From Bacillota bacterium (GTDB taxonomy: Bacteria; Bacillota; Limnochordia; JAAZLZ01), in assembly GCA_012522085.1 (NCBI GenBank), contig JAAYLE010000146.1, positions 1-63,655 on the forward strand: 63,655 nucleotides of DNA. Direction: 5' to 3'. Of this stretch, positions 1-63,655 are shown one piece after another. The notes under the pieces are model-generated. The model searched no databases, was not told the origin of the DNA, and saw only the letters and a program-made list of their open reading frames with translations. Position numbers and translations under genes: made by a program. Numbering within the stretch: the stretch's first letter is position 1; each line of letters begins with the position of its first letter.

Positions 1-1215
1 AATTTGCCCCAAGTGGGTGGTATAAAGACCCGTTTCCTTCATGCGGTTAAAGTAGGCGCCACCGGAAAAGGTGTATCTGGTCCCTACTTCCCCCTCCCCG
101 ATTTGCTCCCGCACCCAGGCGATGAAGTCACCCACCGCCAGATCCCGCGGCAAGAATAAAGGAGGCAGATCCAGGGCAAACCGCGCCGCATTATGGCCGG
201 CGAGGGTGCCTGTAACTATTGCCTCGGTGTGGCCCACCGCAAGGCCAATCTTTTCACCGGCGCAAAAGAGGTTGTCTAGACCTCCCACTCTTAGGGCATC
301 ATCCCGGGGAGTGATGAGGCCAAAGCGGACGGAATTGCCCCGACCTCCACCGTAAGGATCGTGATAAGTCACCCTTTCCATTCCCGGCAGTCGACGCAGT
401 TCTTCCAAGGGGAAAAAGGGAGTCATCAGTTTAACCTGACCGGTATCAAGTAGAACCAAGTTGTCCGCATATTCAGGGAGGGCATACTGCTGACAAGCCT
501 TGCGCCCCAGCATTTCCCCATGGACCACGTACTTGGGGATAGGTATGAGCACACAGCCATTGGTATCTAGCCGATCGGCAAGCCAACTGGCCACTGTATG
601 TTTGTTCAGCTCGCAGGAGCCGCTCATGCCCAAAGCTTGGTCCGACACTCTCTCTTGCACCTTGGCCTTAGCAGCTAGACTCACCCGGGGTCCAAAGGTG
701 GGACAACGAAAGATGCACATCACACACCCGGCGCCATAGCGAAGACAGTTGCCCGGCGGACCCGCGGTACCGGTAGCATCCACGTAGGCGTCCCCTTCAA
801 TTATCTCGCCGCTGGCCAGAACTACGCCCACCACTCGTGTGCCTACCGTGTGGGCATCCACCACTCTGCTTTCCAACAGAAGCCTGATGCCCTCCCGGAG
901 GATCAGATCCCGGATGCTCGCTTCGATGACCTCCACATCATAAAGACTGGCATGCACATGGCCGGGAAAGGAGAGATTTGTATGCCGCGCACAGTCCTCC
1001 ATCACCTTGATGATGTCTCCGCCGCCTAGACATCTTAGCTCTTCCAAAGCCGTGAGCCGCCCGTTGTTCTTGAATATCCCCCCCACCAATCCGGAGCCGA
1101 GCAGCATATTCGTTCTCTCGATCAGGGTAACATCCAGCCCCGCCCTGCCCGCGGCAAGGGCGGCAGCACAACCGGCCCATCCTCCGCCCACAACCACCAC
1201 CTGAGGCCGCAGCAT
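1..1215 (-). CDS. FAD-dependent oxidoreductase; first 405 codons, 3' end lies beyond the window start
   Basis: Absent from the ORF track because it is truncated. I read the minus-strand frame (codons 1-3 ... 1213-1215) and found no stop. ATG at 1215-1213 follows an AGGGGGTG SD. The N-terminus MLRPQVVVVGGGWAGCAAALAAGRAGLDVTLIERT is a GxGxxG dinucleotide-binding fold. Confidence 0.7.
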   Translation of the reverse strand, partial: MLRPQVVVVGGGWAGCAAALAAGRAGLDVTLIERTNMLLGSGLVGGIFKNNGRLTALEELRCLGGGDIIKVMEDCARHTNLSFPGHVHASLYDVEVIEASIRDLILREGIRLLLESRVVDAHTVGTRVVGVVLASGEIIEGDAYVDATGTAGPPGNCLRYGAGCVMCIFRCPTFGPRVSLAAKAKVQERVSDQALGMSGSCELNKHTVASWLADRLDTNGCVLIPIPKYVVHGEMLGRKACQQYALPEYADNLVLLDTGQVKLMTPFFPLEELRRLPGMERVTYHDPYGGGRGNSVRFGLITPRDDALRVGGLDNLFCAGEKIGLAVGHTEAIVTGTLAGHNAARFALDLPPLFLPRDLAVGDFIAWVREQIGEGEVGTRYTFSGGAYFNRMKETGLYTTHLGQI

Positions 1216-1276
1216 AAATACACCCCCTGTGGTATCTTATGAGGGGAAGGGCGGGTCGACGCGGACTTCGGCCCAC

Positions 1277-1299
1277 AAAAAAAGCTTCCCGCGGGAAGC
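1277..1299 (-). terminator. Rho-independent terminator after ytfJ
   Basis: Perfect palindrome GCTTCCCGCGGGAAGC (1284-1299) followed on the minus strand by T7 (1277-1283). Confidence 0.75.
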
Positions 1300-1324
1300 C
1301 TTGGCGAACCGGCGCCAACGTGCC

Positions 1325-1753
1325 TTAAGTATCCCGTATGTTCCCCCGGATTCCCGCATAAGTGCGAGGCATGTCCGTTTTCCCATCCCGCACGAGAGTT
1401 TGAATCCGATCGATCACCTGGGGAGCAAGATCGATGAGGCGATCGTAAATGGCCGTGCCGTCAACGGGTAGGAGGCGCACTTGCCCCTGCCCCACCACCA
1501 AGAAGGCGACAGGACTTAACGACATGCCGCCGCCGCTGCCGCCCCCGAAGGGGAAAGAACCCTCTTGTTGATTCCCCGTCTCATATTCCGAACCTCCGGC
1601 AGCGAAGCCAAAGGACACCCTGGAGACAGGCAATATCACCATGCCGTCTGGCGTTTCCACCGGGTCTCCAAGGATCGTATTCACATCGATCATACTCTTG
1701 AGGCTCTCCATGGCCGTCTGCATAAGGACCCCGATGGGATGATCGTTAGCCAA
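1325..1753 (-). CDS. ytfJ: Sporulation protein YtfJ (GerW family)
   Basis: ANDHPIGVLMQTAMESLKSMIDVNTILGDPVETPDGMVILPVSRVSFGFAAGGSEY matches the YtfJ signature. I place the start at TTG 1753 (AGAAGGGAG SD 9 nt upstream) rather than the track start 1789. Confidence 0.85.
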   Translation of the reverse strand: MANDHPIGVLMQTAMESLKSMIDVNTILGDPVETPDGMVILPVSRVSFGFAAGGSEYETGNQQEGSFPFGGGSGGGMSLSPVAFLVVGQGQVRLLPVDGTAIYDRLIDLAPQVIDRIQTLVRDGKTDMPRTYAGIRGNIRDT

Positions 1754-2297
1754 AGCTTTTTGCTCCCTTCTGGAAGTTATCGCGAACAATGCTCCCTAGT
1801 CTCGTGAGGATAATATGGCCCAACTTGAGATGGAATATGCACTGAGCCCGCACGCAGAGCAGTCGCTGGTTAAAATGGGGCTGGATGGCGACATTCGATC
1901 GGCAGCTTGGCGGAAGCAAGGGTTGGATGGCGCCCCAGACTCCCCACAACATCCCGGCGGCAAGGCCGGTGGAGGCCGCATCCCCCGTGCCGACAGCCAC
2001 CTTAAGATCGATGGAGCGGCAGTAGGGACTGAAAAACCGGCTGGTGCGGAGGAGCATCGCCAGGGAAGACTCTCGGGATGAGCCGTCCATACTAGCAAAC
2101 AAACGCCCGGGTAGTCTTCCCCCGGGTCGCGATGTTCCGCCCCTTAGTCTAATGGGTACTTGGACTGGGCGCCAGTTGCCGACTCCTATCCGAAGAAAAA
2201 GGCCATCATCTTTCCCTCCCAGCCGGTAGATGGATTCCACCGTCACGGGAAGGAAAAGCAAGACCAATATGGCCGGAAGGGCCAGGAAAGCCACCAC
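1746..2297 (-). CDS. ytfI: DUF2953/YtfI-like sporulation membrane protein
   Basis: N-terminal TM segment. It lies immediately upstream of ytfJ and overlaps it, as in the Bacillus ytfI-ytfJ pair. The sequence itself has low information content. Confidence 0.55.
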   Translation of the reverse strand: MVAFLALPAILVLLFLPVTVESIYRLGGKDDGLFLRIGVGNWRPVQVPIRLRGGTSRPGGRLPGRLFASMDGSSRESSLAMLLRTSRFFSPYCRSIDLKVAVGTGDAASTGLAAGMLWGVWGAIQPLLPPSCRSNVAIQPHFNQRLLCVRAQCIFHLKLGHIILTRLGSIVRDNFQKGAKSFG

Positions 2298-2331
2298 TTT
2301 TCACCCTGCCTTATTTTCTCCAGCCCTTAAC

Positions 2332-2859
2332 TTACAATACCTCTTCCTCGGGCAAAGGTGGCAAATCATCCAAGGAATTCAAGCCAAGGTGAACTAGGAA
2401 CTTGGTCGTCGTTCCGTACAGGATCGGGCGGCCCGGTTCATCTAGGCGTCCCACTTCCTCCACTAATCCCCGTTCCAGCAGGCTTTGCAGAGCGCTGTCC
2501 ACCCTGACTCCTCGAATCCTCTCCATCACCGCCCTAGTGACTGGCTGCTTGTAAGCGATGATGGCCAGGGTTTCCAATGCGGCAGGGGAAAGTCCAGTAG
2601 TGTTGACAGGACGATGGAGCTTTTCTATGAGTTCGGCGAATTCCTCTCGGGTCCGCAGCTGCCAACCCCCGGCGAGGGGATAGAGCAGAAAACCGCCCAT
2701 GCGCTCTTGGTACTCGCCCAGCAACTCCCGTAAAGCTGCTTCCACTTCTTTGGGGCTTGCCCCTGTCAGTTCAGCTAATGCCTTTTCACTTAGAGGTTCG
2801 GGAGCGGCAAATAAGAGAGCTTCAATGCAGGCCTTCAGTTCTTCTTGCATCGGGTTCAT
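2332..2859 (-). CDS. scpB: Segregation and condensation protein B
   Basis: IEALLFAAPEPLS...LSPAALETLAIIAYKQPVTRAVMERIRGV... is typical ScpB. Start is ATG 2859 or 2850; the track start 2985 is an unsupported upstream extension. Overlaps the scpA 3' end. Confidence 0.9.
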   Translation of the reverse strand: MNPMQEELKACIEALLFAAPEPLSEKALAELTGASPKEVEAALRELLGEYQERMGGFLLYPLAGGWQLRTREEFAELIEKLHRPVNTTGLSPAALETLAIIAYKQPVTRAVMERIRGVRVDSALQSLLERGLVEEVGRLDEPGRPILYGTTTKFLVHLGLNSLDDLPPLPEEEVL

Positions 2860-3574
2860 CTCCACTTCCAAGGGAAAGCTCAATGACCCCGAAGGGCCGA
2901 TCTTGGCGAACCTTAACCTTGCCTTTCCTGGCAAGTTCCAGCACCGCAAGGAGGGTAACCACGTAATCGAGCCGGCTCCTCCCATATACTAACAAATCGG
3001 CGAACTGCTTCGGCTCCTTAGCCAGGGAGCTGAGGACGGCCCTCATTCTCCCAGGCAAGTCGATGCTGATGCGCCGCAGCTCTTTCACTTCCTGCCGCTC
3101 GCGGTAAGCGGCCAGTACATCCGCCGCTAAGCGGCAAAGGAGTTCAGGCGTAGCCGATCCTACCGGTCGAGTGTAATGGACCTGGAGCTTCGGGCAGGGA
3201 GCCTCCCGGGGAAAGCGTCTGCCAGCCTCCACCAGAAGCTCCCCTAGTCTCAACGAAGCCAAGTAAAAACGACGATAGTCGAGCAGGCGAAGGGCCAGTT
3301 CTTCCCGCGGATCCGGCTCGGCGGGCTCCTCCGCGTCAGATTTTGGCCTGGGCAGCAAGCTTCGCGCTTTGAGCTGGATTAGCGTTGCCGCCATGACCAA
3401 GAAATCGGCGGCCAAATGCAGATCTAATACCTTAACGACAGACAGATACTCCAGGTACTGGTCAGTTATCCGAGCAATGGGTATGTCCCAGATGCTGACC
3501 TCCTCCCGCTTGATGAGGTCCAAGAGAAGCTCAAAGGGGCCTTGGTAAACGGGAAGTTGAACCTGGTAGGTCAT
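2822..3574 (-). CDS. scpA: Segregation and condensation protein A
   Basis: MTYQVQLPVYQGPFELLLDLIKREEVSIWDIPIARITDQYLEYL is the ScpA N-terminal signature. SD is AAAGGGGAGG. Confidence 0.9.
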   Translation of the reverse strand: MTYQVQLPVYQGPFELLLDLIKREEVSIWDIPIARITDQYLEYLSVVKVLDLHLAADFLVMAATLIQLKARSLLPRPKSDAEEPAEPDPREELALRLLDYRRFYLASLRLGELLVEAGRRFPREAPCPKLQVHYTRPVGSATPELLCRLAADVLAAYRERQEVKELRRISIDLPGRMRAVLSSLAKEPKQFADLLVYGRSRLDYVVTLLAVLELARKGKVKVRQDRPFGVIELSLGSGDEPDARRTEGLH

Positions 3575-3586
3575 GTTTCCTCCCCT

Positions 3587-4579
3587 TTACATCCCCATCG
3601 CCTGGCGCACTTCAGCCATGGTGACTGCCGCCACTTCCCGGGCTTTAGCTGCTCCCGCGGCAAGCAAGTCTTCTACTGCATGGGGGTCCTTAGCCCAGTT
3701 TCGACGTCGTTCATGGATGGGAGCGAGGAACTCGACCAGCTTGTCCGCCAACCGCTTCTTGCAGTCCACACAACCGATCCCTGCCTGACGACAATCGACT
3801 TCGATTCCTTCCGTCTCCTCCAGATTGAAGATCTTGTGGAGGGCGAAGACGCTGCAGACCTCGGGATTCCCGGGGTCCTTTCGCCTTGCCCGCTGGGGAT
3901 CGGTGATCATGCTGCCGATCTTGCTACGGATCTCTTCCGGCTCCTCCGCCATTAGGATCACATTCCCATAACTCTTGCTCATTTTCCGTCCGTCCAGACC
4001 CGGAAGGACAGGATAGGGAGTCAATTTTGCCTGGGGTTCGGGAAAGGTCGGCCGGTAGAGATAGTTGAAGCGACGCACGATCTCCCGGGCTAATTCCAAG
4101 TGGGGCAGCTGATCTTCGCCAACGGGTACAGTGTCAGCTTTGTAGATCAGAATATCCGCAGCCATCAACACCGGGTAGCCCAAGAATCCATAGGTCCTGA
4201 TGTCTTTTTCGGCCAGCTGAGTCAATTGCTCTTTGTACGTGGGGCATCTCTCCAGCCACGACAAAGGCGTGATCATCGAGAGCAACAGGTGCAGCTCCGC
4301 GTGTTCCTTCACATCCGACTGGCGGAAAATCAGGCACCGCTCGGGATCCAAGCCCGCGCTCAGCCAATCGATCGCCATTTCCCGCACATTCTCGCGAATG
4401 ATTTCCGTTTCTTCATACCCGGTCGTCAAGGCATGCCAGTCAACGATGCCAAAGAAGCACTCGTAGTCATCTTGCAGCTGCACCCAGGCCTGGAGGGCCC
4501 CAAGGTAGTTGCCTAGATGGAGTCTTCCCGTCGGCCGCATGCCGCTGAAAATTCGACCTTTCTTTCCCATCTCTTCCAT
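3587..4579 (-). CDS. trpS: Tryptophan--tRNA ligase
   Basis: Class I motifs are present: GRLHLGNYLG (HIGH-type) and KMSKS. Overall TrpRS-like. The true start may be ATG 4570 (MGKKGRIFSG...). Confidence 0.92.
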   Translation of the reverse strand: MEEMGKKGRIFSGMRPTGRLHLGNYLGALQAWVQLQDDYECFFGIVDWHALTTGYEETEIIRENVREMAIDWLSAGLDPERCLIFRQSDVKEHAELHLLLSMITPLSWLERCPTYKEQLTQLAEKDIRTYGFLGYPVLMAADILIYKADTVPVGEDQLPHLELAREIVRRFNYLYRPTFPEPQAKLTPYPVLPGLDGRKMSKSYGNVILMAEEPEEIRSKIGSMITDPQRARRKDPGNPEVCSVFALHKIFNLEETEGIEVDCRQAGIGCVDCKKRLADKLVEFLAPIHERRRNWAKDPHAVEDLLAAGAAKAREVAAVTMAEVRQAMGM

Positions 4580-4595
4580 CCTTTCTTCAGCACTT

Positions 4596-5201
4596 CTAAA
4601 GGAACCGCATACCCCAAGTCAAGGCCCGCACGATGGGCAGCAAGAGCTGTCGAGCCAGCCCGCTCATAATCAAGAAAACCAGCAGCAAAGGACCATAAGC
4701 CTCCAGTTGGCCCAGAGCATAGGCCTGCCGCCCCGGAAGCAGCCCCATGAGAATCTTTGACCCGTCTAGGGGCGGAACCGGGATCAGATTAAAAGCGGCC
4801 AGCCACAAATTCAAGGCGATATTAATCTCGAAAAAGTTGATCAGCAGCCTAGCCGCCATCGGCTGCAAGGGACGGGCAATAAGACCACCGATGAGCGCAA
4901 AAAAGTACGCCAAAGTTATGTTCGCCAGTGGTCCGGCCAAGGCGACGTACATCATCCCACGACGGCTGTCGCGAAAATAACGGGGATTAATCATCACCGG
5001 CTTGGCCCAACCAAAGCGAAAGAAGACCAACATCAAGGCCCCAATTGGATCCAAATGGGCCAGTGGGTTCAAAGTCAATCGACCCGACAGCCTGGGAGTA
5101 GGATCCCCCAGGTAGTCAGCTGCCGCTCCATGGGCAAATTCATGGATGGAAATGGCCATCAATGCCGCAGGCACAGTAAGTAGCAGCCTATAAGGAAGCA
5201 T
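4596..5201 (-). CDS. Site-2 protease family (peptidase M50) membrane protein
   Basis: HEFAHG zinc motif, LNPLAHLDPIG, multiple TM segments and the NLIPVPPLDG motif. Confidence 0.85.
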   Translation of the reverse strand: MLPYRLLLTVPAALMAISIHEFAHGAAADYLGDPTPRLSGRLTLNPLAHLDPIGALMLVFFRFGWAKPVMINPRYFRDSRRGMMYVALAGPLANITLAYFFALIGGLIARPLQPMAARLLINFFEINIALNLWLAAFNLIPVPPLDGSKILMGLLPGRQAYALGQLEAYGPLLLVFLIMSGLARQLLLPIVRALTWGMRFL

Positions 5202-6472
5202 TAAGGATCCTCCTTTGTCAGTTGCCCCATCATCCTATCTGCTAAGGAAAGCTCATCCTCCCGAGTTGCCACTTCCTCATCAAGTTTGGCCCGCAGGACC
5301 TTCCTTAGCACCTTTCCAAAAGACGGCCCTGGACGGTAGCCTAATGCCACCAGATCACTGCCGGTGATCGACAGCTCCACCTTAGACAACCGCTCCCGAT
5401 AGGCGATGAGCCGCTCTCTAATTGGCGAGGCTCCGCTGTAGGCCCAAAGAAGCGCCAGCCCCTCCTCCGGAAGGGTGGATAACACATCATAGATTGTACT
5501 GGGCCGCAAATTCGGCCAGTGCAAACACCACAGGGCAAAACGCCAATTGGCCAAGAGAGCACGGAGTTTCCTCTGCTCGGCCCCACTTAGGGCCAGCCTC
5601 TCGGCAGCCTCCGTGGCAGCCTCCAAGGGCTGGTGAAACAAGATTCCCGCCAAATAGGCAAACCCATGGCAAGGCAAATGTAAAGCCCGCAAGGACGAGG
5701 GAACGCCCCTCAGCAAAGCCCAATCGATCTCCCCCAAAGCCCAATGAATGGCCCGAAGGAGGCCGAAATCCGCCAACATCTGAAGCATGGGCAGAACTTG
5801 CTCTTCCGCCAGAATCTTGCGCATCTCGGCTCCCAGCCGCTGGGGAGACACGCAACAAACCAATCCCCCCTCAACCGCGCTGGCCATCAGCCGCCTGGTC
5901 CTATCTTCCACCTGGAAGCCGTAGCGAACCCCAAATCGCACCGCCCTGAAAAGGCGCGTCGGATCGTCCCGGAAGCTTCCGTCATGGAGAACCCTAATGA
6001 AGCCTCGCCGCAGGTCCTCCAAGCCGCCGAATGGATCGACCACCTTCCCCAGGTCCTCGGGACCCAGGGACAGGGCCAGGGCATTGATGGTAAAGTCCCG
6101 CCGCCAAAGGTCTTCCCGAAGATCCGCCGCGGCAACCTGCGGCAGGGCCCCTGGGCGGGGGTAGTACTCTTTGCGGGAGCCAGCCACATCGATGGCCCAG
6201 CCAGCGGGCAGCAGCACCTTGGCCGTGTCAAAATCACCGAAGACGACTACCCGGCCTCCCCAACGGGCTGCAATTTCTTCGGCGAAGGTAATTCCTCCCC
6301 CGCTGACGACTAAATCGATGTCCGTATTCTCCCAGCCCAAGAGGAGGTCCCGCACAAGCCCGCCGACGATGTAGCAATATCGTCCTTCCTTCGCGGCCAG
6401 CCGGCCGGCTTCCTGCAGATACCCCATCACTTGGGGCGAAAATCGCGCTGCAAGTTCCCCGAAGAGATTCAT
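5201..6472 (-). CDS. cca: CCA-adding enzyme / poly(A) polymerase-family tRNA nucleotidyltransferase
   Basis: YIVGGLVRDLLLG...DIDLVV and RRDFTINALA motifs. TAATG overlap with the downstream gene and ATGA overlap with lysA. Confidence 0.85.
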   Translation of the reverse strand: MNLFGELAARFSPQVMGYLQEAGRLAAKEGRYCYIVGGLVRDLLLGWENTDIDLVVSGGGITFAEEIAARWGGRVVVFGDFDTAKVLLPAGWAIDVAGSRKEYYPRPGALPQVAAADLREDLWRRDFTINALALSLGPEDLGKVVDPFGGLEDLRRGFIRVLHDGSFRDDPTRLFRAVRFGVRYGFQVEDRTRRLMASAVEGGLVCCVSPQRLGAEMRKILAEEQVLPMLQMLADFGLLRAIHWALGEIDWALLRGVPSSLRALHLPCHGFAYLAGILFHQPLEAATEAAERLALSGAEQRKLRALLANWRFALWCLHWPNLRPSTIYDVLSTLPEEGLALLWAYSGASPIRERLIAYRERLSKVELSITGSDLVALGYRPGPSFGKVLRKVLRAKLDEEVATREDELSLADRMMGQLTKEDP

Positions 6473-7812
6473 GCCTGCTCAACGCTGCGGGCTTCAAGAC
6501 TCTCCAGTCGGAAGGGGATCACATCATTAGCGATGAGCGTTGCGTACGTCTCCCGCCGGACCACCAAATCCGCGGACCCTTGAGAGACGAAGACTACCGC
6601 GGGACGGGGAAGGCGGTTGTAGTTGCTGGCCATTGAATAGGTATACGCCCCGGTGCAAAAAACAGCCAGGATATCGCCTGGAGCCACCTCGGGCGCCTCC
6701 AGGTCCCAAATGAGCATGTCCCCCGACTCACAGCACTTGCCCGCAACAGATACTAATTGAGTTTTCTGCTTGTCGGCCTTGTTGGCCACCATAGCCTCAT
6801 AGACCGCCTGATAGAGGGCCACCCGAGGATTGTCACCCATGCCCCCATCGACGGTTATGTACTTGCGAATGCCCGGCAGCTCCTTGACAGCGCCAACGCG
6901 ATAGAGGGTTGTACCGGCTTCCCCTACGATGGACCGGCCAGGCTCAACGCTAATCAGGGGTAGGTCCAAACGGCACATTGCCGCATTCTCCCTGACACTC
7001 TCGACCAGATAGGCTATATACTCCTCCGGGCTGATGGGGGAATCATCCCTGCTGTACTTAATGCCCAAACCGCCCCCCAGGTTCAATTCTGCCGCGGTCC
7101 AGCCAAGCTCATCCCGGATCTCTTTCAGGAAGTGATATAGGATCCCGATGGTAACCCCGAAGGATTCGAGTTCGAAGATTTGGGACCCGATATGGCAGTG
7201 CAGCCCCCGCAAGTTAAGGTTTCTTGCTTCCAAGGCCGTTCGCACCGCCTCCCGAGCTATCCCTTGAGCCAAGGGAAAACCGAACTTGGAGTCCAGCTGA
7301 CCTGTTTGGATATAGGTATGGGTGTGGGCTTCAACCCCCGGCGTAACCCGCAAGAGGATATCAACCTGGCGCCCTAGTTTTTCACAAAGCCGATCCAGGA
7401 TCTCCAATTCAAAGGAGTTGTCCACGACGATGCAGCCAATCCCCGCCTGCAAAGCCATCACGAGCTCCTCGCGGGACTTATTGTTGCCGTGAAAGTAAAT
7501 CCTCTCCCTGGGGAAATCCGCAGCCAAGGCGGTGTAGAGCTCCCCTCCCGAGACCACATCAAGGCAAAGGCCCTCCTGGGCGATCAAGCGGCACATAGCG
7601 AGGGTCAAAAAAGCCTTGCCTGCATAGATAGTCCTGCTATGGGGGTAATGCCGGGCAAAGGCCTTTTGATAGGCCCGACACTGACCTCGGATCAGCTCTT
7701 CGTCGAAAACGTACAAGGGAGTACCGAATCTAGCCGCCAAATCGACTACATCGCAGCCTCCGATCTCCAGGTGCCCCCGCCCATTGATGCCCATCGTTCC
7801 CCGCAATTCCAT
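6469..7812 (-). CDS. lysA: Diaminopimelate decarboxylase
   Basis: Fold-III PLP decarboxylase pattern (GTPLYVFDEE, YAGKAF, HCHIGSQ, ESGD). Start is ATG 7812 behind an AAAGGTGGGG SD. Sits after spoVAF, as in Bacillus. Confidence 0.92.
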   Translation of the reverse strand: MELRGTMGINGRGHLEIGGCDVVDLAARFGTPLYVFDEELIRGQCRAYQKAFARHYPHSRTIYAGKAFLTLAMCRLIAQEGLCLDVVSGGELYTALAADFPRERIYFHGNNKSREELVMALQAGIGCIVVDNSFELEILDRLCEKLGRQVDILLRVTPGVEAHTHTYIQTGQLDSKFGFPLAQGIAREAVRTALEARNLNLRGLHCHIGSQIFELESFGVTIGILYHFLKEIRDELGWTAAELNLGGGLGIKYSRDDSPISPEEYIAYLVESVRENAAMCRLDLPLISVEPGRSIVGEAGTTLYRVGAVKELPGIRKYITVDGGMGDNPRVALYQAVYEAMVANKADKQKTQLVSVAGKCCESGDMLIWDLEAPEVAPGDILAVFCTGAYTYSMASNYNRLPRPAVVFVSQGSADLVVRRETYATLIANDVIPFRLESLEARSVEQA

Positions 7813-7904
7813 GGAGAAGCCCCACCTTTGCATACAGGTTCTTCACCATCATAACATATGCCTGCCCCCGGGGGAAGGTCTTGGATTGATGATGCTCATG
7901 CTGA

Positions 7905-9353
7905 CTAGTTGGAGTCTTGTTTGGAACGGGCCGTTGCGGGGCGGCTCCTCAGATCGGGAACGGGAGTGCGAAAAATGAGACGCATCAAGGCTTTCAAATT
8001 GAGGGGGATGAGGGGCCAAAGATAGGGCGTGTCGAAAGAGCGGGTAAGAGCAAAGAACAGGATGGTGATCACCACTCCCGCGGCAAGACCAACCAGACCG
8101 AAGAAACCGGCAAGAATGAGAGTCATTAGCCTGAACAACCTGATGGCCAAACCGAATTCCAGACTCGGTGTCGCAAAGGTGCCAACGGCCGCTACGGCCG
8201 CATATAGAATCGTCTCTTCATTAAACAGCCCCACCTTAACAGCAAAGTCCCCTAGGAGGATGGCTCCCACAATTCCCAATGAAGTTGCCAGGGCGTTGGG
8301 TGTATGGATGAAGGCCATCCGCACCAAATCAAGACCAAGCTCCAAAATAACAAACTGTGCAAAGAGAGAAAGGGTTGTCGGACCCTTTGGTCCTAAGAAT
8401 TGCAGCGCCTCAGGCAGGATGTCTTTATCCATCACTAACGCCAACCATAAGGGTGTTAGGATGAAGGACAGGAGCATTCCGAAGGTGCGCACCCAGCGAA
8501 GATAGGTCCCTACGACCGGGTGCTGGAAATACTCCTCGGCGTGCTGAGTAAAATGCCAGGCAGTAGCCGGGGCCAACGCGACGGCCGGAGTGGTATCGAC
8601 GATGATGGCCACATGACCTTCGAGGAGGTGGGCCGCGGCCACATCCGGCCGCTCGGTGTAGCGCACCTTGGGCAAAGGATTAATCGTTGCCCTGACGACG
8701 TATTCTTCCAGGCTCTTAATCCCCATCGGCAGACCCTCAACACCCACATCCTCGATGCTTTTCTCGATTGTCTCGACTAGTTGGGGCTCCGCCAAATCCT
8801 CGATGTAGACGATGACTACATCCGTTTGGGACCTTTTCCCGGCCTTTAGCGCTTTGCAGCGAAGGCGCGGGTCCCGCAGCCGACGCCGCAACAGAGCCGT
8901 GTTGAAAATTGAAGTCTCCACAAAGCCATCCCGGGAGCCTCTGGTCACCCGTTCCAAGTCCGGCTCCTCGATGCCCCGAACAGGATATTCCCGCGCGTCG
9001 ATGATCAAAGCCTGGTCCAAACCGTCGATAAGGAGCACTAAAGGGCCCGAGATGACCTGAAGAATCACATCATCCAGATCATCGGAGGTACTCACCTCGA
9101 AGTAGGGCAGGCCCTGTTGCAGAATCTTCTCGAGGGGATCCGGCAGCACATCCTCCCGGGTGAGGGCCATGAGGGACCGCATAATGTCAACGGTCACGTG
9201 GTCCTTGATCAGTCCATCGACGAAAATCAAGGCAGCATCCTTACCGCCGATGGTTATGCGGCGGAGAATCAGGTCAAAACTGATATCGAGCCCCAGCTCA
9301 TCGGTCAAGACAGCGATGTTTTCCTCTAGGTCCTTCACCAGTTTGCGCGCCAC
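7905..9353 (-). CDS. spoVAF: Stage V sporulation protein AF (GerA-family)
   Basis: GerA-family N-terminal soluble domain plus a C-terminal multi-TM domain. Lies immediately upstream of lysA. GTG start behind a GGCGGAGGTGGG SD. Confidence 0.8.
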   Translation of the reverse strand: MARKLVKDLEENIAVLTDELGLDISFDLILRRITIGGKDAALIFVDGLIKDHVTVDIMRSLMALTREDVLPDPLEKILQQGLPYFEVSTSDDLDDVILQVISGPLVLLIDGLDQALIIDAREYPVRGIEEPDLERVTRGSRDGFVETSIFNTALLRRRLRDPRLRCKALKAGKRSQTDVVIVYIEDLAEPQLVETIEKSIEDVGVEGLPMGIKSLEEYVVRATINPLPKVRYTERPDVAAAHLLEGHVAIIVDTTPAVALAPATAWHFTQHAEEYFQHPVVGTYLRWVRTFGMLLSFILTPLWLALVMDKDILPEALQFLGPKGPTTLSLFAQFVILELGLDLVRMAFIHTPNALATSLGIVGAILLGDFAVKVGLFNEETILYAAVAAVGTFATPSLEFGLAIRLFRLMTLILAGFFGLVGLAAGVVITILFFALTRSFDTPYLWPLIPLNLKALMRLIFRTPVPDLRSRPATARSKQDSN

Positions 9354-9370
9354 TTACGACCCACCTCCGC

Positions 9371-9399
9371 CATGAAGAAAAGCGTCCTTAAGGACGCTT
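9371..9399 (-). terminator. Rho-independent terminator after the small membrane-protein gene
   Basis: Palindrome AAGCGTCC-TTAA-GGACGCTT (9380-9399), then TTCTTC on the minus strand. Confidence 0.55.
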
Positions 9400-9431
9400 A
9401 CTCTTCTTCCCCCTCCAGGAGGGAGACTACC

Positions 9432-9764
9432 CTAGCGCACCACTGTGGGCACGAAAAGGTCGATAATACCAATGACTAAGGCCGCCAGCAGGGCTCCAAA
9501 GACGGTCACCGACATGCCGGGCACCACAAACTGGGTTGCCCAGATGACAATCGCCGATACTAAAAAGCCTACAATGCCCCGACTGTAGGGGGAGACCCGC
9601 TTCCCAAGAGTGGTCTCGATCACCCACCCGATCAAGGCGATGACCACGGCCGCAAGCAAGGCGTGCCAGAAGCTCATGGTTCTAAACCCGGGCACTAAGA
9701 ATCCCACCAGCATCAACACCAGGGCGGAAACGATGAACCGTACAACGACTCCCAACCACTCCAC
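9432..9764 (-). CDS. Small integral membrane protein (about 4 TM; DUF2512- or holin-IV-like)
   Basis: 110 aa and almost entirely hydrophobic helices. Has its own terminator. Family assignment is uncertain. Confidence 0.5.
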   Translation of the reverse strand: MEWLGVVVRFIVSALVLMLVGFLVPGFRTMSFWHALLAAVVIALIGWVIETTLGKRVSPYSRGIVGFLVSAIVIWATQFVVPGMSVTVFGALLAALVIGIIDLFVPTVVR

Positions 9765-9846
9765 TCAGAATCACCTCCAGGTTCTTTCTCGTCCCGTATT
9801 TTTCCCCTTCTCGGGAGGATTATGCGAGGTGTGACTCCTCTTGCCT

Positions 9847-9877
9847 AAAAAATAGCGGTGGGGAGAGGATCCCCACC
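9847..9877 (-). terminator. Rho-independent terminator after the dodecin gene
   Basis: GGTGGGGA-gagga-TCCCCACC 8-bp stem (9857-9877) followed on the minus strand by GCTATTTTTT. Confidence 0.75.
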
Positions 9878-10090
9878 CTACTCAGTTCCTTCTACCCGAA
9901 AGGCTATCTGTACATCCGCCTTGTAGTCAACTATGTTTCCTTCTTCATCTACATCCCCGGTCCAGTTGAGCACCTCAACGCCGCTGATATTCCGGACTGT
10001 CTTCGATGCTTCTTGGACCGCCTTCTTGACCGCATCCTCCCAGCTTGTTTGGGATTCGCCAACCAACTCCACGACTTTGATTACCGTCAC
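9878..10090 (-). CDS. Dodecin-family flavin-binding protein
   Basis: 70 aa; VIKVVELVGESQTSWEDAVKKAVQEASKTVRNISGVEV is the dodecin signature. GTG start behind an AAGGAG SD. Confidence 0.8.
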   Translation of the reverse strand: MTVIKVVELVGESQTSWEDAVKKAVQEASKTVRNISGVEVLNWTGDVDEEGNIVDYKADVQIAFRVEGTE

Positions 10091-10142
10091 CTCATCACTC
10101 CTTCGCCAAGACTTCCATCCTTATCATTCCCTCCTAACGGGG

Positions 10143-10171
10143 ATTATAATCCCGCGGACTATGGCTCCCAA
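10143..10171 (-). promoter_or_regulatory. SigA-type promoter for the dodecin gene
   Basis: Minus strand reads TTGGGA-17 nt-TATAAT. The -10 sits inside the palindrome GGGATTATAATCCC, within the spoVAB 3' end. Confidence 0.5.
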
Positions 10172-10578
10172 ACGCGCGGATACAGCCAGTAAAGGAGGGA
10201 CCCTGCCGTCTTGCCTAAGATGAAGGCCAGAAGCAATACCCGTAAAGAATCCTGCAATGAAAGTCGCCGCCCAAGTACGGGCAGCACATTCAGCACTTCC
10301 GTCAAGGCGCCGGCAAAAAGACCAACAAAAATGCCCATGGCAAGGCCGACAAGGATCATGATCCAAGGAGCAAGGCCTAATCCCCCGTCAAAGCCATCAA
10401 AGAGGGCGGCCAGGATGCCGCCGGCGATGATGGCCCTTTCCAGGCTCCGCACCCGATCGTTGATCCCAGTTAGGTGGACTAGCCGGGGGATGATGTCCAG
10501 CACCGTAAGCAGGGCCACCAGGCCTGCCCCCACGGCAATCCCTTCGGCAAAGCCTAGCACTACCGCAAGCAGGGTCAT
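10159..10578 (-). CDS. spoVAB: Stage V sporulation protein AB
   Basis: 139-aa membrane protein, MTLLAVVLGFAEGIAVGAGLVALLTVLDIIPRL...; ATGA overlap with spoVAA. Confidence 0.8.
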   Translation of the reverse strand: MTLLAVVLGFAEGIAVGAGLVALLTVLDIIPRLVHLTGINDRVRSLERAIIAGGILAALFDGFDGGLGLAPWIMILVGLAMGIFVGLFAGALTEVLNVLPVLGRRLSLQDSLRVLLLAFILGKTAGSLLYWLYPRVWEP

Positions 10579-11207
10579 CGATCGCTCTCCTCCTTGCTTC
10601 CCTGCCTTTGGGTCCGGTGGATGATGTGCTTGTTTACGTTTTCCAAATAGCAGTCAATTTCAACTTCTAAGGGGCTCGGTTCTACCCCTTGGTTTCGGGA
10701 GAGTTGATTGAAGAAGATGGCCATCCCCAGTCCTACGCCGATGGAATAGGCGGCTTGCATCGGCAGCGGATATTGCACGGAGCGGCCGGTCAGCAGGCGA
10801 TAGATGGTTCGGTGGACCTGGGCCATCCCTACATCGGCATGGAAATTCATCAGGGCCATACCAGCCCCGATGAACAAAAGCAGCCAAACGAGGGCGAAAT
10901 ACAGCACGCTCCATAGGTCTGCCTGCTTCTTAGGTCCATCGATGGAAACAATGACCGCGGCGGGGCCAAAGGGGAATACCCGAACATGGGGATTGCTCTT
11001 GCGGATGACTTTGATGACCTCGAGGGTGGAGATGACCTGCAGAGAACCTAAGGAGCCCTCCACGGTCCCCACTTGGATCTGGGCTACTTGGTCTTCCACT
11101 TCAGGGTCGGCCGCTATCTCAGCGAGCTGGCCGACGGTCAGCACATCGCCGGGTCGAGCTGCAATCCGTTCCCTTATCCGCAGATAAAGCTCCCTGTCTC
11201 CCATCAT
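10575..11207 (-). CDS. spoVAA: Stage V sporulation protein AA
   Basis: 210 aa with a soluble N-terminal domain plus TM segments. Position and coupling with spoVAB support the call. Confidence 0.75.
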   Translation of the reverse strand: MMGDRELYLRIRERIAARPGDVLTVGQLAEIAADPEVEDQVAQIQVGTVEGSLGSLQVISTLEVIKVIRKSNPHVRVFPFGPAAVIVSIDGPKKQADLWSVLYFALVWLLLFIGAGMALMNFHADVGMAQVHRTIYRLLTGRSVQYPLPMQAAYSIGVGLGMAIFFNQLSRNQGVEPSPLEVEIDCYLENVNKHIIHRTQRQGSKEESDR

Positions 11208-11256
11208 GACCTCGCCCCTTTGTCCTACTAGTGTTGGTCAAAGGGAGAGGCCCCAT

Positions 11257-12192
11257 TCATACCACCCTCTGGAAGACCCGCAGCCAATTCTCCCAAAGGA
11301 TTAGTCTAAGCTCCTCTAGGGAAAGACCCGCCTCGCCGAGGGCCTGGACGAGCTGGGGCATCCTGGTCGCATCTTCAAGACCTACAGGAGCAGCATCGAT
11401 GCCGTCAAAATCCGAACCTAGCCCTACGTGCTCAGGACCGACTAACTCCACCACATGGAGGATATGGCGGACGACATCGTCGATCGTGGCCTGGGGAGCC
11501 ACAGTCAAGAAGGGAGGATAGAAATTGATGCCGACAACCCCGCCCCTCGACGCAATGGCCTTGATTTGATCATCCGTCAGGTTCCGGGGGTGATCCATTA
11601 AGGCGCGGCAGTTGCTGTGGGTGGCCACCCACACCCCATCATCCATCCCCATCGCATCCCAAAAGCCCCGGGTGCTCAAATGGGACACATCCAAGACCAT
11701 CCCAAGCCGAGCGGCCTCCCGCACCACCTGCCGTCCAAGCCTCGTCAGGCCCCCGCCGCTAGTCTCGTCCCCCACGCCGTCAGCCAGCTCATTGCGCAAA
11801 TTCCAGGTCAAAGACAGACAGCGCACGCCTAAAGCATACAAGACCTCCAAGGGTTCCGGACGCCCCTCGAGGGCATCACAACCTTCAAGGGCGAGCACCA
11901 CCCCGAGGTTCCCTCCGCGCAGTCGCCCCCAGTCATCGCCATCCCTGATCAAAAAGGCCTCAGGATACTCTTTGAGGGCCCGATACAAATCGGCGATGCC
12001 GATGAGCACCTGATTGAGGGGGGATATACCTTTCTCTCTGGTGCTGCACAAGGCTAGCACCTGGCAAGCCACCCCTCCCATCCCCATGCGGGGAAAGTCC
12101 CACTGGCCTTCCTGGGACTGCTGCCAGATGACCCGCCCTTGTTCGCTAGCGGTCATCAGGGCGTCACAATGGGCATCAAAAATAGGCACCAA
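11257..12192 (-). CDS. Membrane dipeptidase (peptidase M19)
   Basis: IFDAHCDAL..., HLSTRGFWD and GLGSDFDG motifs. TTG start behind an AGGAGGG SD. Confidence 0.85.
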   Translation of the reverse strand: MVPIFDAHCDALMTASEQGRVIWQQSQEGQWDFPRMGMGGVACQVLALCSTREKGISPLNQVLIGIADLYRALKEYPEAFLIRDGDDWGRLRGGNLGVVLALEGCDALEGRPEPLEVLYALGVRCLSLTWNLRNELADGVGDETSGGGLTRLGRQVVREAARLGMVLDVSHLSTRGFWDAMGMDDGVWVATHSNCRALMDHPRNLTDDQIKAIASRGGVVGINFYPPFLTVAPQATIDDVVRHILHVVELVGPEHVGLGSDFDGIDAAPVGLEDATRMPQLVQALGEAGLSLEELRLILWENWLRVFQRVV

Positions 12193-12214
12193 CGTCCAAT
12201 CCCTCCTGCCGGGC

Positions 12215-12252
12215 AGAAAAATAAGACTCGCCTGTTGTCACCCAGACGAGCC
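12215..12252 (-). terminator. Rho-independent terminator after spoVS
   Basis: 10-bp stem (2 G:U pairs), GGCTCGTCTG-ggtgacaa-CAGGCGAGTC on the minus strand, followed by TTATTTTTCT. Confidence 0.6.
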
Positions 12253-12273
12253 CCACTCCCTAGTGATGGCCGA

Positions 12274-12534
12274 TTAACGAGGCTGAACTATCAGCTTGAT
12301 CGCGGTTCTCTCCTCACCGTCGATGATGATGTCGGTAAACGCCGGGATACAGACTAGATCGATCCCGCTTGGGGCGACAAAACCCCTGGCAATAGCCACG
12401 GCCTTCACCGCCTGATTGATGGCCCCCGCCCCGATGGCTTGGATTTCGGCTCCTCCCTTTTCTCGAACGACGCTGGCTAATGCTCCGGCTACCGAGTTGG
12501 GGTTGGACTTGGTCGATACCTTCAGGACTTCCAC
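12274..12534 (-). CDS. spoVS: Stage V sporulation protein S
   Basis: EVLKVSTKSNPNSVAGALASVVREKGGAEIQAIGAGAINQAVKAVAIARGFVAPSGIDLVCIPAFTDIIIDGEERTAIKLIV is near-identical to the SpoVS consensus. Start is GTG 12534, 7 nt after GGAGGGGG. Confidence 0.95.
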   Translation of the reverse strand: MEVLKVSTKSNPNSVAGALASVVREKGGAEIQAIGAGAINQAVKAVAIARGFVAPSGIDLVCIPAFTDIIIDGEERTAIKLIVQPR

Positions 12535-12630
12535 AAACGCTACCCCCTCCGGTGGTGTCAATTGTCTGCCATTGTACTTAGATATTATCTATTGCCTGGC
12601 AAAAACCCTTTTTTGTGGAAGCAATTTTGT

Positions 12631-13419
12631 CTATTTAGTCTCATCATTCACTTCCCAAATGCGTTCGATGCCTAGAGCCTTGCCCGATACCGGATCGATA
12701 TCGATGATGACCGCTCCCAACACAACCGGGCCGCCGGCCACCACGAACCGAGCCGGCAGTTGGGTATGAAAGCGTTCCAAGATGACTTCTTTCTTGATGC
12801 CGATCACCGAATCCAGCGGACCGGTCATTCCCAAGTCAGTTATGTAAGCCGTACCCTGGGGAAGGACGCGGGCATCGGCCGTCTGGACATGGGTGTGGGT
12901 GCCGACAACCGCGCTCACTTTGCCGTCGAGGTGCCATCCCATCGCTACCTTCTCCGCGGTGGCCTCAGCGTGGAAGTCCACAATCACCACCGGCACCCTG
13001 TCAGCGATCTCCCCCAGTACTTTGGTTGCCGCCCGGAAGGGACAGTCAAGTTCACCCATGAAAACCCTGCCGGCCAGGTTAAGGACGCAGATAGGAACGT
13101 CTTGGCATTGGAATACGCCCCACCCTCGGCCAGGCACCCCCGGCGGATAATTCTCCGGACGCAAAATCCGCGGTTCCTCCTCGAGGAACTGATAGATCTC
13201 CCTTTTGTCCCAGATGTGGTTGCCGCTGGTTAGAACATCGATCCCCATCGCGAACAATTCCTCCGCCACGGGAGCAGTGAGCCCAAATCCCCCCGCCCCG
13301 TTCTCCCCGTTGCAGATGACGAAATTGATGTTCCGTTCCTTTTTCAACCTAGGCAACACCCGTCGCAACAGATTGCGACCGGGCCGACCGACCACATCGC
13401 CTATCATCAGGACGCGCAC
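12631..13419 (-). CDS. ymdB: YmdB-family metallophosphoesterase (2',3'-cyclic-nucleotide phosphodiesterase)
   Basis: MRVLMIGDVVGRPGR...NGENGAGGFG...GNHIWD...DFHAEATAEK...GTHTHVQTAD. Confidence 0.92.
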   Translation of the reverse strand: MRVLMIGDVVGRPGRNLLRRVLPRLKKERNINFVICNGENGAGGFGLTAPVAEELFAMGIDVLTSGNHIWDKREIYQFLEEEPRILRPENYPPGVPGRGWGVFQCQDVPICVLNLAGRVFMGELDCPFRAATKVLGEIADRVPVVIVDFHAEATAEKVAMGWHLDGKVSAVVGTHTHVQTADARVLPQGTAYITDLGMTGPLDSVIGIKKEVILERFHTQLPARFVVAGGPVVLGAVIIDIDPVSGKALGIERIWEVNDETK

Positions 13420-13447
13420 CGAAATGTCTCCTCCATCTGTCGAATTG

Positions 13448-14011
13448 TCAGCGAAACCTCAATAAAGATCGCCTTCGGCTCTCATTAGCTATGATGACAC
13501 GACCTTCCTCCCGAAATCCAAAGACTTCCCGGCCGCTCCGCTCCGAGCGCACCTCCGCCAGGATCTCCTCCATCATTTCTTGTTGAAAGACCCGTTCATC
13601 TTCGTCCAGGAAAGGCAAATCAACCATCAGCTCCTCGAGGAAGGCCTCCCGTATCACACCTACCAGGACCCCCAACTCGCCCGGGGTGAGGCTGTCCACA
13701 TCCCGCTCCACCTCTAGCTGGGTGAGTTCATCCCACACCTCATGGGAAAACCGACAAACCTCAATGGGCACATCCATCTGAAACAAGTCCCAATAGACTG
13801 CCAGGGCCTCCTGGAGGTTCTGCGTCAAGGAAGAGGCTTCACCCTCTGTCAGCCTCCTGGTTATGGTAAAGGAAAGGGTTAATGACCGAGAGCGGGGTCG
13901 AAGTTTAACCGTTGCTATTTCTGGATAGCAAACGAGCACCGAAACAAGAAACTGCGCCGAATTTGACAGTTCGTTCGCCGTCCCCTCCCTGGGCAAAAAG
14001 TTGATCATCAT
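13448..14011 (-). CDS. Hypothetical acidic protein (187 aa)
   Basis: Start is ATG 14011/14008 behind an AAGGGAGGGG SD. No motif recognised. Inserted between rny and ymdB. Confidence 0.55.
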   Translation of the reverse strand: MMINFLPREGTANELSNSAQFLVSVLVCYPEIATVKLRPRSRSLTLSFTITRRLTEGEASSLTQNLQEALAVYWDLFQMDVPIEVCRFSHEVWDELTQLEVERDVDSLTPGELGVLVGVIREAFLEELMVDLPFLDEDERVFQQEMMEEILAEVRSERSGREVFGFREEGRVIIANESRRRSLLRFR

Positions 14012-14063
14012 GACCCCTCCCTTACAAGTTATAGGCGGGGCAATGCCCCGCCTCTCCCTTGCC

Positions 14064-15614
14064 TTACTTCGCATAGTCAATCGCTCGGGTTTCCCTAATC
14101 ACCGTGACCTTGATTTGACCTGGATACTCCAGTTCTTGCTCAATCCGTTTGGCAACATCCCGAGCCACTTTGACGGCCGCGAGATCATCGATCCGGTCAG
14201 GTTTGACCATGATGCGGATTTCCCGACCAGCCTGGATGGCATAGGCCTTTTCCACCCCATCAAAGGAGTCAGCTATCCCTTCCAGCTTCTCTAGCCTCTT
14301 AATGTAGGCCTCGAGGGTCTCCCGCCTGGCTCCAGGGCGAGCCGCGGAGATGGAGTCCGCAGCTGCCACCAGCACAGCCTCCACCGTCTGGGCATCGATA
14401 TCGCCATGGTGGCAGGCGACCGCATGGATTACTTCTGGGTCTTCCTTATACTTCTTCAGCAAATCGACGCCAATTTGGACGTGGGTTCCTTCAATCTCAT
14501 GATCCACAGCCTTACCGATATCGTGGAGAAGGCCTGCTCGTCTGGCCAAGTTCTCATCAGCCCCCAGTTCAGCGGCCATCATCGCCGCCAGGGCTGCCAC
14601 CTCGATGGAGTGGCGCAAGACGTTTTGACCATAGCTGGTTCGGAAGCGCAATCGACCCAGCATGCGCACCAGCTCTGGATGCAGTCCGTGGACATTGGCT
14701 TCAAAAGTAGCCTGTTCCCCTTCCTCCCGGATGATGGTCTCCACTTCTTTCCTGGCCTTGTCAACCATTTCTTCAATTCGGGCTGGGTGGATCCGCCCGT
14801 CGGTGATCAGCTTCTCCAAGGCGATGCGGGCAATCTCCCGCCGGACAGGATCGAATCCGGATAAAATGACCGCTTCCGGCGTGTCATCGATGATCAAATC
14901 GATGCCAGTCAATGTCTCGAGGGTCCGGATATTCCTCCCCTCTCGCCCGATAATCCGCCCCTTCATCTCATCGTTGGGCAGACTGACGACTGAAACGGTC
15001 GTTTCCGCCACATGGTCGGCCGCATAACGCTGAATGGCCAGGGCGATGAGCTTGCGAGCCCGCTTTTCTCCTTCTTCTTTGGCCTGGTTTTCAATCTCTT
15101 TGATGAGCATCGCGGCATCCTGGCGGACGTCCTGTTCCACCCTTTGCAACAGAAGCTCTCTGGCTTCATCGGATGTCATGTTGCTTAGCCGCTCCAGGAC
15201 TTTTGTCTGCTCCTCCATGACTTCTTCGACTTCCCGAAAGCGCCTGTCCAGTTCGGCCTGTTTGCGATTGAGATGCTGCTCCCTATCCTCAATGCTTTGG
15301 GTGCGCCGATCGACAATTTCTTCCCGCTGGAGCAAGCGCTTCTCTAGTTGCTGCAAATCCGCACGGCGCTCCCGGACTTCCCGGTCGAGATCCCTGCGCA
15401 CCCGATGGGCCTCTTCCTTCGCTTCCAAAAGCAACTCCCGTTTGCGGGCCTCAGCTTCCTTTTCGGCATCGGCCAGCATCCTCTTAACGGCCTCTTCGGC
15501 TGATGCGATCTTGGCCTCGGCCAAGTATTTGCGAACGGCGTAGCCGGCTACGCCAGAAAGTAGCGCGACGAATATGATCAGAGCTGCTAGTATTGTCTTC
15601 ACCTCCCTATGCAC
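14064..15614 (-). CDS. rny: Ribonuclease Y
   Basis: N-terminal TM, long coiled coil, KH domain ([12 protein letters not shown]) and HD domain (LLHDIGKA...HH). The start is uncertain: GTG 15614 (track) lies upstream of the AGGGAGG SD, and GTG 15602 directly abuts it. Confidence 0.93.
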
Positions 15615-15621
15615 AATTTTT

Positions 15622-15656
15622 GTGCAGAAACAAGCCGAGTACTGAGACTCGGCTTG
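15622..15656 (-). terminator. Strong hairpin plus U-tract between recX and rny (recX terminator and/or rny leader attenuator)
   Basis: CAAGCCGAGT-6 nt-ACTCGGCTTG is a perfect 10-bp stem (15631-15656), followed on the minus strand by TTTCTGCAC. Confidence 0.7.
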
Positions 15657-15720
15657 TGGCAGTCAAGCTCACCCCAACCGGGATGACTATTGGTAGTCTG
15701 GCACCCGCCATATCGGTCCC

Positions 15721-15749
15721 ATTGTACTGTCTTTCCCATACAGTGTCAA
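15721..15749 (-). promoter_or_regulatory. SigA-type promoter upstream of rny
   Basis: Minus strand reads TTGACA-17 nt-TACAAT. The -35 overlaps the recX stop codon (15746-15748). Confidence 0.65.
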
Positions 15750-16225
15750 GCAAGGGGGCCACCTATAACTTCTCGGACAACTCTACTGATGATGCCGAAC
15801 GCGAAACCCCTTCGGACGAGGTAAGCAGCTAGTTTCCGCGCCGCCGCCTCGGGATCGTCTCCATGGTAGCGAGGCATCCTCTGTCGGGCCAGATCCCGGG
15901 CGATGGCATACTCCTGCTCATCTTCGGGACCCAGATCCGCCATCTCCTCATCGATGATCTGCCGGTCCACACCCTTAGCCAACAAGTCCTGCCGCAGCCG
16001 GTGATACCCGTTTTTCCGCCGACGCCACGCAATCCATTGCCGGACAAAGCGACGGTCGTCGATGTAGCCAAGACTTGTTAGCCTCTGCAGAGTACGGGCG
16101 ATGACCTCTTCGCCGTAGCCTCTGCTTGCCAGGTAGGCAGCCATCTCCCCCCGGGTCCGATCCCGGTGAGCAAGATAGCGAAAGGCCTTTTCTAGGGCAT
16201 CTTTTTCGGACTGCTCCACTTTCAT
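15746..16225 (-). CDS. recX: Recombination regulator RecX
   Basis: RecX-like helical repeats (ALRYL..RRDRT..E...L..KG). ATGA overlap with the recA stop. Confidence 0.85.
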
Positions 16226-17253
16226 TCCTTAGCCTCGGTTCCTTCCGAAGCAGCCTCCTTGGTGGCAGCGAGACCAACGGCCTGCCTGGCCTTAAGCTCG
16301 ATCTCCATGGCCACTTCAGGATTCTCCCTCAGGAATGTCTTGGCATTCTCCCGCCCCTGCCCTAACCGCAGATCGCCGTAGGAATACCAAGCGCCAGTCT
16401 TGGTGACGATATCCAAGGCGGCGGCGACATCGAGGATGTTGCCTTCCTTGGAAATGCCCTCTCCGTACATAATGTCAAATTCTGCTTCTCGGAAAGGCGG
16501 GGCTACCTTGTTCTTAACAATCCTCACCCGAGTTCTGTTGCCGATGGTTTCCGTACCCTGTTTGATGCTCTCAATTCGCCGGATATCCATCCTGACGGAC
16601 GCATAAAACTTCAGCGCCCTGCCTCCGGGAGTGACTTCCGGGTTGCCAAACATGACCCCTACCTTCTCCCGGATCTGGTTGATGAACACAACAGTGGTAC
16701 GCGACTTGTTAATGGCCCCAGTCAGTTTTCTGAGCGCCTGAGACATCAACCTCGCCTGCAGCCCAACGTGGGAGTCGCCCATCTCGCCTTCGATTTCCGC
16801 CCGGGGAACGAGGGCGGCCACCGAATCCACCACAACCACATCTACCGCTCCGCTGCGAACCAACGCCTCAGCGATCTCCAGGGCTTGTTCGGCGGTGTCT
16901 GGCTGGGAAATCAGCAAAGTGTCCAGGTCCAAGCCTAATCGTTGGGCATAGTTTGGATCTTGCGCGTGTTCCGCGTCGATGAAGGCAGCAATGCCGCCCT
17001 CCTTTTGGGCCTCGGCCATGATGTGCATAGCCAGGGTGGTCTTGCCCGACGCCTCCGGCCCGAAGATCTCCACTACTCGCCCCCGGGGCACGCCTCCTAC
17101 CCCGAGTGCAATATCCAAGGCTAATGAACCGGTAGGGATCACTTCAACGTTAAGCTTGTCAGAAGCTTCCCCCAGCCTCATGATCGAACCTTTGCCAAAC
17201 TGCCTCTCGATCTGCAGCAGGGCCAACTCCAATGCCTTCTGCTTTTCAGTCAA
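16222..17253 (-). CDS. recA: Recombinase RecA
   Basis: [27 protein letters not shown] (Walker A) and [32 protein letters not shown]. Start is TTG 17253 behind GGGAGGAG; the track start 17325 overlaps thpR. Confidence 0.97.
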
Positions 17254-17830
17254 GCCCCTTCTCCTCCCATCCCTCAACTTCGCCTGCCAACGGAAACTCG
17301 TGTAGACGAGTGTAGATTGGTCCACTGCGGGTAAGGGCGCTTTGGATCAGACTAACCCTTTCCACGGTAAACCGGCCCAGTTTGAGATCCGCTGCTTCTT
17401 TTAACACCGGGATGGCCCGGGCATCCTTTACTCGCCCGATGGTAAGATGGGGGCGAAATGGCTGCTTCTCGGGGGGAAACTCCTTCCTTACCGCTTCGGC
17501 AAGGCTGCACAGCTGTTCTTTTCCCTGCCCAACACCAATCCAAATCACCCTCGGTCGGCTGGCCGATGGGAACGCCCCGATTCCGGCCAGCTCTACCCCA
17601 AACTGGTGAAAACCCCGCAGTCCACGGTCGATCGATCCTGCTATCTTGTCTAGATCGTCAACGGAGACCTCTCCCAGGAACTTCAGGGTAAAGTGGAGAT
17701 TATGGGCTTCGACCCATTTGACCCTTTGCCAGCCATCCCTAGCTAGTTGTTCTTGCACGGCAACGACCCCTGGGGCAAGCTTCGGGTCCAACTCTACCGC
17801 CACAAAGGCCCTCAAACTGGCCATGAACAT
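17246..17830 (-). CDS. thpR: RNA 2',3'-cyclic phosphodiesterase (2H family, ThpR/LigT)
   Basis: Two HxTx motifs, HFTLKFLG and HLTIGR. Confidence 0.85.
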
Positions 17831-17910
17831 TACTCCCTCGCTGGATCTCCGGACATGGTTGAGCTCACAGACTCGGTGGTTACTTCGACAAGAGGATATT
17901 CTTTTCCTTG

Positions 17911-19299
17911 TCAGTCCTTAGACCCAAAGGCGAATCGCTCAAGGGTGAATCCACCTGGCAAAGTATCTACCTTGATCGTATCCACTGCCAAAAGTTCCAA
18001 TTCCTCCCCGCCGAAATAAAGCAAGGCCATGGAAAAAGGAATCGGTTCCTTGGCCTGGAGACTGCGGATCCCCGCCGCACCAGTTGTTCCCGCCCCAACG
18101 AGGACTCTTCCTTCTTGACTCTTCACGCCCAGGCGATGATCATGTCCATACAGAATGACGGGAACCTCCTCTTTGACCAGGGCAGCCACCCGATGGTTGT
18201 GGACAGCCAAGAGGAGGGGCTCCATGTCCGCAACTAGCCCGTCGATCATCCCCGCCATTTGCTCCACTTGGGCGAGGCTCATTGCCGCCGGAGACGACTG
18301 GGAGGCGCCCCCATCGGCGACGCCCAAGATCCGCAGGCCACTAAACTCAACCTGCTGACCGTCGAGCACCACCACATTGGTCCCTTCCCGCAGACGCCTG
18401 ACCACCTCCGGCGTTTCGTGGTTCCCGGGAACGAACAGGTAAGGAACCCCCAGCTCCTCAATTCTGTCGACGAGCCCCAATTCCAGGGGGGTGCCAAAAT
18501 CGGTCAAGTCCCCAGTATCAATGATTAGATCCACTCCAAAACTCGCGGCCACCTGTTGGATGAAGTCGAAAGCCGCCACATTGTTATGAATATCGGAGAC
18601 GTGGAGAACCTTCAGCGCCGGTTCAGCCACCCCCAATGGCTCTAGTTCCTGTACCCGTTCATAGAGGGAATAGAGATTAGACGCCAGGACCTGAAGTTGA
18701 TCGCCAAGCTCCCCAACCCGCTGCCAACTGTCCTGCAACAGGCCAACCATCCAAGGAGCTGCCTCCAAGACTCCCGTGTATTCCGGCTGGGCGAAGGCGG
18801 CGGGATCGAAGCTTAGGGCGACCGCGCCGGCAAGGAGCAGGAAGCAGGCCGCGCCCACGGCGAGTCCCCCTGTTAAGCGACGCCATGATCGCTCGCCAAT
18901 GAGCCATACTCCGAGCATCCCGCCGAGGGCCATGAGCAAGCATGCTTTTAGGAGGAATAACCCTAGGGCGCCCTGGGCTAAATGGACGAGGTGAACCAGG
19001 ACCTCCTCGGGGCCACCCGTCGGAAAGGCCATATCCCTGATCAAGCTCAGATCAATGCTTTCCAGGGTCACTTGCAGCGTTACCGGCAATCGATGGGTCG
19101 GCGCCTCCACTACACCTAAGGGAGGAAGGGCCAGGCGGGTTTTTCCCGCCAGGCCCGCGAGCAACTTGGCCCGCATTTCAATCTGCAAAGCACCAACCCG
19201 GTAGCTCAAGCTGCCGGCCAGGTTAAGCAGCAGGAGGGCTCCTACTAAGGCGGCCAATATGGGCAGGAGGCGTTTTTGGCGAGAATCGCTAATCATCAT
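17911..19299 (-). CDS. Membrane-anchored metallophosphoesterase
   Basis: N-terminal TM region followed by VLHVSDIHN, DTGDLTDFG, VPGNHE and GHDH motifs. Start is ATG 19299, forming an ATGA overlap with the cinA stop. Confidence 0.8.
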   Translation of the reverse strand: MMISDSRQKRLLPILAALVGALLLLNLAGSLSYRVGALQIEMRAKLLAGLAGKTRLALPPLGVVEAPTHRLPVTLQVTLESIDLSLIRDMAFPTGGPEEVLVHLVHLAQGALGLFLLKACLLMALGGMLGVWLIGERSWRRLTGGLAVGAACFLLLAGAVALSFDPAAFAQPEYTGVLEAAPWMVGLLQDSWQRVGELGDQLQVLASNLYSLYERVQELEPLGVAEPALKVLHVSDIHNNVAAFDFIQQVAASFGVDLIIDTGDLTDFGTPLELGLVDRIEELGVPYLFVPGNHETPEVVRRLREGTNVVVLDGQQVEFSGLRILGVADGGASQSSPAAMSLAQVEQMAGMIDGLVADMEPLLLAVHNHRVAALVKEEVPVILYGHDHRLGVKSQEGRVLVGAGTTGAAGIRSLQAKEPIPFSMALLYFGGEELELLAVDTIKVDTLPGGFTLERFAFGSKD

Positions 19300-20543
19300 C
19301 GCAGGTGCAGGCGAAGAAGATTGAGAGCCGCCTGGGAAGCCCGATACTTTACCTCCTCCCTCTGACCGGAGAAGGTATGCTTCTCCACCAGGCATTCGCC
19401 ATCGCGGGCTAAGGCCAAATAGACAAGTCCTACCGGCTTGGTTGGCGTTGCTCCCCCGGGGCCGGCAATGCCGGTGATGGCCAGGCCTAAATCCGCATCC
19501 CCAACTAATCGCACCTCTTTAGCCATCGCTTCGGCAACTTGAGGGCTGACTGCTCCGTACTCTTCCAAGAGCTCATCTGGTACATCAAGGAGCTCCTTCT
19601 TGGCCTCATTACTATAGACAATCAGTCCTTGCCGGAAGAAAGCGGAGCTGCCCGGGATATTGGTCAGCCGATGGGAAACAAGTCCCCCTGTGCAAGACTC
19701 GGCAACAGCCAGGACTAGTCCCCCTTTGATCAGCTTCTCGGCCACGACGCCTTCCAAGGTATCGCCGTCAACGCCGTAGATGGCATCACCCAATCGCTCG
19801 CGGAGCTTAGCTTCCAAAGGTTCAATCAACGCCAGGGCTTCTTCTGCTCCGGCGGCCGCCGCGGTCAGCCGCAAACGCACCTCCCCCAACCCCGCGTAAG
19901 AAGCAATGGTGGGATTGGTCTGTTCTTTGATAATATCGGCGATTGCATTTTCTGCCGCCGACTCACCGAGGCCCGTCAAAAGCAAAGTCCGGGATTTGAT
20001 CACCCGTTTCTCCCCAGTGCTGGTCCCAAAAAGCCGGGGGACCACTTCTTCCTCGAACATGGTCTCCAGTTCCCGGGGCACTCCCGGCATGCAAACAATG
20101 GTCCGCCCCTGATAACGAGCCAAAATTCCCGGGGCAGTACCTCGCCGATTGGCGATGAAATCAGCGCCCTCTGGCCGGTAGGCTTGACGACGGTTGTTGT
20201 CCGTCATCGGGCGGCCAAGTCGGGTGAAATAGGCTTCCAAGTGCCTAACGGCGCCCTCATCCAACACGAGGCGAGCGCCCAGCACCTCAGCCAAGGCTTC
20301 CCGGGTGAGATCGTCCATGGTGGGGCCAAGGCCCCCCGACACAAGGACCAGATCCGACCGGGACAAGGCCAGCTTGAAGGCCGCCACCAAGCGGCCCTGG
20401 TTGTCCCCCACCGTTTGCCGGTGGTAGATATCCACGCCCAACTCGGCAAGTCGCCTGCCTAGGAAAGCCGCGTTAGTATCGACGATCTCGCCTAGTAATA
20501 GTTCGGTCCCCACTGAAATGATTTCCGCACGCACATCCTCCAC
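19296..20543 (-). CDS. cinA: Competence/damage-inducible protein CinA (MoCF + NMN deamidase domains)
   Basis: AEIISVGTELLLGEIVDTNAAFL...GGLGPTMDDLT..., with a C-terminal AESCTGG PncC-type domain. Confidence 0.92.
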   Translation of the reverse strand: MEDVRAEIISVGTELLLGEIVDTNAAFLGRRLAELGVDIYHRQTVGDNQGRLVAAFKLALSRSDLVLVSGGLGPTMDDLTREALAEVLGARLVLDEGAVRHLEAYFTRLGRPMTDNNRRQAYRPEGADFIANRRGTAPGILARYQGRTIVCMPGVPRELETMFEEEVVPRLFGTSTGEKRVIKSRTLLLTGLGESAAENAIADIIKEQTNPTIASYAGLGEVRLRLTAAAAGAEEALALIEPLEAKLRERLGDAIYGVDGDTLEGVVAEKLIKGGLVLAVAESCTGGLVSHRLTNIPGSSAFFRQGLIVYSNEAKKELLDVPDELLEEYGAVSPQVAEAMAKEVRLVGDADLGLAITGIAGPGGATPTKPVGLVYLALARDGECLVEKHTFSGQREEVKYRASQAALNLLRLHLR

Positions 20544-20602
20544 CGTCCCTAATTAGAAATCCCCTAAGTTTTACATGTGCCCGCGTGAAATTCCTGCGAC
20601 CC

Positions 20603-22090
20603 TTAAGCACTCTTCCGAGACTCTTGCAACATCCGGCGGAAATCTGTTCCATCGATCCGTTCTTCTTCTATTAGGAGCTGGGCAACGCTTTCTAAGACCT
20701 GTCGTTCCTGACTCAGACAATTGACAACTGATTTTTCCGTCTCCTTCAGGATCCGATCGACCGCTTCATGCAATTCCCGAGGCGGCAGGTCCTCTTTGCT
20801 GACGATGCCTAGATGGGATAGGCCGCCAAAAACCATCTGTTTGGCAAGTTCGATGGCTCGCTCAAAATCCCCCATTGCACCGGTGCTCCTTGAGCCTACA
20901 GCGAGTTCTTCAGCAACAGCTCCACCGAGACAGATGGCAATTTGCCCCAAGATCTCCTCCCTGGTGTAGAGATAACGATCATCAACCGGCGCCTGCCTAG
21001 TATAACCAAGGGCTTGTCCCCGGGAAGAAATGGAGACCGCCACCACCGAACCAGGCTGCACATATTCCCCGATCAGGGCATGACCAACCTCATGATAGGC
21101 TATGCGCTTCAGCTCCTCCTCCGAGGGACGCCGCTGCAGCTTCTCGCCCATCATCACCTTGTCGATGGACTCCTGCAGCTCTTCCTTGCCGATGTCGTCC
21201 TTGTTGCGCCGCATGGCGAGAATGGCCGCTTCATTGGCCAAGCTTTCCAGATGGGCGCCGGAGAAGCCAAAGGTATCCCGGGCCAGTTCTTCCAGGTCCA
21301 CATCATCGGCCAGGGGTTTGCTCCGCATGTGGATCTTCAGGATCTGCAGTCTCCCTTCCCGGTCGGGCAGGTCCACCCGCACCACCCTGTCGAAACGACC
21401 AGGACGAAGCAGAGCCGAATCCAACAGATCCGGTCGATTGGTCGCTCCCACCACCAGGATCGCTATCTTGTCATCGGTGTTCATCCCATCCATCTCCACT
21501 AGGAGTTGGTTCAGGGTCTGATCGTATTCCAGATGGGAGCTGTGCTTGCCCCGTTTGCCCCCCAAAACCTCGATCTCGTCGATGAAGATCACGGCCGCCT
21601 GTTTTTGAAGCTTCTCCGCTAAGGAACGGGCTTTGGTGAACAGCGAACGAATCCGCTGGGCGCCCACACCGGCATACATCTCCACGAACTGGGACCCACT
21701 GGTGGCCAAGAACACTGAATCAGTGTAACTTGCGGCCGCTTTGGCCATCAAGGTCTTGCCCGTTCCCGGGGGGCCCACCAACAGGATCCCTTTCAAGGGG
21801 CGAATGCCCATTCTCTTGACTTTATCCCGATAACGAATGAAATCCAGCGCCTCAACGAGCTCTCTCTTGGCCACCTCCTGGCCGCCCACATCGGCGAAGG
21901 TGACGTGGGACACCACATCCAGGTCCTGGGATCCTCCCAACAGCTCAAAACGGCGCCCCCTGCCTTCGGTCATGTAATAGAGGAGGAAGGCCGCCCCTCC
22001 GAGCACAATGAGAGGGGTAATGTCGTAGCCTTGGGCGGCGGCGAAGACCAAGGTGGCCATTAGTCCGCCAAGGAGCACTTCTTTAATCAA
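20603..22090 (-). CDS. FtsH-family AAA+ zinc metalloprotease, short form without an extracytoplasmic domain
   Basis: Two closely spaced TM helices. Motifs: GPPGTGKT (Walker A), IIFIDEID (Walker B), RPGRFDR and HEVGHAL (M41 zinc site). TTG start overlaps the upstream stop. Confidence 0.85.
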   Translation of the reverse strand: MIKEVLLGGLMATLVFAAAQGYDITPLIVLGGAAFLLYYMTEGRGRRFELLGGSQDLDVVSHVTFADVGGQEVAKRELVEALDFIRYRDKVKRMGIRPLKGILLVGPPGTGKTLMAKAAASYTDSVFLATSGSQFVEMYAGVGAQRIRSLFTKARSLAEKLQKQAAVIFIDEIEVLGGKRGKHSSHLEYDQTLNQLLVEMDGMNTDDKIAILVVGATNRPDLLDSALLRPGRFDRVVRVDLPDREGRLQILKIHMRSKPLADDVDLEELARDTFGFSGAHLESLANEAAILAMRRNKDDIGKEELQESIDKVMMGEKLQRRPSEEELKRIAYHEVGHALIGEYVQPGSVVAVSISSRGQALGYTRQAPVDDRYLYTREEILGQIAICLGGAVAEELAVGSRSTGAMGDFERAIELAKQMVFGGLSHLGIVSKEDLPPRELHEAVDRILKETEKSVVNCLSQERQVLESVAQLLIEEERIDGTDFRRMLQESRKSA

Positions 22091-22632
22091 CCCCTTGCAC
22101 CCCCAATTCGTCCCGCGGCAGGTGTACGGGGGATGATTTCATACAAGTAAGCATCGTCCTTGGCCAATTGTACATAGACGTTGTCCCCATCAACGTAAAA
22201 CCGGCCCTGCTCAAGGCCTGCTCCTGCGGCCAAGGCCTCAAGTTCGCCGGCCATCTGGGCAAAGCGTCCAGTGGCAATGGCTTCGGCGATGATGAAGTGC
22301 ATGTCGTAGAACACCTCGCTGAGGAACGGATCCCGGTTGTCTTTGATCCGTACAGTCACGTTCCGGTCGCCAAGGAGCTCTCTACCTGCCCCCACCAAGT
22401 CCAGATAAGTCCGCCGCAAATTCTCTACCGGGGCCACTTGAAACTCCAGATAGAGCTGACCCTGGCGCCTTTCAATATTCACCTCTTCTACCCCGGCTAC
22501 ATCACGAAATGATTCTTCCAAGGGCTTTAAGACCTGCCACCGATAGAAGAGTTGTTGACCGAAAAATAGCAGTCCTAGTATGGCTAGGAAAAATATGAGG
22601 ATAATTTCCACCCTTAAGCCCCGGATCTGCAT
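22087..22632 (-). CDS. Hypothetical membrane-anchored protein (181 aa)
   Basis: Start is ATG 22632 behind an AAAGGAGAGG SD. One N-terminal TM. Translationally coupled to the FtsH-like gene. Confidence 0.6.
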   Translation of the reverse strand: MQIRGLRVEIILIFFLAILGLLFFGQQLFYRWQVLKPLEESFRDVAGVEEVNIERRQGQLYLEFQVAPVENLRRTYLDLVGAGRELLGDRNVTVRIKDNRDPFLSEVFYDMHFIIAEAIATGRFAQMAGELEALAAGAGLEQGRFYVDGDNVYVQLAKDDAYLYEIIPRTPAAGRIGGARG

Positions 22633-22713
22633 GTTTCCTCTCCTTTCCCCCTCACCCTGTCCTTGAAGAACATTATAGCACAGGAAGAAGGGCCATTGGA
22701 CGGGCATTAGGTG

Positions 22714-24039
22714 TCAATCCCTGGCAAGGGGAGCGGCGTACAAATCATAGGTTCCAGCTCCAACGACGCGGGCCTTGATGAGCCGACCAGGCTCGAGCTG
22801 AACTCCCGGCAGGTGGGTAATTCCATCCACGTCGGGGGCCTGACCCCGGGTTCGGCCCCAGGAGCCGCCCGCTCGCCTGCCTTCGATCAGGACTTCTACG
22901 TTGCCTCCCAAACGAGCCCGGTTGCGCCTCCTGGAAATCCTCGCCTGCAACTCCATCGCACGGGCTCGTCGTTCCTCTTTGAGCTCTTGGGACAGCTGCC
23001 CGCCAAGTCTCCCCGCGGGAGTTCCTTCCTCTTGGGAGTAGGTGAACACACCCACATGGTCGAACTCTACGTATTCCATAAACCGCAGCAGTTCTTCGAA
23101 TTGGGCCTCCGTCTCCCCGGGAAAGCCCACAATGAAGGTGGTGCGCAGGACAATCCCCGGGATCTGGCGCAAAGTCTTGATGAGTCTGAGGATGGATTCT
23201 TTGCTGCCGCGCCGGCCCATTCTCTTTAAGATGGTTTCATTTATGTGTTGCAGAGGCAGGTCCACGTACCGGCACACCTTCTCCTCTTCAGCCAAGACTC
23301 GGATGAGGTCCGGAGTAAAACTGGTGGGGTAAGTGTATAAAAACCGCACCCATGCCAGCCCCTCCACCTGGGCGACCTTTCTCAGCAGCTCGGCCAGCAT
23401 CGGCCGTCCGTAGCGATCGAGGCCATAGGCAGTCGTATCCTGGGCGATCAGGATCACTTCCCGGGCACCTTGGGCAACCAGCCTCCTCGTCTCCTCCAGG
23501 ATCGATCCTACCGAGCGACTGCGCAGCTTACCCCGCACCTGGGGGATGACGCAATAGGTGCAGTGGCGATGACACCCCTCCGCAATCTTGACGTAAACGC
23601 TATGCCCCGCCCCCGTCGTCAGTCTAGGCAGGCGGTGATCGTACAAGGCGGTCGGTTCGCCGACCCAGGCCACTTTTGCTCCACCAAGGACTTGCCGGAT
23701 CGCCTGGGGCAACCGGTGGATCTCCCCCGTCCCCAATAGAGCATCGACCGCCGGGAGGTCTGTGAGAAGTGCCTCCCCGTAGCGCTGGGCCAAACACCCC
23801 GCCACAATCAAGGCCCGGCACTTGTCCTTCTTGTTTTCAGCAAGCTCGCTGATGGTCTGGAAGGACTCCTTCCTCGCCGCCTCGATGAAGGTGCAGGTGT
23901 TGACAACGAGTACGTCCGCTTCTTCCTCTCGGAAAGTGATGGCAAAGCCTTCTTGGGCCAGCATGCCCAGGGCCACTTCAGTATCAACGAGGTTTTTCGC
24001 ACACCCGAGGGAGACAAAGCCCACGCGAATCGGTTCCAT
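22714..24039 (-). CDS. rimO: Ribosomal protein S12 methylthiotransferase RimO
   Basis: MTTase N-terminal domain (VGFVSLGCAKN), radical-SAM CxxxCxxC (CHRHCTYCVIP) and a C-terminal TRAM domain. Confidence 0.88.
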   Translation of the reverse strand: MEPIRVGFVSLGCAKNLVDTEVALGMLAQEGFAITFREEEADVLVVNTCTFIEAARKESFQTISELAENKKDKCRALIVAGCLAQRYGEALLTDLPAVDALLGTGEIHRLPQAIRQVLGGAKVAWVGEPTALYDHRLPRLTTGAGHSVYVKIAEGCHRHCTYCVIPQVRGKLRSRSVGSILEETRRLVAQGAREVILIAQDTTAYGLDRYGRPMLAELLRKVAQVEGLAWVRFLYTYPTSFTPDLIRVLAEEEKVCRYVDLPLQHINETILKRMGRRGSKESILRLIKTLRQIPGIVLRTTFIVGFPGETEAQFEELLRFMEYVEFDHVGVFTYSQEEGTPAGRLGGQLSQELKEERRARAMELQARISRRRNRARLGGNVEVLIEGRRAGGSWGRTRGQAPDVDGITHLPGVQLEPGRLIKARVVGAGTYDLYAAPLARD

Positions 24040-24055
24040 CCCTTCTCGCTCCTTC

Positions 24056-24088
24056 CAATAGCAAAGCCCCAGTCGACTGGCTGGGGCT
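24056..24088 (-). terminator. Hairpin terminator after csp (weak U-tract)
   Basis: AGCCCCAG-8 nt-CTGGGGCT (24065-24088), then TTTGCTATT on the minus strand. Confidence 0.45.
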
Positions 24089-24113
24089 AGCTAGCTACTA
24101 TTTCGTCAACCGT

Positions 24114-24320
24114 TCAAACCCCGACCTTGACCACGTTGACAGCCTGGGGGCCACGGCTTGAATCAACTATGTCGAATTCAACTTCCTGCCCATCCTCAAG
24201 ATTCTTGAAGCCTTCGTCTTGAATGGCTGAGTAATGAACGAAAACATCTTCTCCATCTTCACGTTCAATGAACCCATAACCTTTCTCCGCACTAAACCAT
24301 TTGACCGTGCCACGCACCAT
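24114..24320 (-). CDS. Cold-shock protein (CspA family)
   Basis: [33 protein letters not shown] carries the RNP1/RNP2 motifs. Start is ATG 24320 behind a GGGAGGAA SD. Confidence 0.95.
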
Positions 24321-24540
24321 TAAACTAATTCCTCCCTGCTTACAGATTCGGACGTTACCCGTCCGACTGTAGTATCGCCCATCAGGGAAGACCTTAGTCT
24401 CCAAGATTTTCTCCGATTGACAAAAAGCCCTAAGAACTAAAGGAGCGGCAACTAGCCTCGTTGTGTTCGCCCAAGCATCAGTCCCACAACATGGAGTTAC
24501 CGCCGACGTTCCCGGGAACAGCTATTTGCGAGAAGATGAA

Positions 24541-24616
24541 TGGTGGACCCGAGGGGATTCGAACCCCCGCCCTCTGCAATGCGAATGCAGCGCTCTCCCA
24601 ACTGAGCTACAGGCCC
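24541..24616 (-). tRNA. tRNA-Ala (anticodon CGC), CCA encoded
   Basis: Minus-strand sequence: GGGCCTGTAGCTCAGTTGGGAGAGCGCTGCATTCGCATTGCAGAGGGCGGGGGTTCGAATCCCCTCGGGTCCACCA. It folds as a cloverleaf with anticodon loop TTCGCAT, the G3:U70 alanine identity pair and a GTTCGAATC T-loop. Confidence 0.93.
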
Positions 24617-24628
24617 ACCGCTGCGATC

Positions 24629-24657
24629 ATTATACAACAACAATCGGCCTTTGCCAA
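24629..24657 (-). promoter_or_regulatory. SigA-type promoter for tRNA-Ala
   Basis: Minus strand reads TTGGCA-17 nt-TATAAT. The -10 ends 12 nt before tRNA position 1. Confidence 0.65.
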
Positions 24658-24660
24658 CCG

Positions 24661-24684
24661 AAAAAGTCCACCCCAATTTGGACT
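24661..24684 (-). terminator. Rho-independent terminator after the P-type ATPase gene
   Basis: AGTCCA-8 nt-TGGACT followed by TTTTT on the minus strand. Confidence 0.65.
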
Positions 24685-24688
24685 GCGA

Positions 24689-26641
24689 CTAACCCGTGGG
24701 ATGTTGGCCGCGTGCAAGGAGCCCTTGGGATCTAGCTTTCAGGGATCCCCAGCTGCCGTAAGCTCTGGTTGAGTTGAGAACAGCGATGAGGGCAACGCCC
24801 ACATCGGCGAAGACCGCATTCCACATCGATGCTGCGCCCAACGAGCCGAGCACTAAGACCAGGGCCTTCACGCCCAAGGCAAAAATGATGTTTTGCAGGA
24901 CAATTCGCCGCGTTCTCTTGGCGATTTCGATCGCATCGGCTATCCGGGCCGGATTGTCATCCATGATGACAACGTCAGCCGCTTCAATGGCGGCATCGGA
25001 GCCGAGCCCGCCCATGGCGATGCCCACATCGGCCCTGATTAGGGCCGGTGCATCGTTGATCCCATCGCCAGCGAAGGCCACCTTGCCGCTCCGCTCCATA
25101 ATCATCTCCAAAGCGCGGACCTTCTCTTCCGGCAGGAGGTTGGCTTGAAACTCATCGATCCCTACTTCATCGGCAACTCGGCTGGCGACATGATCCACAT
25201 CCCCCGTCAGCATGACGGTCTTCTTGACGCCAACCCCTTGCAGCCTCTTAATGGCCACGGAAGCTTCTTCTTTGACTTGGTCCGCCAAGCGAATGCGGCC
25301 GGTCAGCACTCCTCCCTTGGCCACGTTGACCACCGTTCCATCGGTTACACAAACATCATGATCGACATTCTCGTGATGGAGGAGACGATCGTTGCCGGCC
25401 AGCACTCGTTCCCCTCCAACCAAGGCCCGCATCCCCATACCCCGCAGCTCCTCGCTCTCCGCGATGGAGTCATGATCAATTGGGCCTCCTTGATAGGCTT
25501 CCCGAATGGAAAGGGATACTGGGTGATCGGAGTAGGCTCCGGCATGGACCGCAAGACGCAAGACCTCATCTGCAGAATAGTCCTCTTGCGCTTCTATTTC
25601 GATTACACGGAAGGTACCGTGGGTGAGGGTCCCCGTCTTGTCAAAAACCACCGTATCTACTTGCGCCAGTGCTTCGAGGTAGTTGGCCCCTTTGACTAGC
25701 ACCCCCCGTTTGGAGGCGCCGCCGATCCCGGCAAAATAACCTAAAGGGATCGAGATGACCAAGGCGCAGGGGCAGGAGATAACCAGCAGCACCAAGGCGC
25801 GATGGATCCAGTCAGCAAAGACCTGGCCGGGAATGACCAGGGGCGGCAGGAGGGCTAAAGCCGCCGCCAACACTACTACCGCCGGGGTGTAGTAGCGACT
25901 GAAGGTGGTGATAAAGCGTTCCGTTTGGGCTTTGCGCTCCCCGGCCTCTTCCACTAACCTTAAAATCCGGGCTACTGAAGATTCCGCATAAGGATAGTCA
26001 ACTTCAATGACGATCACACCCCTGGTGTTGACCATCCCGGCCAAGGCTTTATCACCCACACTTACGGACCGAGGCATGGCTTCACCAGTAAGGGCTGACG
26101 TATCCATGAGAGTCTCTCCTTCGATCACACGGCCATCCAAAGGCACCCGCTCTCCCGGACGAACTAGAATCCTCTCTCCGGGCATGACCCCCTCCGGACT
26201 TACTTCCCGCCAGTCTCCCCCGCGATGAACCCTGGCATAGTCCGGGCGAATGGCCAGCAGGGCCTGGATGGCTCCCCGGGACCGCTCTACAGCTTTGTCC
26301 TGAAGCAGTTCGCCCAAGGAGAACAATATCATCACGCCCACCGCTTCCGGTATTTCACCGATGGCAATTGCGCCAAGGGAAGCGATGGTCATCAAGAAGT
26401 TTTCATCGAAGAGTCGTCCGTGCAGCATGTTATGACCTGCGCCCAGGAGTACCCTCCAGCCTGCTGTTAGATAAGCAGCCAAAAGCAGAATCATCCCTGC
26501 CCCATAACCGGCGCCGCGGCTCGCCATGCCAAGACCAAACAGAATAAGTGCCGCCAGAGTCTCCCTGCCGCGGTTGGTCCCGTGTTCGTGGCCGCATCCA
26601 TGACTGCATCCGCATCCTGGCCCTGCAACACATGTTTCCAT
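24689..26641 (-). CDS. Heavy-metal (Cd/Zn/Co-type) P1B-ATPase
   Basis: CPC transmembrane metal site (ISCPCALVISIP), DKTGTLT phosphorylation motif, TGD and GDGINDAP. The N-terminus is Cys/His-rich (CVAGPGCGCSHGCGHEHG) in place of an HMA domain. Confidence 0.9.
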   Translation of the reverse strand: METCVAGPGCGCSHGCGHEHGTNRGRETLAALILFGLGMASRGAGYGAGMILLLAAYLTAGWRVLLGAGHNMLHGRLFDENFLMTIASLGAIAIGEIPEAVGVMILFSLGELLQDKAVERSRGAIQALLAIRPDYARVHRGGDWREVSPEGVMPGERILVRPGERVPLDGRVIEGETLMDTSALTGEAMPRSVSVGDKALAGMVNTRGVIVIEVDYPYAESSVARILRLVEEAGERKAQTERFITTFSRYYTPAVVVLAAALALLPPLVIPGQVFADWIHRALVLLVISCPCALVISIPLGYFAGIGGASKRGVLVKGANYLEALAQVDTVVFDKTGTLTHGTFRVIEIEAQEDYSADEVLRLAVHAGAYSDHPVSLSIREAYQGGPIDHDSIAESEELRGMGMRALVGGERVLAGNDRLLHHENVDHDVCVTDGTVVNVAKGGVLTGRIRLADQVKEEASVAIKRLQGVGVKKTVMLTGDVDHVASRVADEVGIDEFQANLLPEEKVRALEMIMERSGKVAFAGDGINDAPALIRADVGIAMGGLGSDAAIEAADVVIMDDNPARIADAIEIAKRTRRIVLQNIIFALGVKALVLVLGSLGAASMWNAVFADVGVALIAVLNSTRAYGSWGSLKARSQGLLARGQHPTG

Positions 26642-26709
26642 ACTTCCACCTCCTCTGCGCCAACTGAATGACTAATAAATAATTCAACAATCGTTTAAGT
26701 GTCACCTGC

Positions 26710-26738
26710 ATGATACACTCCTGGAAAATCCATGTCAA
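26710..26738 (-). promoter_or_regulatory. SigA-type promoter for the P1B-ATPase
   Basis: Minus strand reads TTGACA-17 nt-TATCAT. Confidence 0.6.
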
Positions 26739-26840
26739 TACCCTTCTGTTGACAAGGCCCCTCCCCAAGAACCTCCAGCCATAACTCCCATCAGCCGGGG
26801 GAAAATGAACTGGGCTTAACCTTTACCGAAGGAGAACTCT

Positions 26841-28628
26841 ATGGACATACCCCTCAAGACTTTTCCGATCACAGTGCCCATCATGACCTTCAACTGGGAT
26901 GCACCTCCAGCAGGTCCTGCCCAAGAGGACTTCACCGAAGAAGAATTGATCGACGACTTGTTTGCGGTGAAGTTCTCCCGGGATGCCATCAAGGACGTCA
27001 TTACCGCCATCCGGCAAGGCAGATGGGGAACCTGGGCCGACTTCAAGCTGGCCTGGCTGGCCCATGGGATCAATACCAAGGGGTGGGAAGATCTTCATTG
27101 TCCCCGCAGCTTGGGGGAACACTGGCGGAAAGTCGGGGTCGTCCCCTACCCCCATCAGCTGGACGTCCTCAAGACCGTAGTGCAAAAAATGCACGGCCGG
27201 GCCATCCTGGCGGATGAGGTGGGCCTGGGCAAGACCATTGAGGCAGGCATGATTCTGAAAGAATACATCCTCAGGGGCATGGTCCATAGAGCCTTGATCT
27301 TGACCCCCAGCTCCCTTTGCTATCAGTGGTACAGCGAATTGCGGGAGAAGTTCCTGATCACACCCTGGCTGCAAAGGAGCGACAAAGACTGGGAACGAGC
27401 GCCAATCCTGATCGCATCATTGGACACGGCCAAACGCTCTCCCCACCGGGAAATAATCTTGAGTCAAGAGTATGACATGCTAATCGTCGATGAAGCCCAT
27501 AAGCTGAAAAACGACCGCACCCAGAACTGGCAGTTAGCCAACGGCATCAAGAAGAAATTCTGCCTGCTGCTGACGGCAACACCGGTTCAAAACGATCTGA
27601 AGGAGCTTTACAACCTGATCACGTTACTAGAGCCGGGCCTGCTAGGAACCTACCGGGCCTTCCGCGAACAGTTCGTGGCGAACCATCGCACCCCGAAGAA
27701 TGTGGAGGAGCTCCGTCATCTGCTGGAGCGAACCATGATCCGCAACCGACGGGGAGTTGAAGGAATCCGCCTGCCTAAGCGGGTCGTGAACAACCAGGTC
27801 ATCGAACTATTGCCGGAGGAAAGGCTCCTTTACGATGGGGTGAAGGAGTTCGTTCAAGGGGAATACCATCGCTGTCTGTCTAGCGGAGGCAACCCCCTGC
27901 CCCTCATCACCTTGCAGCGGGAAGTCTGCTCTAGCGCCCATGCCGCCTACTATACTTTGGCCAAGATGCAACAGTCGCGCGGCTCTCAAGTCACGCCCCT
28001 GCTGGAGCTGGCGGCAACCATCGACAAGGGGGCCAAGCTGCTGATGCTCGAGGACTTGGTCAAGAGCCTCGGGGAAAAGGTGATCATCTTCACCGAATAC
28101 CGGGCCACCCAGGAGTACCTTCGCTACCACCTGGAACAGGCCGGGTTCCTCACCGTCGGTTTCGACGGGAGCCTGTCCCCAGGCAAGAAGGAGTGGATCC
28201 GGCGGCAATTCCAGGAGCACGCCGACATCATGGTCAGCACCGAGTGCGGTGGAGAAGGGCTCAACTTCCAGTTTTGCCGCAATGTGGTCAACTTCGACCT
28301 GCCGTGGAATCCAATGCGCCTTGAACAGCGGATCGGCCGGGTCCATCGGTTGGGTCAACGCAGGGATGTCAACATCTTTAATCTGGTCACCCGAAATACC
28401 ATCGAGGAACACATTTTGTACCTACTCCATGAAAAGATCGGAATGTTTGAAATGGTGGTGGGCGAGCTTGATGCCATCCTGGGGGCAGCCGATGGAATCT
28501 GGGAAAGCAGCTTAGCCGAGATTCTCCTGACAACGCGCGATGCCACAGAGCTTCGGGCAAAACTTGATAGTCTGGCCCGCGAGCTACTATCGAAGGGTCG
28601 CGAAGACCCGCTAATCTCCTTGATTTAA
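26841..28628 (+). CDS. SNF2-family (RapA/YqhH-like) helicase/ATPase, copy A
   Basis: GRAILADEVGLGKTIEAG (motif I), LIVDEAHKLKN (DExH), LLLTATPVQNDLKELYNLITLL, VNFDLPWNPMRLEQRIGRVHRLGQ (motif VI). ATG follows an AAGGAG SD. Confidence 0.9.
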   Translation: MDIPLKTFPITVPIMTFNWDAPPAGPAQEDFTEEELIDDLFAVKFSRDAIKDVITAIRQGRWGTWADFKLAWLAHGINTKGWEDLHCPRSLGEHWRKVGVVPYPHQLDVLKTVVQKMHGRAILADEVGLGKTIEAGMILKEYILRGMVHRALILTPSSLCYQWYSELREKFLITPWLQRSDKDWERAPILIASLDTAKRSPHREIILSQEYDMLIVDEAHKLKNDRTQNWQLANGIKKKFCLLLTATPVQNDLKELYNLITLLEPGLLGTYRAFREQFVANHRTPKNVEELRHLLERTMIRNRRGVEGIRLPKRVVNNQVIELLPEERLLYDGVKEFVQGEYHRCLSSGGNPLPLITLQREVCSSAHAAYYTLAKMQQSRGSQVTPLLELAATIDKGAKLLMLEDLVKSLGEKVIIFTEYRATQEYLRYHLEQAGFLTVGFDGSLSPGKKEWIRRQFQEHADIMVSTECGGEGLNFQFCRNVVNFDLPWNPMRLEQRIGRVHRLGQRRDVNIFNLVTRNTIEEHILYLLHEKIGMFEMVVGELDAILGAADGIWESSLAEILLTTRDATELRAKLDSLARELLSKGREDPLISLI

Positions 28629-28631
28629 AGG

Positions 28632-29486
28632 ATGATGACGATGGATGCGCCTATCGAAGACTTCTTGCAAAGATACCTTGCTTGCCGCGGCCTCAGCTGG
28701 CAAGGGAGGGAAAAAGCCCTGGAAGTTGAGCTGTCGGCGGAGCTGGCCGAGGCCTTGGCCTGGCAGGGACCGGCCCGGGTCCTTTGGACTTGGGACCTTG
28801 ATACTGCCTTGAGCAATCCTGGGGCCTTGCTGTTTGCCCCCAAGAGTCAGAGTCTCGAGCGGCTGATGGGCACCATCAACGGATTCATCACTTGCGGCCA
28901 CATCCCAAGCTCCGCCGACGGACTTTTCCGGCCCCATTTCCTCTGGCTGTTTCATTTGTGCTACCAGGCGCGGGAGTCCTGGGAACAGATCCTGCCGGTG
29001 GTCGTTGACCTGGTCGATGGCAGCATCGCAGGCATCCTTGAGGGAGATCTCGATGGACGCCCCGGAGCCCCGCAGCCCAGGGAAAAAAGACGGCTGTCCT
29101 TCCGCCGCGCCTATTGGCGGGGGTGTGTTTTCGTGAAGCAATATCTGACGGAAAGGGCTAAGCCCTGGGCCCAAAGGGCGAGGGAGGATCTTAAGCGAAG
29201 GCTCAGTGACCTTGAAGCCTATTTTGCCGAGCTAGGGGACGAAGAGAAAAAACAGACCCGACTGGAGGAGGAGAGCCTCCGCTTCAGCCCCAGAGTCCTA
29301 GTCAGCCTCCGTGGAGGGGCCCTCATCTATTGGAAGCATCCTCCCAACGCTTTAGCTGCCTGCGAATTCCCCGCTCAACCATTGCCGATAGGGGAGGCGC
29401 GGGCGGGCGCTCCCGGACCGTCTCATGCCGCTGCACAGGAGCCTTTGGCACATAATCCTCCAAGCCCAGCAGGCGGTGGAGAATGA
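28632..29486 (+). CDS. SNF2-partner protein A (YqhG-like by position and architecture; function unknown)
   Basis: Starts 3 nt after the SNF2-A stop. By eye it is collinear with the 377-aa partner of SNF2-B: both have F11-[LV]-Q-x-[YF]-L-A, a central [FY]xxx[FY]L..F...Y block, L..[AG]Y[FY].L..EE, and a terminal SL..GA block. The last roughly 55 aa (P/A/G-rich) are encoded antisense to the mrfA 3' end. Confidence 0.6.
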   Translation: MMTMDAPIEDFLQRYLACRGLSWQGREKALEVELSAELAEALAWQGPARVLWTWDLDTALSNPGALLFAPKSQSLERLMGTINGFITCGHIPSSADGLFRPHFLWLFHLCYQARESWEQILPVVVDLVDGSIAGILEGDLDGRPGAPQPREKRRLSFRRAYWRGCVFVKQYLTERAKPWAQRAREDLKRRLSDLEAYFAELGDEEKKQTRLEEESLRFSPRVLVSLRGGALIYWKHPPNALAACEFPAQPLPIGEARAGAPGPSHAAAQEPLAHNPPSPAGGGE

Positions 29487-31746
29487 CAAGGGCCGCTTCC
29501 TTGTCAGGTATCCGCCCCCTGCTGTCCGTATCCAGCTGAGCGGGGGGCAGCGGAGCGCCAACGCAAGAAGGACAGCCATCCAGGCAGGGACAGCCCTTGA
29601 TGATGTCTAGGGACGCTCTTAGAAGCTCCTCCATCAGTTGATAAGCCTTTTGGGCAAGGCCAATACCCCCGGGATAGCGATCGACGAGGAAGATGCTAGG
29701 CAAACCGGTGTTGGTTGCATCGACGATGGTGTCGATATCGGAGCCGTCGCACATTAAGAGGAGGGTCGCCACCTCGCCCATGACATTGGCCACTCCCAAG
29801 AGGCCCTCCATGGGACTGCGCCCATATTCCTGGACCTTTCTTAGCACCTCCCTGGGCGGAATCAACCAGCAGCCCCCCGTCTCGAGGGTGACAAGGGGCA
29901 AGTGGACCTTGCCATAGCCGATGTTTTCCCGGGTGTTGAACTTGATCTTCTTGAACATGTAGGTGAGGAAGCTCACCCCCACCTCTCCGTAGCAAAGGGT
30001 GCTCTGCCCCCAGGTCCGCTGTTGGTCGAGATGGAGGACTTGAACCTTTCTCTCAGTTATCGCCTGGGTGTAGTAATCGACGGGGGCCATACGGACGTAA
30101 GCGACCCGCTGGTCCACATCTAGTTTTTCCACCACGTAGACTTCCCCGTCGTGGATGTAGACCGCTTCCTCATAGAGCTGGGTGAAGGCGCTGAGCTCAT
30201 CCATGCTGCCGATGACCTCGGGACCATCATCCTTAACCCGAATGATGGTATAAGTCGCATCGGAGATATTGCGCAGGCTAAAGTCATCCGCCGGATAGGT
30301 CCTGCCCCGCCAATACCATTTATCCCCCGACAAGAGCAGCTGACGATCTTCGGCGAGGATGTCCAAGAGAGCTGGAGCCGAGGGACCAAACTGCAGCTCC
30401 TCATCGACGTGAATGGGCAGTTCATAGGCTGCCGCCCGCAAATGCCCCAGGACGATGTAGGGATTATTCTTGTCGATGACCGCGTTCTCAGGTGACCGGC
30501 CAAAAAAGTAGGAGGGGTTTTCCATCAGGAATTGGTCGATGGGCAGATCGTGGGCAATCAAAACGGCCAGAGAGTCTTCCGTACCCCGTCCGGCCCGCCC
30601 CGCTTGCTGCCAGACGCTGGCGATGCTCCCCGGAAAACCAACGATCAGGGCGGCATCGAGGCTGCCGATGTCGATCCCAAGCTCCAAGGCATTGGTGCTG
30701 GCCACACCCAGCAGTTCACCCTTGAAGAGCAGCTCTTCAATATTCCTCCGTTCACTGGGCAAATAGCCCCCGCGATAGGCTCGGACCATCTTGGCCAAGG
30801 AAGGGCTTTCCTTAGTCAGCTCTTCCCTGACATAACGATACAACAGCTCCGCATGCATCCGGGTCCTCGTGAACCCGATCACCTGGTGCCGTCCTCTAAT
30901 CAGTTGCACCATCAAGTCTTTAGCTTCGGAATTGCTGCTTCGCCGCAGGCCCGTCTCCTCGATCCGGGGCGGGTTCCATAATACAAACCATTTGCCCCCC
31001 CTAGCCGAACCGTCATCGTCCACTAAGGCCATCTCCTTCCCCGTCAGCTCCGCGGCCAGCTCTAGGGGATTGGCGATGGTTGCCGAACAGCAAATGTAGA
31101 CCGGTGAGGCGCCGTAGTAAGCCAGGATCCTGTCCAGCCGGCGAAGCACATTAGCCATATGGGAGCCAAAAATGCCCCGGTAGACGTGGATTTCATCGAT
31201 CACTACATACCTTAGACCGCTAAAAAAGCGGGCCCAGGTGGGATGATGGGGCATGATCCCCCCGTGGAGCATATCGGGGTTGGTCAAGATCACATTTCCC
31301 TCTTCCCGCAGGCGGCTGCGGCTGTTGCGGGGCGTGTCCCCATCATAGGTGCCGCAGTTGATGGGCAGGCCCTCTCCTTGCCAGCGCAACAGCCCCTGCA
31401 ACTGATCCTGGGCTAGGGCTTTGGTGGGAAACAGATAGAGCGCAGTGGCGCCTTCCTCTAGCAACGACTCCATCACCGGCAGGTTGTAACAAAGGGTCTT
31501 GCCCGAGGCGGTCCCAGTAGCCACCACCACATGCTGACCCCGCCGGGCGAAGTTGATGGCCTGGACTTGATGGCTGTAAAGCCCGTTGATGCCTAGGCGT
31601 TCGAGGGCGTTTGCCAACAAGTCCGGCAAGGGACGCTCCAAGGAGCCATACCGAGGAGGGCTCGGAGGTAGATGATGGACATGTTTCACCTGCCCCCGGT
31701 AATCCCGCCGGGAAGTAATCTCTTTGAGAAAGCCCTCCACATTCAT
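29323..31746 (-). CDS. mrfA: MrfA/YprA-type DExH-box helicase with C-terminal DUF1998 (MZB) zinc domain
   Basis: LYSHQVQAINFARRGQHVVVATGTASGKTLCYNLP, LYLFPTKALAQDQ, VVIDEIHVYRG (DEIH), CCSATIANP, WQQAGRAGRG, and a C-terminal GCPCLDGCPSCV cysteine cluster. Collinear with B. subtilis YprA as I recall it. Confidence 0.88.
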   Translation of the reverse strand: MNVEGFLKEITSRRDYRGQVKHVHHLPPSPPRYGSLERPLPDLLANALERLGINGLYSHQVQAINFARRGQHVVVATGTASGKTLCYNLPVMESLLEEGATALYLFPTKALAQDQLQGLLRWQGEGLPINCGTYDGDTPRNSRSRLREEGNVILTNPDMLHGGIMPHHPTWARFFSGLRYVVIDEIHVYRGIFGSHMANVLRRLDRILAYYGASPVYICCSATIANPLELAAELTGKEMALVDDDGSARGGKWFVLWNPPRIEETGLRRSSNSEAKDLMVQLIRGRHQVIGFTRTRMHAELLYRYVREELTKESPSLAKMVRAYRGGYLPSERRNIEELLFKGELLGVASTNALELGIDIGSLDAALIVGFPGSIASVWQQAGRAGRGTEDSLAVLIAHDLPIDQFLMENPSYFFGRSPENAVIDKNNPYIVLGHLRAAAYELPIHVDEELQFGPSAPALLDILAEDRQLLLSGDKWYWRGRTYPADDFSLRNISDATYTIIRVKDDGPEVIGSMDELSAFTQLYEEAVYIHDGEVYVVEKLDVDQRVAYVRMAPVDYYTQAITERKVQVLHLDQQRTWGQSTLCYGEVGVSFLTYMFKKIKFNTRENIGYGKVHLPLVTLETGGCWLIPPREVLRKVQEYGRSPMEGLLGVANVMGEVATLLLMCDGSDIDTIVDATNTGLPSIFLVDRYPGGIGLAQKAYQLMEELLRASLDIIKGCPCLDGCPSCVGAPLPPAQLDTDSRGRIPDKEAALVILHRLLGLEDYVPKAPVQRHETVRERPPAPPLSAMVERGIRRQLKRWEDASNR

Positions 31747-31767
31747 GACGCACCTCTCCCCACCATG

Positions 31768-32901
31768 TTATCCGGGAAGAAGTTCGTCATCAACGGGAGC
31801 AACCCCTTCCCCGGCACACTCCGCACATAAGATGGCCGGCCGGTCAATGGTCGTGATTTCTCCTTCGCAGACCGTGCAGAGGGGCTCAAGCCATTTGTTG
31901 CGCAAAGGGTCGTAATGGCCAGGGACGCACTCCCCGTCCCGCCAAAGCTCCACCTCCCAACGGGGCACCCATAAGTGGGCTCCACTGACTAATGATGCCT
32001 CCACGTGGACGGCCGTTTGCCCCCAGAGCTCTTGGAGCCGCCGCTGGTGCTCCTCCCGCAGCAGGGCGAGCCTCTCTTCATATTCCTCCTGGGCAGATCG
32101 GATTTCAGCCCTCAGGGCCAGCGCCCGGCGTCCGTACAACCTCCGGGTATCATCGGTACGGGCCAGGTCATAGCGAACATTGGTCACCGCGAGTTGGCGA
32201 AACAACTTGCGCAAGGACTGAAGTTCCTCTTGAGCCAAGGCTTCATAGTAGCCGGTCAATCGCTCCACATCCCGGGCGAGCTTGGCCCGGGCTTGCTTTT
32301 CTACTTCCGCCCGTCTAGACTCGATTTCCTCCCGCAAGTAGACTAAGGCCCGGCGGAACATGCGCACGGGTCCGTAGGCCAGGTTTTCCAGTTGAGAGAG
32401 GCTTTCCGCCTGGGAACGGATGCGGCGGGTCCTGGGAGGGTTAAAGCCAGCCGCCAGGCTAAGATCCAACGGCGGCTGCTTCGTTTCGGTGTAGGAATCG
32501 AGCCAGATGGTTGCCACTTCTTCAACTCGCTCATGTCCCAGGTAGGCGATGCGAAAGTTGAAAAGATACTCGCTCTGATAGATCAAAGCTTTGGGAACGG
32601 CCCGCCAGGTCCCTTGGATAGGGGGAAACGGTTCTCTCAAGGGAAAGATGAGGCTGGTTGTTCGACCCCGCCGGGACGCCAAGGCCAACATCCGGTCGAC
32701 CAGGGGATGACCGTAAGTTAAATGGTCCAAGTCGGGCGCCGACTTTTCCCGGGAAAAGGTGAATGACAGCTGCCCGACTCCAGCGAGCAGGGGATGATCC
32801 CCTTGCAGGGTGTATACTTCATCTTCCCTGCGGCAGGGAGCTTTGCTCAGGGCGAGGAAATCCTGGACAAAAGTGCAAAGCTCTTCTTCGTCTAGCCTCA
32901 T
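31768..32901 (-). CDS. SNF2-partner protein B: YqhG-like core + coiled coil + C-terminal CxxC-N13-CxxC zinc ribbon
   Basis: ATGA overlap with the SNF2-B stop. Long R/E/A/L-rich helical segment (about aa 190-290). C-terminus reads CTVCEGEITTIDRPAILCAEC (nt 31816-31878). Confidence 0.65.
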   Translation of the reverse strand: MRLDEEELCTFVQDFLALSKAPCRREDEVYTLQGDHPLLAGVGQLSFTFSREKSAPDLDHLTYGHPLVDRMLALASRRGRTTSLIFPLREPFPPIQGTWRAVPKALIYQSEYLFNFRIAYLGHERVEEVATIWLDSYTETKQPPLDLSLAAGFNPPRTRRIRSQAESLSQLENLAYGPVRMFRRALVYLREEIESRRAEVEKQARAKLARDVERLTGYYEALAQEELQSLRKLFRQLAVTNVRYDLARTDDTRRLYGRRALALRAEIRSAQEEYEERLALLREEHQRRLQELWGQTAVHVEASLVSGAHLWVPRWEVELWRDGECVPGHYDPLRNKWLEPLCTVCEGEITTIDRPAILCAECAGEGVAPVDDELLPG

Positions 32902-34607
32902 CCTTCCTCCTCCCCATCGAGGAGCAGCCGGTTCAGCCGCGATACTTGGCCCGCATCAAGACATGAACGGGCCAGCTCATCGCCCATGCGGGCGACCTCT
33001 CTATCCAGGGCATCTCCTTCCAAGGACAGAAAGAGCCTGCCCAACCGGTACTCCATGCTCTCATCGCTCCACTGGCCGAGCAGAGGGTCGATCTCTCCCA
33101 TCACCTTAGTGAACATCTGTAGTTTCTTGTCCAGGAGAAATAGGACGTGTTCCTCGATGCTCCTTTGGGCGACCAGGTTGACTCCCACGATCGGCCTGGT
33201 CTGTCCCAACCGATCGATCCGGCCGAGCCGCTGCGCCAAGCGCATTGGGTTCCAAGGCAAGTCAAAGTTGACGAGCAGGCGGCAAAACTGCAGGTTCCGG
33301 CCCTCGCCGCCCGCTTCGGTGCTGACCATGACCCGACAGCAGTCCGCGAACATAGCCACCGCCCCGTCCTTTTCCGCCTGGTCCATAGCGCCATGGAAGA
33401 GACAATAGTCTATGCCCCTTTCTCTTAAGGCATGTGCGATCAAGGCCTGTGTCATCCGAAAGGAAGTAAAGACCAAGACCTTTTCATCCTGGTGCTGGGC
33501 TAGAAAATCGAGCAGGGCTTCGATCTTTCTATAGCGGCTTGGCCTGGCTGCTAGACTTGCTAGGTCCAGGAAAGTCTGCCCCATATCTTCGCTCACCTTG
33601 CCTCTACTCGCCATGAGCTTCAAGGTCCGTCCCGCAGCCCAAGGGCTGCTGCAGATCTCCCGGAGGATGAGGACGAGGAATAATAGATTCTGGGGGCAAT
33701 CAGGGCTTTGCCGATAAAGTCGACGAAGCTGCAGTAGGGCCATATCGTAGAATTCCCTCTCCTGGGGGGTGAAGGGGACCATCTGCGTCATTATCCGCCG
33801 ATTAGTCAGGGGGAGCATCGCGGCCTTACGGCTGGTTCGCACCATCACCTCCCTCAGCAGACGGCGAAGCTCCGGCAAATTCCGGGGTGAGCGGCGATCG
33901 AAGGTGAAGGTGCGCCGAAACTCGCTGTAGGTGGCCAGCTGTCCTGGTCGAAGCAAGGTCACGAGATTATAGAGTTCGCCAAGGTCATTTTGCAGGGGAG
34001 TGGCCGTGAGCAGGAGTAGATACTTTTTGTTGAGCCCATCGACGAAGCGGTAATTGATGGTGGCCTTGTTCTTTAGATGATGGGCCTCGTCCACAATCAC
34101 CAGATCCCACAGAACCTGTCCGATCATTTCAGCGTGCTGGGGTCTTTTGGCCGTATCGAGGGAGGCCAAGACCACCGGACCTTGATGCCAATGCTGGGTG
34201 CTTCTGGCTTCGACGACCGGCAGCTTGAACTTGCTCGTTATTTCTCCCCGCCATTGGCTGACGAGGGAGGCCGGGGTTAGAATAAGGGCCCGGCGGACAA
34301 GGCCCCGGAGGAAATACTCCATCAAGATGACCAAAGCTTCAATGGTCTTTCCCAGGCCCACTTCATCGGCTAGGATGGCTCTCCCCCGCATCTCCCGCAA
34401 GACGGCAAAGACAGCCTTTTCCTGGTGGGGATACAAGCTTAAGTGGGGTAGGTGCTCCAGACACCAAAGGGATTCGAACCCTTTGCGCAAAGCTAAGAGC
34501 TCCGCCCGATGCCGGAGTTGAAACCAAGCCGGGGTATCGTAGCAGCCTTGACATAGATCGCTTAGAACGGCAAGTTCGTCGGGCCCGATGGTGGACTCAA
34601 CCTGCAT
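32898..34607 (-). CDS. SNF2-family (RapA/YqhH-like) helicase/ATPase, copy B
   Basis: GRAILADEVGLGKTIEAL, VIVDEAHHLKNK, LLLTATPLQNDLGELYNLVTLL, VNFDLPWNPMRLAQRLGRIDRLGQ. Paralog of copy A along the full length. Confidence 0.9.
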   Translation of the reverse strand: MQVESTIGPDELAVLSDLCQGCYDTPAWFQLRHRAELLALRKGFESLWCLEHLPHLSLYPHQEKAVFAVLREMRGRAILADEVGLGKTIEALVILMEYFLRGLVRRALILTPASLVSQWRGEITSKFKLPVVEARSTQHWHQGPVVLASLDTAKRPQHAEMIGQVLWDLVIVDEAHHLKNKATINYRFVDGLNKKYLLLLTATPLQNDLGELYNLVTLLRPGQLATYSEFRRTFTFDRRSPRNLPELRRLLREVMVRTSRKAAMLPLTNRRIMTQMVPFTPQEREFYDMALLQLRRLYRQSPDCPQNLLFLVLILREICSSPWAAGRTLKLMASRGKVSEDMGQTFLDLASLAARPSRYRKIEALLDFLAQHQDEKVLVFTSFRMTQALIAHALRERGIDYCLFHGAMDQAEKDGAVAMFADCCRVMVSTEAGGEGRNLQFCRLLVNFDLPWNPMRLAQRLGRIDRLGQTRPIVGVNLVAQRSIEEHVLFLLDKKLQMFTKVMGEIDPLLGQWSDESMEYRLGRLFLSLEGDALDREVARMGDELARSCLDAGQVSRLNRLLLDGEEEG

Positions 34608-36000
34608 CGCTTCTCTCCCTCAGCAGCGCGGCCAACTCCTCCCCTGCCCTCCTTACGTCGCCAGCCCCCAAGGTGATGACCAGGTCCCCAGGCTGCAGAT
34701 GGGGTGCCAGTCCAGCTGCGAGTTCCTCGAGGGCGAAATAGAGAACCTGCTTGCCCGTCTGCCCTGCAATGTGGCGGGCTAAGGCTTCGCTCGTCACCTG
34801 CGGAATCGGTTTTTCCGAAAGAGGTGAGTAGATGGGCACAAGGACGATTACATCGGCTTCCTTGAGGGCAGGTCCAAAATCATCCCAAAAAAAACTCGTG
34901 CGGCTGTAGCGATGGGGTTGAAAAACAGTCACGATCCGCCGTTCCCAGCCTTCTCGGGCCGCTCCCAAAGTGACTGCGATTTCCGTAGGGTGATGGGCGT
35001 AGTCATCAAAGATGAGGATGTCATCCACTTGGGCAATGGGCTGGAAACGTCGGCCTACACCCCGGAAATTGGCCAGGTGCCGGGCTATTTCGGGGAAGGC
35101 AAGGCCGCATTCGGCGGCGGCGCCAATGACCCCCAAGGCATTGAGCAGGTTATGCCGGCCGGGCACCTGCAGCTTGAGGGTGCCTAAGGGCTCTTTATCT
35201 TTCAAGACAAGGCATGATGCCTCACCGGCCTTAAGCTGCACGTCGCGGCATGTATACTGGGCGGAAGGATCCAGTCCGTAGGTGATGACCCTTCTACTGC
35301 CCGCTCTCCTCCGCAGCTGCCGGGTCCCTTCCTCGTCAACCCGCAAGATGAGGGCGCCATCGGGGTGGATGTTGTCCACAAACCGGGCATAGGTTTCCTT
35401 GAGCCGGTCCCATGAGCCGCCGTAAAACTCTAGGTGGTCGGCCTCGACGCTAGTGATCAAAGCGATGTGGGGCCGATAGCGCAGGAAAGACCCGTCGCTC
35501 TCATCGGCCTCGGCGACTAAATAGGGGCCTTGCCCATACTTGGCGCCTCCCTGCAGCTCGGCAAGCTCGCCCCCGATCAAGATCGTCGGGTCCTGGCCCG
35601 ACCATTCCAAGACTAAGGCCAACATGGCCGTCACGGTGGTCTTGCCGTGGGCTCCCGCCACCGCGATCCCGACCCGTTCGTTCATCAGTTCAGCTAAGGC
35701 TTGGGAGCGATGAAGGACGGGAATGCCTCTAGCCCTCGCACTTTCCAGCTCTTCATGGCGGGGGTCGATGGCGGTGGAATGAATGACCAAATCGACCCCC
35801 TCCAAGTGCCCTGGGCTATGACCTAGTTGAACCAGGGCCCCCAATCGTATTAGCTGCCGGACGGCTTCGTTCGTACGCAGATCGCAGCCCGTCACCCTTT
35901 TCCCCATTTGCAAAAGCACTTGGGCCAGAGAGCTCATCCCTGACCCCCCAATCCCCATAAGATGAATCTGATGGCCGCTGTTCAAAATCCCCAAAGTCAT
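34597..36000 (-). CDS. murC: UDP-N-acetylmuramate--L-alanine ligase paralog (MurC-type Mur ligase, copy 2)
   Basis: IHLMGIGGSGMSSLA, VAGAHGKTTVTAM, EADESDGSF. The 3' end overlaps the SNF2-B start by 11 nt. Confidence 0.8.
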   Translation of the reverse strand: MTLGILNSGHQIHLMGIGGSGMSSLAQVLLQMGKRVTGCDLRTNEAVRQLIRLGALVQLGHSPGHLEGVDLVIHSTAIDPRHEELESARARGIPVLHRSQALAELMNERVGIAVAGAHGKTTVTAMLALVLEWSGQDPTILIGGELAELQGGAKYGQGPYLVAEADESDGSFLRYRPHIALITSVEADHLEFYGGSWDRLKETYARFVDNIHPDGALILRVDEEGTRQLRRRAGSRRVITYGLDPSAQYTCRDVQLKAGEASCLVLKDKEPLGTLKLQVPGRHNLLNALGVIGAAAECGLAFPEIARHLANFRGVGRRFQPIAQVDDILIFDDYAHHPTEIAVTLGAAREGWERRIVTVFQPHRYSRTSFFWDDFGPALKEADVIVLVPIYSPLSEKPIPQVTSEALARHIAGQTGKQVLYFALEELAAGLAPHLQPGDLVITLGAGDVRRAGEELAALLRERSDAG

Positions 36001-36064
36001 CCTTCCTCGGGCCCACAGGCATAATCTCCCTTAATAATATGGCCGGAGTGAGAAGTTTTCATAA

Positions 36065-36862
36065 CTAGATTGCGTTGGCCGGCACCCCAGCAATTCCTTT
36101 AATGTAGGCAGCTACCACATCAGCCAGCAAGGCTGCCGCCTCCTTGGCCTCGGCCAGGGTATTGCCGCGGTAATCGCCGATAAAGACCGTCGCTGATTGG
36201 GGATGGGCAGAGCCGTTGAGCATCGCGTGCTGGACCTTGATCCCCCTTGACAGCCCCGGGTACATATCCTCCATCAAATCGCGCAATTGTTCTGTAAAGG
36301 CTAGGTTCTGCTCCATGTAGGGATTGTCTTCGTCCCCCACGACGAAGAGGATGGTAGCTGCTTCTACATCGTTAACCTTGACCGTGGTATATCCCGGGGG
36401 CCGGGGGGGAAGGCCATCGCGGTGAATGTCGAGGACCGCTCCAACCATGACCCCGGTGTCCAGCACCTGGCGCAGACTCTTTAGTGAATTGACATATGAT
36501 TCGCTGTACTTGGGATAATCGTGGATTTCCGTGATGTGAATCGTCTTAATTCCCTTAGCCTCCAATGCCCGACCTAGTTCCGCGCCCACCTCCACAATTT
36601 GTCCTGGTTCACCCCTGGTGTGGGAATCCCCCGGAGAATAGTTCTCGGTGGTATGGGAGTGATAGATGACGACTACCGGAAGAGCAGGTTCGGGGGCCGC
36701 CTTCTCCTCGGCATCCTGCGGAGGGACGGGACGGACCTGTCTGCCTCCCGGAGCAAACCCGAAGTATTTGGCCCCCAATACTGCCACTACTACCAACACG
36801 ACCAGGATGAAAAGCAGACCAGGACCATTCTTCTCGCCGCCTCTAAACCTAGCCACTTCCAT
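36065..36862 (-). CDS. spoIIP: Stage II sporulation protein P
   Basis: N-terminal TM, then VVIYHSHTTENY...VGAELGRALEAKGI...LDIHRDG, the SpoIIP amidase-family signature. Confidence 0.88.
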   Translation of the reverse strand: MEVARFRGGEKNGPGLLFILVVLVVVAVLGAKYFGFAPGGRQVRPVPPQDAEEKAAPEPALPVVVIYHSHTTENYSPGDSHTRGEPGQIVEVGAELGRALEAKGIKTIHITEIHDYPKYSESYVNSLKSLRQVLDTGVMVGAVLDIHRDGLPPRPPGYTTVKVNDVEAATILFVVGDEDNPYMEQNLAFTEQLRDLMEDMYPGLSRGIKVQHAMLNGSAHPQSATVFIGDYRGNTLAEAKEAAALLADVVAAYIKGIAGVPANAI

Positions 36863-36865
36863 CGA

Positions 36866-36898
36866 CCTCCTTCCTCGAAAATATATGAGGGAAGGAGG
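36866..36898 (-). promoter_or_regulatory. Anti-SD/SD hairpin masking the spoIIP ribosome-binding site
   Basis: On the minus strand, CCTCCTTCC (36898-36890) can pair perfectly with the SD GGAAGGAGG (36874-36866), leaving a 15-nt loop. The ATG follows 3 nt after the SD. Confidence 0.5.
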
Positions 36899-36908
36899 TG
36901 CTATATAA
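36880..36908 (-). promoter_or_regulatory. SigE-like (CATA-type -10) promoter for spoIIP
   Basis: Minus strand reads TTATATA-14 nt-CATATATT, which resembles the mother-cell sigma consensus (ATA ... CATACA-T). The -10 ends about 5-8 nt before the SD. Confidence 0.4.
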
Positions 36909-36941
36909 CCCAGGCAAGGGAAGAAGGGGGAAAAGTTGTCT

Positions 36942-39611
36942 TTACTCCATCAGGCTCTCCAACTTCTCCATCACCGCTTCCAGCTCTGCCATGGACTCCC
37001 CGTAAGCCGTCCAATCGCCCTCTTGCAGTTGGCGGCGAGCTTCCCTATAATACTCCACCGCTTGGCGGATTAGCTCTTCCTGGCTCGGCAGCTCCCGGGA
37101 TTCTTGGGGGACTGCCTCCCTCGGCCGGCCAAATATTTCTTGCAAGGCGGCTTGGAAGGTAGGCTGCATTGTAATCCGGTTCTTGTAGGCAACGATGACC
37201 ATCTTCAGCTCAGGCAGCTGGCTTTGCTCTGCCTGCAAGTATAGCGGTTCCACATAAAGCAAAGAGCCCCTAATTGGAATGACCAGCAGGTTCCCTCTGA
37301 CTGCCTGGGAGCCTGTTTGACTCCACAGAGTAAGCTGCTGGGAAATGAAGGTATCCTGGTCGATGCGGGCTTCGATCTGGGCGGGTCCGTAAGTCAGCGC
37401 CTGTTTGGGAAAGCGGTACACCAGAATCTGACCGTACTTGTCCCCGTCACAGCGGGCGGCCATCCAGGCCACCATGTTGTTCCTTCGGGCGGGGGTGAAG
37501 GGCATCATCAGGACGAATTCTTCCTCCGCCTCCCCTTCTAGCCGCATGATGACGTAATAGGGGCTCATAACCTGTTCTCGGCCCCAGGCCACCTCCCGGG
37601 CCGGCTCCCACAGGTCCTCCCGATTGTAAAAGACGGTGGGGCTGCGCATGTGATAAAGACCATAGACCCTTGTCTGCAGTTGGAAAAGCTCCTCGGGATA
37701 GCGCAGATGTTCCTGCAGTCCCCTTGGCATCGCGGTGATGGGTTTGAACAGCCCGGGGTAAACCTGGCTGTACATCTTGATCAAAGGATCTTCTTCATCG
37801 AGGAGATAGAAATCAACGGTGCCATGGAAAGCATCAACGATAACCTTTACCGAACCGCGAACGTAGTTGCCCCATCCTTGATAGGGCTGGGAGTAGGGAT
37901 AGCGGTCCGTAACCGTATAGGCATCCAGCACCCAAAACAGACGGCCCTCATCCAAAACGATATAAGGGTCTGGATCGTAGCGCAGGAAGGGGGCAATTGC
38001 CTGGACGCGCTCTTTGACCGTTCGACGAAACATGAGGCGGCTCTCCCTGGTGATGTCCCGGGAAAGTAGGATCTTGGCCGTGCCAAAACGCAGAGCAAAG
38101 GCCGCCCGGCGAAGGAAATTGGTCAACTCTACTCCCCCTTGCCCCTCATAGCGGGTAAGGGCGTTTTCCTCACCCAATGGATAATCGAACTCGGGCAGTC
38201 GGGTGTTGACAATGACATACTGATCCGTCCGTTCGCCGTAGTAGATCTCGGGGCGGGTGATGGCAAGCTCCTGATGGGGAGTCCTTGGCGGAATGTCGCT
38301 GATGAAGAACTTGGGGAGCCCCTCGGCCGCCGCCTCATTGACGGGCGACATGACGATGCCATAGCCGTGGGTGTACTGCAGATGGGTATTAACCCAGGTC
38401 TTGACCGGCTGGCGCTCGATATCGATCTCTCGCGCGGCCAACATCACTTGCCGGTACTGACCATCCACCATGTAGCGATCCACATCCACATCGGGAAACT
38501 GGTAGTACAGGCGCATTTCCTGGAGCTGGCTGTAGGTTTGGGCCAAAGCCCGCCAATCCCAAAGCCGAATGCTGTCTAGGGTGGCGGACGACTCTTGCAG
38601 CAACCCCCAATCAAGGTCTGCATCCCCTGGATACTCCCGCTCGTCCACATCCGCCAGGCCATAGGCGGCCAAAGTCGCCTGAATGTGGTGCTCGATGAAA
38701 GGTCGCTCCCGCTCCAGTTCGTTGGGCTCGACCACATAGCGCTGGACCATTCCCGGGTAAATGTCGCCCAGGATCAGGGAAGCCGCGCCCAAACCGATAA
38801 GGGTGACCACAAACCCCCGCATCCCCGGTCGAAAAAGGTTAAAGACCAACAGGAAGGCAGCCAGGAGGGCCAGGATGATCAAGACCCTAAGTCCCGGTCC
38901 CAGGGCATGGACATCCGCGTAACCGGCCCCGAAGAACCCGCCCCGCGGGGAATAAACCAGCTCATCAAGCTGGAGACGATATTCCCACGCCTTAAGGAGC
39001 AGAATGCCAACGGCCAAAGCCGTGAGGTGATATTTAGCCCCGCCCGCAATCTGAAACCGCCTGCCGGCCAAGCTGATGGAGCGGGACAGCAAATAAACCA
39101 CCAGGACAACCAGGATCGTCTCCGCCACGATCCCCATGGCGGCACCATTTAGCAAACGATAAAAAGGCAGCTTAAACACGAAGTAGCCTATGTCCCGGCC
39201 AAAGAGGGGGTCGACCCGATTGAAAGCTTGGGCATGCCAAAAGCCCAGCACAGCCTCCCAATTCCGTCCTAAAGAGGTGGAATACAAAAACCCTAAGATG
39301 ATGCTGATCAGGACGAACAGATTGGTGATGGAGCGGGTAGTGATAAATCGCGGCAGGCGGTCTCCCAGTCGACCGAGGGCCTGTTCCATCTCCCGCCGCG
39401 CAAAGGATAGATTGAGGAACATGAACAAGGCGAAAGCCAAGCCCACGGCCAGGCGCACTCCCGCCCGGTAAAGGATGCTTCGCCAAAACACCCCTTCATA
39501 ACCCAGAGCTTGAAACCAAAGAAGGTCGGTGTACCAGCCGCTGCCCGCGACAAGCAGGGCGGCTGCCCCACCGATCAGGATCAACGTCAACGCCCTTGCT
39601 CTCTTGGTCAT
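36942..39611 (-). CDS. UPF0182-family large membrane protein
   Basis: 889 aa with an N-terminal multi-TM region (GWYTDLLWFQALGY...) and a large extracytoplasmic C-terminal part. ATGA overlap with rodZ. Confidence 0.75.
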   Translation of the reverse strand: MTKRARALTLILIGGAAALLVAGSGWYTDLLWFQALGYEGVFWRSILYRAGVRLAVGLAFALFMFLNLSFARREMEQALGRLGDRLPRFITTRSITNLFVLISIILGFLYSTSLGRNWEAVLGFWHAQAFNRVDPLFGRDIGYFVFKLPFYRLLNGAAMGIVAETILVVLVVYLLSRSISLAGRRFQIAGGAKYHLTALAVGILLLKAWEYRLQLDELVYSPRGGFFGAGYADVHALGPGLRVLIILALLAAFLLVFNLFRPGMRGFVVTLIGLGAASLILGDIYPGMVQRYVVEPNELERERPFIEHHIQATLAAYGLADVDEREYPGDADLDWGLLQESSATLDSIRLWDWRALAQTYSQLQEMRLYYQFPDVDVDRYMVDGQYRQVMLAAREIDIERQPVKTWVNTHLQYTHGYGIVMSPVNEAAAEGLPKFFISDIPPRTPHQELAITRPEIYYGERTDQYVIVNTRLPEFDYPLGEENALTRYEGQGGVELTNFLRRAAFALRFGTAKILLSRDITRESRLMFRRTVKERVQAIAPFLRYDPDPYIVLDEGRLFWVLDAYTVTDRYPYSQPYQGWGNYVRGSVKVIVDAFHGTVDFYLLDEEDPLIKMYSQVYPGLFKPITAMPRGLQEHLRYPEELFQLQTRVYGLYHMRSPTVFYNREDLWEPAREVAWGREQVMSPYYVIMRLEGEAEEEFVLMMPFTPARRNNMVAWMAARCDGDKYGQILVYRFPKQALTYGPAQIEARIDQDTFISQQLTLWSQTGSQAVRGNLLVIPIRGSLLYVEPLYLQAEQSQLPELKMVIVAYKNRITMQPTFQAALQEIFGRPREAVPQESRELPSQEELIRQAVEYYREARRQLQEGDWTAYGESMAELEAVMEKLESLME

Positions 39612-40486
39612 TCCGCAGCTTCCTTCCGGCCGCCGTCACCATATTGGAGGGTAGCCACGGTCCTGGTAGGCAGGCTGAGCAGCTCGCCGTTAAAGAAGGC
39701 TTTAACACCGCTTGGATTGCCCATTCTCACCCACAGACCATGCTCGGCCTCCCACCGGGCCTGCTCTCCTGCTTCTAGGTTGCGGTAAACGATGCGCACT
39801 CCATCGGCATGCACTTCAAACCAACATGTCTCCTCAACGACTACCTCCAACACAAAAGCGGCTTGGGCGGGCACTTCTTCGGGAGGCTCCTCCTCAGGGG
39901 GTTCCTCGGCCAGCTCGGGCTCTGCTGGGAGGACCGGTTCGACAACGGCTTCGACCAGCGGATCCTCCTCGGGAATCTCCACTGGAGTGAAGGAAAAAGA
40001 CTCCTCGACCGTCACTTCCGGCAAAGGCGGCAGCTCCACTTCCGCCTCCGGGATCGGCTCGACGGCTTCTTCGACCACAGGGATGGGCTCTGCCGGGGCG
40101 GCCTCTTCTAACGGAGGTTCGGACCGGAAGCCAAAGAAGTAAGCCAGTCCACCGATCAACAGCAACAAAAAGAGCGCTGATCTAAAGGATGGACGACGAG
40201 TTCGACGACGGGGGGCGCGTCGGGGCTTTTCTTCTTCGCTTTCAGCCTCAAGCTGAGCCTTCAACCCTTGATAGCGGGCGACCACATCCCAGCCGTTCAA
40301 ACCGATGGCCTCGGCATAACTGCGCAGGAAGCCCTTGACATACACTTCCGCCGCAATGCATTGAAATTCACCGCTCTCAATCGCTTCCAGGTAACGCATG
40401 CGGATCTTAGTCTGTTCCTGGATATCCTTCAGGGAGTAGCCTCTCCTTAGCCGCTCATTCCGTAGATACTCCCCCAACTCCCGCAC
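39608..40486 (-). CDS. rodZ: RodZ-like cytoskeleton protein (HTH + TM + DUF4115)
   Basis: N-terminal HTH LGEYLRNERLRRGYSLKDIQEQTKIRMRYLEAIESGEF, a basic-TM segment, an E/P-rich linker and a C-terminal beta domain. Confidence 0.8.
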   Translation of the reverse strand: MRELGEYLRNERLRRGYSLKDIQEQTKIRMRYLEAIESGEFQCIAAEVYVKGFLRSYAEAIGLNGWDVVARYQGLKAQLEAESEEEKPRRAPRRRTRRPSFRSALFLLLLIGGLAYFFGFRSEPPLEEAAPAEPIPVVEEAVEPIPEAEVELPPLPEVTVEESFSFTPVEIPEEDPLVEAVVEPVLPAEPELAEEPPEEEPPEEVPAQAAFVLEVVVEETCWFEVHADGVRIVYRNLEAGEQARWEAEHGLWVRMGNPSGVKAFFNGELLSLPTRTVATLQYGDGGRKEAAE

Positions 40487-40504
40487 ATGACTCCCCCCTT
40501 TGGC

Positions 40505-42655
40505 CTAACCGACAGTCTCCTTCTCTTCTGCCAGCAGTTCTTCGGCTTCCTCCTGACTGATCAGGACTTCTCGAGGTTTGCTGCCTTGATAACCTCCCAC
40601 CACTCCCCGCATCTCCATCATGTCCACCAGCCGCGCCGCCCTGGTATAACCGATCCGGAAACGACGCTGCAGCATCGACACCGAAGCTTGCCCAATTTCA
40701 ACCACCAATCGCACCGCATCGGGAAACAGCTCATCATCCATGATCGCCTGGCCGTAGGCTCCCTCGTCCTCCTCTAGGACGTCGGGGATATACTCTGGCT
40801 CGGCCCGTCCTTTCCACCACTCGATCAGTTTCTCCACATCTTTATCGGAAATAAATGCTCCCTGAACCCTCAGGGGCTTGCTCATGCCCACCGGATAAAA
40901 GAGCATGTCGCCTTTACCGAGGAGGCGTTCCGCCCCCACCATATCGAGGATGGTGCGGGAGTCCACTTGCGACGAGACGGCGAAGGCAATGCGCGACGGA
41001 ATATTGGCCTTGATGAGCCCGGTAATTACATCCACCGACGGACGCTGCGTGGCGATGATCAGGTAAATCCCGGCTGCCCTGGCCATTTGGGCCAAGCGGC
41101 AAACAGCCTCCTCCACATCCCCTGCGGCAACGAGCATCAAGTCCGCCAGCTCATCGATGATGACCACCATCAAAGGCAGCGGCTCTTCATCGGCCAGCTG
41201 GTTGTAGGACTCGATGTTGCGCACCCCCGCGGCGGCAAAAAGCTTGTAGCGATTCTCCATTTCCCCCACCATCCAACGCAAAGCCGTCGCCGCCTTCTTG
41301 GGCGATGTCACCACTGGGCAGAAAAGATGGGGGATGCCCTCGTACACGGCCAGCTCGACCCGTTTGGGGTCGATCATCAGGAGCTTGACTTCATCGGGGC
41401 CGGCTTTGAAAAGTAGGCTGGCGATGATGCTGTTAAGGCAAACGCTCTTGCCTGACCCTGTCGCCCCGGCAATCAAGAGGTGGGGCAGCTTCTCCAGACT
41501 GGTTACGACCGCATTGCCGGCGATGTCCTTGCCCAGGGCGATGGTCACTTTCGACGGGCTGTCGATAAAAGCCGCTGATTGCAAAACCTCTTTGAGGTAG
41601 ACTGGACTTCGCTCTTTGTTGGGCACCTCGATGCCCACCACCGACTTCCCTGGGACGGGGGCTTCGATCCGCACCCCAACGGCAGCTAGGGACAAAGCGA
41701 TATCATCAGCCAGACTAACGATGCGGCTCACCTTAATGCCTGGCGGAGGCTCAACTTCATAACGGGTAATGACCGGGCCTTGGCAAACCTGCACCACTTT
41801 CGCCGGAACGCCAAAGCTCTCTAAAGTCCTCTCCAATAAGTCGCGCTGGTCCACATTCTTTTGCCCCCGTCGGGCCTTGCGGGAGCCCCCGTAATCATCT
41901 AAGAGATCAAGAGACGGAAAGGGACCACCCGTCTGAACTGTCGCTTTCGGTTCTTTCTGGGGGAGAGCTGTTTGGGGAGCCTCCGGCTCTTCATCCCCGG
42001 ACGGGACAACCCGAGCTGCTGAAGCCTTCGGGCGCGGCGCTGGCGCCGGCGCACTTTGCCGTTCCCGCCGGTGCCTCCTGAAGACCTGAGCCACCCATGC
42101 CCCCATCGTACGCAACCCGGCCGTCAGCTTCCCGATGAGCTGACTTGGCGATGTGTCGGTCACCAGCACAAGACCCAAGAAGGCTGCGAAGGCCAAGAAA
42201 ACCCTGGCGCCGTGCCGACCGAAAAAATGAAACACCAGCACACATCCCAAAGCTCCGAGCGAACCACCGCCCATTCCTTGCCTGCCCATCCAGAAAAGCT
42301 CTTGCGAAGACAGGGTTTCGAGCAGCGCAATGGACTCCAAGCGCAAGTGCAGCATGGTCAAGAAAACCCATACGAGGCAAATCATCCCCAAGGCCCGAGT
42401 CCACATCCGTTTGGCCTTATCCTTGGACAACAGCTGCTGCCAGCCCCACCAGAAAAGAACGAGCAGAGGGACATCCGCCCCTTGTCCGAAGGCGTGGCGC
42501 AGAAAACCGCCGAGGTAGCGACCTACCTGGCCCGTGGCATCGGAGCGGATGCTCAGCCAGCCAAAGACGGCGCCCGCAATCACTAGTAGGCCCCCGATTT
42601 CTCGCCACCTATTCGAGGGCACCAATCGCTTAAAAAGACCTCGAGGCTCAGACAT
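40505..42655 (-). CDS. ftsK: DNA translocase FtsK/SpoIIIE
   Basis: 4 N-terminal TM segments, a linker, the motor domain ([27 protein letters not shown]) and a gamma wHTH domain. Start is ATG 42655 behind GGAGAGGAAGG; the track start 42838 overlaps pgeF. Confidence 0.92.
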
Positions 42656-42707
42656 GCCATCACCTTCCTCTCCAGGGTATTCGCCTTTCTGAGGGCAAAA
42701 CCCTTGG

Positions 42708-43475
42708 TCAAAGGAGCACCATAATTGAAGCCATGCGGCCGGTTTTTCCACCCGAACCCCGGTGGGAAAAAAACAGATCTTGACGGCAAGAGGTGCAAAT
42801 TTCGCTTGCTTGGATGTTCTCAGGGGGAACCCCCTCACGCATCAAGAGGCGCTGATTAGCCCGGGACAAATCCACAAAGAGCTTCCCCTCCCGAGAATGA
42901 ACTACATCGAGAGGCGCAAACTCCTCCGCAACCTCCGGCCCAACCGAATAACAGCAAGGACCGATGGAAGGGCCAATCCCAACCAGGCAGCCGCTAGGCT
43001 TGGTGCCAAAAGCCTGCCCCATCGCCGCTAGGGTGATCGGACCGATGCGGGCCCTGGTTCCCCGCCACCCAGCATGGGCCATGCCGATAGCTCTATTCCA
43101 GGGATCATAAAAAACCAGGGGCACACAATCGGCATACAAAGTGCTGAGGACAATTCCCTTTCTGTCAGTGATGAGGGCGTCCGTATCTCGATAAAGGTGG
43201 TAATCCCCTGGTAGGTCTTCGATTCTGGCCACTTTAGTCCCATGGACTTGCCAGGCTGCCGCCCGCGGCAGCCCCTCCAGCCCCAAGCTATCCAGGACTA
43301 GCCGCCAGTTTTGGTCCACTGCCGCTCGATCATCCCCGCAGCTTCGGCCCAGATTGAGGGTTGCAAAAGGGCCCTTGCTCACACCCCCTCGCCTGGTGGT
43401 AAAGGCACAAAGGACTCCCCGCCAACCGGGGGGAGCAAAGTAAGTCAGATCTTTTGTTTGCTTTAATTCATACAT
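42708..43475 (-). CDS. pgeF: YfiH/PgeF-family (laccase-domain) peptidoglycan editing factor / purine nucleoside enzyme
   Basis: [27 protein letters not shown] and HAGWRGT motifs. Start is ATG 43475. Confidence 0.85.
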
Positions 43476-43479
43476 GACC

Positions 43480-43938
43480 TTAGTCCCTCGGGGGAAGGAG
43501 TTTCTCGAGCTCCTCGATGAAGCGATTAATATCTTTGAACTGCCGATAGACAGAAGCAAAGCGCACGTAAGCCACCTCATCCATCTCCCGGAGCCTCTCC
43601 ATCACCATTTCGCCGATTGCGACGCTGGTGACCTCCCGCTCCGGTCGACTGCGCAGCTCCCGCTCCACCTCGTCGACCATCTTCTCTACCTCTTCCAAGG
43701 ACACCGGCCGCTTCTCCAGCGCCTTTAACACTCCGCCCAGAATCTTGGAGCGGGAAAAGCTCTCCCGGCGGCCATCCCTCTTAACGACCATCAAGGGCGT
43801 CTCTTCCCAACGTTCATAGGTCGTAAAACGGGCGCCGCAGGCACTGCACTCTCGGCGCCGGCGAATGCACTTGGCGTCCTCCGTTGAGCGAGAGTCGATT
43901 ACCCTGCTACCTAAGGCCTGGCAAAATGGGCAGCGCAT
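43480..43938 (-). CDS. nrdR: Transcriptional repressor NrdR
   Basis: MRCPFCQ...DSRVIDSR...[16 protein letters not shown] zinc ribbon followed by an ATP-cone. Confidence 0.95.
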
Positions 43939-43969
43939 TTGTTGCTCCTTCGCGGGATCTTTTACCTTA

Positions 43970-43998
43970 ATTATATAGAATAAGCCAGGGATCGTCCA
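43970..43998 (-). promoter_or_regulatory. SigA-type promoter upstream of nrdR
   Basis: Minus strand reads TGGACG-17 nt-TATAAT. Confidence 0.4.
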
Positions 43999-44009
43999 CC
44001 CAGCGGGGC

Positions 44010-44258
44010 CTATCCTAGATTATCTTTCATATCCACCAAGATAACGTCGACACCGATCTTCACGATGGCAGACCACGGAATGGCCACATCAGTCCCCCGA
44101 TTGAAGAACCAGAGAAACCGTCCCGGGCCGGGGAGGATGATGGCTTTGATCTCCCCCGTGTCCAAGTCAATCTCCATGTCGATGACATTTCCCAGGCGCC
44201 TGCCATCGCTGATATTGATCACATCCAGGAGGCGCAACTCGGAAGCCTTGACCAGCAT
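44010..44258 (-). CDS. ylmC: YlmC/YmxH-family sporulation protein (PRC barrel)
   Basis: [40 protein letters not shown]. Start is ATG 44258. Confidence 0.85.
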
Positions 44259-44329
44259 CCCCCCCACCCCCTCATTCATATGTATGTGGGAGGATGCGGG
44301 TACGTTCCGTCCGCTGCGTCGGGGAAGTT

Positions 44330-45007
44330 CTAGCGCCGACTAAACCGGGGGGAAACTCCGAGTAGCAGGCTTGATAGACCTTGCCGACTGGCCGCAAGGA
44401 GTTTTTGGCCCCAAGGAGTCAGGATGGGGCCTACTTGCTCCCAAGTTTTCCAACGCCATTTGTAGGTGATCTGTTCGCCTTGAGGTTCTGGTTCCACCTC
44501 GACCCCTTCATCCAACAAGCAGAGGGGAGGGAAAAGAACGCACCACCAGTTCCGACCCCGTCCCTCTCCAATGATCACCTGTAATGACTGGTACTCACCG
44601 GCGGCCAAAGCCAGTCGACCGTATCTGCGGGGGGGAAAGGTGAAGGTGCCAAGCTGAGCGGTCACCGTCTGGTGGCCGTGGCCTGCTTGGGCTAAGGTCA
44701 GCCGCGCTGTCCTTTCCAGATGGTCGATGTTTTCCTCCAAGATCGCCCTGGCTTCATCTAGAGTCTCAACGCCGTTAAACAATCGCCCGGTCTCTCTCAG
44801 GACGGCATCGCGCACCTCAAGTTTCAACCGTTGGTCCTCTGGCGAGTTGCTATGGGCAAGAACATGTAGGCGGAGCAGATTCTCTGGCGAATAGGCCCGG
44901 GGAGATGAACCGCCAAAGTAAAGATAGCCCCACAGACCGGCAAAACCGGCGAATATCATCCCGATGATGGCTGCACTGACCAACAGACGCGTGCGAAAAG
45001 CATCCAC
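44330..45007 (-). CDS. spoIIR: Stage II sporulation protein R
   Basis: TM segment followed by LRLHVLAHSNSPEDQRLKLEVRDAVL... GTG start behind a GGAGGG SD. Confidence 0.88.
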   Translation of the reverse strand: MDAFRTRLLVSAAIIGMIFAGFAGLWGYLYFGGSSPRAYSPENLLRLHVLAHSNSPEDQRLKLEVRDAVLRETGRLFNGVETLDEARAILEENIDHLERTARLTLAQAGHGHQTVTAQLGTFTFPPRRYGRLALAAGEYQSLQVIIGEGRGRNWWCVLFPPLCLLDEGVEVEPEPQGEQITYKWRWKTWEQVGPILTPWGQKLLAASRQGLSSLLLGVSPRFSRR

Positions 45008-45019
45008 TTCTATTCCCTC

Positions 45020-45793
45020 CTAGCCGCTCATCTGTTTGCGAAGGTGCCTAAGGGCGGCCTTTTCCAGGCGGGAGACCTGCGCTTGCGAGATGCCGATCTC
45101 CTCAGCGACCTCCATTTGGGTGCGACCTTCGAAGAAGCGTTTAGTCAGGATCATCTTCTCCCGCTCGTTAAGCCTTCCTAAGCCTTCCTTGATTGAAATC
45201 CCCTCTATCCAGCTGGCATCTTGATTCTTGTCATCGCTGATCTGATCCATTACGAAGATGGGATCGCCTCCGTCGTGATAGATGGGCTCAAACAAGGAAA
45301 CCGGGTCCTGGATGGCATCGAGCGCGAAGACCACCTCTTCCCGAGGCAGCTTTAGCTCCGCCGCAATCTCGCTGATGGTAGGCTCTTTCGCATACTTGTT
45401 GACAAGGCTGTCCCGCACCTGAAGAGCCTTGTAGGCGATATCCCGCAAGGAGCGACTCACTCTGATGGGATTATTGTCCCGCAAGTACCGACGGATCTCG
45501 CCGATGATCATCGGCACCGCGTAGGTGGAGAATTTCACGTTCTGACTTAGGTCAAAGTTGTCGATGGCTTTCATCAGGCCGATACAGCCGACCTGAAACA
45601 AGTCGTCCACACACTCGCCGCGATTATTGAAGCGCTGAATCACACTCAGAACAAGGCGTAGATTGCCCTGGACCAACTCCTCTCGCGCTTTGAGGTCGCC
45701 CTCCCGCACCTTTGCCAGTAGTTCTTGCATCTTGGCGTTGCCCAGGACAGGAAGTTTGGAGGTGTTTACCCCGCAAATTTCTACCTTGTTCAT
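45020..45793 (-). CDS. sigG: Sporulation sigma factor SigG
   Basis: VEICGVNTSKLPVL...GNLRLVLSVIQRFNNRGE.VDDLFQVGCIGLMKAIDNFD...VKFSTYAVPMIIGEIRRYLRDN is the forespore sigma G signature. Confidence 0.93.
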   Translation of the reverse strand: MNKVEICGVNTSKLPVLGNAKMQELLAKVREGDLKAREELVQGNLRLVLSVIQRFNNRGECVDDLFQVGCIGLMKAIDNFDLSQNVKFSTYAVPMIIGEIRRYLRDNNPIRVSRSLRDIAYKALQVRDSLVNKYAKEPTISEIAAELKLPREEVVFALDAIQDPVSLFEPIYHDGGDPIFVMDQISDDKNQDASWIEGISIKEGLGRLNEREKMILTKRFFEGRTQMEVAEEIGISQAQVSRLEKAALRHLRKQMSG

Positions 45794-45826
45794 ACCCTCG
45801 CTCCCCCCAATACCCGTTTACGTTCT

Positions 45827-45856
45827 CATTATTGCCCCGAAATTGACAGGTTATAC
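45827..45856 (-). promoter_or_regulatory. SigF-type forespore promoter for sigG
   Basis: Minus strand reads GTATA-15 nt-GGCAATAATG, a full match to the SigF consensus GYATA-N15-GGnnAnAnTR. It lies 33 nt upstream of the sigG ATG. Confidence 0.7.
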
Positions 45857-45932
45857 TGGTCCCAATCATAGGAGGAAATTGACTACAGCTTTCTTAATTA
45901 ATAGTTTGAAAGGTAGTCGTGGGGGGATGGGC

Positions 45933-46889
45933 ATGGCGTACGTAATCTATCTTGACCAATTGATCGCCATGACGATGGCCAATTGGCTGTTTGACCTGCT
46001 TCTTCTCTGGGCCACCAGAGAAGTGATGAAAATTCCGATCCACCGCAAGCGGCTCTTTGTTGGCGCCGGCATCGGCGCTTTGTACTTCATTGTTGAGCGC
46101 CTGGCCTTCTATCGCCTCTTGCCATTCTATGGCCTTTGGCGATCCCCGCTGGCCATGTTCCTCGCCTCTTTGTTGATGCTCAGCGCAGCCTTCTATCCCC
46201 TGCCCCCAACTCGCTTCTTGACTGTAGCCGCCTATTTCTATCTCATTTTTTGCACGGCTGGCGGAGCAGGCACCTTGGTTGCCAACTTGTTCGGCTCACC
46301 CCATCAGCCTAATGTGTTCCTGGGCGCCATCACTTCCATGGGAGTCATCCTCATCATCGCTGAGCTCGGCTGGGGACTGATCCAGAAACAAATCTGGTAT
46401 CACTTTTATCAGATTCCCCTGTCCATCAAGTTTAATAACAACGAACTGTTGATCACGGCCCTGGTGGATTCAGGCAACCACTTGCGCGATCCTATTTCCC
46501 GCGCCCCCGTGATCATCGTTGAGGAGTCAGCTTTGACGTCTTTGCTGCCCGAGGCAGTCTTCGAGGCAGCAAAGAGCCTCGAGCAAGGAGACTTGGATGC
46601 TATCGATCAGATCCCTTTCCCCTGGTCGACGCGCCTTCGCATCATACCCTACGCGTCCATCGGGAAAAGGGAGGGGATGTTGATTGGACTTCGCTGCGAT
46701 GAGGCGGGGGTGATGGTGGGCCAAGACCGCATCCCTTTAGGCCAAGGGCTGATCATCGGCCTTTACAACAACCGGCTCTGCCCGGAAGGCTCCTACCGGG
46801 CCTTGATTCACCCGGAAGTGATCCATAAGGCCGTCCTCAAGCAAGGGGCCAGTTGGGGATCAGCCAAGTTTCACAGCACACAAGTCTAA
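45933..46889 (+). CDS. spoIIGA: Sigma-E processing aspartic protease SpoIIGA
   Basis: MAYVIYLDQLIAMTMANWLFDLLLLWAT..., multi-TM N-terminal part and ALVDSGNHLRDPIS (DSGN active site). Start is ATG 45933 or 45927. Confidence 0.9.
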   Translation: MAYVIYLDQLIAMTMANWLFDLLLLWATREVMKIPIHRKRLFVGAGIGALYFIVERLAFYRLLPFYGLWRSPLAMFLASLLMLSAAFYPLPPTRFLTVAAYFYLIFCTAGGAGTLVANLFGSPHQPNVFLGAITSMGVILIIAELGWGLIQKQIWYHFYQIPLSIKFNNNELLITALVDSGNHLRDPISRAPVIIVEESALTSLLPEAVFEAAKSLEQGDLDAIDQIPFPWSTRLRIIPYASIGKREGMLIGLRCDEAGVMVGQDRIPLGQGLIIGLYNNRLCPEGSYRALIHPEVIHKAVLKQGASWGSAKFHSTQV

Positions 46890-46904
46890 CAGGGGGGACC
46901 ATGG

Positions 46905-47621
46905 ATGATACCGTTCAAAGCACGACTTGGACTATCTGTTCAGCTCTTTGTGATTCGCCTACTCCAACGAATCGGCATTATGTCCCGGGGGATCTACTAC
47001 GTGGGTTCGAGCGAAGTCCTTCCTCCCCCCCTGTCCCCGGACGAGGAAGCCGCCTTGATCGGACGACTTGAGGCGGGCGATCGCAGCGTCAAGGGGACCC
47101 TAATTGAGAGGAACTTGCGATTGGTAGTCTACATCGCCCGCAAGTTCGATAATACAGGGGTTTCTATTGAGGATCTTGTCTCCATTGGGACCATTGGTCT
47201 CATCAAAGCCGTGAACACCTTCGATCCGAGCAAGAAGATCAAACTGGCCACCTATGCCTCCCGCTGCATTGAAAACGAGATTCTCATGTATCTGCGGCGA
47301 AGCAGCAAGACGAGGGCGGAGATATCCTTCGATGAACCGTTGAATACCGATTGGGACGGCAACGAGCTTCTCCTATCTGATGTCTTGGGAACCGAAAGCG
47401 ATGTGCTCAAATACATCGAGGAACAAACGGACCGGGCCATTCTCGAACGGGCCATCGAGCGGTTGACCGACAGGGAGAAGAGGATCATCGAAGAGCGGTT
47501 TGTCAAAGAAAAAACCCAGAAGGAAGTAGCCGACCTTCTGGGAATATCACAGTCATATATCTCTCGCTTGGAGAAGAAAATCCTGAAGAAGCTCCGCAAG
47601 GAGATTAAACAGCTGGAATAA
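46905..47621 (+). CDS. sigE: Pro-sigma-E (mother-cell sporulation sigma factor)
   Basis: Pro-peptide followed by [14 protein letters not shown]...[62 protein letters not shown]. Confidence 0.95.
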
Positions 47622-48662
47622 CTAACGCCGGCGCAAGAAAGCCGGTATGTCTAGCTCATCGCTGACAAAGGGCTTGATCTCCAAAGATTCAATCCCGAAT
47701 TCCTTTTTGGGGGAGTCGAAACCGGTGGCAATGACCGTGACCCGCACCTCATCCCCCAGGGTTTCATCGATGATCGCCCCGAAGATGATATTCGCCTCAG
47801 AATCGGCAGCCTCGCCAATGATTTCGGCCGCTTCATTCACTTCATAAAGTCCCAGCGAGGAGCTGCCCGTAATGTTGAGAAGAATGCCCTTCGCCCCTTC
47901 GATGCTCGCTTCCAGCAAGGGGCTGGAAATTGCGGCCCGGGCAGCTTTGACGGCCCGTTCTTCCCCGGAGGCCCGTCCAATGCCCATCAACGCTGAACCG
48001 GCATCGGTCATGATGGTCCTCACATCAGCAAAATCCAGATTAATCAGTCCAGGGACAGTGATCAAATCGGAGATCCCTTGGACGCCCTGTCGCAGCACAT
48101 CGTCGGCGATGGCAAAGGCCTCCAGGATTGATGTTCGCTTGTCCACCACCTGCAGGAGGCGATCGTTGGGGATGATGATGAGGGTATCCACCTTATCCCG
48201 CAGGTTCTCAATACCTTGCTCAGCCTGCTGCTGGCGTCGTCGGCCTTCAAAGCTGAAGGGCTTGGTGACCACCCCCACCGTCAGGCAGGAAAGTTCCTTG
48301 GCAACTTGCGCCACAACAGGCGTGCCGCCAGTCCCCGTACCGCCCCCCATGCCGGCCGTGATGAAAACCATGTCCGCCCCTTCGAGGGCCTCCCTGATAT
48401 CCTCCTTGCTCTCTTCGGCTGCCTTCATGCCGATCTCTGGATTAGAACCGGCCCCGAGGCCTTTCGTCAGCTTCTCGCCCAGCCGGATGCGGCGCGAGGC
48501 ATTGGAGAGCAGCAGGGCCTGGGCATCGGTGTTCATCGCGATGAACTCAACACCCCTCAGCTCGGCTTCGATCATCCTGTTGACCGCGTTGCTGCCTCCA
48601 CCCCCGACGCCCACCACTTTGATGTTCGCGAAATGCCCGTTTTCCGAGTCGAACTCAAACAT
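47622..48662 (-). CDS. ftsZ: Cell division GTPase FtsZ
   Basis: [35 protein letters not shown], and a C-terminal DIPAFLRRR tail. Confidence 0.98.
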
Positions 48663-48823
48663 AGGAAACGTCCTCCTTCTTCAGGACACATTTTGCTGAT
48701 AGCCCCCGACAAACCCACGGCGTGGACAAAGCTACTCTCTTGCGAAAAGGCCAATCCCCTGGCCTATGCCAGAACCCTTGCCACCTCCTCCGCGAGGCTT
48801 CACTTCGCGCCCCCAGGAGGCGC

Positions 48824-49534
48824 TCATTGCGGCCTTTTCTCCAGTACAGGCGTATGGGGGAGTCTTAGATCAAGGGAAGCCGGGCCCGACGGCAAACGAT
48901 ACAGCAAAGATTCGAGCACATCAATCTTCAAGGGCAAGTCCACCCCTGGTCCAAGACGAACTCGCACTCCATGTCGAGTGACCAGCTGAATATCCTCCAA
49001 ATCTAAGACGTTGATCTCCGAGATTTCATCCCGCATGGCGGGAGTGCAAAGGGCGGCCACCCGGGCGCCTGTCTGTATCGATCGAGAGGCAACGACCTCG
49101 CCTAGAGCAAGTCCCACTGGAGTCTGACCGTTCAGCACAGGCAAGTCCAACAGGTGCGCCGGGCCCAAAACGACACCTGATCCATCAATAGTGTAAAAAG
49201 CTTCTGTATAGGGAATGATCGCCACTGGCTCCCGCTCTTCGAGGGTGACTATGACCGACCCTGGAAGCCGACGGGCAATTTCCACGGATCGCACCTGCGG
49301 CATCTCTTCCAGCCGCTCTTGGGCCCGAGCCGCATCGAAACGGAAGATGTTTTTTTGCCCCACAAGGCCCAGGGCCAGCAAAATCTCTTCTTCGGTGACC
49401 GCCTCGGCCCCAAGGATCTCGACGTGGGTGATGTTGAAGTAGGGTGAATACAAGAAGGCTACGAAGGCGACTACGAACAAGAATCCTATTACCGACAGGG
49501 CAAATCCTCGTGAATCGTCGTTTTCGCCGCGCAT
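48824..49534 (-). CDS. ftsQ: Cell division protein FtsQ/DivIB (POTRA)
   Basis: TM segment plus POTRA domain (ITHVEILGAEAVTEEEILLALGL..GQNIF). Position is between the mur genes and ftsZ. Confidence 0.8.
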   Translation of the reverse strand: MRGENDDSRGFALSVIGFLFVVAFVAFLYSPYFNITHVEILGAEAVTEEEILLALGLVGQKNIFRFDAARAQERLEEMPQVRSVEIARRLPGSVIVTLEEREPVAIIPYTEAFYTIDGSGVVLGPAHLLDLPVLNGQTPVGLALGEVVASRSIQTGARVAALCTPAMRDEISEINVLDLEDIQLVTRHGVRVRLGPGVDLPLKIDVLESLLYRLPSGPASLDLRLPHTPVLEKRPQ

Positions 49535-49579
49535 AGCTTCAACCCCTAGTCAACGGGCGGGATACTCATGCTTACGCTG

Positions 49580-49588
49580 ATTATACCA
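49580..49588 (-). promoter_or_regulatory. Extended -10 promoter element upstream of ftsQ
   Basis: Minus strand reads TGGTATAAT (TGn + perfect TATAAT), 45 nt upstream of the ftsQ ATG. The -35 is poor (TTTCAT). Confidence 0.45.
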
Positions 49589-49611
49589 TAACCAGGCACC
49601 TCATGAAAGAA

Positions 49612-50883
49612 TTAACAAGCCCTTTCCTCGATCCCTTCCCGACGGATCTGGGCGCCGACCGCCGCCAGCTTCCCTTCGATCCCCTCGTAGCCCCGGTCGA
49701 TATGGCCCACATCTTCCACCACTGTCTCTCCTTCGGCGGCCAATCCCGCCAGCACCAATGCCGCCCCCGCCCGCAGATCCGGCACCGACACCACCGCCCC
49801 GGAAAGCCTGCCCACACCCCGGATGATGGCCGTCTGACCCTCGACGACTATGTCCGCCCCCATGCGGCGTAGTTCGGCCACATGCTTGAGCCGGTTGTTG
49901 TAAATCTCCTCGGTGATGATGCTGATCCCTCGGGCGATAGTGGCCAAGGAAACAAACTGGGGCTGCAGGTCGGTGGGGAAGCCTGGATAGGGCCGCGTGC
50001 GCAGATGGAAGGGGCGAATAGGGCCTGCTGCCCGCACCCGGATCGTCTCCCGATCGAGGCATTCCAACTCCACCCCGGCCTCAAGGAGCTTATGGATAAC
50101 CGCGCCTAAGTGATCGGCCACCGCACCTTCGATGATCAAATCGCCTCCGGTCATGGCTGCCGCCAGCATGTAGCTGCCGGCTTCCACCCGATCGGGGATG
50201 ACCTGGTAATCGGCTCCCCCCAGCTCCTCCACGCCGTCTATTTCAATCTGGTTGGTGCCCGCGCCCCGGATTCGGGCCCCCATTTGGTTGAGGAACTCCT
50301 GGGATTCGACTATTTCCGGTTCCATGGCCGCGTTTTGGATGATCGTCCGGCCCCTGGCCAGGGCGGCGGCCATCATCAAGTTCTCCGTCGCTCCCACACT
50401 CGGGTAGTCGAGATGGATTTCCGCCCCCTCCAGGCGCTCCCCCTGAGCGTAGACATAGCCTTGATCCTCCCAGACCCGGGCGCCAAGGGCCCGCAGACCC
50501 CGCAAATGCATGTCGATGGGCCGATCGCCGATGGCGCAGCCCCCGGGCAGGGACACCCTGACCTTGCCCAGTCTCACCAACAAAGGCCCCATTACCTGGA
50601 TTGATGCCCGCATACTCTTGATCAGTTCATGGGGCGCCGTGTATTCCAACTCATCACGGACTTCGATCCACAGGCTGCTGCCCCGCCAATCGACCCGGGC
50701 GCCAAGGCTGCGAAGCACATCACACATAGTCTCCACATCTTTGATCCGCGGCACGTTGCGGATGCAGCACGGTTCATTGCTGAGGAGGGAGGCGCACATC
50801 AGTTTGAGGACGGCATTTTTCGCCCCGCTAACGCGAATTTTGCCCTTGAGGGGAACGCCTCCCCGGATGACTAGTCTCTCCAA
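49612..50883 (-). CDS. murA: UDP-N-acetylglucosamine 1-carboxyvinyltransferase
   Basis: [26 protein letters not shown]...RPID.H...FPTDLQ. Start is TTG 50883, 6 nt after GGAGGTG (the track has GTG 50892). Confidence 0.92.
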
Positions 50884-52261
50884 GGCACACACCTCCGATG
50901 GACAATGGAGCAGCCCGCAATTGTTCTAGATAAGCATGGGCAACCCGGTGAACATCCCCCGCGCCCATGGTTAAGACCAGATCCCCGGGCCGGCAAAGCT
51001 CCCCAAGGAGCAGTGGGATTTCACTTAACTTAGGAACAAAATGCACTCCCCGGCCAAGTCTCTTTTCCACCATCCCGGCCAGCTTCTCCCCCGACACGCC
51101 CGGGATGACCTTCTCCCCAGCCGGATAAATCGCGGTGATTATCACCTCATCCGCATCATCGAAGGACCGTGCTAATGCGTCCTCGAGATAATAGGTGCGG
51201 GTGTAGCGATGGGGCTGGAAGACGGCCACCACCCGCCTTCCTAAGGTCCGAGCCGCCGCCAGGGTGGCCTTAATCTCCGTTGGATGGTGGGCATAATCAT
51301 CTACCACCAAAATGCCGCCAACATCCCCCAGGACTTCAAAGCGGCGGCAGGCCCCCGAAAACTTTGCCAAGGACTCCTGAATGGAATCAAACGGAAAACC
51401 GAGAGATGTGCCTACGGCCACCGCAGCCAAAGCATTCATGACATTATGTACACCCGGAATCTTCAGCTCGAGCCGTCCCAGCACATCACCCCGGCAACGA
51501 ACGGTGCAGGCCGATCCTTTGGGATGAAGATGCACGTCAGTTGCGCAAACATCGCCCGTTCTCAGACCATAGGTCATGATGGGCGGCTTAGCTCTGCTTG
51601 CCAGGCCGGCAACGCGCGGGTCGTCGGTCCCCAAGATGGCGAAGGAGAGGCCCTGAAGAAAGCGTTCAAAGGCATCCACAATGGCCTCAAGAGACCCATA
51701 GTTTTCCAAGTGATCGGCCTCGATGTTGGTAATAACACCCATTTGGGGCCTCAACTTGAGGAAGGAGCCATCGCTTTCATCGGCTTCAGCAACGAAGTAT
51801 CGACCCTTTCCCAGGCGTACGTTAGAACCGATGTCCAAGACTTCGCCGCCAATGATCACCGTCGGATCCGCCCCGCAGTCGGCAAGCATCAAGCCGACCA
51901 TAGAGGTGGTAGTTGTCTTGCCGTGGGTGCCGGCGACGGCAATGCCGTAGTAGTCGGACATCAACTCGCCGAGCATTTCCGCGCGGGTCACAACCGGTAT
52001 TGACCGGTGATGGGCCGCCTGCAACTCTGGATTCTCCTCGGCAATGGCTGAGGAGACGACCACCACATCAGGGGACCCGACGTTTTCCGGGTCATGGCCG
52101 ATATTGATCACCGCTCCCCGTCGCCTCAGATCGACGATGCGGTCCGATTCCATCACATCCGACCCGGTCACATGAACGCCCCTGCTCAAAAAAAGACGGG
52201 CTATACCGCTCATCCCTGCCCCGCCGATGCCGACGAAATGCAAGCTGGAATAGGGCTTCAA
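50828..52261 (-). CDS. murC: UDP-N-acetylmuramate--L-alanine ligase (dcw-cluster copy)
   Basis: LHFVGIGGAGMSGIA, VAGTHGKTTTTSM, EADESDGSF. TTG start. A C-terminal tail of about 35 aa overlaps the murA start. Confidence 0.9.
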   Translation of the reverse strand: MKPYSSLHFVGIGGAGMSGIARLFLSRGVHVTGSDVMESDRIVDLRRRGAVINIGHDPENVGSPDVVVVSSAIAEENPELQAAHHRSIPVVTRAEMLGELMSDYYGIAVAGTHGKTTTTSMVGLMLADCGADPTVIIGGEVLDIGSNVRLGKGRYFVAEADESDGSFLKLRPQMGVITNIEADHLENYGSLEAIVDAFERFLQGLSFAILGTDDPRVAGLASRAKPPIMTYGLRTGDVCATDVHLHPKGSACTVRCRGDVLGRLELKIPGVHNVMNALAAVAVGTSLGFPFDSIQESLAKFSGACRRFEVLGDVGGILVVDDYAHHPTEIKATLAAARTLGRRVVAVFQPHRYTRTYYLEDALARSFDDADEVIITAIYPAGEKVIPGVSGEKLAGMVEKRLGRGVHFVPKLSEIPLLLGELCRPGDLVLTMGAGDVHRVAHAYLEQLRAAPLSIGGVCLGETSHPGRRSPQGQNSR

Positions 52262-52361
52262 AGTCTCACTTCCTTTCTTCCTGCGGGGTTTCGGGCAGCT
52301 ACATCTTATCCTATGCCATCCAGGCTAGGTCGGTTACACCCCTGCTTGTCCACCGCCATTG

Positions 52362-53483
52362 CTAAAGCAGGGAGTCCAACAGGTCGACGATGTCCCAGAC
52401 GGCCCTGGGCCGACCTAGCCGGCGGCTGTTGGTCGCCATGGTTTCGAGGCGGGCCCTGTCCGCCAACAGGCCCTCGACGGTCTCGAGGAGCAAAGGGCCT
52501 GTCAGCTCATGGTCCAAGATGACCACTCCCGCCCCCTCCCGTTCCAGTACACGGGCGTTTTTCTCCTGGTGGTTCTCGGCAGCAAAGGGGAAGGGAATCA
52601 AAACGCAAGGCAGTCCCCGGGCGGTAAGCTCCGCGATGGAGATGGCTCCCGCCCGAGCAACGACTAGGTCGGCACAGGCAAGAACTTCCGGCATGTCGTG
52701 GATGTAAGGCAGCACCCAGACGTTACCAAAGAGGGTCCCATCGCCTCTAGGGCTGCCCGCCGCAAGCTTCGCCAAGGCGTCCCCCACCCGTTGGTAGTCA
52801 TCCTTCCCCGTCTGGTGAATCACCATCAGATCCCGCCGCTGCAAAAAAGAAGGAAAGACCTGGGCCATCGCGTTGTTGATGGTACGAGCCCCTTGACTAG
52901 CTCCCAATACCAAGAGCACCCTCTTGTCCTTCTTCAGACCCAAGAGGTGGAGCGCCTCATCCCTTTCCCTGGCTACGATTTCCGGCCTAACAGGGTTGCC
53001 CGTCACAAAGATGCGCGCTTTAGGGGAAAGGTGCTTGGCAGCGTCCGCGTAACCTAGAGCAACCGCCCCGGCAAAACGGGACAGCAGGCGATTGGTAAGG
53101 CCAGGATAGGCGTTTTGCTCTTGAATGAGGGTGGGCAGCCCCTGCAGGATGGCTGCCGCCAGGACTGGCCCCGCCGCATACCCGCCGGTGCCGACGACCA
53201 CATCGGGCCGAAAGTCCCTGAGCACCCGGAACGAGTCCCCAAGGCCCAAGGCAGCCAGGCCCAGACTCCTGAGAGTCTTCCACGAAGGCCGTCGGCTCAA
53301 AGGAGCTGACCGGATGAGCTTTAGGGGCCAACCGTTCCGGGGAATGATGTCCTTCTCCAGGCCGCGGGCTGTGCCCACAAAGAGGACTTCGCCTTCGGGA
53401 TGACGAGCCTGCCAGACCTGGGCGATGGTCATCCCGGGGTAAATATGTCCGCCGGTGCCGCCGGCCGCGATCAGTAGTCTCAC
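52362..53483 (-). CDS. murG: Lipid II-forming glycosyltransferase MurG
   Basis: LIAAGGTGGHIYPG..., GGYAAGP and ARAGAISIAEL motifs. Confidence 0.93.
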   Translation of the reverse strand: MRLLIAAGGTGGHIYPGMTIAQVWQARHPEGEVLFVGTARGLEKDIIPRNGWPLKLIRSAPLSRRPSWKTLRSLGLAALGLGDSFRVLRDFRPDVVVGTGGYAAGPVLAAAILQGLPTLIQEQNAYPGLTNRLLSRFAGAVALGYADAAKHLSPKARIFVTGNPVRPEIVARERDEALHLLGLKKDKRVLLVLGASQGARTINNAMAQVFPSFLQRRDLMVIHQTGKDDYQRVGDALAKLAAGSPRGDGTLFGNVWVLPYIHDMPEVLACADLVVARAGAISIAELTARGLPCVLIPFPFAAENHQEKNARVLEREGAGVVILDHELTGPLLLETVEGLLADRARLETMATNSRRLGRPRAVWDIVDLLDSLL

Positions 53484-53484
53484 A

Positions 53485-54576
53485 TCAAGCCCTCCACCGG
53501 GAAATGTTGAGTAGGATGCCCACCCCGGCCAAAGTGATCGTCAGCGATGACCCGCCGAAACTAATGAAAGGCAGGGTAATCCCCGTGATGGGCAGGGAGC
53601 CCGTAACCACCCCAATGTTCAGCAAAGCCTGGAAGGTCACTATGCTGGTGATGCCCAGGGCCAGCATGCAGCCAAAAAAGTCCGGCGAAGACAGGGCTAT
53701 CTTCAAGCCTCGCCAGGCAAAAAGGAAAAAGAGCAAGACCACCGCCGCCGCCCCGAGAAAGCCCAACTCCTCGCCGAGGATAGCGAAGATGAAGTCGGTG
53801 TGGGCCTCGGGAAGATACAAGTATTTCTCCCGGCCCTGCCCAAGGCCAAGTCCAAACAGTCCCCCCGAACCGATGGCCAACAGCGACTGGATGATATTCC
53901 AGCCGGAATCCAGCGGATCAGCCCAAGGGTCGATGAAAGCCAGCAGGCGGCGCAGCCGGTAGGGAGCCTTAATGATCAGGATCAGCAAACAGGGCAGGGC
54001 ACCGAGGGCCACCAAGGACATGTGCCAGAGGGAGGCCCCAGCGCCAAAGAGCATGATCATGGCATTCATGAAGATCACCGCGCCGGTGCCAAAGTCCGGC
54101 TCCAGCAAGATAAGGCCGACAGCGACGACCACAACCAGCAAGGGCGGCAAGAACCCGGTAAGAAAATGACGGAGATTCCCCCGCCAGCGGTCACAGTAGG
54201 CGGCGATGAAAAGGACCACGCAAAGCTTGGCCAGCTCCGACGGCTGAAATCCGGTAAACCCCAGGAGGAGCCACCGACGGGAACCGCCGATGATCGGTCC
54301 AATCACCAGCACCAACCCAAGCAGCATGAGGCTGATGAGGATCCCCGGGAAAGCAAGCCGGCGATAGAACCGGTAGTCCAAGTGGGACAGAATCCCCATG
54401 ACCAGGAGACCCAAGGCTGCCCAGAGGAGCTGGCGCTTCAGATAATAGTAGGGATCATTATGTTCCATCAAACTGGCCACCGAACTGGCGCTGAAGACCA
54501 TCACAACGCCAACGCCGAGAAGAACAATGGTTATCAAGATAATAGCCAGGTCGGGCGTACCCTTCTTCCCTGCCAT
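53485..54576 (-). CDS. ftsW: SEDS-family peptidoglycan polymerase FtsW/SpoVE
   Basis: 10-TM SEDS pattern with FQPSELAKL, PEAHTDFIFA and LPFISFGGSS. Confidence 0.92.
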   Translation of the reverse strand: MAGKKGTPDLAIILITIVLLGVGVVMVFSASSVASLMEHNDPYYYLKRQLLWAALGLLVMGILSHLDYRFYRRLAFPGILISLMLLGLVLVIGPIIGGSRRWLLLGFTGFQPSELAKLCVVLFIAAYCDRWRGNLRHFLTGFLPPLLVVVVAVGLILLEPDFGTGAVIFMNAMIMLFGAGASLWHMSLVALGALPCLLILIIKAPYRLRRLLAFIDPWADPLDSGWNIIQSLLAIGSGGLFGLGLGQGREKYLYLPEAHTDFIFAILGEELGFLGAAAVVLLFFLFAWRGLKIALSSPDFFGCMLALGITSIVTFQALLNIGVVTGSLPITGITLPFISFGGSSLTITLAGVGILLNISRWRA

Positions 54577-54591
54577 GGGCTGCTCCCCCCC

Positions 54592-55581
54592 TCAGCTCGG
54601 TAAGAACACCAATACTTTAGCCCCCGGTAGAGCAAACAACCCCAGGAGGGCAAAGAACAGGGCCAAGATCCAAAAGCGCGTTACCACCTTCGGTTCAGCC
54701 CAACCCTCGAGTTCAAAGTGGTGATGCAAAGGACTCATCCGGAAGATGCGTCTTCCTTTACTCAGACGAAAGTAGGCCACTTGAATAATGACCGACAAGG
54801 TCTCAAGGACGAAGATCCCCCCTACCAAGGGCAAGAAAAGTTCGGTCTGGGTCAACACCGCTAGCGACCCTAACACCCCGCCAAGACTCAAGGAACCAGT
54901 ATCCCCCATGAACACCTGCGCCGGATGGGTATTGAACCACGAAAATCCTAAACAAGCTCCAGTCACCGCACCAGCCAGGACGGCAAGCTCTGTTTGTCCT
55001 AAGGAGGCGGCTATCACTCCGTAGGCTGCCGCCGCCACCGCCATCGATCCGGCGGCCAATCCGTCCAGGCCATCGGTCAGGTTGACCCCGTTGGATGCAC
55101 CCAATAACACTAGCACGACCAGCAGTACGAAAAGGCCGGGGGGCAGCTGAATGAACTGACCGGTAAAAGGCACTAGCAAGTGCCGCCCTAGGTCCGGCTC
55201 GGTCAGTGCATACAAGGCCAAAAGCAGCGCAACTAGTACCTGAGCTCCAGCCTTGTAGCGAGCCCTCAGGCCCAAAGGCCTCTTGGCTACGACGATGATA
55301 AAATCATCCAGCAGCCCGATGATCCCGTAGGAGATGGCCACTAGCAACGCGTACGAAACCCGCCGGTCAGGCAAGGTAAAGAACCAAGTAGAGATGAAGT
55401 AGGCGAAAATTATGAGCACCCCGCCCATAGTCGGCACGCCGCTTTTCTTCAGATGGGTTTGGGGCCCGTCATTTCTCACCGTCTGGCCAAACTTCAACCG
55501 CCGCAAATAGCCGATGGTGGCCGGCCCCAAGAGCAAAGTGATCATGAAGGCCGCCACCGCGGCGTAAATTGCGCGCATCAT
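54592..55581 (-). CDS. mraY: Phospho-N-acetylmuramoyl-pentapeptide transferase MraY
   Basis: HLKKSGVPTMGG, NLTDGLDGLA, MGDTGSLSLGG, MSPLHHHFE. Confidence 0.96.
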   Translation of the reverse strand: MMRAIYAAVAAFMITLLLGPATIGYLRRLKFGQTVRNDGPQTHLKKSGVPTMGGVLIIFAYFISTWFFTLPDRRVSYALLVAISYGIIGLLDDFIIVVAKRPLGLRARYKAGAQVLVALLLALYALTEPDLGRHLLVPFTGQFIQLPPGLFVLLVVLVLLGASNGVNLTDGLDGLAAGSMAVAAAAYGVIAASLGQTELAVLAGAVTGACLGFSWFNTHPAQVFMGDTGSLSLGGVLGSLAVLTQTELFLPLVGGIFVLETLSVIIQVAYFRLSKGRRIFRMSPLHHHFELEGWAEPKVVTRFWILALFFALLGLFALPGAKVLVFLPS

Positions 55582-56966
55582 GGGACCAACCCCTCCCGCA
55601 ATCCTGCCACGACCTCCTCAAGGTGCATCCCCCGCGAACCTTTGACTAGGACTGTCGCTCCGGGCCGGAGGATACCGGCTAGCTCCGCCAGGACCGATCG
55701 ATTATCTAAACAAACGGCTATCTGGTCATCAGGGAGGCCGGCCATCCGTGCTCCCTGGGCAATTTCAGCGCCTAAAGGACCCACAACGATCAAGTAGTCA
55801 ACAATATCCGCAGCTAGCTTCCCCACATCCCGATGAAGCTCGGGGGCCTCCGGGCCCAGCTCCAGCATATCCCCCAAGACGGCGATCTTGAATCCCTCGG
55901 CCAGGTTCTTTAATGTCGCCAAGGCAGCCCGCATCGACGCCGGGCTGGCATTGTAGGCATCATTGAGCACAGTTGCCCCATTGGGGAGCTCCTCTACTTG
56001 CAGCCGCATCTCCGTCGGTTGAAAATCCTCTAGACCTTCCGCGATGGCCTCCGCATCGGCTCCTAAAGATGCGGCACAAGCCGCAGCTGCCAACGCGTTG
56101 TAGACATTGTGCCGCCCCGGCATGCCAACCGCCACTTGCACTTCATGGGGAAGCAGAGGACCATACAAGGTAAAGCTGATGGCCCGGGGACCTTCCTGAA
56201 TCCCCTTCGCCCGAAGGTCCCCACTATCGAGACCATAGAAGACTGTCCTCCCCGAATGGCTCGCCCCCATGGCCGCAACCCGCCCGTCATCGGCGTTCAG
56301 CACGGCGATGCCTTGGGGTCCTAAAGCCTCGACCAGCTCCCCCTTGGCCCGGGCCACATTGTCCAAGGAACCCAACAATTCAAGATGGACCTGGCCTACA
56401 TTGGTGACGATCCCGGCGCAGGGGCGGGCAATGCTGCTCAACTCGCGGATCTCCCCCAGGCCCCGCATGCCCATCTCCAGCACCACATAATCACGGTGGG
56501 CATCGGCCTGGAGCAACGTCAAGGGGAGGCCAATGTGGTTGTTGAAATTGCCGGGCGACTTAAGGGTCGACCCCATGCGGCTGAGAATGGCCGCCAACAT
56601 GTCTTTGGTCGTCGTCTTGCCATTGCTTCCCGTAATGCCGATCACCCGGGCCCGCAAGCTCGCCCGCCAATAGGCGGCAAGCTCGTGCAGGGCGACCAAT
56701 GCATCCTTGACCACTACTAAAGGCCCGCCCAGACTTTGCCAACGGTCCCGCTGCCCCTCCTCAACCAGGGAGGCGCCAGCGCCCCTTTCCATGGCGTGGG
56801 CGATGAACTCATGGCCATCAGCTCGCTCGCCCCGGAGGGGGATGAAAAGCTCACCTGGTTCGACCGTGCGGGAATCGATGGATACCCCCGTCAACACGGC
56901 GGGTGGATCGCCGATGGGCTCCCCTCCAGTGGCCTTAAGGACATCTCCGATACTAAGCCTTGCCAA
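55578..56966 (-). CDS. murF: UDP-MurNAc-tripeptide--D-alanyl-D-alanine ligase MurF
   Basis: DSRTVEPGELFIPLRGERADGHEF, ITGSNGKTTTKDM. ATGA overlap with mraY. Confidence 0.92.
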   Translation of the reverse strand: MARLSIGDVLKATGGEPIGDPPAVLTGVSIDSRTVEPGELFIPLRGERADGHEFIAHAMERGAGASLVEEGQRDRWQSLGGPLVVVKDALVALHELAAYWRASLRARVIGITGSNGKTTTKDMLAAILSRMGSTLKSPGNFNNHIGLPLTLLQADAHRDYVVLEMGMRGLGEIRELSSIARPCAGIVTNVGQVHLELLGSLDNVARAKGELVEALGPQGIAVLNADDGRVAAMGASHSGRTVFYGLDSGDLRAKGIQEGPRAISFTLYGPLLPHEVQVAVGMPGRHNVYNALAAAACAASLGADAEAIAEGLEDFQPTEMRLQVEELPNGATVLNDAYNASPASMRAALATLKNLAEGFKIAVLGDMLELGPEAPELHRDVGKLAADIVDYLIVVGPLGAEIAQGARMAGLPDDQIAVCLDNRSVLAELAGILRPGATVLVKGSRGMHLEEVVAGLREGLVP

Positions 56967-58446
56967 TGCGCTTCCTTCCTCTCAATGCCCGGGCAGCTTC
57001 TTCCCGGTCGTCAAAGTGGATGACCCGATCCTTAAAGATCTGATAATTCTCATGGCCTTTACCGGCGACGAGCACTACATCCCCAGGCTGGGCCATATCG
57101 ATCGCCAGGTTGATGGCCTGACGGCGGTCCACCTCCAGCAGGTATTCGCCACTCCCGCGGCGAACCCCCTCTTCCACCTGCCGACAAATGGCCATGGGGT
57201 CCTCTCCGCGAGGATTGTCAGAAGTAATGATGCTAAAATCCCCATAACGGGCGGCAATCTCGCCCATGATCGGCCTTTTGCTTCGGTCCCGGTCGCCGCC
57301 GCAGCCGAAAACGAGGATGATCCGACCCCGGGTCAAGGCGCGTGCTGCCTGGAGCACGTTTTCCAAGCCGTCGGGGGTGTGGGCATAATCGATGATGACG
57401 GCAAAATCCTGCCCCAAGTCAACGGTCTCAAACCGCCCCGGCACTCCCCGCACTCCTTCGAGACCCACCTTGAGCTCTCCGGGGGGGATGCCTAATTGCC
57501 AGCCGCAAGCCAAGGCGGCAAGACAATTATAAACATTGAACAGACCCGTCAACCTGGACGAAATCGCTATCTTCCCCCCAGGATAGCGCAAATTGAAGGC
57601 TAACCCCTGGGACTCGATCTTAACGGCCTCGGCCATGAAGGTCGCGGGAGCATAGATCCCGTAGGAGACGACATCGACCGAGAGAGTATCGCCGATCCTT
57701 CGCCCGTGCTCGTCATCACCGTTGATGATGGCGGCCGGGGCACGTTTTTTCTTCGGTCCAGATTCCCGGCCCAGCTCGGTGAAGAACCTAGTTTTGGCTT
57801 CCAAGTACTTGGCGAAGGTGCCGTGGAAATCCAAGTGATCCTGGGTGATGTTGGTTAGCACCCCCAGATCAAAAGGGCAGCCGACGATGCGACCAAGCTC
57901 GATCCCATGGGAGGAGACCTCCATGACCACCCACTCGACCCCATCGTCATACATGCTGGCCAAGAGCCGTTGCAGGTCCAGGGATTCTGGCGTTGTGCGC
58001 GTTGCTGCGAGGACTTCACTCCCGATCATGTTCTGGATCGTCCCGACTAAACCGACCTTGTATCCTGCCGCTTCCAGGATGCTCTTGACGAGATAGCTGG
58101 TGGTGGTCTTGCCATTGGTCCCGGTGATGCCGATCAACCCCATTCTTGAGGCGGGATAATCGAAGAAGCGGGCCGAGATCAGTCCTAAGGCCCGGCGACT
58201 GTCCTCAACTAAAGCCCCCGGGACTCCCTCGGGAAGGCCGCGCTGACCAACAATTCCAACGGCGCCCCTCTCCAAGGCATCCCGAATGAAATCATGGCCG
58301 TCGAAACGTTCACCTGTAATACAGACAAAAACATCCCCTGCCCTCACCTGGCGGGAATCGTAGGCTATCCCCGCAACCGAAGCGTCGGGGCCGACAAGAC
58401 GAGCGCCAGGAACATCCCGAAGGAGGTCTCGAAATGAGATGGCCAT
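56953..58446 (-). CDS. murE: UDP-MurNAc-L-Ala-D-Glu--2,6-diaminopimelate ligase MurE
   Basis: ITGTNGKTTTSYL, and the DNPR motif (ITSDNPRGEDP) that indicates meso-DAP specificity. Confidence 0.93.
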   Translation of the reverse strand: MAISFRDLLRDVPGARLVGPDASVAGIAYDSRQVRAGDVFVCITGERFDGHDFIRDALERGAVGIVGQRGLPEGVPGALVEDSRRALGLISARFFDYPASRMGLIGITGTNGKTTTSYLVKSILEAAGYKVGLVGTIQNMIGSEVLAATRTTPESLDLQRLLASMYDDGVEWVVMEVSSHGIELGRIVGCPFDLGVLTNITQDHLDFHGTFAKYLEAKTRFFTELGRESGPKKKRAPAAIINGDDEHGRRIGDTLSVDVVSYGIYAPATFMAEAVKIESQGLAFNLRYPGGKIAISSRLTGLFNVYNCLAALACGWQLGIPPGELKVGLEGVRGVPGRFETVDLGQDFAVIIDYAHTPDGLENVLQAARALTRGRIILVFGCGGDRDRSKRPIMGEIAARYGDFSIITSDNPRGEDPMAICRQVEEGVRRGSGEYLLEVDRRQAINLAIDMAQPGDVVLVAGKGHENYQIFKDRVIHFDDREEAARALRGRKRIGKA

Positions 58447-58501
58447 ACATCATCACCCACATATAGCATTACCTGGTTGCTGCTAAAAAAACCAGGTCAG
58501 C

Positions 58502-60466
58502 CTATTCCAACCAAACGGTCACGGTGCCCTTGCCGGAAAGGAGGGTTCCTGGAGCCGGCTCTTGTTTGACCACAAATCCGCTTCCCTTAATATCTATGGC
58601 GAGGCCAAGACTGCCTAGAACACCAACGGCATCCCGCAAGGTCAACCCTTTCAGGGAAGGCACCACTACTTCCTCCCCATTGTATTCGCCTGCTACGATG
58701 GCGACTTCCTCCCTGGACTTGGCTGCTGAAGCAGGTTTTCCCCGTTCTCTCCCAATGGTCCCCCGGGGCGAGGCGCCGAGATACTTGAGCATGTCCCCAA
58801 CGGCCCGAGAAAACACCGGACCGGCGAGGGTGCTCCCATAGCGAATTTCGGTTTGTGGTTCATACAAGACCACAAGGGCCGCCAGCCGCGGCTCATCAAA
58901 GGGCGCGTAGCCCACAAATGAGGCGATCCTTTCCGAACCGTATCCTCCCCGGGGCGAAGGTACTTCAGCAGTCCCCGTCTTGCCGGCAACAGGGTATCCG
59001 GGGATGTCGGCCATCCTGCCTGAGCCATCGGCGACAACACTCCGCAACAGCCGGTTCACTTCGGCGGCTGTCTCGGGGGAGATCACCTGGCGGATAGGCT
59101 CAGGGCCCCTTTCTTCCACCACCTTGCCCTGGTTGTTCAAGACCTGACGAACCAAGTACGGACGCATAAGCAGGCCCCCATTGGCGATGGCCGCGGTTGC
59201 CGTCAAGAGCTGGAGGGGAGTGACGGCGATCCCCTGGCCGAAACCGATGGTGGCCCAACGGGCCCTCTCGCCCCATCGAGAGGGGTTGGGGGCAGGCAAG
59301 AGCCCGCTCGCCTCACCTGGGAAATCGATGCCCAGACGACTGCCGAAGCCAAAGGCGCTCAAGTAGCGATACATCCTTTGGGGACCCAGTTTGTCGACGG
59401 CAATCTGGGCAAAGACAGGGTTGCAGGAGTTTCCCAAGGCCTCTTGGAAGGTCTGCTTCCCGTGGCCGCTAGGACGCCAGCAGCGGACGGTGATGCCACC
59501 GATGCGGATTTGGCCTGGATCATCAACGGGCATATCCGCGGTCACTAGGCCTTCTTCCAAGGCGGCGGCGGTGACGAAGATCTTCATGGTGGAGCCCGGC
59601 TCATATTGATCAACACAGGCGACGCAACGCCGCACTTCCTTGCCGTAATCCCAGTAGTGGTTGGGATCGAAAAAGGGATATACAGCTAAGGCGAGGACCT
59701 CGCCTGTCTTCGGGTCCATCACCAGGAGGACCCCTCGTCGAGAACCAGTCTCTTCGACGGCGCGAGCCAGTTCCCGCTCGGCGATGTATTGGATCACTTT
59801 GTCGATGGTCAAAACAACGCTCTCCCCATCTTGGGGAGAGACGTTTCGCTGCACACCTCCCGGTATGTAGCGGCCAACAGCATCGGTCTCCACCAGGGCC
59901 CTACCGGCGACGCCAGCCAGCAGGGGATCTAACGCATATTCCAGCCCCTCGAGTCCCTGATTGTCCACACCGACGATGCCAAGGAGATGGGCAGCCAGCT
60001 TGCCATTGGGATAAATTCGATGGGGCCTTTGCACCAGGCGGATGCCGTCCAGATTCATTTCTTCAATTGCCCGGGCCGTCTTCCCGTCCAAACCGCGGGC
60101 CACCCAAGTCCTAACGCCCGGACGCGCCAGCAGCCGTTTCAGTTCCGTTTTGTCCCGGTCTAACACCTGAGCAAGCCCTTCGGCTGTCTTTTCCGGATCT
60201 TTGATCTCCATCAAGTGGGCTTCGATGGCCGTCGAGGAGACGGTGACTGCCAATTCGTTCATATTCCGATCATAGATCGTCCCCCGATGGGCATCGACGG
60301 GCACGCTCCGCAGCCGCTGACCCAAAGCTTTGTCGTGAAAGGCGTCGGTCCGGTAAATCTGGAGATAAAACAGGCGAGCGATAACGAGGACGACCGCCAA
60401 GCAGAGAAAGACGCCAAGGCAAGCAATCCTCCGGCGCACCACCGGGGAAGTAATTGACTTCACCAT
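58502..60466 (-). CDS. Class B penicillin-binding protein (PBP2B/SpoVD-type) with C-terminal PASTA domain
   Basis: Dimerisation domain, transpeptidase motifs STMK, SCN (GNSCNP) and KTGT (AGKTGTA), and one PASTA repeat at the C-terminus. Confidence 0.9.
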   Translation of the reverse strand: MVKSITSPVVRRRIACLGVFLCLAVVLVIARLFYLQIYRTDAFHDKALGQRLRSVPVDAHRGTIYDRNMNELAVTVSSTAIEAHLMEIKDPEKTAEGLAQVLDRDKTELKRLLARPGVRTWVARGLDGKTARAIEEMNLDGIRLVQRPHRIYPNGKLAAHLLGIVGVDNQGLEGLEYALDPLLAGVAGRALVETDAVGRYIPGGVQRNVSPQDGESVVLTIDKVIQYIAERELARAVEETGSRRGVLLVMDPKTGEVLALAVYPFFDPNHYWDYGKEVRRCVACVDQYEPGSTMKIFVTAAALEEGLVTADMPVDDPGQIRIGGITVRCWRPSGHGKQTFQEALGNSCNPVFAQIAVDKLGPQRMYRYLSAFGFGSRLGIDFPGEASGLLPAPNPSRWGERARWATIGFGQGIAVTPLQLLTATAAIANGGLLMRPYLVRQVLNNQGKVVEERGPEPIRQVISPETAAEVNRLLRSVVADGSGRMADIPGYPVAGKTGTAEVPSPRGGYGSERIASFVGYAPFDEPRLAALVVLYEPQTEIRYGSTLAGPVFSRAVGDMLKYLGASPRGTIGRERGKPASAAKSREEVAIVAGEYNGEEVVVPSLKGLTLRDAVGVLGSLGLAIDIKGSGFVVKQEPAPGTLLSGKGTVTVWLE

Positions 60467-60475
60467 GGCAACCCC

Positions 60476-60961
60476 CTAGAACCTGCCCATTCGTCCGGCT
60501 TCTACCTGGCCGCCAGGCAGGAACCATCCGGCCAGCCAAGAGGAAACGTTCGCCAGCAGGGTCTCGGTCGGAGTTGGCGGCTGTTGTTGTTGAGGAGAGA
60601 CACCCTCCGGCTTTCTCCCGGTATCAAGAACAATATACTCGTATGAATCCGGTTTGATCATGCCCAGCTCAGTCGTCGCCATCCTCTCCACGTACTCAAG
60701 GGAGCCAACCCGCAAGAGCTCCACCTGCAGATGCTGGTGCTGGGACTCAGCCTGGGCCAATGACTGTCTGGTCGCTTCCAGCTGGTAGCTCAATTCCACG
60801 ATGGTCATATGCAAGGCTATCTGACCCAAGGCAACGGCTACCGTCAGTATCACGAAGAAGCTCGTCAAGACCACAGGATTGACCACATATTTCCCCTTCT
60901 TGGGCTGTCGCGATGGACTGGGCTCTTGATAGACTTCCAGCTTCCGGACAGTCGCCGTCAT
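60476..60961 (-). CDS. ftsL: Cell division protein FtsL-like
   Basis: Single TM plus coiled coil (LEATRQSLAQAESQHQHLQVEL). Position is between rsmH and pbp. Has a Q/P-rich tail. Confidence 0.7.
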   Translation of the reverse strand: MTATVRKLEVYQEPSPSRQPKKGKYVVNPVVLTSFFVILTVAVALGQIALHMTIVELSYQLEATRQSLAQAESQHQHLQVELLRVGSLEYVERMATTELGMIKPDSYEYIVLDTGRKPEGVSPQQQQPPTPTETLLANVSSWLAGWFLPGGQVEAGRMGRF

Positions 60962-60967
60962 CTCCGC

Positions 60968-61912
60968 TCACTTCCTTCCCAACTTCTCAGCGCCCCTCAG
61001 CTTGGCGCTGCGCGCCCTAGGATTCACCTCTATCTCCTCCTGCTTCGGAACCAAAGGCCGAGGGGTGATAACCCGCACTTTGGGCTCCTGGCTGCAAACG
61101 CAAACGGGAGCTTCCGGGGGACAGACGCAAGATTGGGCCAGTTCCCGGAAGGTCTTCTTGACAATCCGATCCTCCAGCGAATGGAAGGAAATAACCACGA
61201 TCCGGCCACCGGTCGTTAACCGATCCACTGCCTGCCGGAGGGCGTTTTCGATTCCCCCCAGCTCATCGTTGACCGCGATGCGCAGGGCTTGAAAGGTTCT
61301 CTTAGCAGGATGGGGCCCCCGTCGACGGGCGGCGGCTGGGATTGCTTCCTTGACGACATCAACTAATTGAAAAGTGGTGACGAAGGGTTCTCTCTGCCGG
61401 GCAGCCACGATCGAGGCGGCAATTCGGTCTGCCCATCTCTCTTCTCCGTAACGACTGATAATGTGCCTGAGCTCCATCTCCGAAGCCGTATTCAACAGTT
61501 CAGCGGCGGTTCGGGGCACGGACGGATCCATCCGCATATCTAAAGGAGCATTATGCATGTAGCTAAAGCCCCTTTGCGGCAAGTCTACTTGGTGGGACGA
61601 GATGCCAAGATCAAACAGGAAGCCATCAACTTCCTCCACGCCTAGATCCGAGAGGACTCCCTGAAGGCCAAAGAAGTTGGCTTTGACCAGGGTAACCTGA
61701 TCGGCAAATTCCTGGAGGCTTTCCTGGGAAGCAGCGATGGCCGCCGGGTCCCGGTCGATGCCGATCAGCCGACCTCGGGGTCCGATTTGCTCTAGGATAA
61801 GGCGGGCATGGCCGCCTCCGCCCACCGTACAGTCCACATAAGTCCCCCCGGGCCGGCAGGCTAGGACCTCCAAGACTTCTCTGGGCATCACTGGAACATG
61901 ATAATAACTCAA
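60968..61912 (-). CDS. rsmH: 16S rRNA (cytosine1402-N4)-methyltransferase RsmH
   Basis: HVPVMPREVLE, YVDCTVGGGGHA, FDLGISSHQVD, SFHSLEDRIVK. TTG start. Confidence 0.96.
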   Translation of the reverse strand: MSYYHVPVMPREVLEVLACRPGGTYVDCTVGGGGHARLILEQIGPRGRLIGIDRDPAAIAASQESLQEFADQVTLVKANFFGLQGVLSDLGVEEVDGFLFDLGISSHQVDLPQRGFSYMHNAPLDMRMDPSVPRTAAELLNTASEMELRHIISRYGEERWADRIAASIVAARQREPFVTTFQLVDVVKEAIPAAARRRGPHPAKRTFQALRIAVNDELGGIENALRQAVDRLTTGGRIVVISFHSLEDRIVKKTFRELAQSCVCPPEAPVCVCSQEPKVRVITPRPLVPKQEEIEVNPRARSAKLRGAEKLGRK

Positions 61913-61933
61913 ACCGCATCCCCCAATTGGGCC

Positions 61934-62365
61934 TTAAATGCCCAGCTCGACGATTTTCTCCGCGATTTCTTCATAGGAGGCGGTAGCCTTGTCCATGTAC
62001 TCATCCCACAATTCCTTGCTCCACAGCTCCACTCGATTAGCAACACCGATGACCACCACATCTTTGGTCATCTGAGCATACTCGCGAAGGTTGTTCGGCA
62101 GCATTATCCGCCCCTGTTTGTCCAGCTCACACTCACTAGCTCCGGAAAAGAAAAACCGGACAAACGAGCGGGCATCGCTCTTTGTTAAGGGGAGCTCCTT
62201 GAGTTTGTTCTCTAGGGTTTCCCATTCCTTCAGCGGGTAGGCAAACAGACACCCATCCAAACCCCGAGTAACGATGAATCGCTCACCTAGTCCAGCTCGG
62301 AATTTGGCTGGAATGATCAGCCGTCCTTTATTATCCAGGGTGTGCTGATACTCCCCCATGAACAT
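61934..62365 (-). CDS. mraZ: Transcriptional regulator MraZ
   Basis: [23 protein letters not shown] plus a second DKQGRIMLP repeat. Start is ATG 62365 (the track start 62485 is an upstream extension). Confidence 0.95.
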
Positions 62366-62384
62366 GGGCCTAGACTCCCCCGCA

Positions 62385-62422
62385 CCACAATCTCCACCAC
62401 TTCGCGCCACTTTCCCCCACTT
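62385..62422 (-). promoter_or_regulatory. Putative MraZ operator: tandem (A)AGTGG boxes with 10-bp phasing
   Basis: Minus strand reads AAGTGGGGGA AAGTGGCGCG AAGTGGTGGA. CCACTT occurs on the plus strand at 62397, 62407 and 62417. A degenerate fourth box TTGTGG lies at 62385-62390. The array ends 20-32 nt upstream of the mraZ ATG. Confidence 0.6.
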
Positions 62423-62483
62423 AGTAGTTAATGTTTTCGTGGTCTCCCCCCCGATTCCTCCTCGGCAACGAATTATTTCTGAC

Positions 62484-62508
62484 AAAAAAAGGCGGACCCG
62501 CGTCCGCC
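62484..62508 (-). terminator. Rho-independent terminator after the small Cys-rich ORF
   Basis: GGCGGAC-CCGC-GTCCGCC (62491-62508) followed on the minus strand by T7 (62484-62490). Confidence 0.8.
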
Positions 62509-62675
62509 TAGGTCTGATCTAGATTGGTCAGCTGCAGCTCGAAAATGTCCAGCTCACATTTCAGTTCATCGCCCTTCCAGTAGTTGCAGTTGCTGCAGCT
62601 AGGGGGGCCCTCATCCATCGGCCAATACTCAGTGCAAGTCTCACCCACCGCTCGCATCTGTTCCTCGCTCGGCAT
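62508..62675 (-). CDS. Small Cys-containing hypothetical protein (55 aa)
   Basis: Start is ATG 62675, 7 nt after AAGGAGG. Sequence: [55 protein letters not shown]. Has a dedicated strong terminator. Confidence 0.5.
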
Positions 62676-62768
62676 CGCGCAACCTCCTTTATTCATGTGG
62701 CAACTGTCGACCTTCCTAAATATACTGGTATGGTTCCTTCTAACCAGGAAGAAAGAGGAGGCATCGAT

Positions 62769-63655
62769 ATGAGTCGACTAGTCTGGACCCTATTGATTTG
62801 TTTAGCTGCGTTTAGTTTGACAGTCTCGGCTGCCCCATTCCCCGCTAAACCCATCACCTATATTATTTGCTTTGATCCCGGGGGACAGTCAGATCTAGAA
62901 GCCCGGCGACAACAGCCTCTGCTGGAAGAGATTCTCGGCACACCCGTGCTCGTCCAGTACAAGATCGGAGGCGGCGGTTCATTGGGCTGGGCTGAACTGG
63001 CCAATAGTCCTCCCGATGGCCACACCATAGCCGGGATCAACATCCCCCACATCATCCTCCAGCCCCTTTTGCGGGGCGATGCCGGCTACTCCACTGATTC
63101 CATCATCCCGGTAGCCCTTTTTCAGGCCACCCCCATCGGATTGGCCGTCGCCAAAGACAGTCCATGGCAGACCCTCGATGACTTCATCGCTTACGCCAAG
63201 GCCAATCCAGGAAAGGTCACCGTGGGCGGATCGGGCACTTACTCCGGCCACCACCTGGCCCACCTCCAGTTGGAAAAGCTGACGGATACTAAGCTTAGCT
63301 ATGTTCCTTTCACCGGCGCTGCACCCCAGGTTGCTGCCTTCTTGGGAGGACACGTCGCCGCGATGCTGGCCAATTCCAATGACCTGGTGCTCCACCAGGA
63401 TAAACTGCGCGTTCTGGCCTTTGGCTCACGGGAAAGGTTCCCTTTGCTTCCCGATGTACCCACCTTCCTAGAGCTGGGTCTGGATATGGTCCCGAGCATC
63501 GACCGGGGCGTCGGCGTGCCCAAGGGCACTCCTCCAGAACGGATCGCCGTCTTGGAAGAGGCTTTCTTAGCCATCATGGAGCAGCCGGACATCCAGGAAG
63601 CCATGATTGACCAAGGTTTTGTCCCCTTGAGGATGTCGGGAGAGGAATCCCAGCG
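62769..63655 (+). CDS. tctC: Tripartite tricarboxylate transporter substrate-binding protein (TctC/Bug family), 3'-truncated by the window end
   Basis: Absent from the ORF track because it is truncated. ATG 62769 follows a GAGGAGG SD. Signal peptide MSRLVWTLLICLAAFSLTVSAA, then KPITYIICFDPGGQSD...GGGGSLGW...YVPFTGAAP..., typical of TctC. Confidence 0.8.
   Translation, partial: MSRLVWTLLICLAAFSLTVSAAPFPAKPITYIICFDPGGQSDLEARRQQPLLEEILGTPVLVQYKIGGGGSLGWAELANSPPDGHTIAGINIPHIILQPLLRGDAGYSTDSIIPVALFQATPIGLAVAKDSPWQTLDDFIAYAKANPGKVTVGGSGTYSGHHLAHLQLEKLTDTKLSYVPFTGAAPQVAAFLGGHVAAMLANSNDLVLHQDKLRVLAFGSRERFPLLPDVPTFLELGLDMVPSIDRGVGVPKGTPPERIAVLEEAFLAIMEQPDIQEAMIDQGFVPLRMSGEESQ

Follow-up and report, generated by a model that had tools for sequence, protein, structure and literature searches.

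We consider it rather probable that the window, by which we mean the whole 63,655-nt stretch of DNA analyzed here, from a Limnochordia-like member of the Bacillota, carries two paralogous split-RapA modules of the YqhH/YqhG type within a chromosomal housekeeping cluster. Each module would comprise a Swi2/Snf2 motor, equivalent to RapA 113-634, and, translationally coupled to it on the 3' side, an adaptor resembling the RapA Spacer/CTD. The features observed directly are the anatomy of the locus, the paralogy of both components, their fold relation to RapA, natural fusions, gene adjacency, synteny and co-divergence, and they are described in turn below, together with the functions that the modules may have.

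All five genes that the initial annotation had placed at this locus were found as open reading frames at exactly the coordinates it gave (Table 1). The junctions were also as claimed: a 3-nt gap in module A, a 4-nt ATGA overlap in module B, by which SNF2-B and partner B are translationally coupled, and a 21-nt spacer separating partner B from mrfA. The gap in module A may be 12 nt, since the partner A orthologues begin at the residue equivalent to Met4, and the true start of partner A is likely this Met4, at 28641. The ATG of SNF2-A is preceded, at a distance of 6 nt, by an AGGAG ribosome-binding site. Directly upstream of SNF2-B and on the same strand, murC shares 11 nt with the beginning of SNF2-B, and for this reason module B is probably a member of the murC operon; murC itself is operon context, outside the helicase machinery. 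The convergent overlap of the partner A and mrfA 3' ends leaves zero intergenic room for terminators. In close relatives the corresponding genes overlap by 104-125 nt, and in L006 and L015 by 7 nt or not at all.

Table 1. Genes and overlap at the helicase locus, in positions of the window.
Feature	Position	Strand	Description
SNF2-A	26841-28628	+	ORF, 595 aa; Swi2/Snf2 ATPase, YqhH type
Partner A	28632-29486	+	ORF, 284 aa; short YqhG-family adaptor
MrfA/YprA orthologue	29323-31746	-	ORF, 807 aa; 3'-5' DExH helicase
Partner B	31768-32901	-	ORF, 377 aa; long YqhG-family adaptor
SNF2-B	32898-34607	-	ORF, 569 aa; SNF2-A paralogue
murC-like Mur ligase	34597-36000	-	ORF; Pfam Mur_ligase, Mur_ligase_M, Mur_ligase_C
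Convergent overlap of partner A/mrfA 3' ends	29323-29486	.	164 nt, from ORF coordinates

The helicase motifs quoted in the initial annotation are all present in the translations of both SNF2 proteins, and the paralogy proposed for them was borne out (43% identity between SNF2-A and SNF2-B over 555 residues, E 1e-137), with SNF2-B sitting in a separate orthologue clade of the tree. Pfam SNF2-rel_dom and Helicase_C match both proteins (1.1e-35 and 7.9e-24, respectively, for SNF2-A, in which every helicase motif is intact). E. coli RapA (HepA, a name also in use for YqhH) is the RNA-polymerase-recycling Swi2/Snf2 ATPase, and the SNF2 family profile aligned to its ATPase core, residues 113-634, with a probability of 100% (E 2.4e-49), an alignment in which the RapA N-terminal domain is missing from both motors. 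SNF2-A matches RapA in the ATPase core only, and the closest solved-structure relatives of SNF2-B are RapA chains, again across this core (E 4e-44). The differences from E. coli RapA are nevertheless clear: the two proteins score 207-219 bits (SNF2-A 207) against the NCBIfam RapA model, below its cut-off of 576, and L216, V217 and L220, the residues with which RapA binds the beta flap-tip helix (PMC8501970), are not conserved in the alignment of either SNF2-A or SNF2-B.

On profile evidence, partner A and partner B are one family. Partner A reaches 26.6 bits against Pfam YqhG (PF11079; threshold 25), which covers its C-terminal part only. Its model (AlphaFold2 pLDDT 78, core >90) combines an alpha/beta N-domain with two hairpins, a short helical one and a beta one; past about residue 240 comes a disordered tail that shows no conservation in the orthologue alignment. 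Partner B, which matched no Pfam, NCBIfam or PADLOC model, is nevertheless related to it: it is a long YqhG paralogue, which hhalign connected to the partner A family with a probability of 98.9% (E 2.2e-17, 200 columns). One member of the partner B family, P0036, passes the Pfam YqhG threshold (36.2 bits), as do some others. In partner B (AlphaFold2 pLDDT 88.2, pTM 0.74), an alpha/beta N-domain (residues 1-135) is followed by an antiparallel helical hairpin about 70 residues long (176-246 and 250-294), by beta strands (299-339) and by a C-terminal CxxC...CxxC zinc ribbon, whose cysteines C342, C345, C359 and C362 are near-invariant in the alignment. An exhaustive HMMER search found partner B relatives in 83 representative clusters, and many of these, like partner B, carry zinc ribbons and Cys-rich repeats. 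As in Bacillus yqhH-yqhG, an SNF2 protein of ~560-600 aa precedes a tightly coupled YqhG-family protein at a housekeeping chromosomal locus; here, however, the pair is duplicated and convergent around mrfA, and the second adaptor takes a long form, with a coiled coil and a zinc ribbon, for which Pfam has no model. Module A has the short, Bacillus-type YqhG adaptor and module B an adaptor extended by the helical hairpin and the zinc ribbon, two elements that E. coli RapA does not have.

Nor are the partners without relatives, as emerged when the fold of partner A was compared with solved structures. The only significant Foldseek matches of its model were four RapA structures (8T0L_F, 8SO8, 6BOG and 8SPG), with E values from 2.4e-8 (8T0L_F, the best) to 1.7e-6, a probability of 1.00 and 262-274 columns, and the first non-RapA match had an E value of 0.37. 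Two of the four matched entries lack the RapA N-terminal domain, which excludes this domain as the site of the match. Three independent partner profiles map residues ~5-80 onto RapA 712-793, in hhalign matches that are individually weak. RapA was not detected in sequence-only searches with the partner profiles, and nothing was found by Foldseek with the partner B model. Taken together, the weak alignments and the exclusion of the N-terminal domain, which we combined as Foldseek gives no aligned ranges, point to the partners being homologous in fold to RapA from about residue 712 on, the Spacer/CTD region. Since the motors cover RapA 113-634 and the partners align from about RapA 712, each SNF2-partner pair is a RapA-like enzyme split in two genes, minus the RapA N-terminal domain. 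We know of no earlier report that links YqhG with the C-terminal region of RapA, and literature searches turned up no such link.

The partner gene lies directly 3' of the SNF2 gene in all the loci examined (L001-L021, L023 and L103-L106), which span Bacillota, Limnochordia, Clostridia DTU080, Armatimonadota, Anaerolineae and Aerophobetes. Moreover, P0052 (987 aa) and P0056 (1007 aa) are natural fusions of an SNF2 part and then a partner part, in the core-then-C-terminal order of RapA, and P0043 opens with SNF2 motif VI and continues as partner sequence. With this adjacency and these fusions, the pairs are genuine two-gene units of the yqhH-yqhG kind, as had been suggested.

Motor and adaptor may form a RapA-like translocase, powered by ATP and acting on double-stranded DNA. 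Its target would be RNA polymerase that has stalled or has passed termination, or else a different protein-DNA roadblock, which it would dislodge or remodel. The contacts with the target would be provided by the adaptor, as does the RapA Spacer, whose residue D744 touches the zinc-binding domain of the beta' subunit of RNA polymerase (PMC8501970) and which wedges inside the opened RNA polymerase cleft (bioRxiv 10.1101/2024.09.28.614012), and the two different adaptors could direct the two motors to different targets. In E. coli, clamp opening requires the RapA N-terminal domain (10.1101/2024.09.28.614012), and because this essential domain is missing here the E. coli mechanism is not exactly transferable. 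RNA polymerase recycling is the role of E. coli RapA, whereas for the proteins described here we infer RNA polymerase binding. The missing N-terminal domain and flap-tip-helix residues (PMC8501970; 10.1101/2024.09.28.614012) would also suit a different explanation, in which the likeness to RapA is an old shared fold only and the adaptors steer the motors to lesions, stalled forks or nucleoid proteins, working in the manner of Rad16-Rad7, Rad5/HLTF or RadD. The zinc ribbons and Cys-rich repeats of partner B and its relatives are typical of nucleic-acid binding, the accessory domains at the N-termini of related SNF2 proteins vary (TPR repeats or a zinc ribbon), which suggests modular retargeting, and helicase activity has been reported for B. 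thuringiensis YqhH, the yqhH knockout being UV-sensitive (PMC10054049). We nonetheless judge this explanation quite unlikely, given that RapA is both the sole significant fold match of the adaptor and the nearest relative of the motors among solved structures, that the fusion proteins reproduce the RapA domain order, and that YqhH/HepA is listed, in a review-type statement with evidence mainly from E. coli, among the RNA-polymerase-interacting translocases (PMC7385302).

To judge from its sequence, the helicase in the middle of the locus is a genuine orthologue of MrfA/YprA, in agreement with the MrfA-type identity first assigned to it. By phmmer it aligned end to end and collinearly with B. 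subtilis YprA (6ZNP; 710 bits, E 3.5e-212, residues 19-733 on 20-734), with which it shares the DEAD, Helicase_C, winged-helix (WHD_HRQ1) and MZB domains found by Pfam, as well as the four zinc-binding MZB/DUF1998 cysteines (C719, C721, C725 and C728), invariant in the orthologue alignment; it differs in a 74-residue C-terminal tail past the aligned region. B. subtilis MrfAB is a mitomycin C repair helicase and exonuclease. Here, by contrast, SNF2 modules flank the helicase, and no MrfB-like (RNase_H_2 exonuclease) ORF was found beside mrfA at E<=10.

This layout raises the possibility that both SNF2-adaptor modules and MrfA work as one integrated three-helicase machine, in a single complex or pathway, for instance in Mfd/UvrABC-independent transcription-coupled or cross-link repair, where the adaptors would bring MrfA to blocked RNA polymerase. 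Another MrfA partner is plausible because the usual MrfB is missing in this lineage, and partner B and mrfA are closely spaced on the same strand. At least seven diverged lineages share the layout (the window, L001/L014, L003-5/L013, L006, L008/L009, L015 and L016), even where partner B identity falls to 22-31%, and SNF2-A is always the right-hand edge of the block while the genes past it vary; L023 keeps the part from SNF2-B to mrfA, where its contig ends. We consider such a machine unlikely, however. Among the 80 best MrfA loci from metagenomes, 79 have no SNF2 or partner gene within the fetched flanks, the remaining one showing the same synteny as here, and 39 carry an MrfB-like RNase_H_2 gene instead. 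MrfA is missing from two loci with both modules (L007 and L010) and from L011, which retains module B only, and partner-family modules outside the Limnochordia-like clade never adjoin MrfA in the loci examined. In some relatives small unrelated genes, for a GNAT acetyltransferase or a hexapeptide transferase, intervene between the parts, and in B. subtilis yqhHG and mrfAB lie at separate loci. The five-gene arrangement is maintained in diverged relatives, while the link to MrfA proved confined to one lineage and a fixed core-genome context, and a functional coupling of the SNF2 modules to MrfA is unproven.

The five-gene layout is retained within a Limnochordia-like clade, and the core genes around it do not change. 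On the left it is invariably flanked by UPF0182-spoIIP-(murC), with ftsK and rodZ farther out; murC is likewise upstream of SNF2-B in L001, L003, L006, L007 and L008, and is absent there from L015 and L016, in which spoIIP abuts SNF2-B. Since these murC and spoIIP flanks are equally conserved, synteny alone is no proof of shared function. The SNF2-A and SNF2-B clades have mirrored tree topologies, and the two modules have co-diverged vertically. The GC content of the block equals that of its flanks, and no mobile-island feature is present at the locus. To call it the only non-housekeeping block of the window, as the initial annotation did, is misleading, as the block itself behaves as housekeeping.

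A resemblance to phage defence had also been raised. ARMADA and DISARM class I contain a RapA-like BrxHII or DrmD helicase, a YprA-family helicase and a methyltransferase, the RapA-like BrxHII being paired with a YprA-like helicase in ARMADA (10.1101/2025.09.15.676423). A RapA-like SNF2 and a YprA-family helicase likewise share one locus here, and the PADLOC BrxHI/II, DrmD, ZorD, DpdE, DruE and SngC profiles match the three helicases (E 1e-30 to 1e-76), as might be expected of an anti-phage system akin to DISARM, ARMADA or Druantia. These matches, however, cover generic helicase cores only and fall far under the curated NCBIfam cut-offs (DrmD 252 bits vs 950, ZorD 100 vs 1500), no PADLOC model matches either partner, and no named defence system matches the locus with the PADLOC and NCBIfam profiles, as first reported. 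No methyltransferase, PLD or other nuclease was found within 10 kb in any relative examined, nor is there a methyltransferase, nuclease or UvrD-like partner here. Nothing in the alignment to MrfA corresponds to the domain that the defence-branch helicases carry after RecA1 as an insert, and MrfAB has been placed in the repair/housekeeping branch of the helicase family (10.1101/2025.09.15.676423). With a helicase collinear with a B. subtilis repair enzyme, a fixed position among conserved housekeeping genes, vertical co-divergence of the paralogues and no GC anomaly, a defence role is highly improbable; we reject it, and the locus is a vertically inherited housekeeping cluster.

Returning to the two split-RapA modules, module B is co-oriented with the upstream murC and followed by the MrfA/YprA orthologue, with which it might be co-expressed in this lineage. 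MrfA would act by 3'-5' unwinding at bulky or cross-link lesions, and co-expression might make roadblock clearance and lesion processing coincide. Just as well, the genes may be neighbours here by descent alone, with no coupling of their functions. In favor of a link between the split-RapA modules and DNA damage are the UV sensitivity of the B. thuringiensis yqhH knockout (PMC10054049) and the tolerance to ciprofloxacin that RapA promotes in E. coli (PMC12871841). The split-RapA reading gives the uncharacterised Bacillus-type YqhH/YqhG pair a testable function.

Five open reading frames make up the block, and their coordinates and junctions are those of the initial annotation: SNF2-A and partner A (module A) are separated by 3 nt, SNF2-B and partner B (module B) overlap in an ATGA, and mrfA follows partner B after 21 nt. 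Two further contacts were absent from that annotation. The start of SNF2-B is overlapped by 11 nt by the adjacent murC, and the convergent genes for partner A and mrfA share 164 nt at their 3' ends (29323-29486). This leaves no space for terminators, and in this stretch the transcripts of one strand would be antisense to those of the other. The partner A tail encoded within this overlap is low-complexity, predicted to be disordered and missing in distant orthologues. A promoter and terminator scan of the five-gene block gave nothing informative, and a GAAC-N4-GTTC (Cheo/LexA) box, searched as a sign of SOS control, was not found anywhere in the window. In the surroundings, the two MurC-like proteins, encoded less than 16 kb apart, each carry all three Mur ligase domains and score 358 bits against each other, and the tRNA gene is flanked by a cold-shock gene and a P-type ATPase gene, the latter bordering SNF2-A; no trace of an integrated element was noticed.

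Features of the five-gene block and of its surroundings
Feature	Position	Strand	Content or context
SNF2-A	26841-28628	+	ORF; Pfam SNF2-rel_dom and Helicase_C
Partner A	28632-29486	+	ORF; marginal C-terminal Pfam YqhG (PF11079)
MrfA-like helicase	29323-31746	-	ORF; Pfam DEAD, Helicase_C, WHD_HRQ1 and MZB
Partner B	31768-32901	-	ORF; no match in Pfam, NCBIfam or PADLOC
SNF2-B	32898-34607	-	ORF; Pfam SNF2-rel_dom and Helicase_C
murC (MurC-like)	34597-36000	-	Directly upstream of SNF2-B
MurC-like	50828-52261	-	Apparent dcw-type cluster with further Mur ligase genes
tRNA-Ala(CGC)	24541-24616	-	Sole RNA gene detected in the window
FtsH-like AAA/M41 protease gene	20603-22090	-	~5-7 kb from the block
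cinA	19296-20543	-	MoCF_biosynth, CinA_KH and CinA domains; ~5-7 kb from the block; an ORF at 16222-17325 lies downstream

The two SNF2 proteins had been described as full-length paralogues sharing every helicase motif, and so they are: identity between them is 43% across 555 residues (E = 1e-137), the quoted motifs are present in both translations, and motifs I-VI of the Swi2/Snf2 ATPase core are intact. Their best PDB matches are chains of RapA, the Swi2/Snf2 ATPase of E. coli that recycles RNA polymerase, and hhalign aligned the SNF2 family profile with RapA residues 113-634 (probability 100%, E = 2.4e-49). Since the alignment begins at RapA 113, the RapA N-terminal domain (residues 1-107), an autoinhibitory part that also contacts the beta' zinc-binding domain, has no counterpart in sequence; upstream of the core there are only ~55 residues in SNF2-B and ~100, without a Pfam match, in SNF2-A. 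In the alignment neither SNF2 protein keeps the RapA residues that bind the flap tip, and the scores of both against NCBIfam NF003426, the RapA/HepA equivalog model, are below the cut-off (207 and 219 bits versus 576). Both proteins stop near RapA 635-690, and the Spacer and C-terminal domains are not on the same polypeptide.

The next genes encode the two partners, which had been presented as proteins of unknown function; homology to YqhG was found for both families, and a fold match to RapA for partner A. Partner A scores 26.6 bits against Pfam PF11079 (gathering threshold 25) with its C-terminal part only, and its orthologues in loci L006, L007 and L010 of related genomes bear a YqhG annotation. 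BLASTP between partner A and partner B was not significant, and word-index protein searches with partner A, partner B or the family profile returned nothing beyond close relatives; the wider family was visible only by exhaustive HMMER, which with the partner B profile gave 83 representative clusters, mostly of 350-560 aa. A few members of the partner B family pass the Pfam YqhG threshold (for example P0036, at 36.2 bits). The partner A and partner B families align by hhalign over 200 columns (probability 98.9%, E = 2.2e-17), and by this profile-profile match, with which the AlphaFold2 models agree, the two partners are paralogues. One alignment used for the predictions was made with distant family members. 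In the partner B model (pLDDT 88.2, pTM 0.74), an alpha/beta N-domain is followed by an antiparallel helical hairpin (176-246, 250-294), then by beta strands and a CxxC...CxxC ribbon. The partner A model (pLDDT 78, core >90) runs through these elements in the same sequence, its hairpin being short, and its tail past residue 240 is disordered and unconserved among orthologues. Most members of the long-partner family (P0005-P0036) add several further CxxC repeats beyond the first Zn ribbon (columns ~650-950 of the partner B family alignment, A2), up to a length of 662 aa in P0036; partner B of the window, with its one ribbon, is a minimal form. No part of the 44-sequence partner alignment is conserved well enough for a genome scan, and a scan with a 10-sequence partner sub-alignment gave 9 loci, all via a single peptide pattern, so that the phyletic census of the family is incomplete.

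In every locus examined (L001-L021, L023 and L103-L106, among them loci of Bacillota MAGs, Limnochordia, Clostridia DTU080, Armatimonadota, Anaerolineae and Aerophobetes), an SNF2 gene of RapA-core type immediately precedes the partner gene. Moreover, the family members P0052 (987 aa) and P0056 (1007 aa) are single-chain fusions, with the SNF2 domains N-terminal and the partner C-terminal, and P0043 opens on SNF2 motif VI, the rest of the protein being partner. Because of these natural fusions and of the adjacency in every locus, the link between SNF2 protein and partner is, as far as gene structure can tell, a physical one. Three partner-linked motors of 770-790 aa from other lineages (L103 3651-6011, L105 3555-5930 and L020 3770-6082) replace the RapA N-terminal domain by add-ons of their own, TPR repeats in L103 and L020 and a Zn ribbon in L105; these add-ons suggest that the targeting domains of the motor are exchangeable.

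What the partner contributes is indicated by the partner A model, which was built without templates and without a RapA sequence in the input alignment. Foldseek gave four significant PDB matches, all to E. coli RapA (8T0L_F at E = 2.4e-8, then 8SO8, 6BOG_A and 8SPG; probability 1.00, 262-274 aligned columns, query-normalised TM-score 0.44-0.50), and the next match was at E = 0.37. By this search, the gene after SNF2-A encodes a fold corresponding to the RapA Spacer/C-terminal domains. The Foldseek output gives no aligned residue ranges; two of the four matched entries lack the N-terminal domain, however, so the match lies outside it. In hhalign, the partner profiles A2, A6 (partner A orthologues) and A7 (a further partner profile) all place their first ~80 residues on RapA 712-793, each alignment to the single RapA sequence being weak (E = 0.006, 0.16 and 0.0024, respectively; probabilities 0.4-12%). 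We count them only because all three profiles share this register and the Foldseek result is strong. The structural comparison succeeded for partner A only: no match below E = 0.7 was obtained with the partner B model, whose long helical hairpin probably outweighs the rest of the fold in such a search. Partner profile HMMs did not detect RapA among PDB sequences, and a single Pfam RapA_C match among partner-family members is not counted as evidence for the relation. Motor (113-634) and partner (from ~712) together cover RapA from ~113 to its end. On these alignments and models, the split point would fall between RapA ~635 and ~712, with the N-terminal domain missing and the natural fusions keeping the RapA domain order, and the YqhG-family partners, if the fold match holds, would be the detached C-terminal (Spacer/CTD) part of RapA. 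We regard this fold link, which we did not find in the literature searched, as the most useful result. In E. coli RapA, Spacer residue D744 touches the zinc-binding domain of RNA polymerase beta' (PMC8501970); the N-terminal domain pulls the clamp open, and the Spacer is wedged in the cleft that is thereby opened (bioRxiv 10.1101/2024.09.28.614012).

The collinearity of the central helicase with B. subtilis MrfA/YprA was borne out: residues 19-733 align with 20-734 of 6ZNP (710 bits, E = 3.5e-212), the Pfam domains and the end-to-end collinearity correspond to the MrfA architecture (DExH core, winged-helix and OB-CON-MZB/DUF1998 canopy), and the four zinc-binding cysteines are invariant in the MrfA alignment (A5). 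It scores below the cut-off of TIGR03817 (677 versus 874 bits), a model for another subfamily that is defined by its neighbourhood. The central helicase is thus, on sequence grounds, an orthologue of the repair enzyme MrfA. Directly downstream of MrfA, an MrfB-like RNase_H_2 gene is present in 39 of the 80 best metagenomic loci; an HMM made from 40 such downstream ORFs found no match at E<=10 in the window or in L001-L021.

The gene order was conserved in part. The full layout (SNF2-B, partner B, MrfA, and convergent partner A and SNF2-A) is present in the window, L001/L014, L003-5/L013, L006, L008, L015 and L016, across which partner B identity drops to 22-31%, with a GNAT or hexapeptide-transferase gene inserted in some. 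The contig stops at MrfA, after SNF2-B and partner B, in L009 and L023. L007 and L010 carry both modules without MrfA, L011 carries module B alone, and in non-Firmicutes loci a module stands by itself in an unrelated context. On the left, the flank is invariably UPF0182-spoIIP-(murC); the genes past SNF2-A are variable. In a neighbour-joining tree the SNF2-A and SNF2-B orthologues form two clades with mirrored branching, which implies an old duplication followed by vertical co-divergence. Only one of the 80 best MrfA loci (L023, which shares this synteny) contains an SNF2 or partner gene near MrfA; from this and from the two-module loci without MrfA, the MrfA association is therefore lineage-specific and dispensable, and it was never seen to arise independently. 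Small acetyltransferase genes, one GNAT-type and three hexapeptide-repeat, sit in the stretch that separates module B or MrfA from the convergent module A (L006 11389-11826, L008 14024-14551, L010 3214-3732 and L106 4176-4697); such genes recur in several lineages, also beside both SNF2-partner fusion genes. After partner B, at the usual position of MrfA, L011 (11438-12853) and L012 (11429-12853), of one lineage, encode a protein of 471-474 aa without a Pfam match, which could be an alternative downstream partner.

The gene content had also been likened to helicase-based phage defence, a reading that the searches did not favour. PADLOC matched the block to no named defence system: the matches to BrxHI/II, DrmD, ZorD, DpdE, DruE and SngC span helicase cores only and score far below the curated NCBIfam cut-offs, and the partners matched no PADLOC model. 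As had been claimed, the block lacks a methyltransferase and a nuclease, and no methyltransferase (DrmMI/II, PglX-like) or nuclease (DrmC PLD, DruE) was among the genes called within 10 kb in the window's relatives. In the YprA-family classification, MrfAB belongs to the repair/housekeeping branch, apart from the helicases of DISARM, Dpd, Druantia, ARMADA, BRIGADE and TALON, and the defence branch is defined by a domain inserted after RecA1 or a split DUF1998 (10.1101/2025.09.15.676423); neither was found in the central helicase, which is collinear with MrfA but for small gaps. Instead of lying in a variable island or mobile element, the block keeps a constant position among ftsK, rodZ, UPF0182, spoIIP, murC, rimO and csp, the UPF0182-spoIIP-murC neighbourhood being constant across diverged genomes, and GC content is uniform across block and flanks. 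Membership in DISARM, ARMADA or Druantia was rejected on the partial, sub-threshold scores, the lack of defence partners, the fixed core position and the mirrored paralogue trees. Because of the partial PADLOC matches, the lack of methyltransferase and nuclease, the fixed position, the uniform GC and the lack of a LexA box, we conclude that the block is a housekeeping cluster, with the behaviour of core-genome repair or transcription genes. By profile matches it resembles DISARM and ARMADA, and it is a caution for defence prediction that a RapA-like SNF2 protein beside a YprA-family helicase can mimic these systems by profile.

We propose that motor and adaptor (the partner) assemble into a RapA-like double-stranded DNA translocase, which would remove or remodel RNA polymerase that is stalled or left after termination, or some other roadblock. 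Target contacts would come from the adaptor, and the two adaptors would confer different specificities. Co-expression with MrfA could plausibly, if tentatively, couple roadblock clearance to lesion unwinding. In support of the proposed translocase, B. subtilis YqhH has been called HepA/RapA (PMC7385302), knocking out yqhH makes B. thuringiensis UV-sensitive (PMC10054049) and E. coli RapA promotes ciprofloxacin tolerance (PMC12871841). A bolder version, which we judge improbable, is an undescribed, Mfd/UvrABC-independent form of transcription-coupled damage processing, in which split RapA-type remodellers evict stalled RNA polymerase and pass the DNA to MrfA. Both remodellers would open or evict polymerase stalled at bulky or cross-link lesions, retargeted by different trans-encoded Spacer/CTD-like adaptors, one of them extending a ~70-residue helical hairpin and a Zn ribbon, and the exposed DNA would go to an MrfA that gave up its MrfB nuclease here.

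The initial observation stands, and its interpretation is supported in part. What is new in the block is that split-RapA (YqhH/YqhG-type) modules are duplicated beside an MrfA orthologue, and that one of them has a long adaptor not described before. The likeness to the YqhH-YqhG pair lies in partners encoded right after an SNF2 gene and in the PF11079 match of partner A; partner B has no direct PF11079 match, but its family is homologous. To our knowledge, no function has been assigned to YqhH/YqhG-type pairs in Bacillus. If the YqhG family is the detached Spacer/CTD of RapA, these pairs acquire a hypothesis, that of a two-subunit RapA-like remodeller, which would act on RNA polymerase or on other complexes of protein and DNA. 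Among the adaptors there are short, Zn-ribbon and long coiled-coil forms, the motors differ in their N-terminal add-ons, and swapping such parts would retarget the motor.
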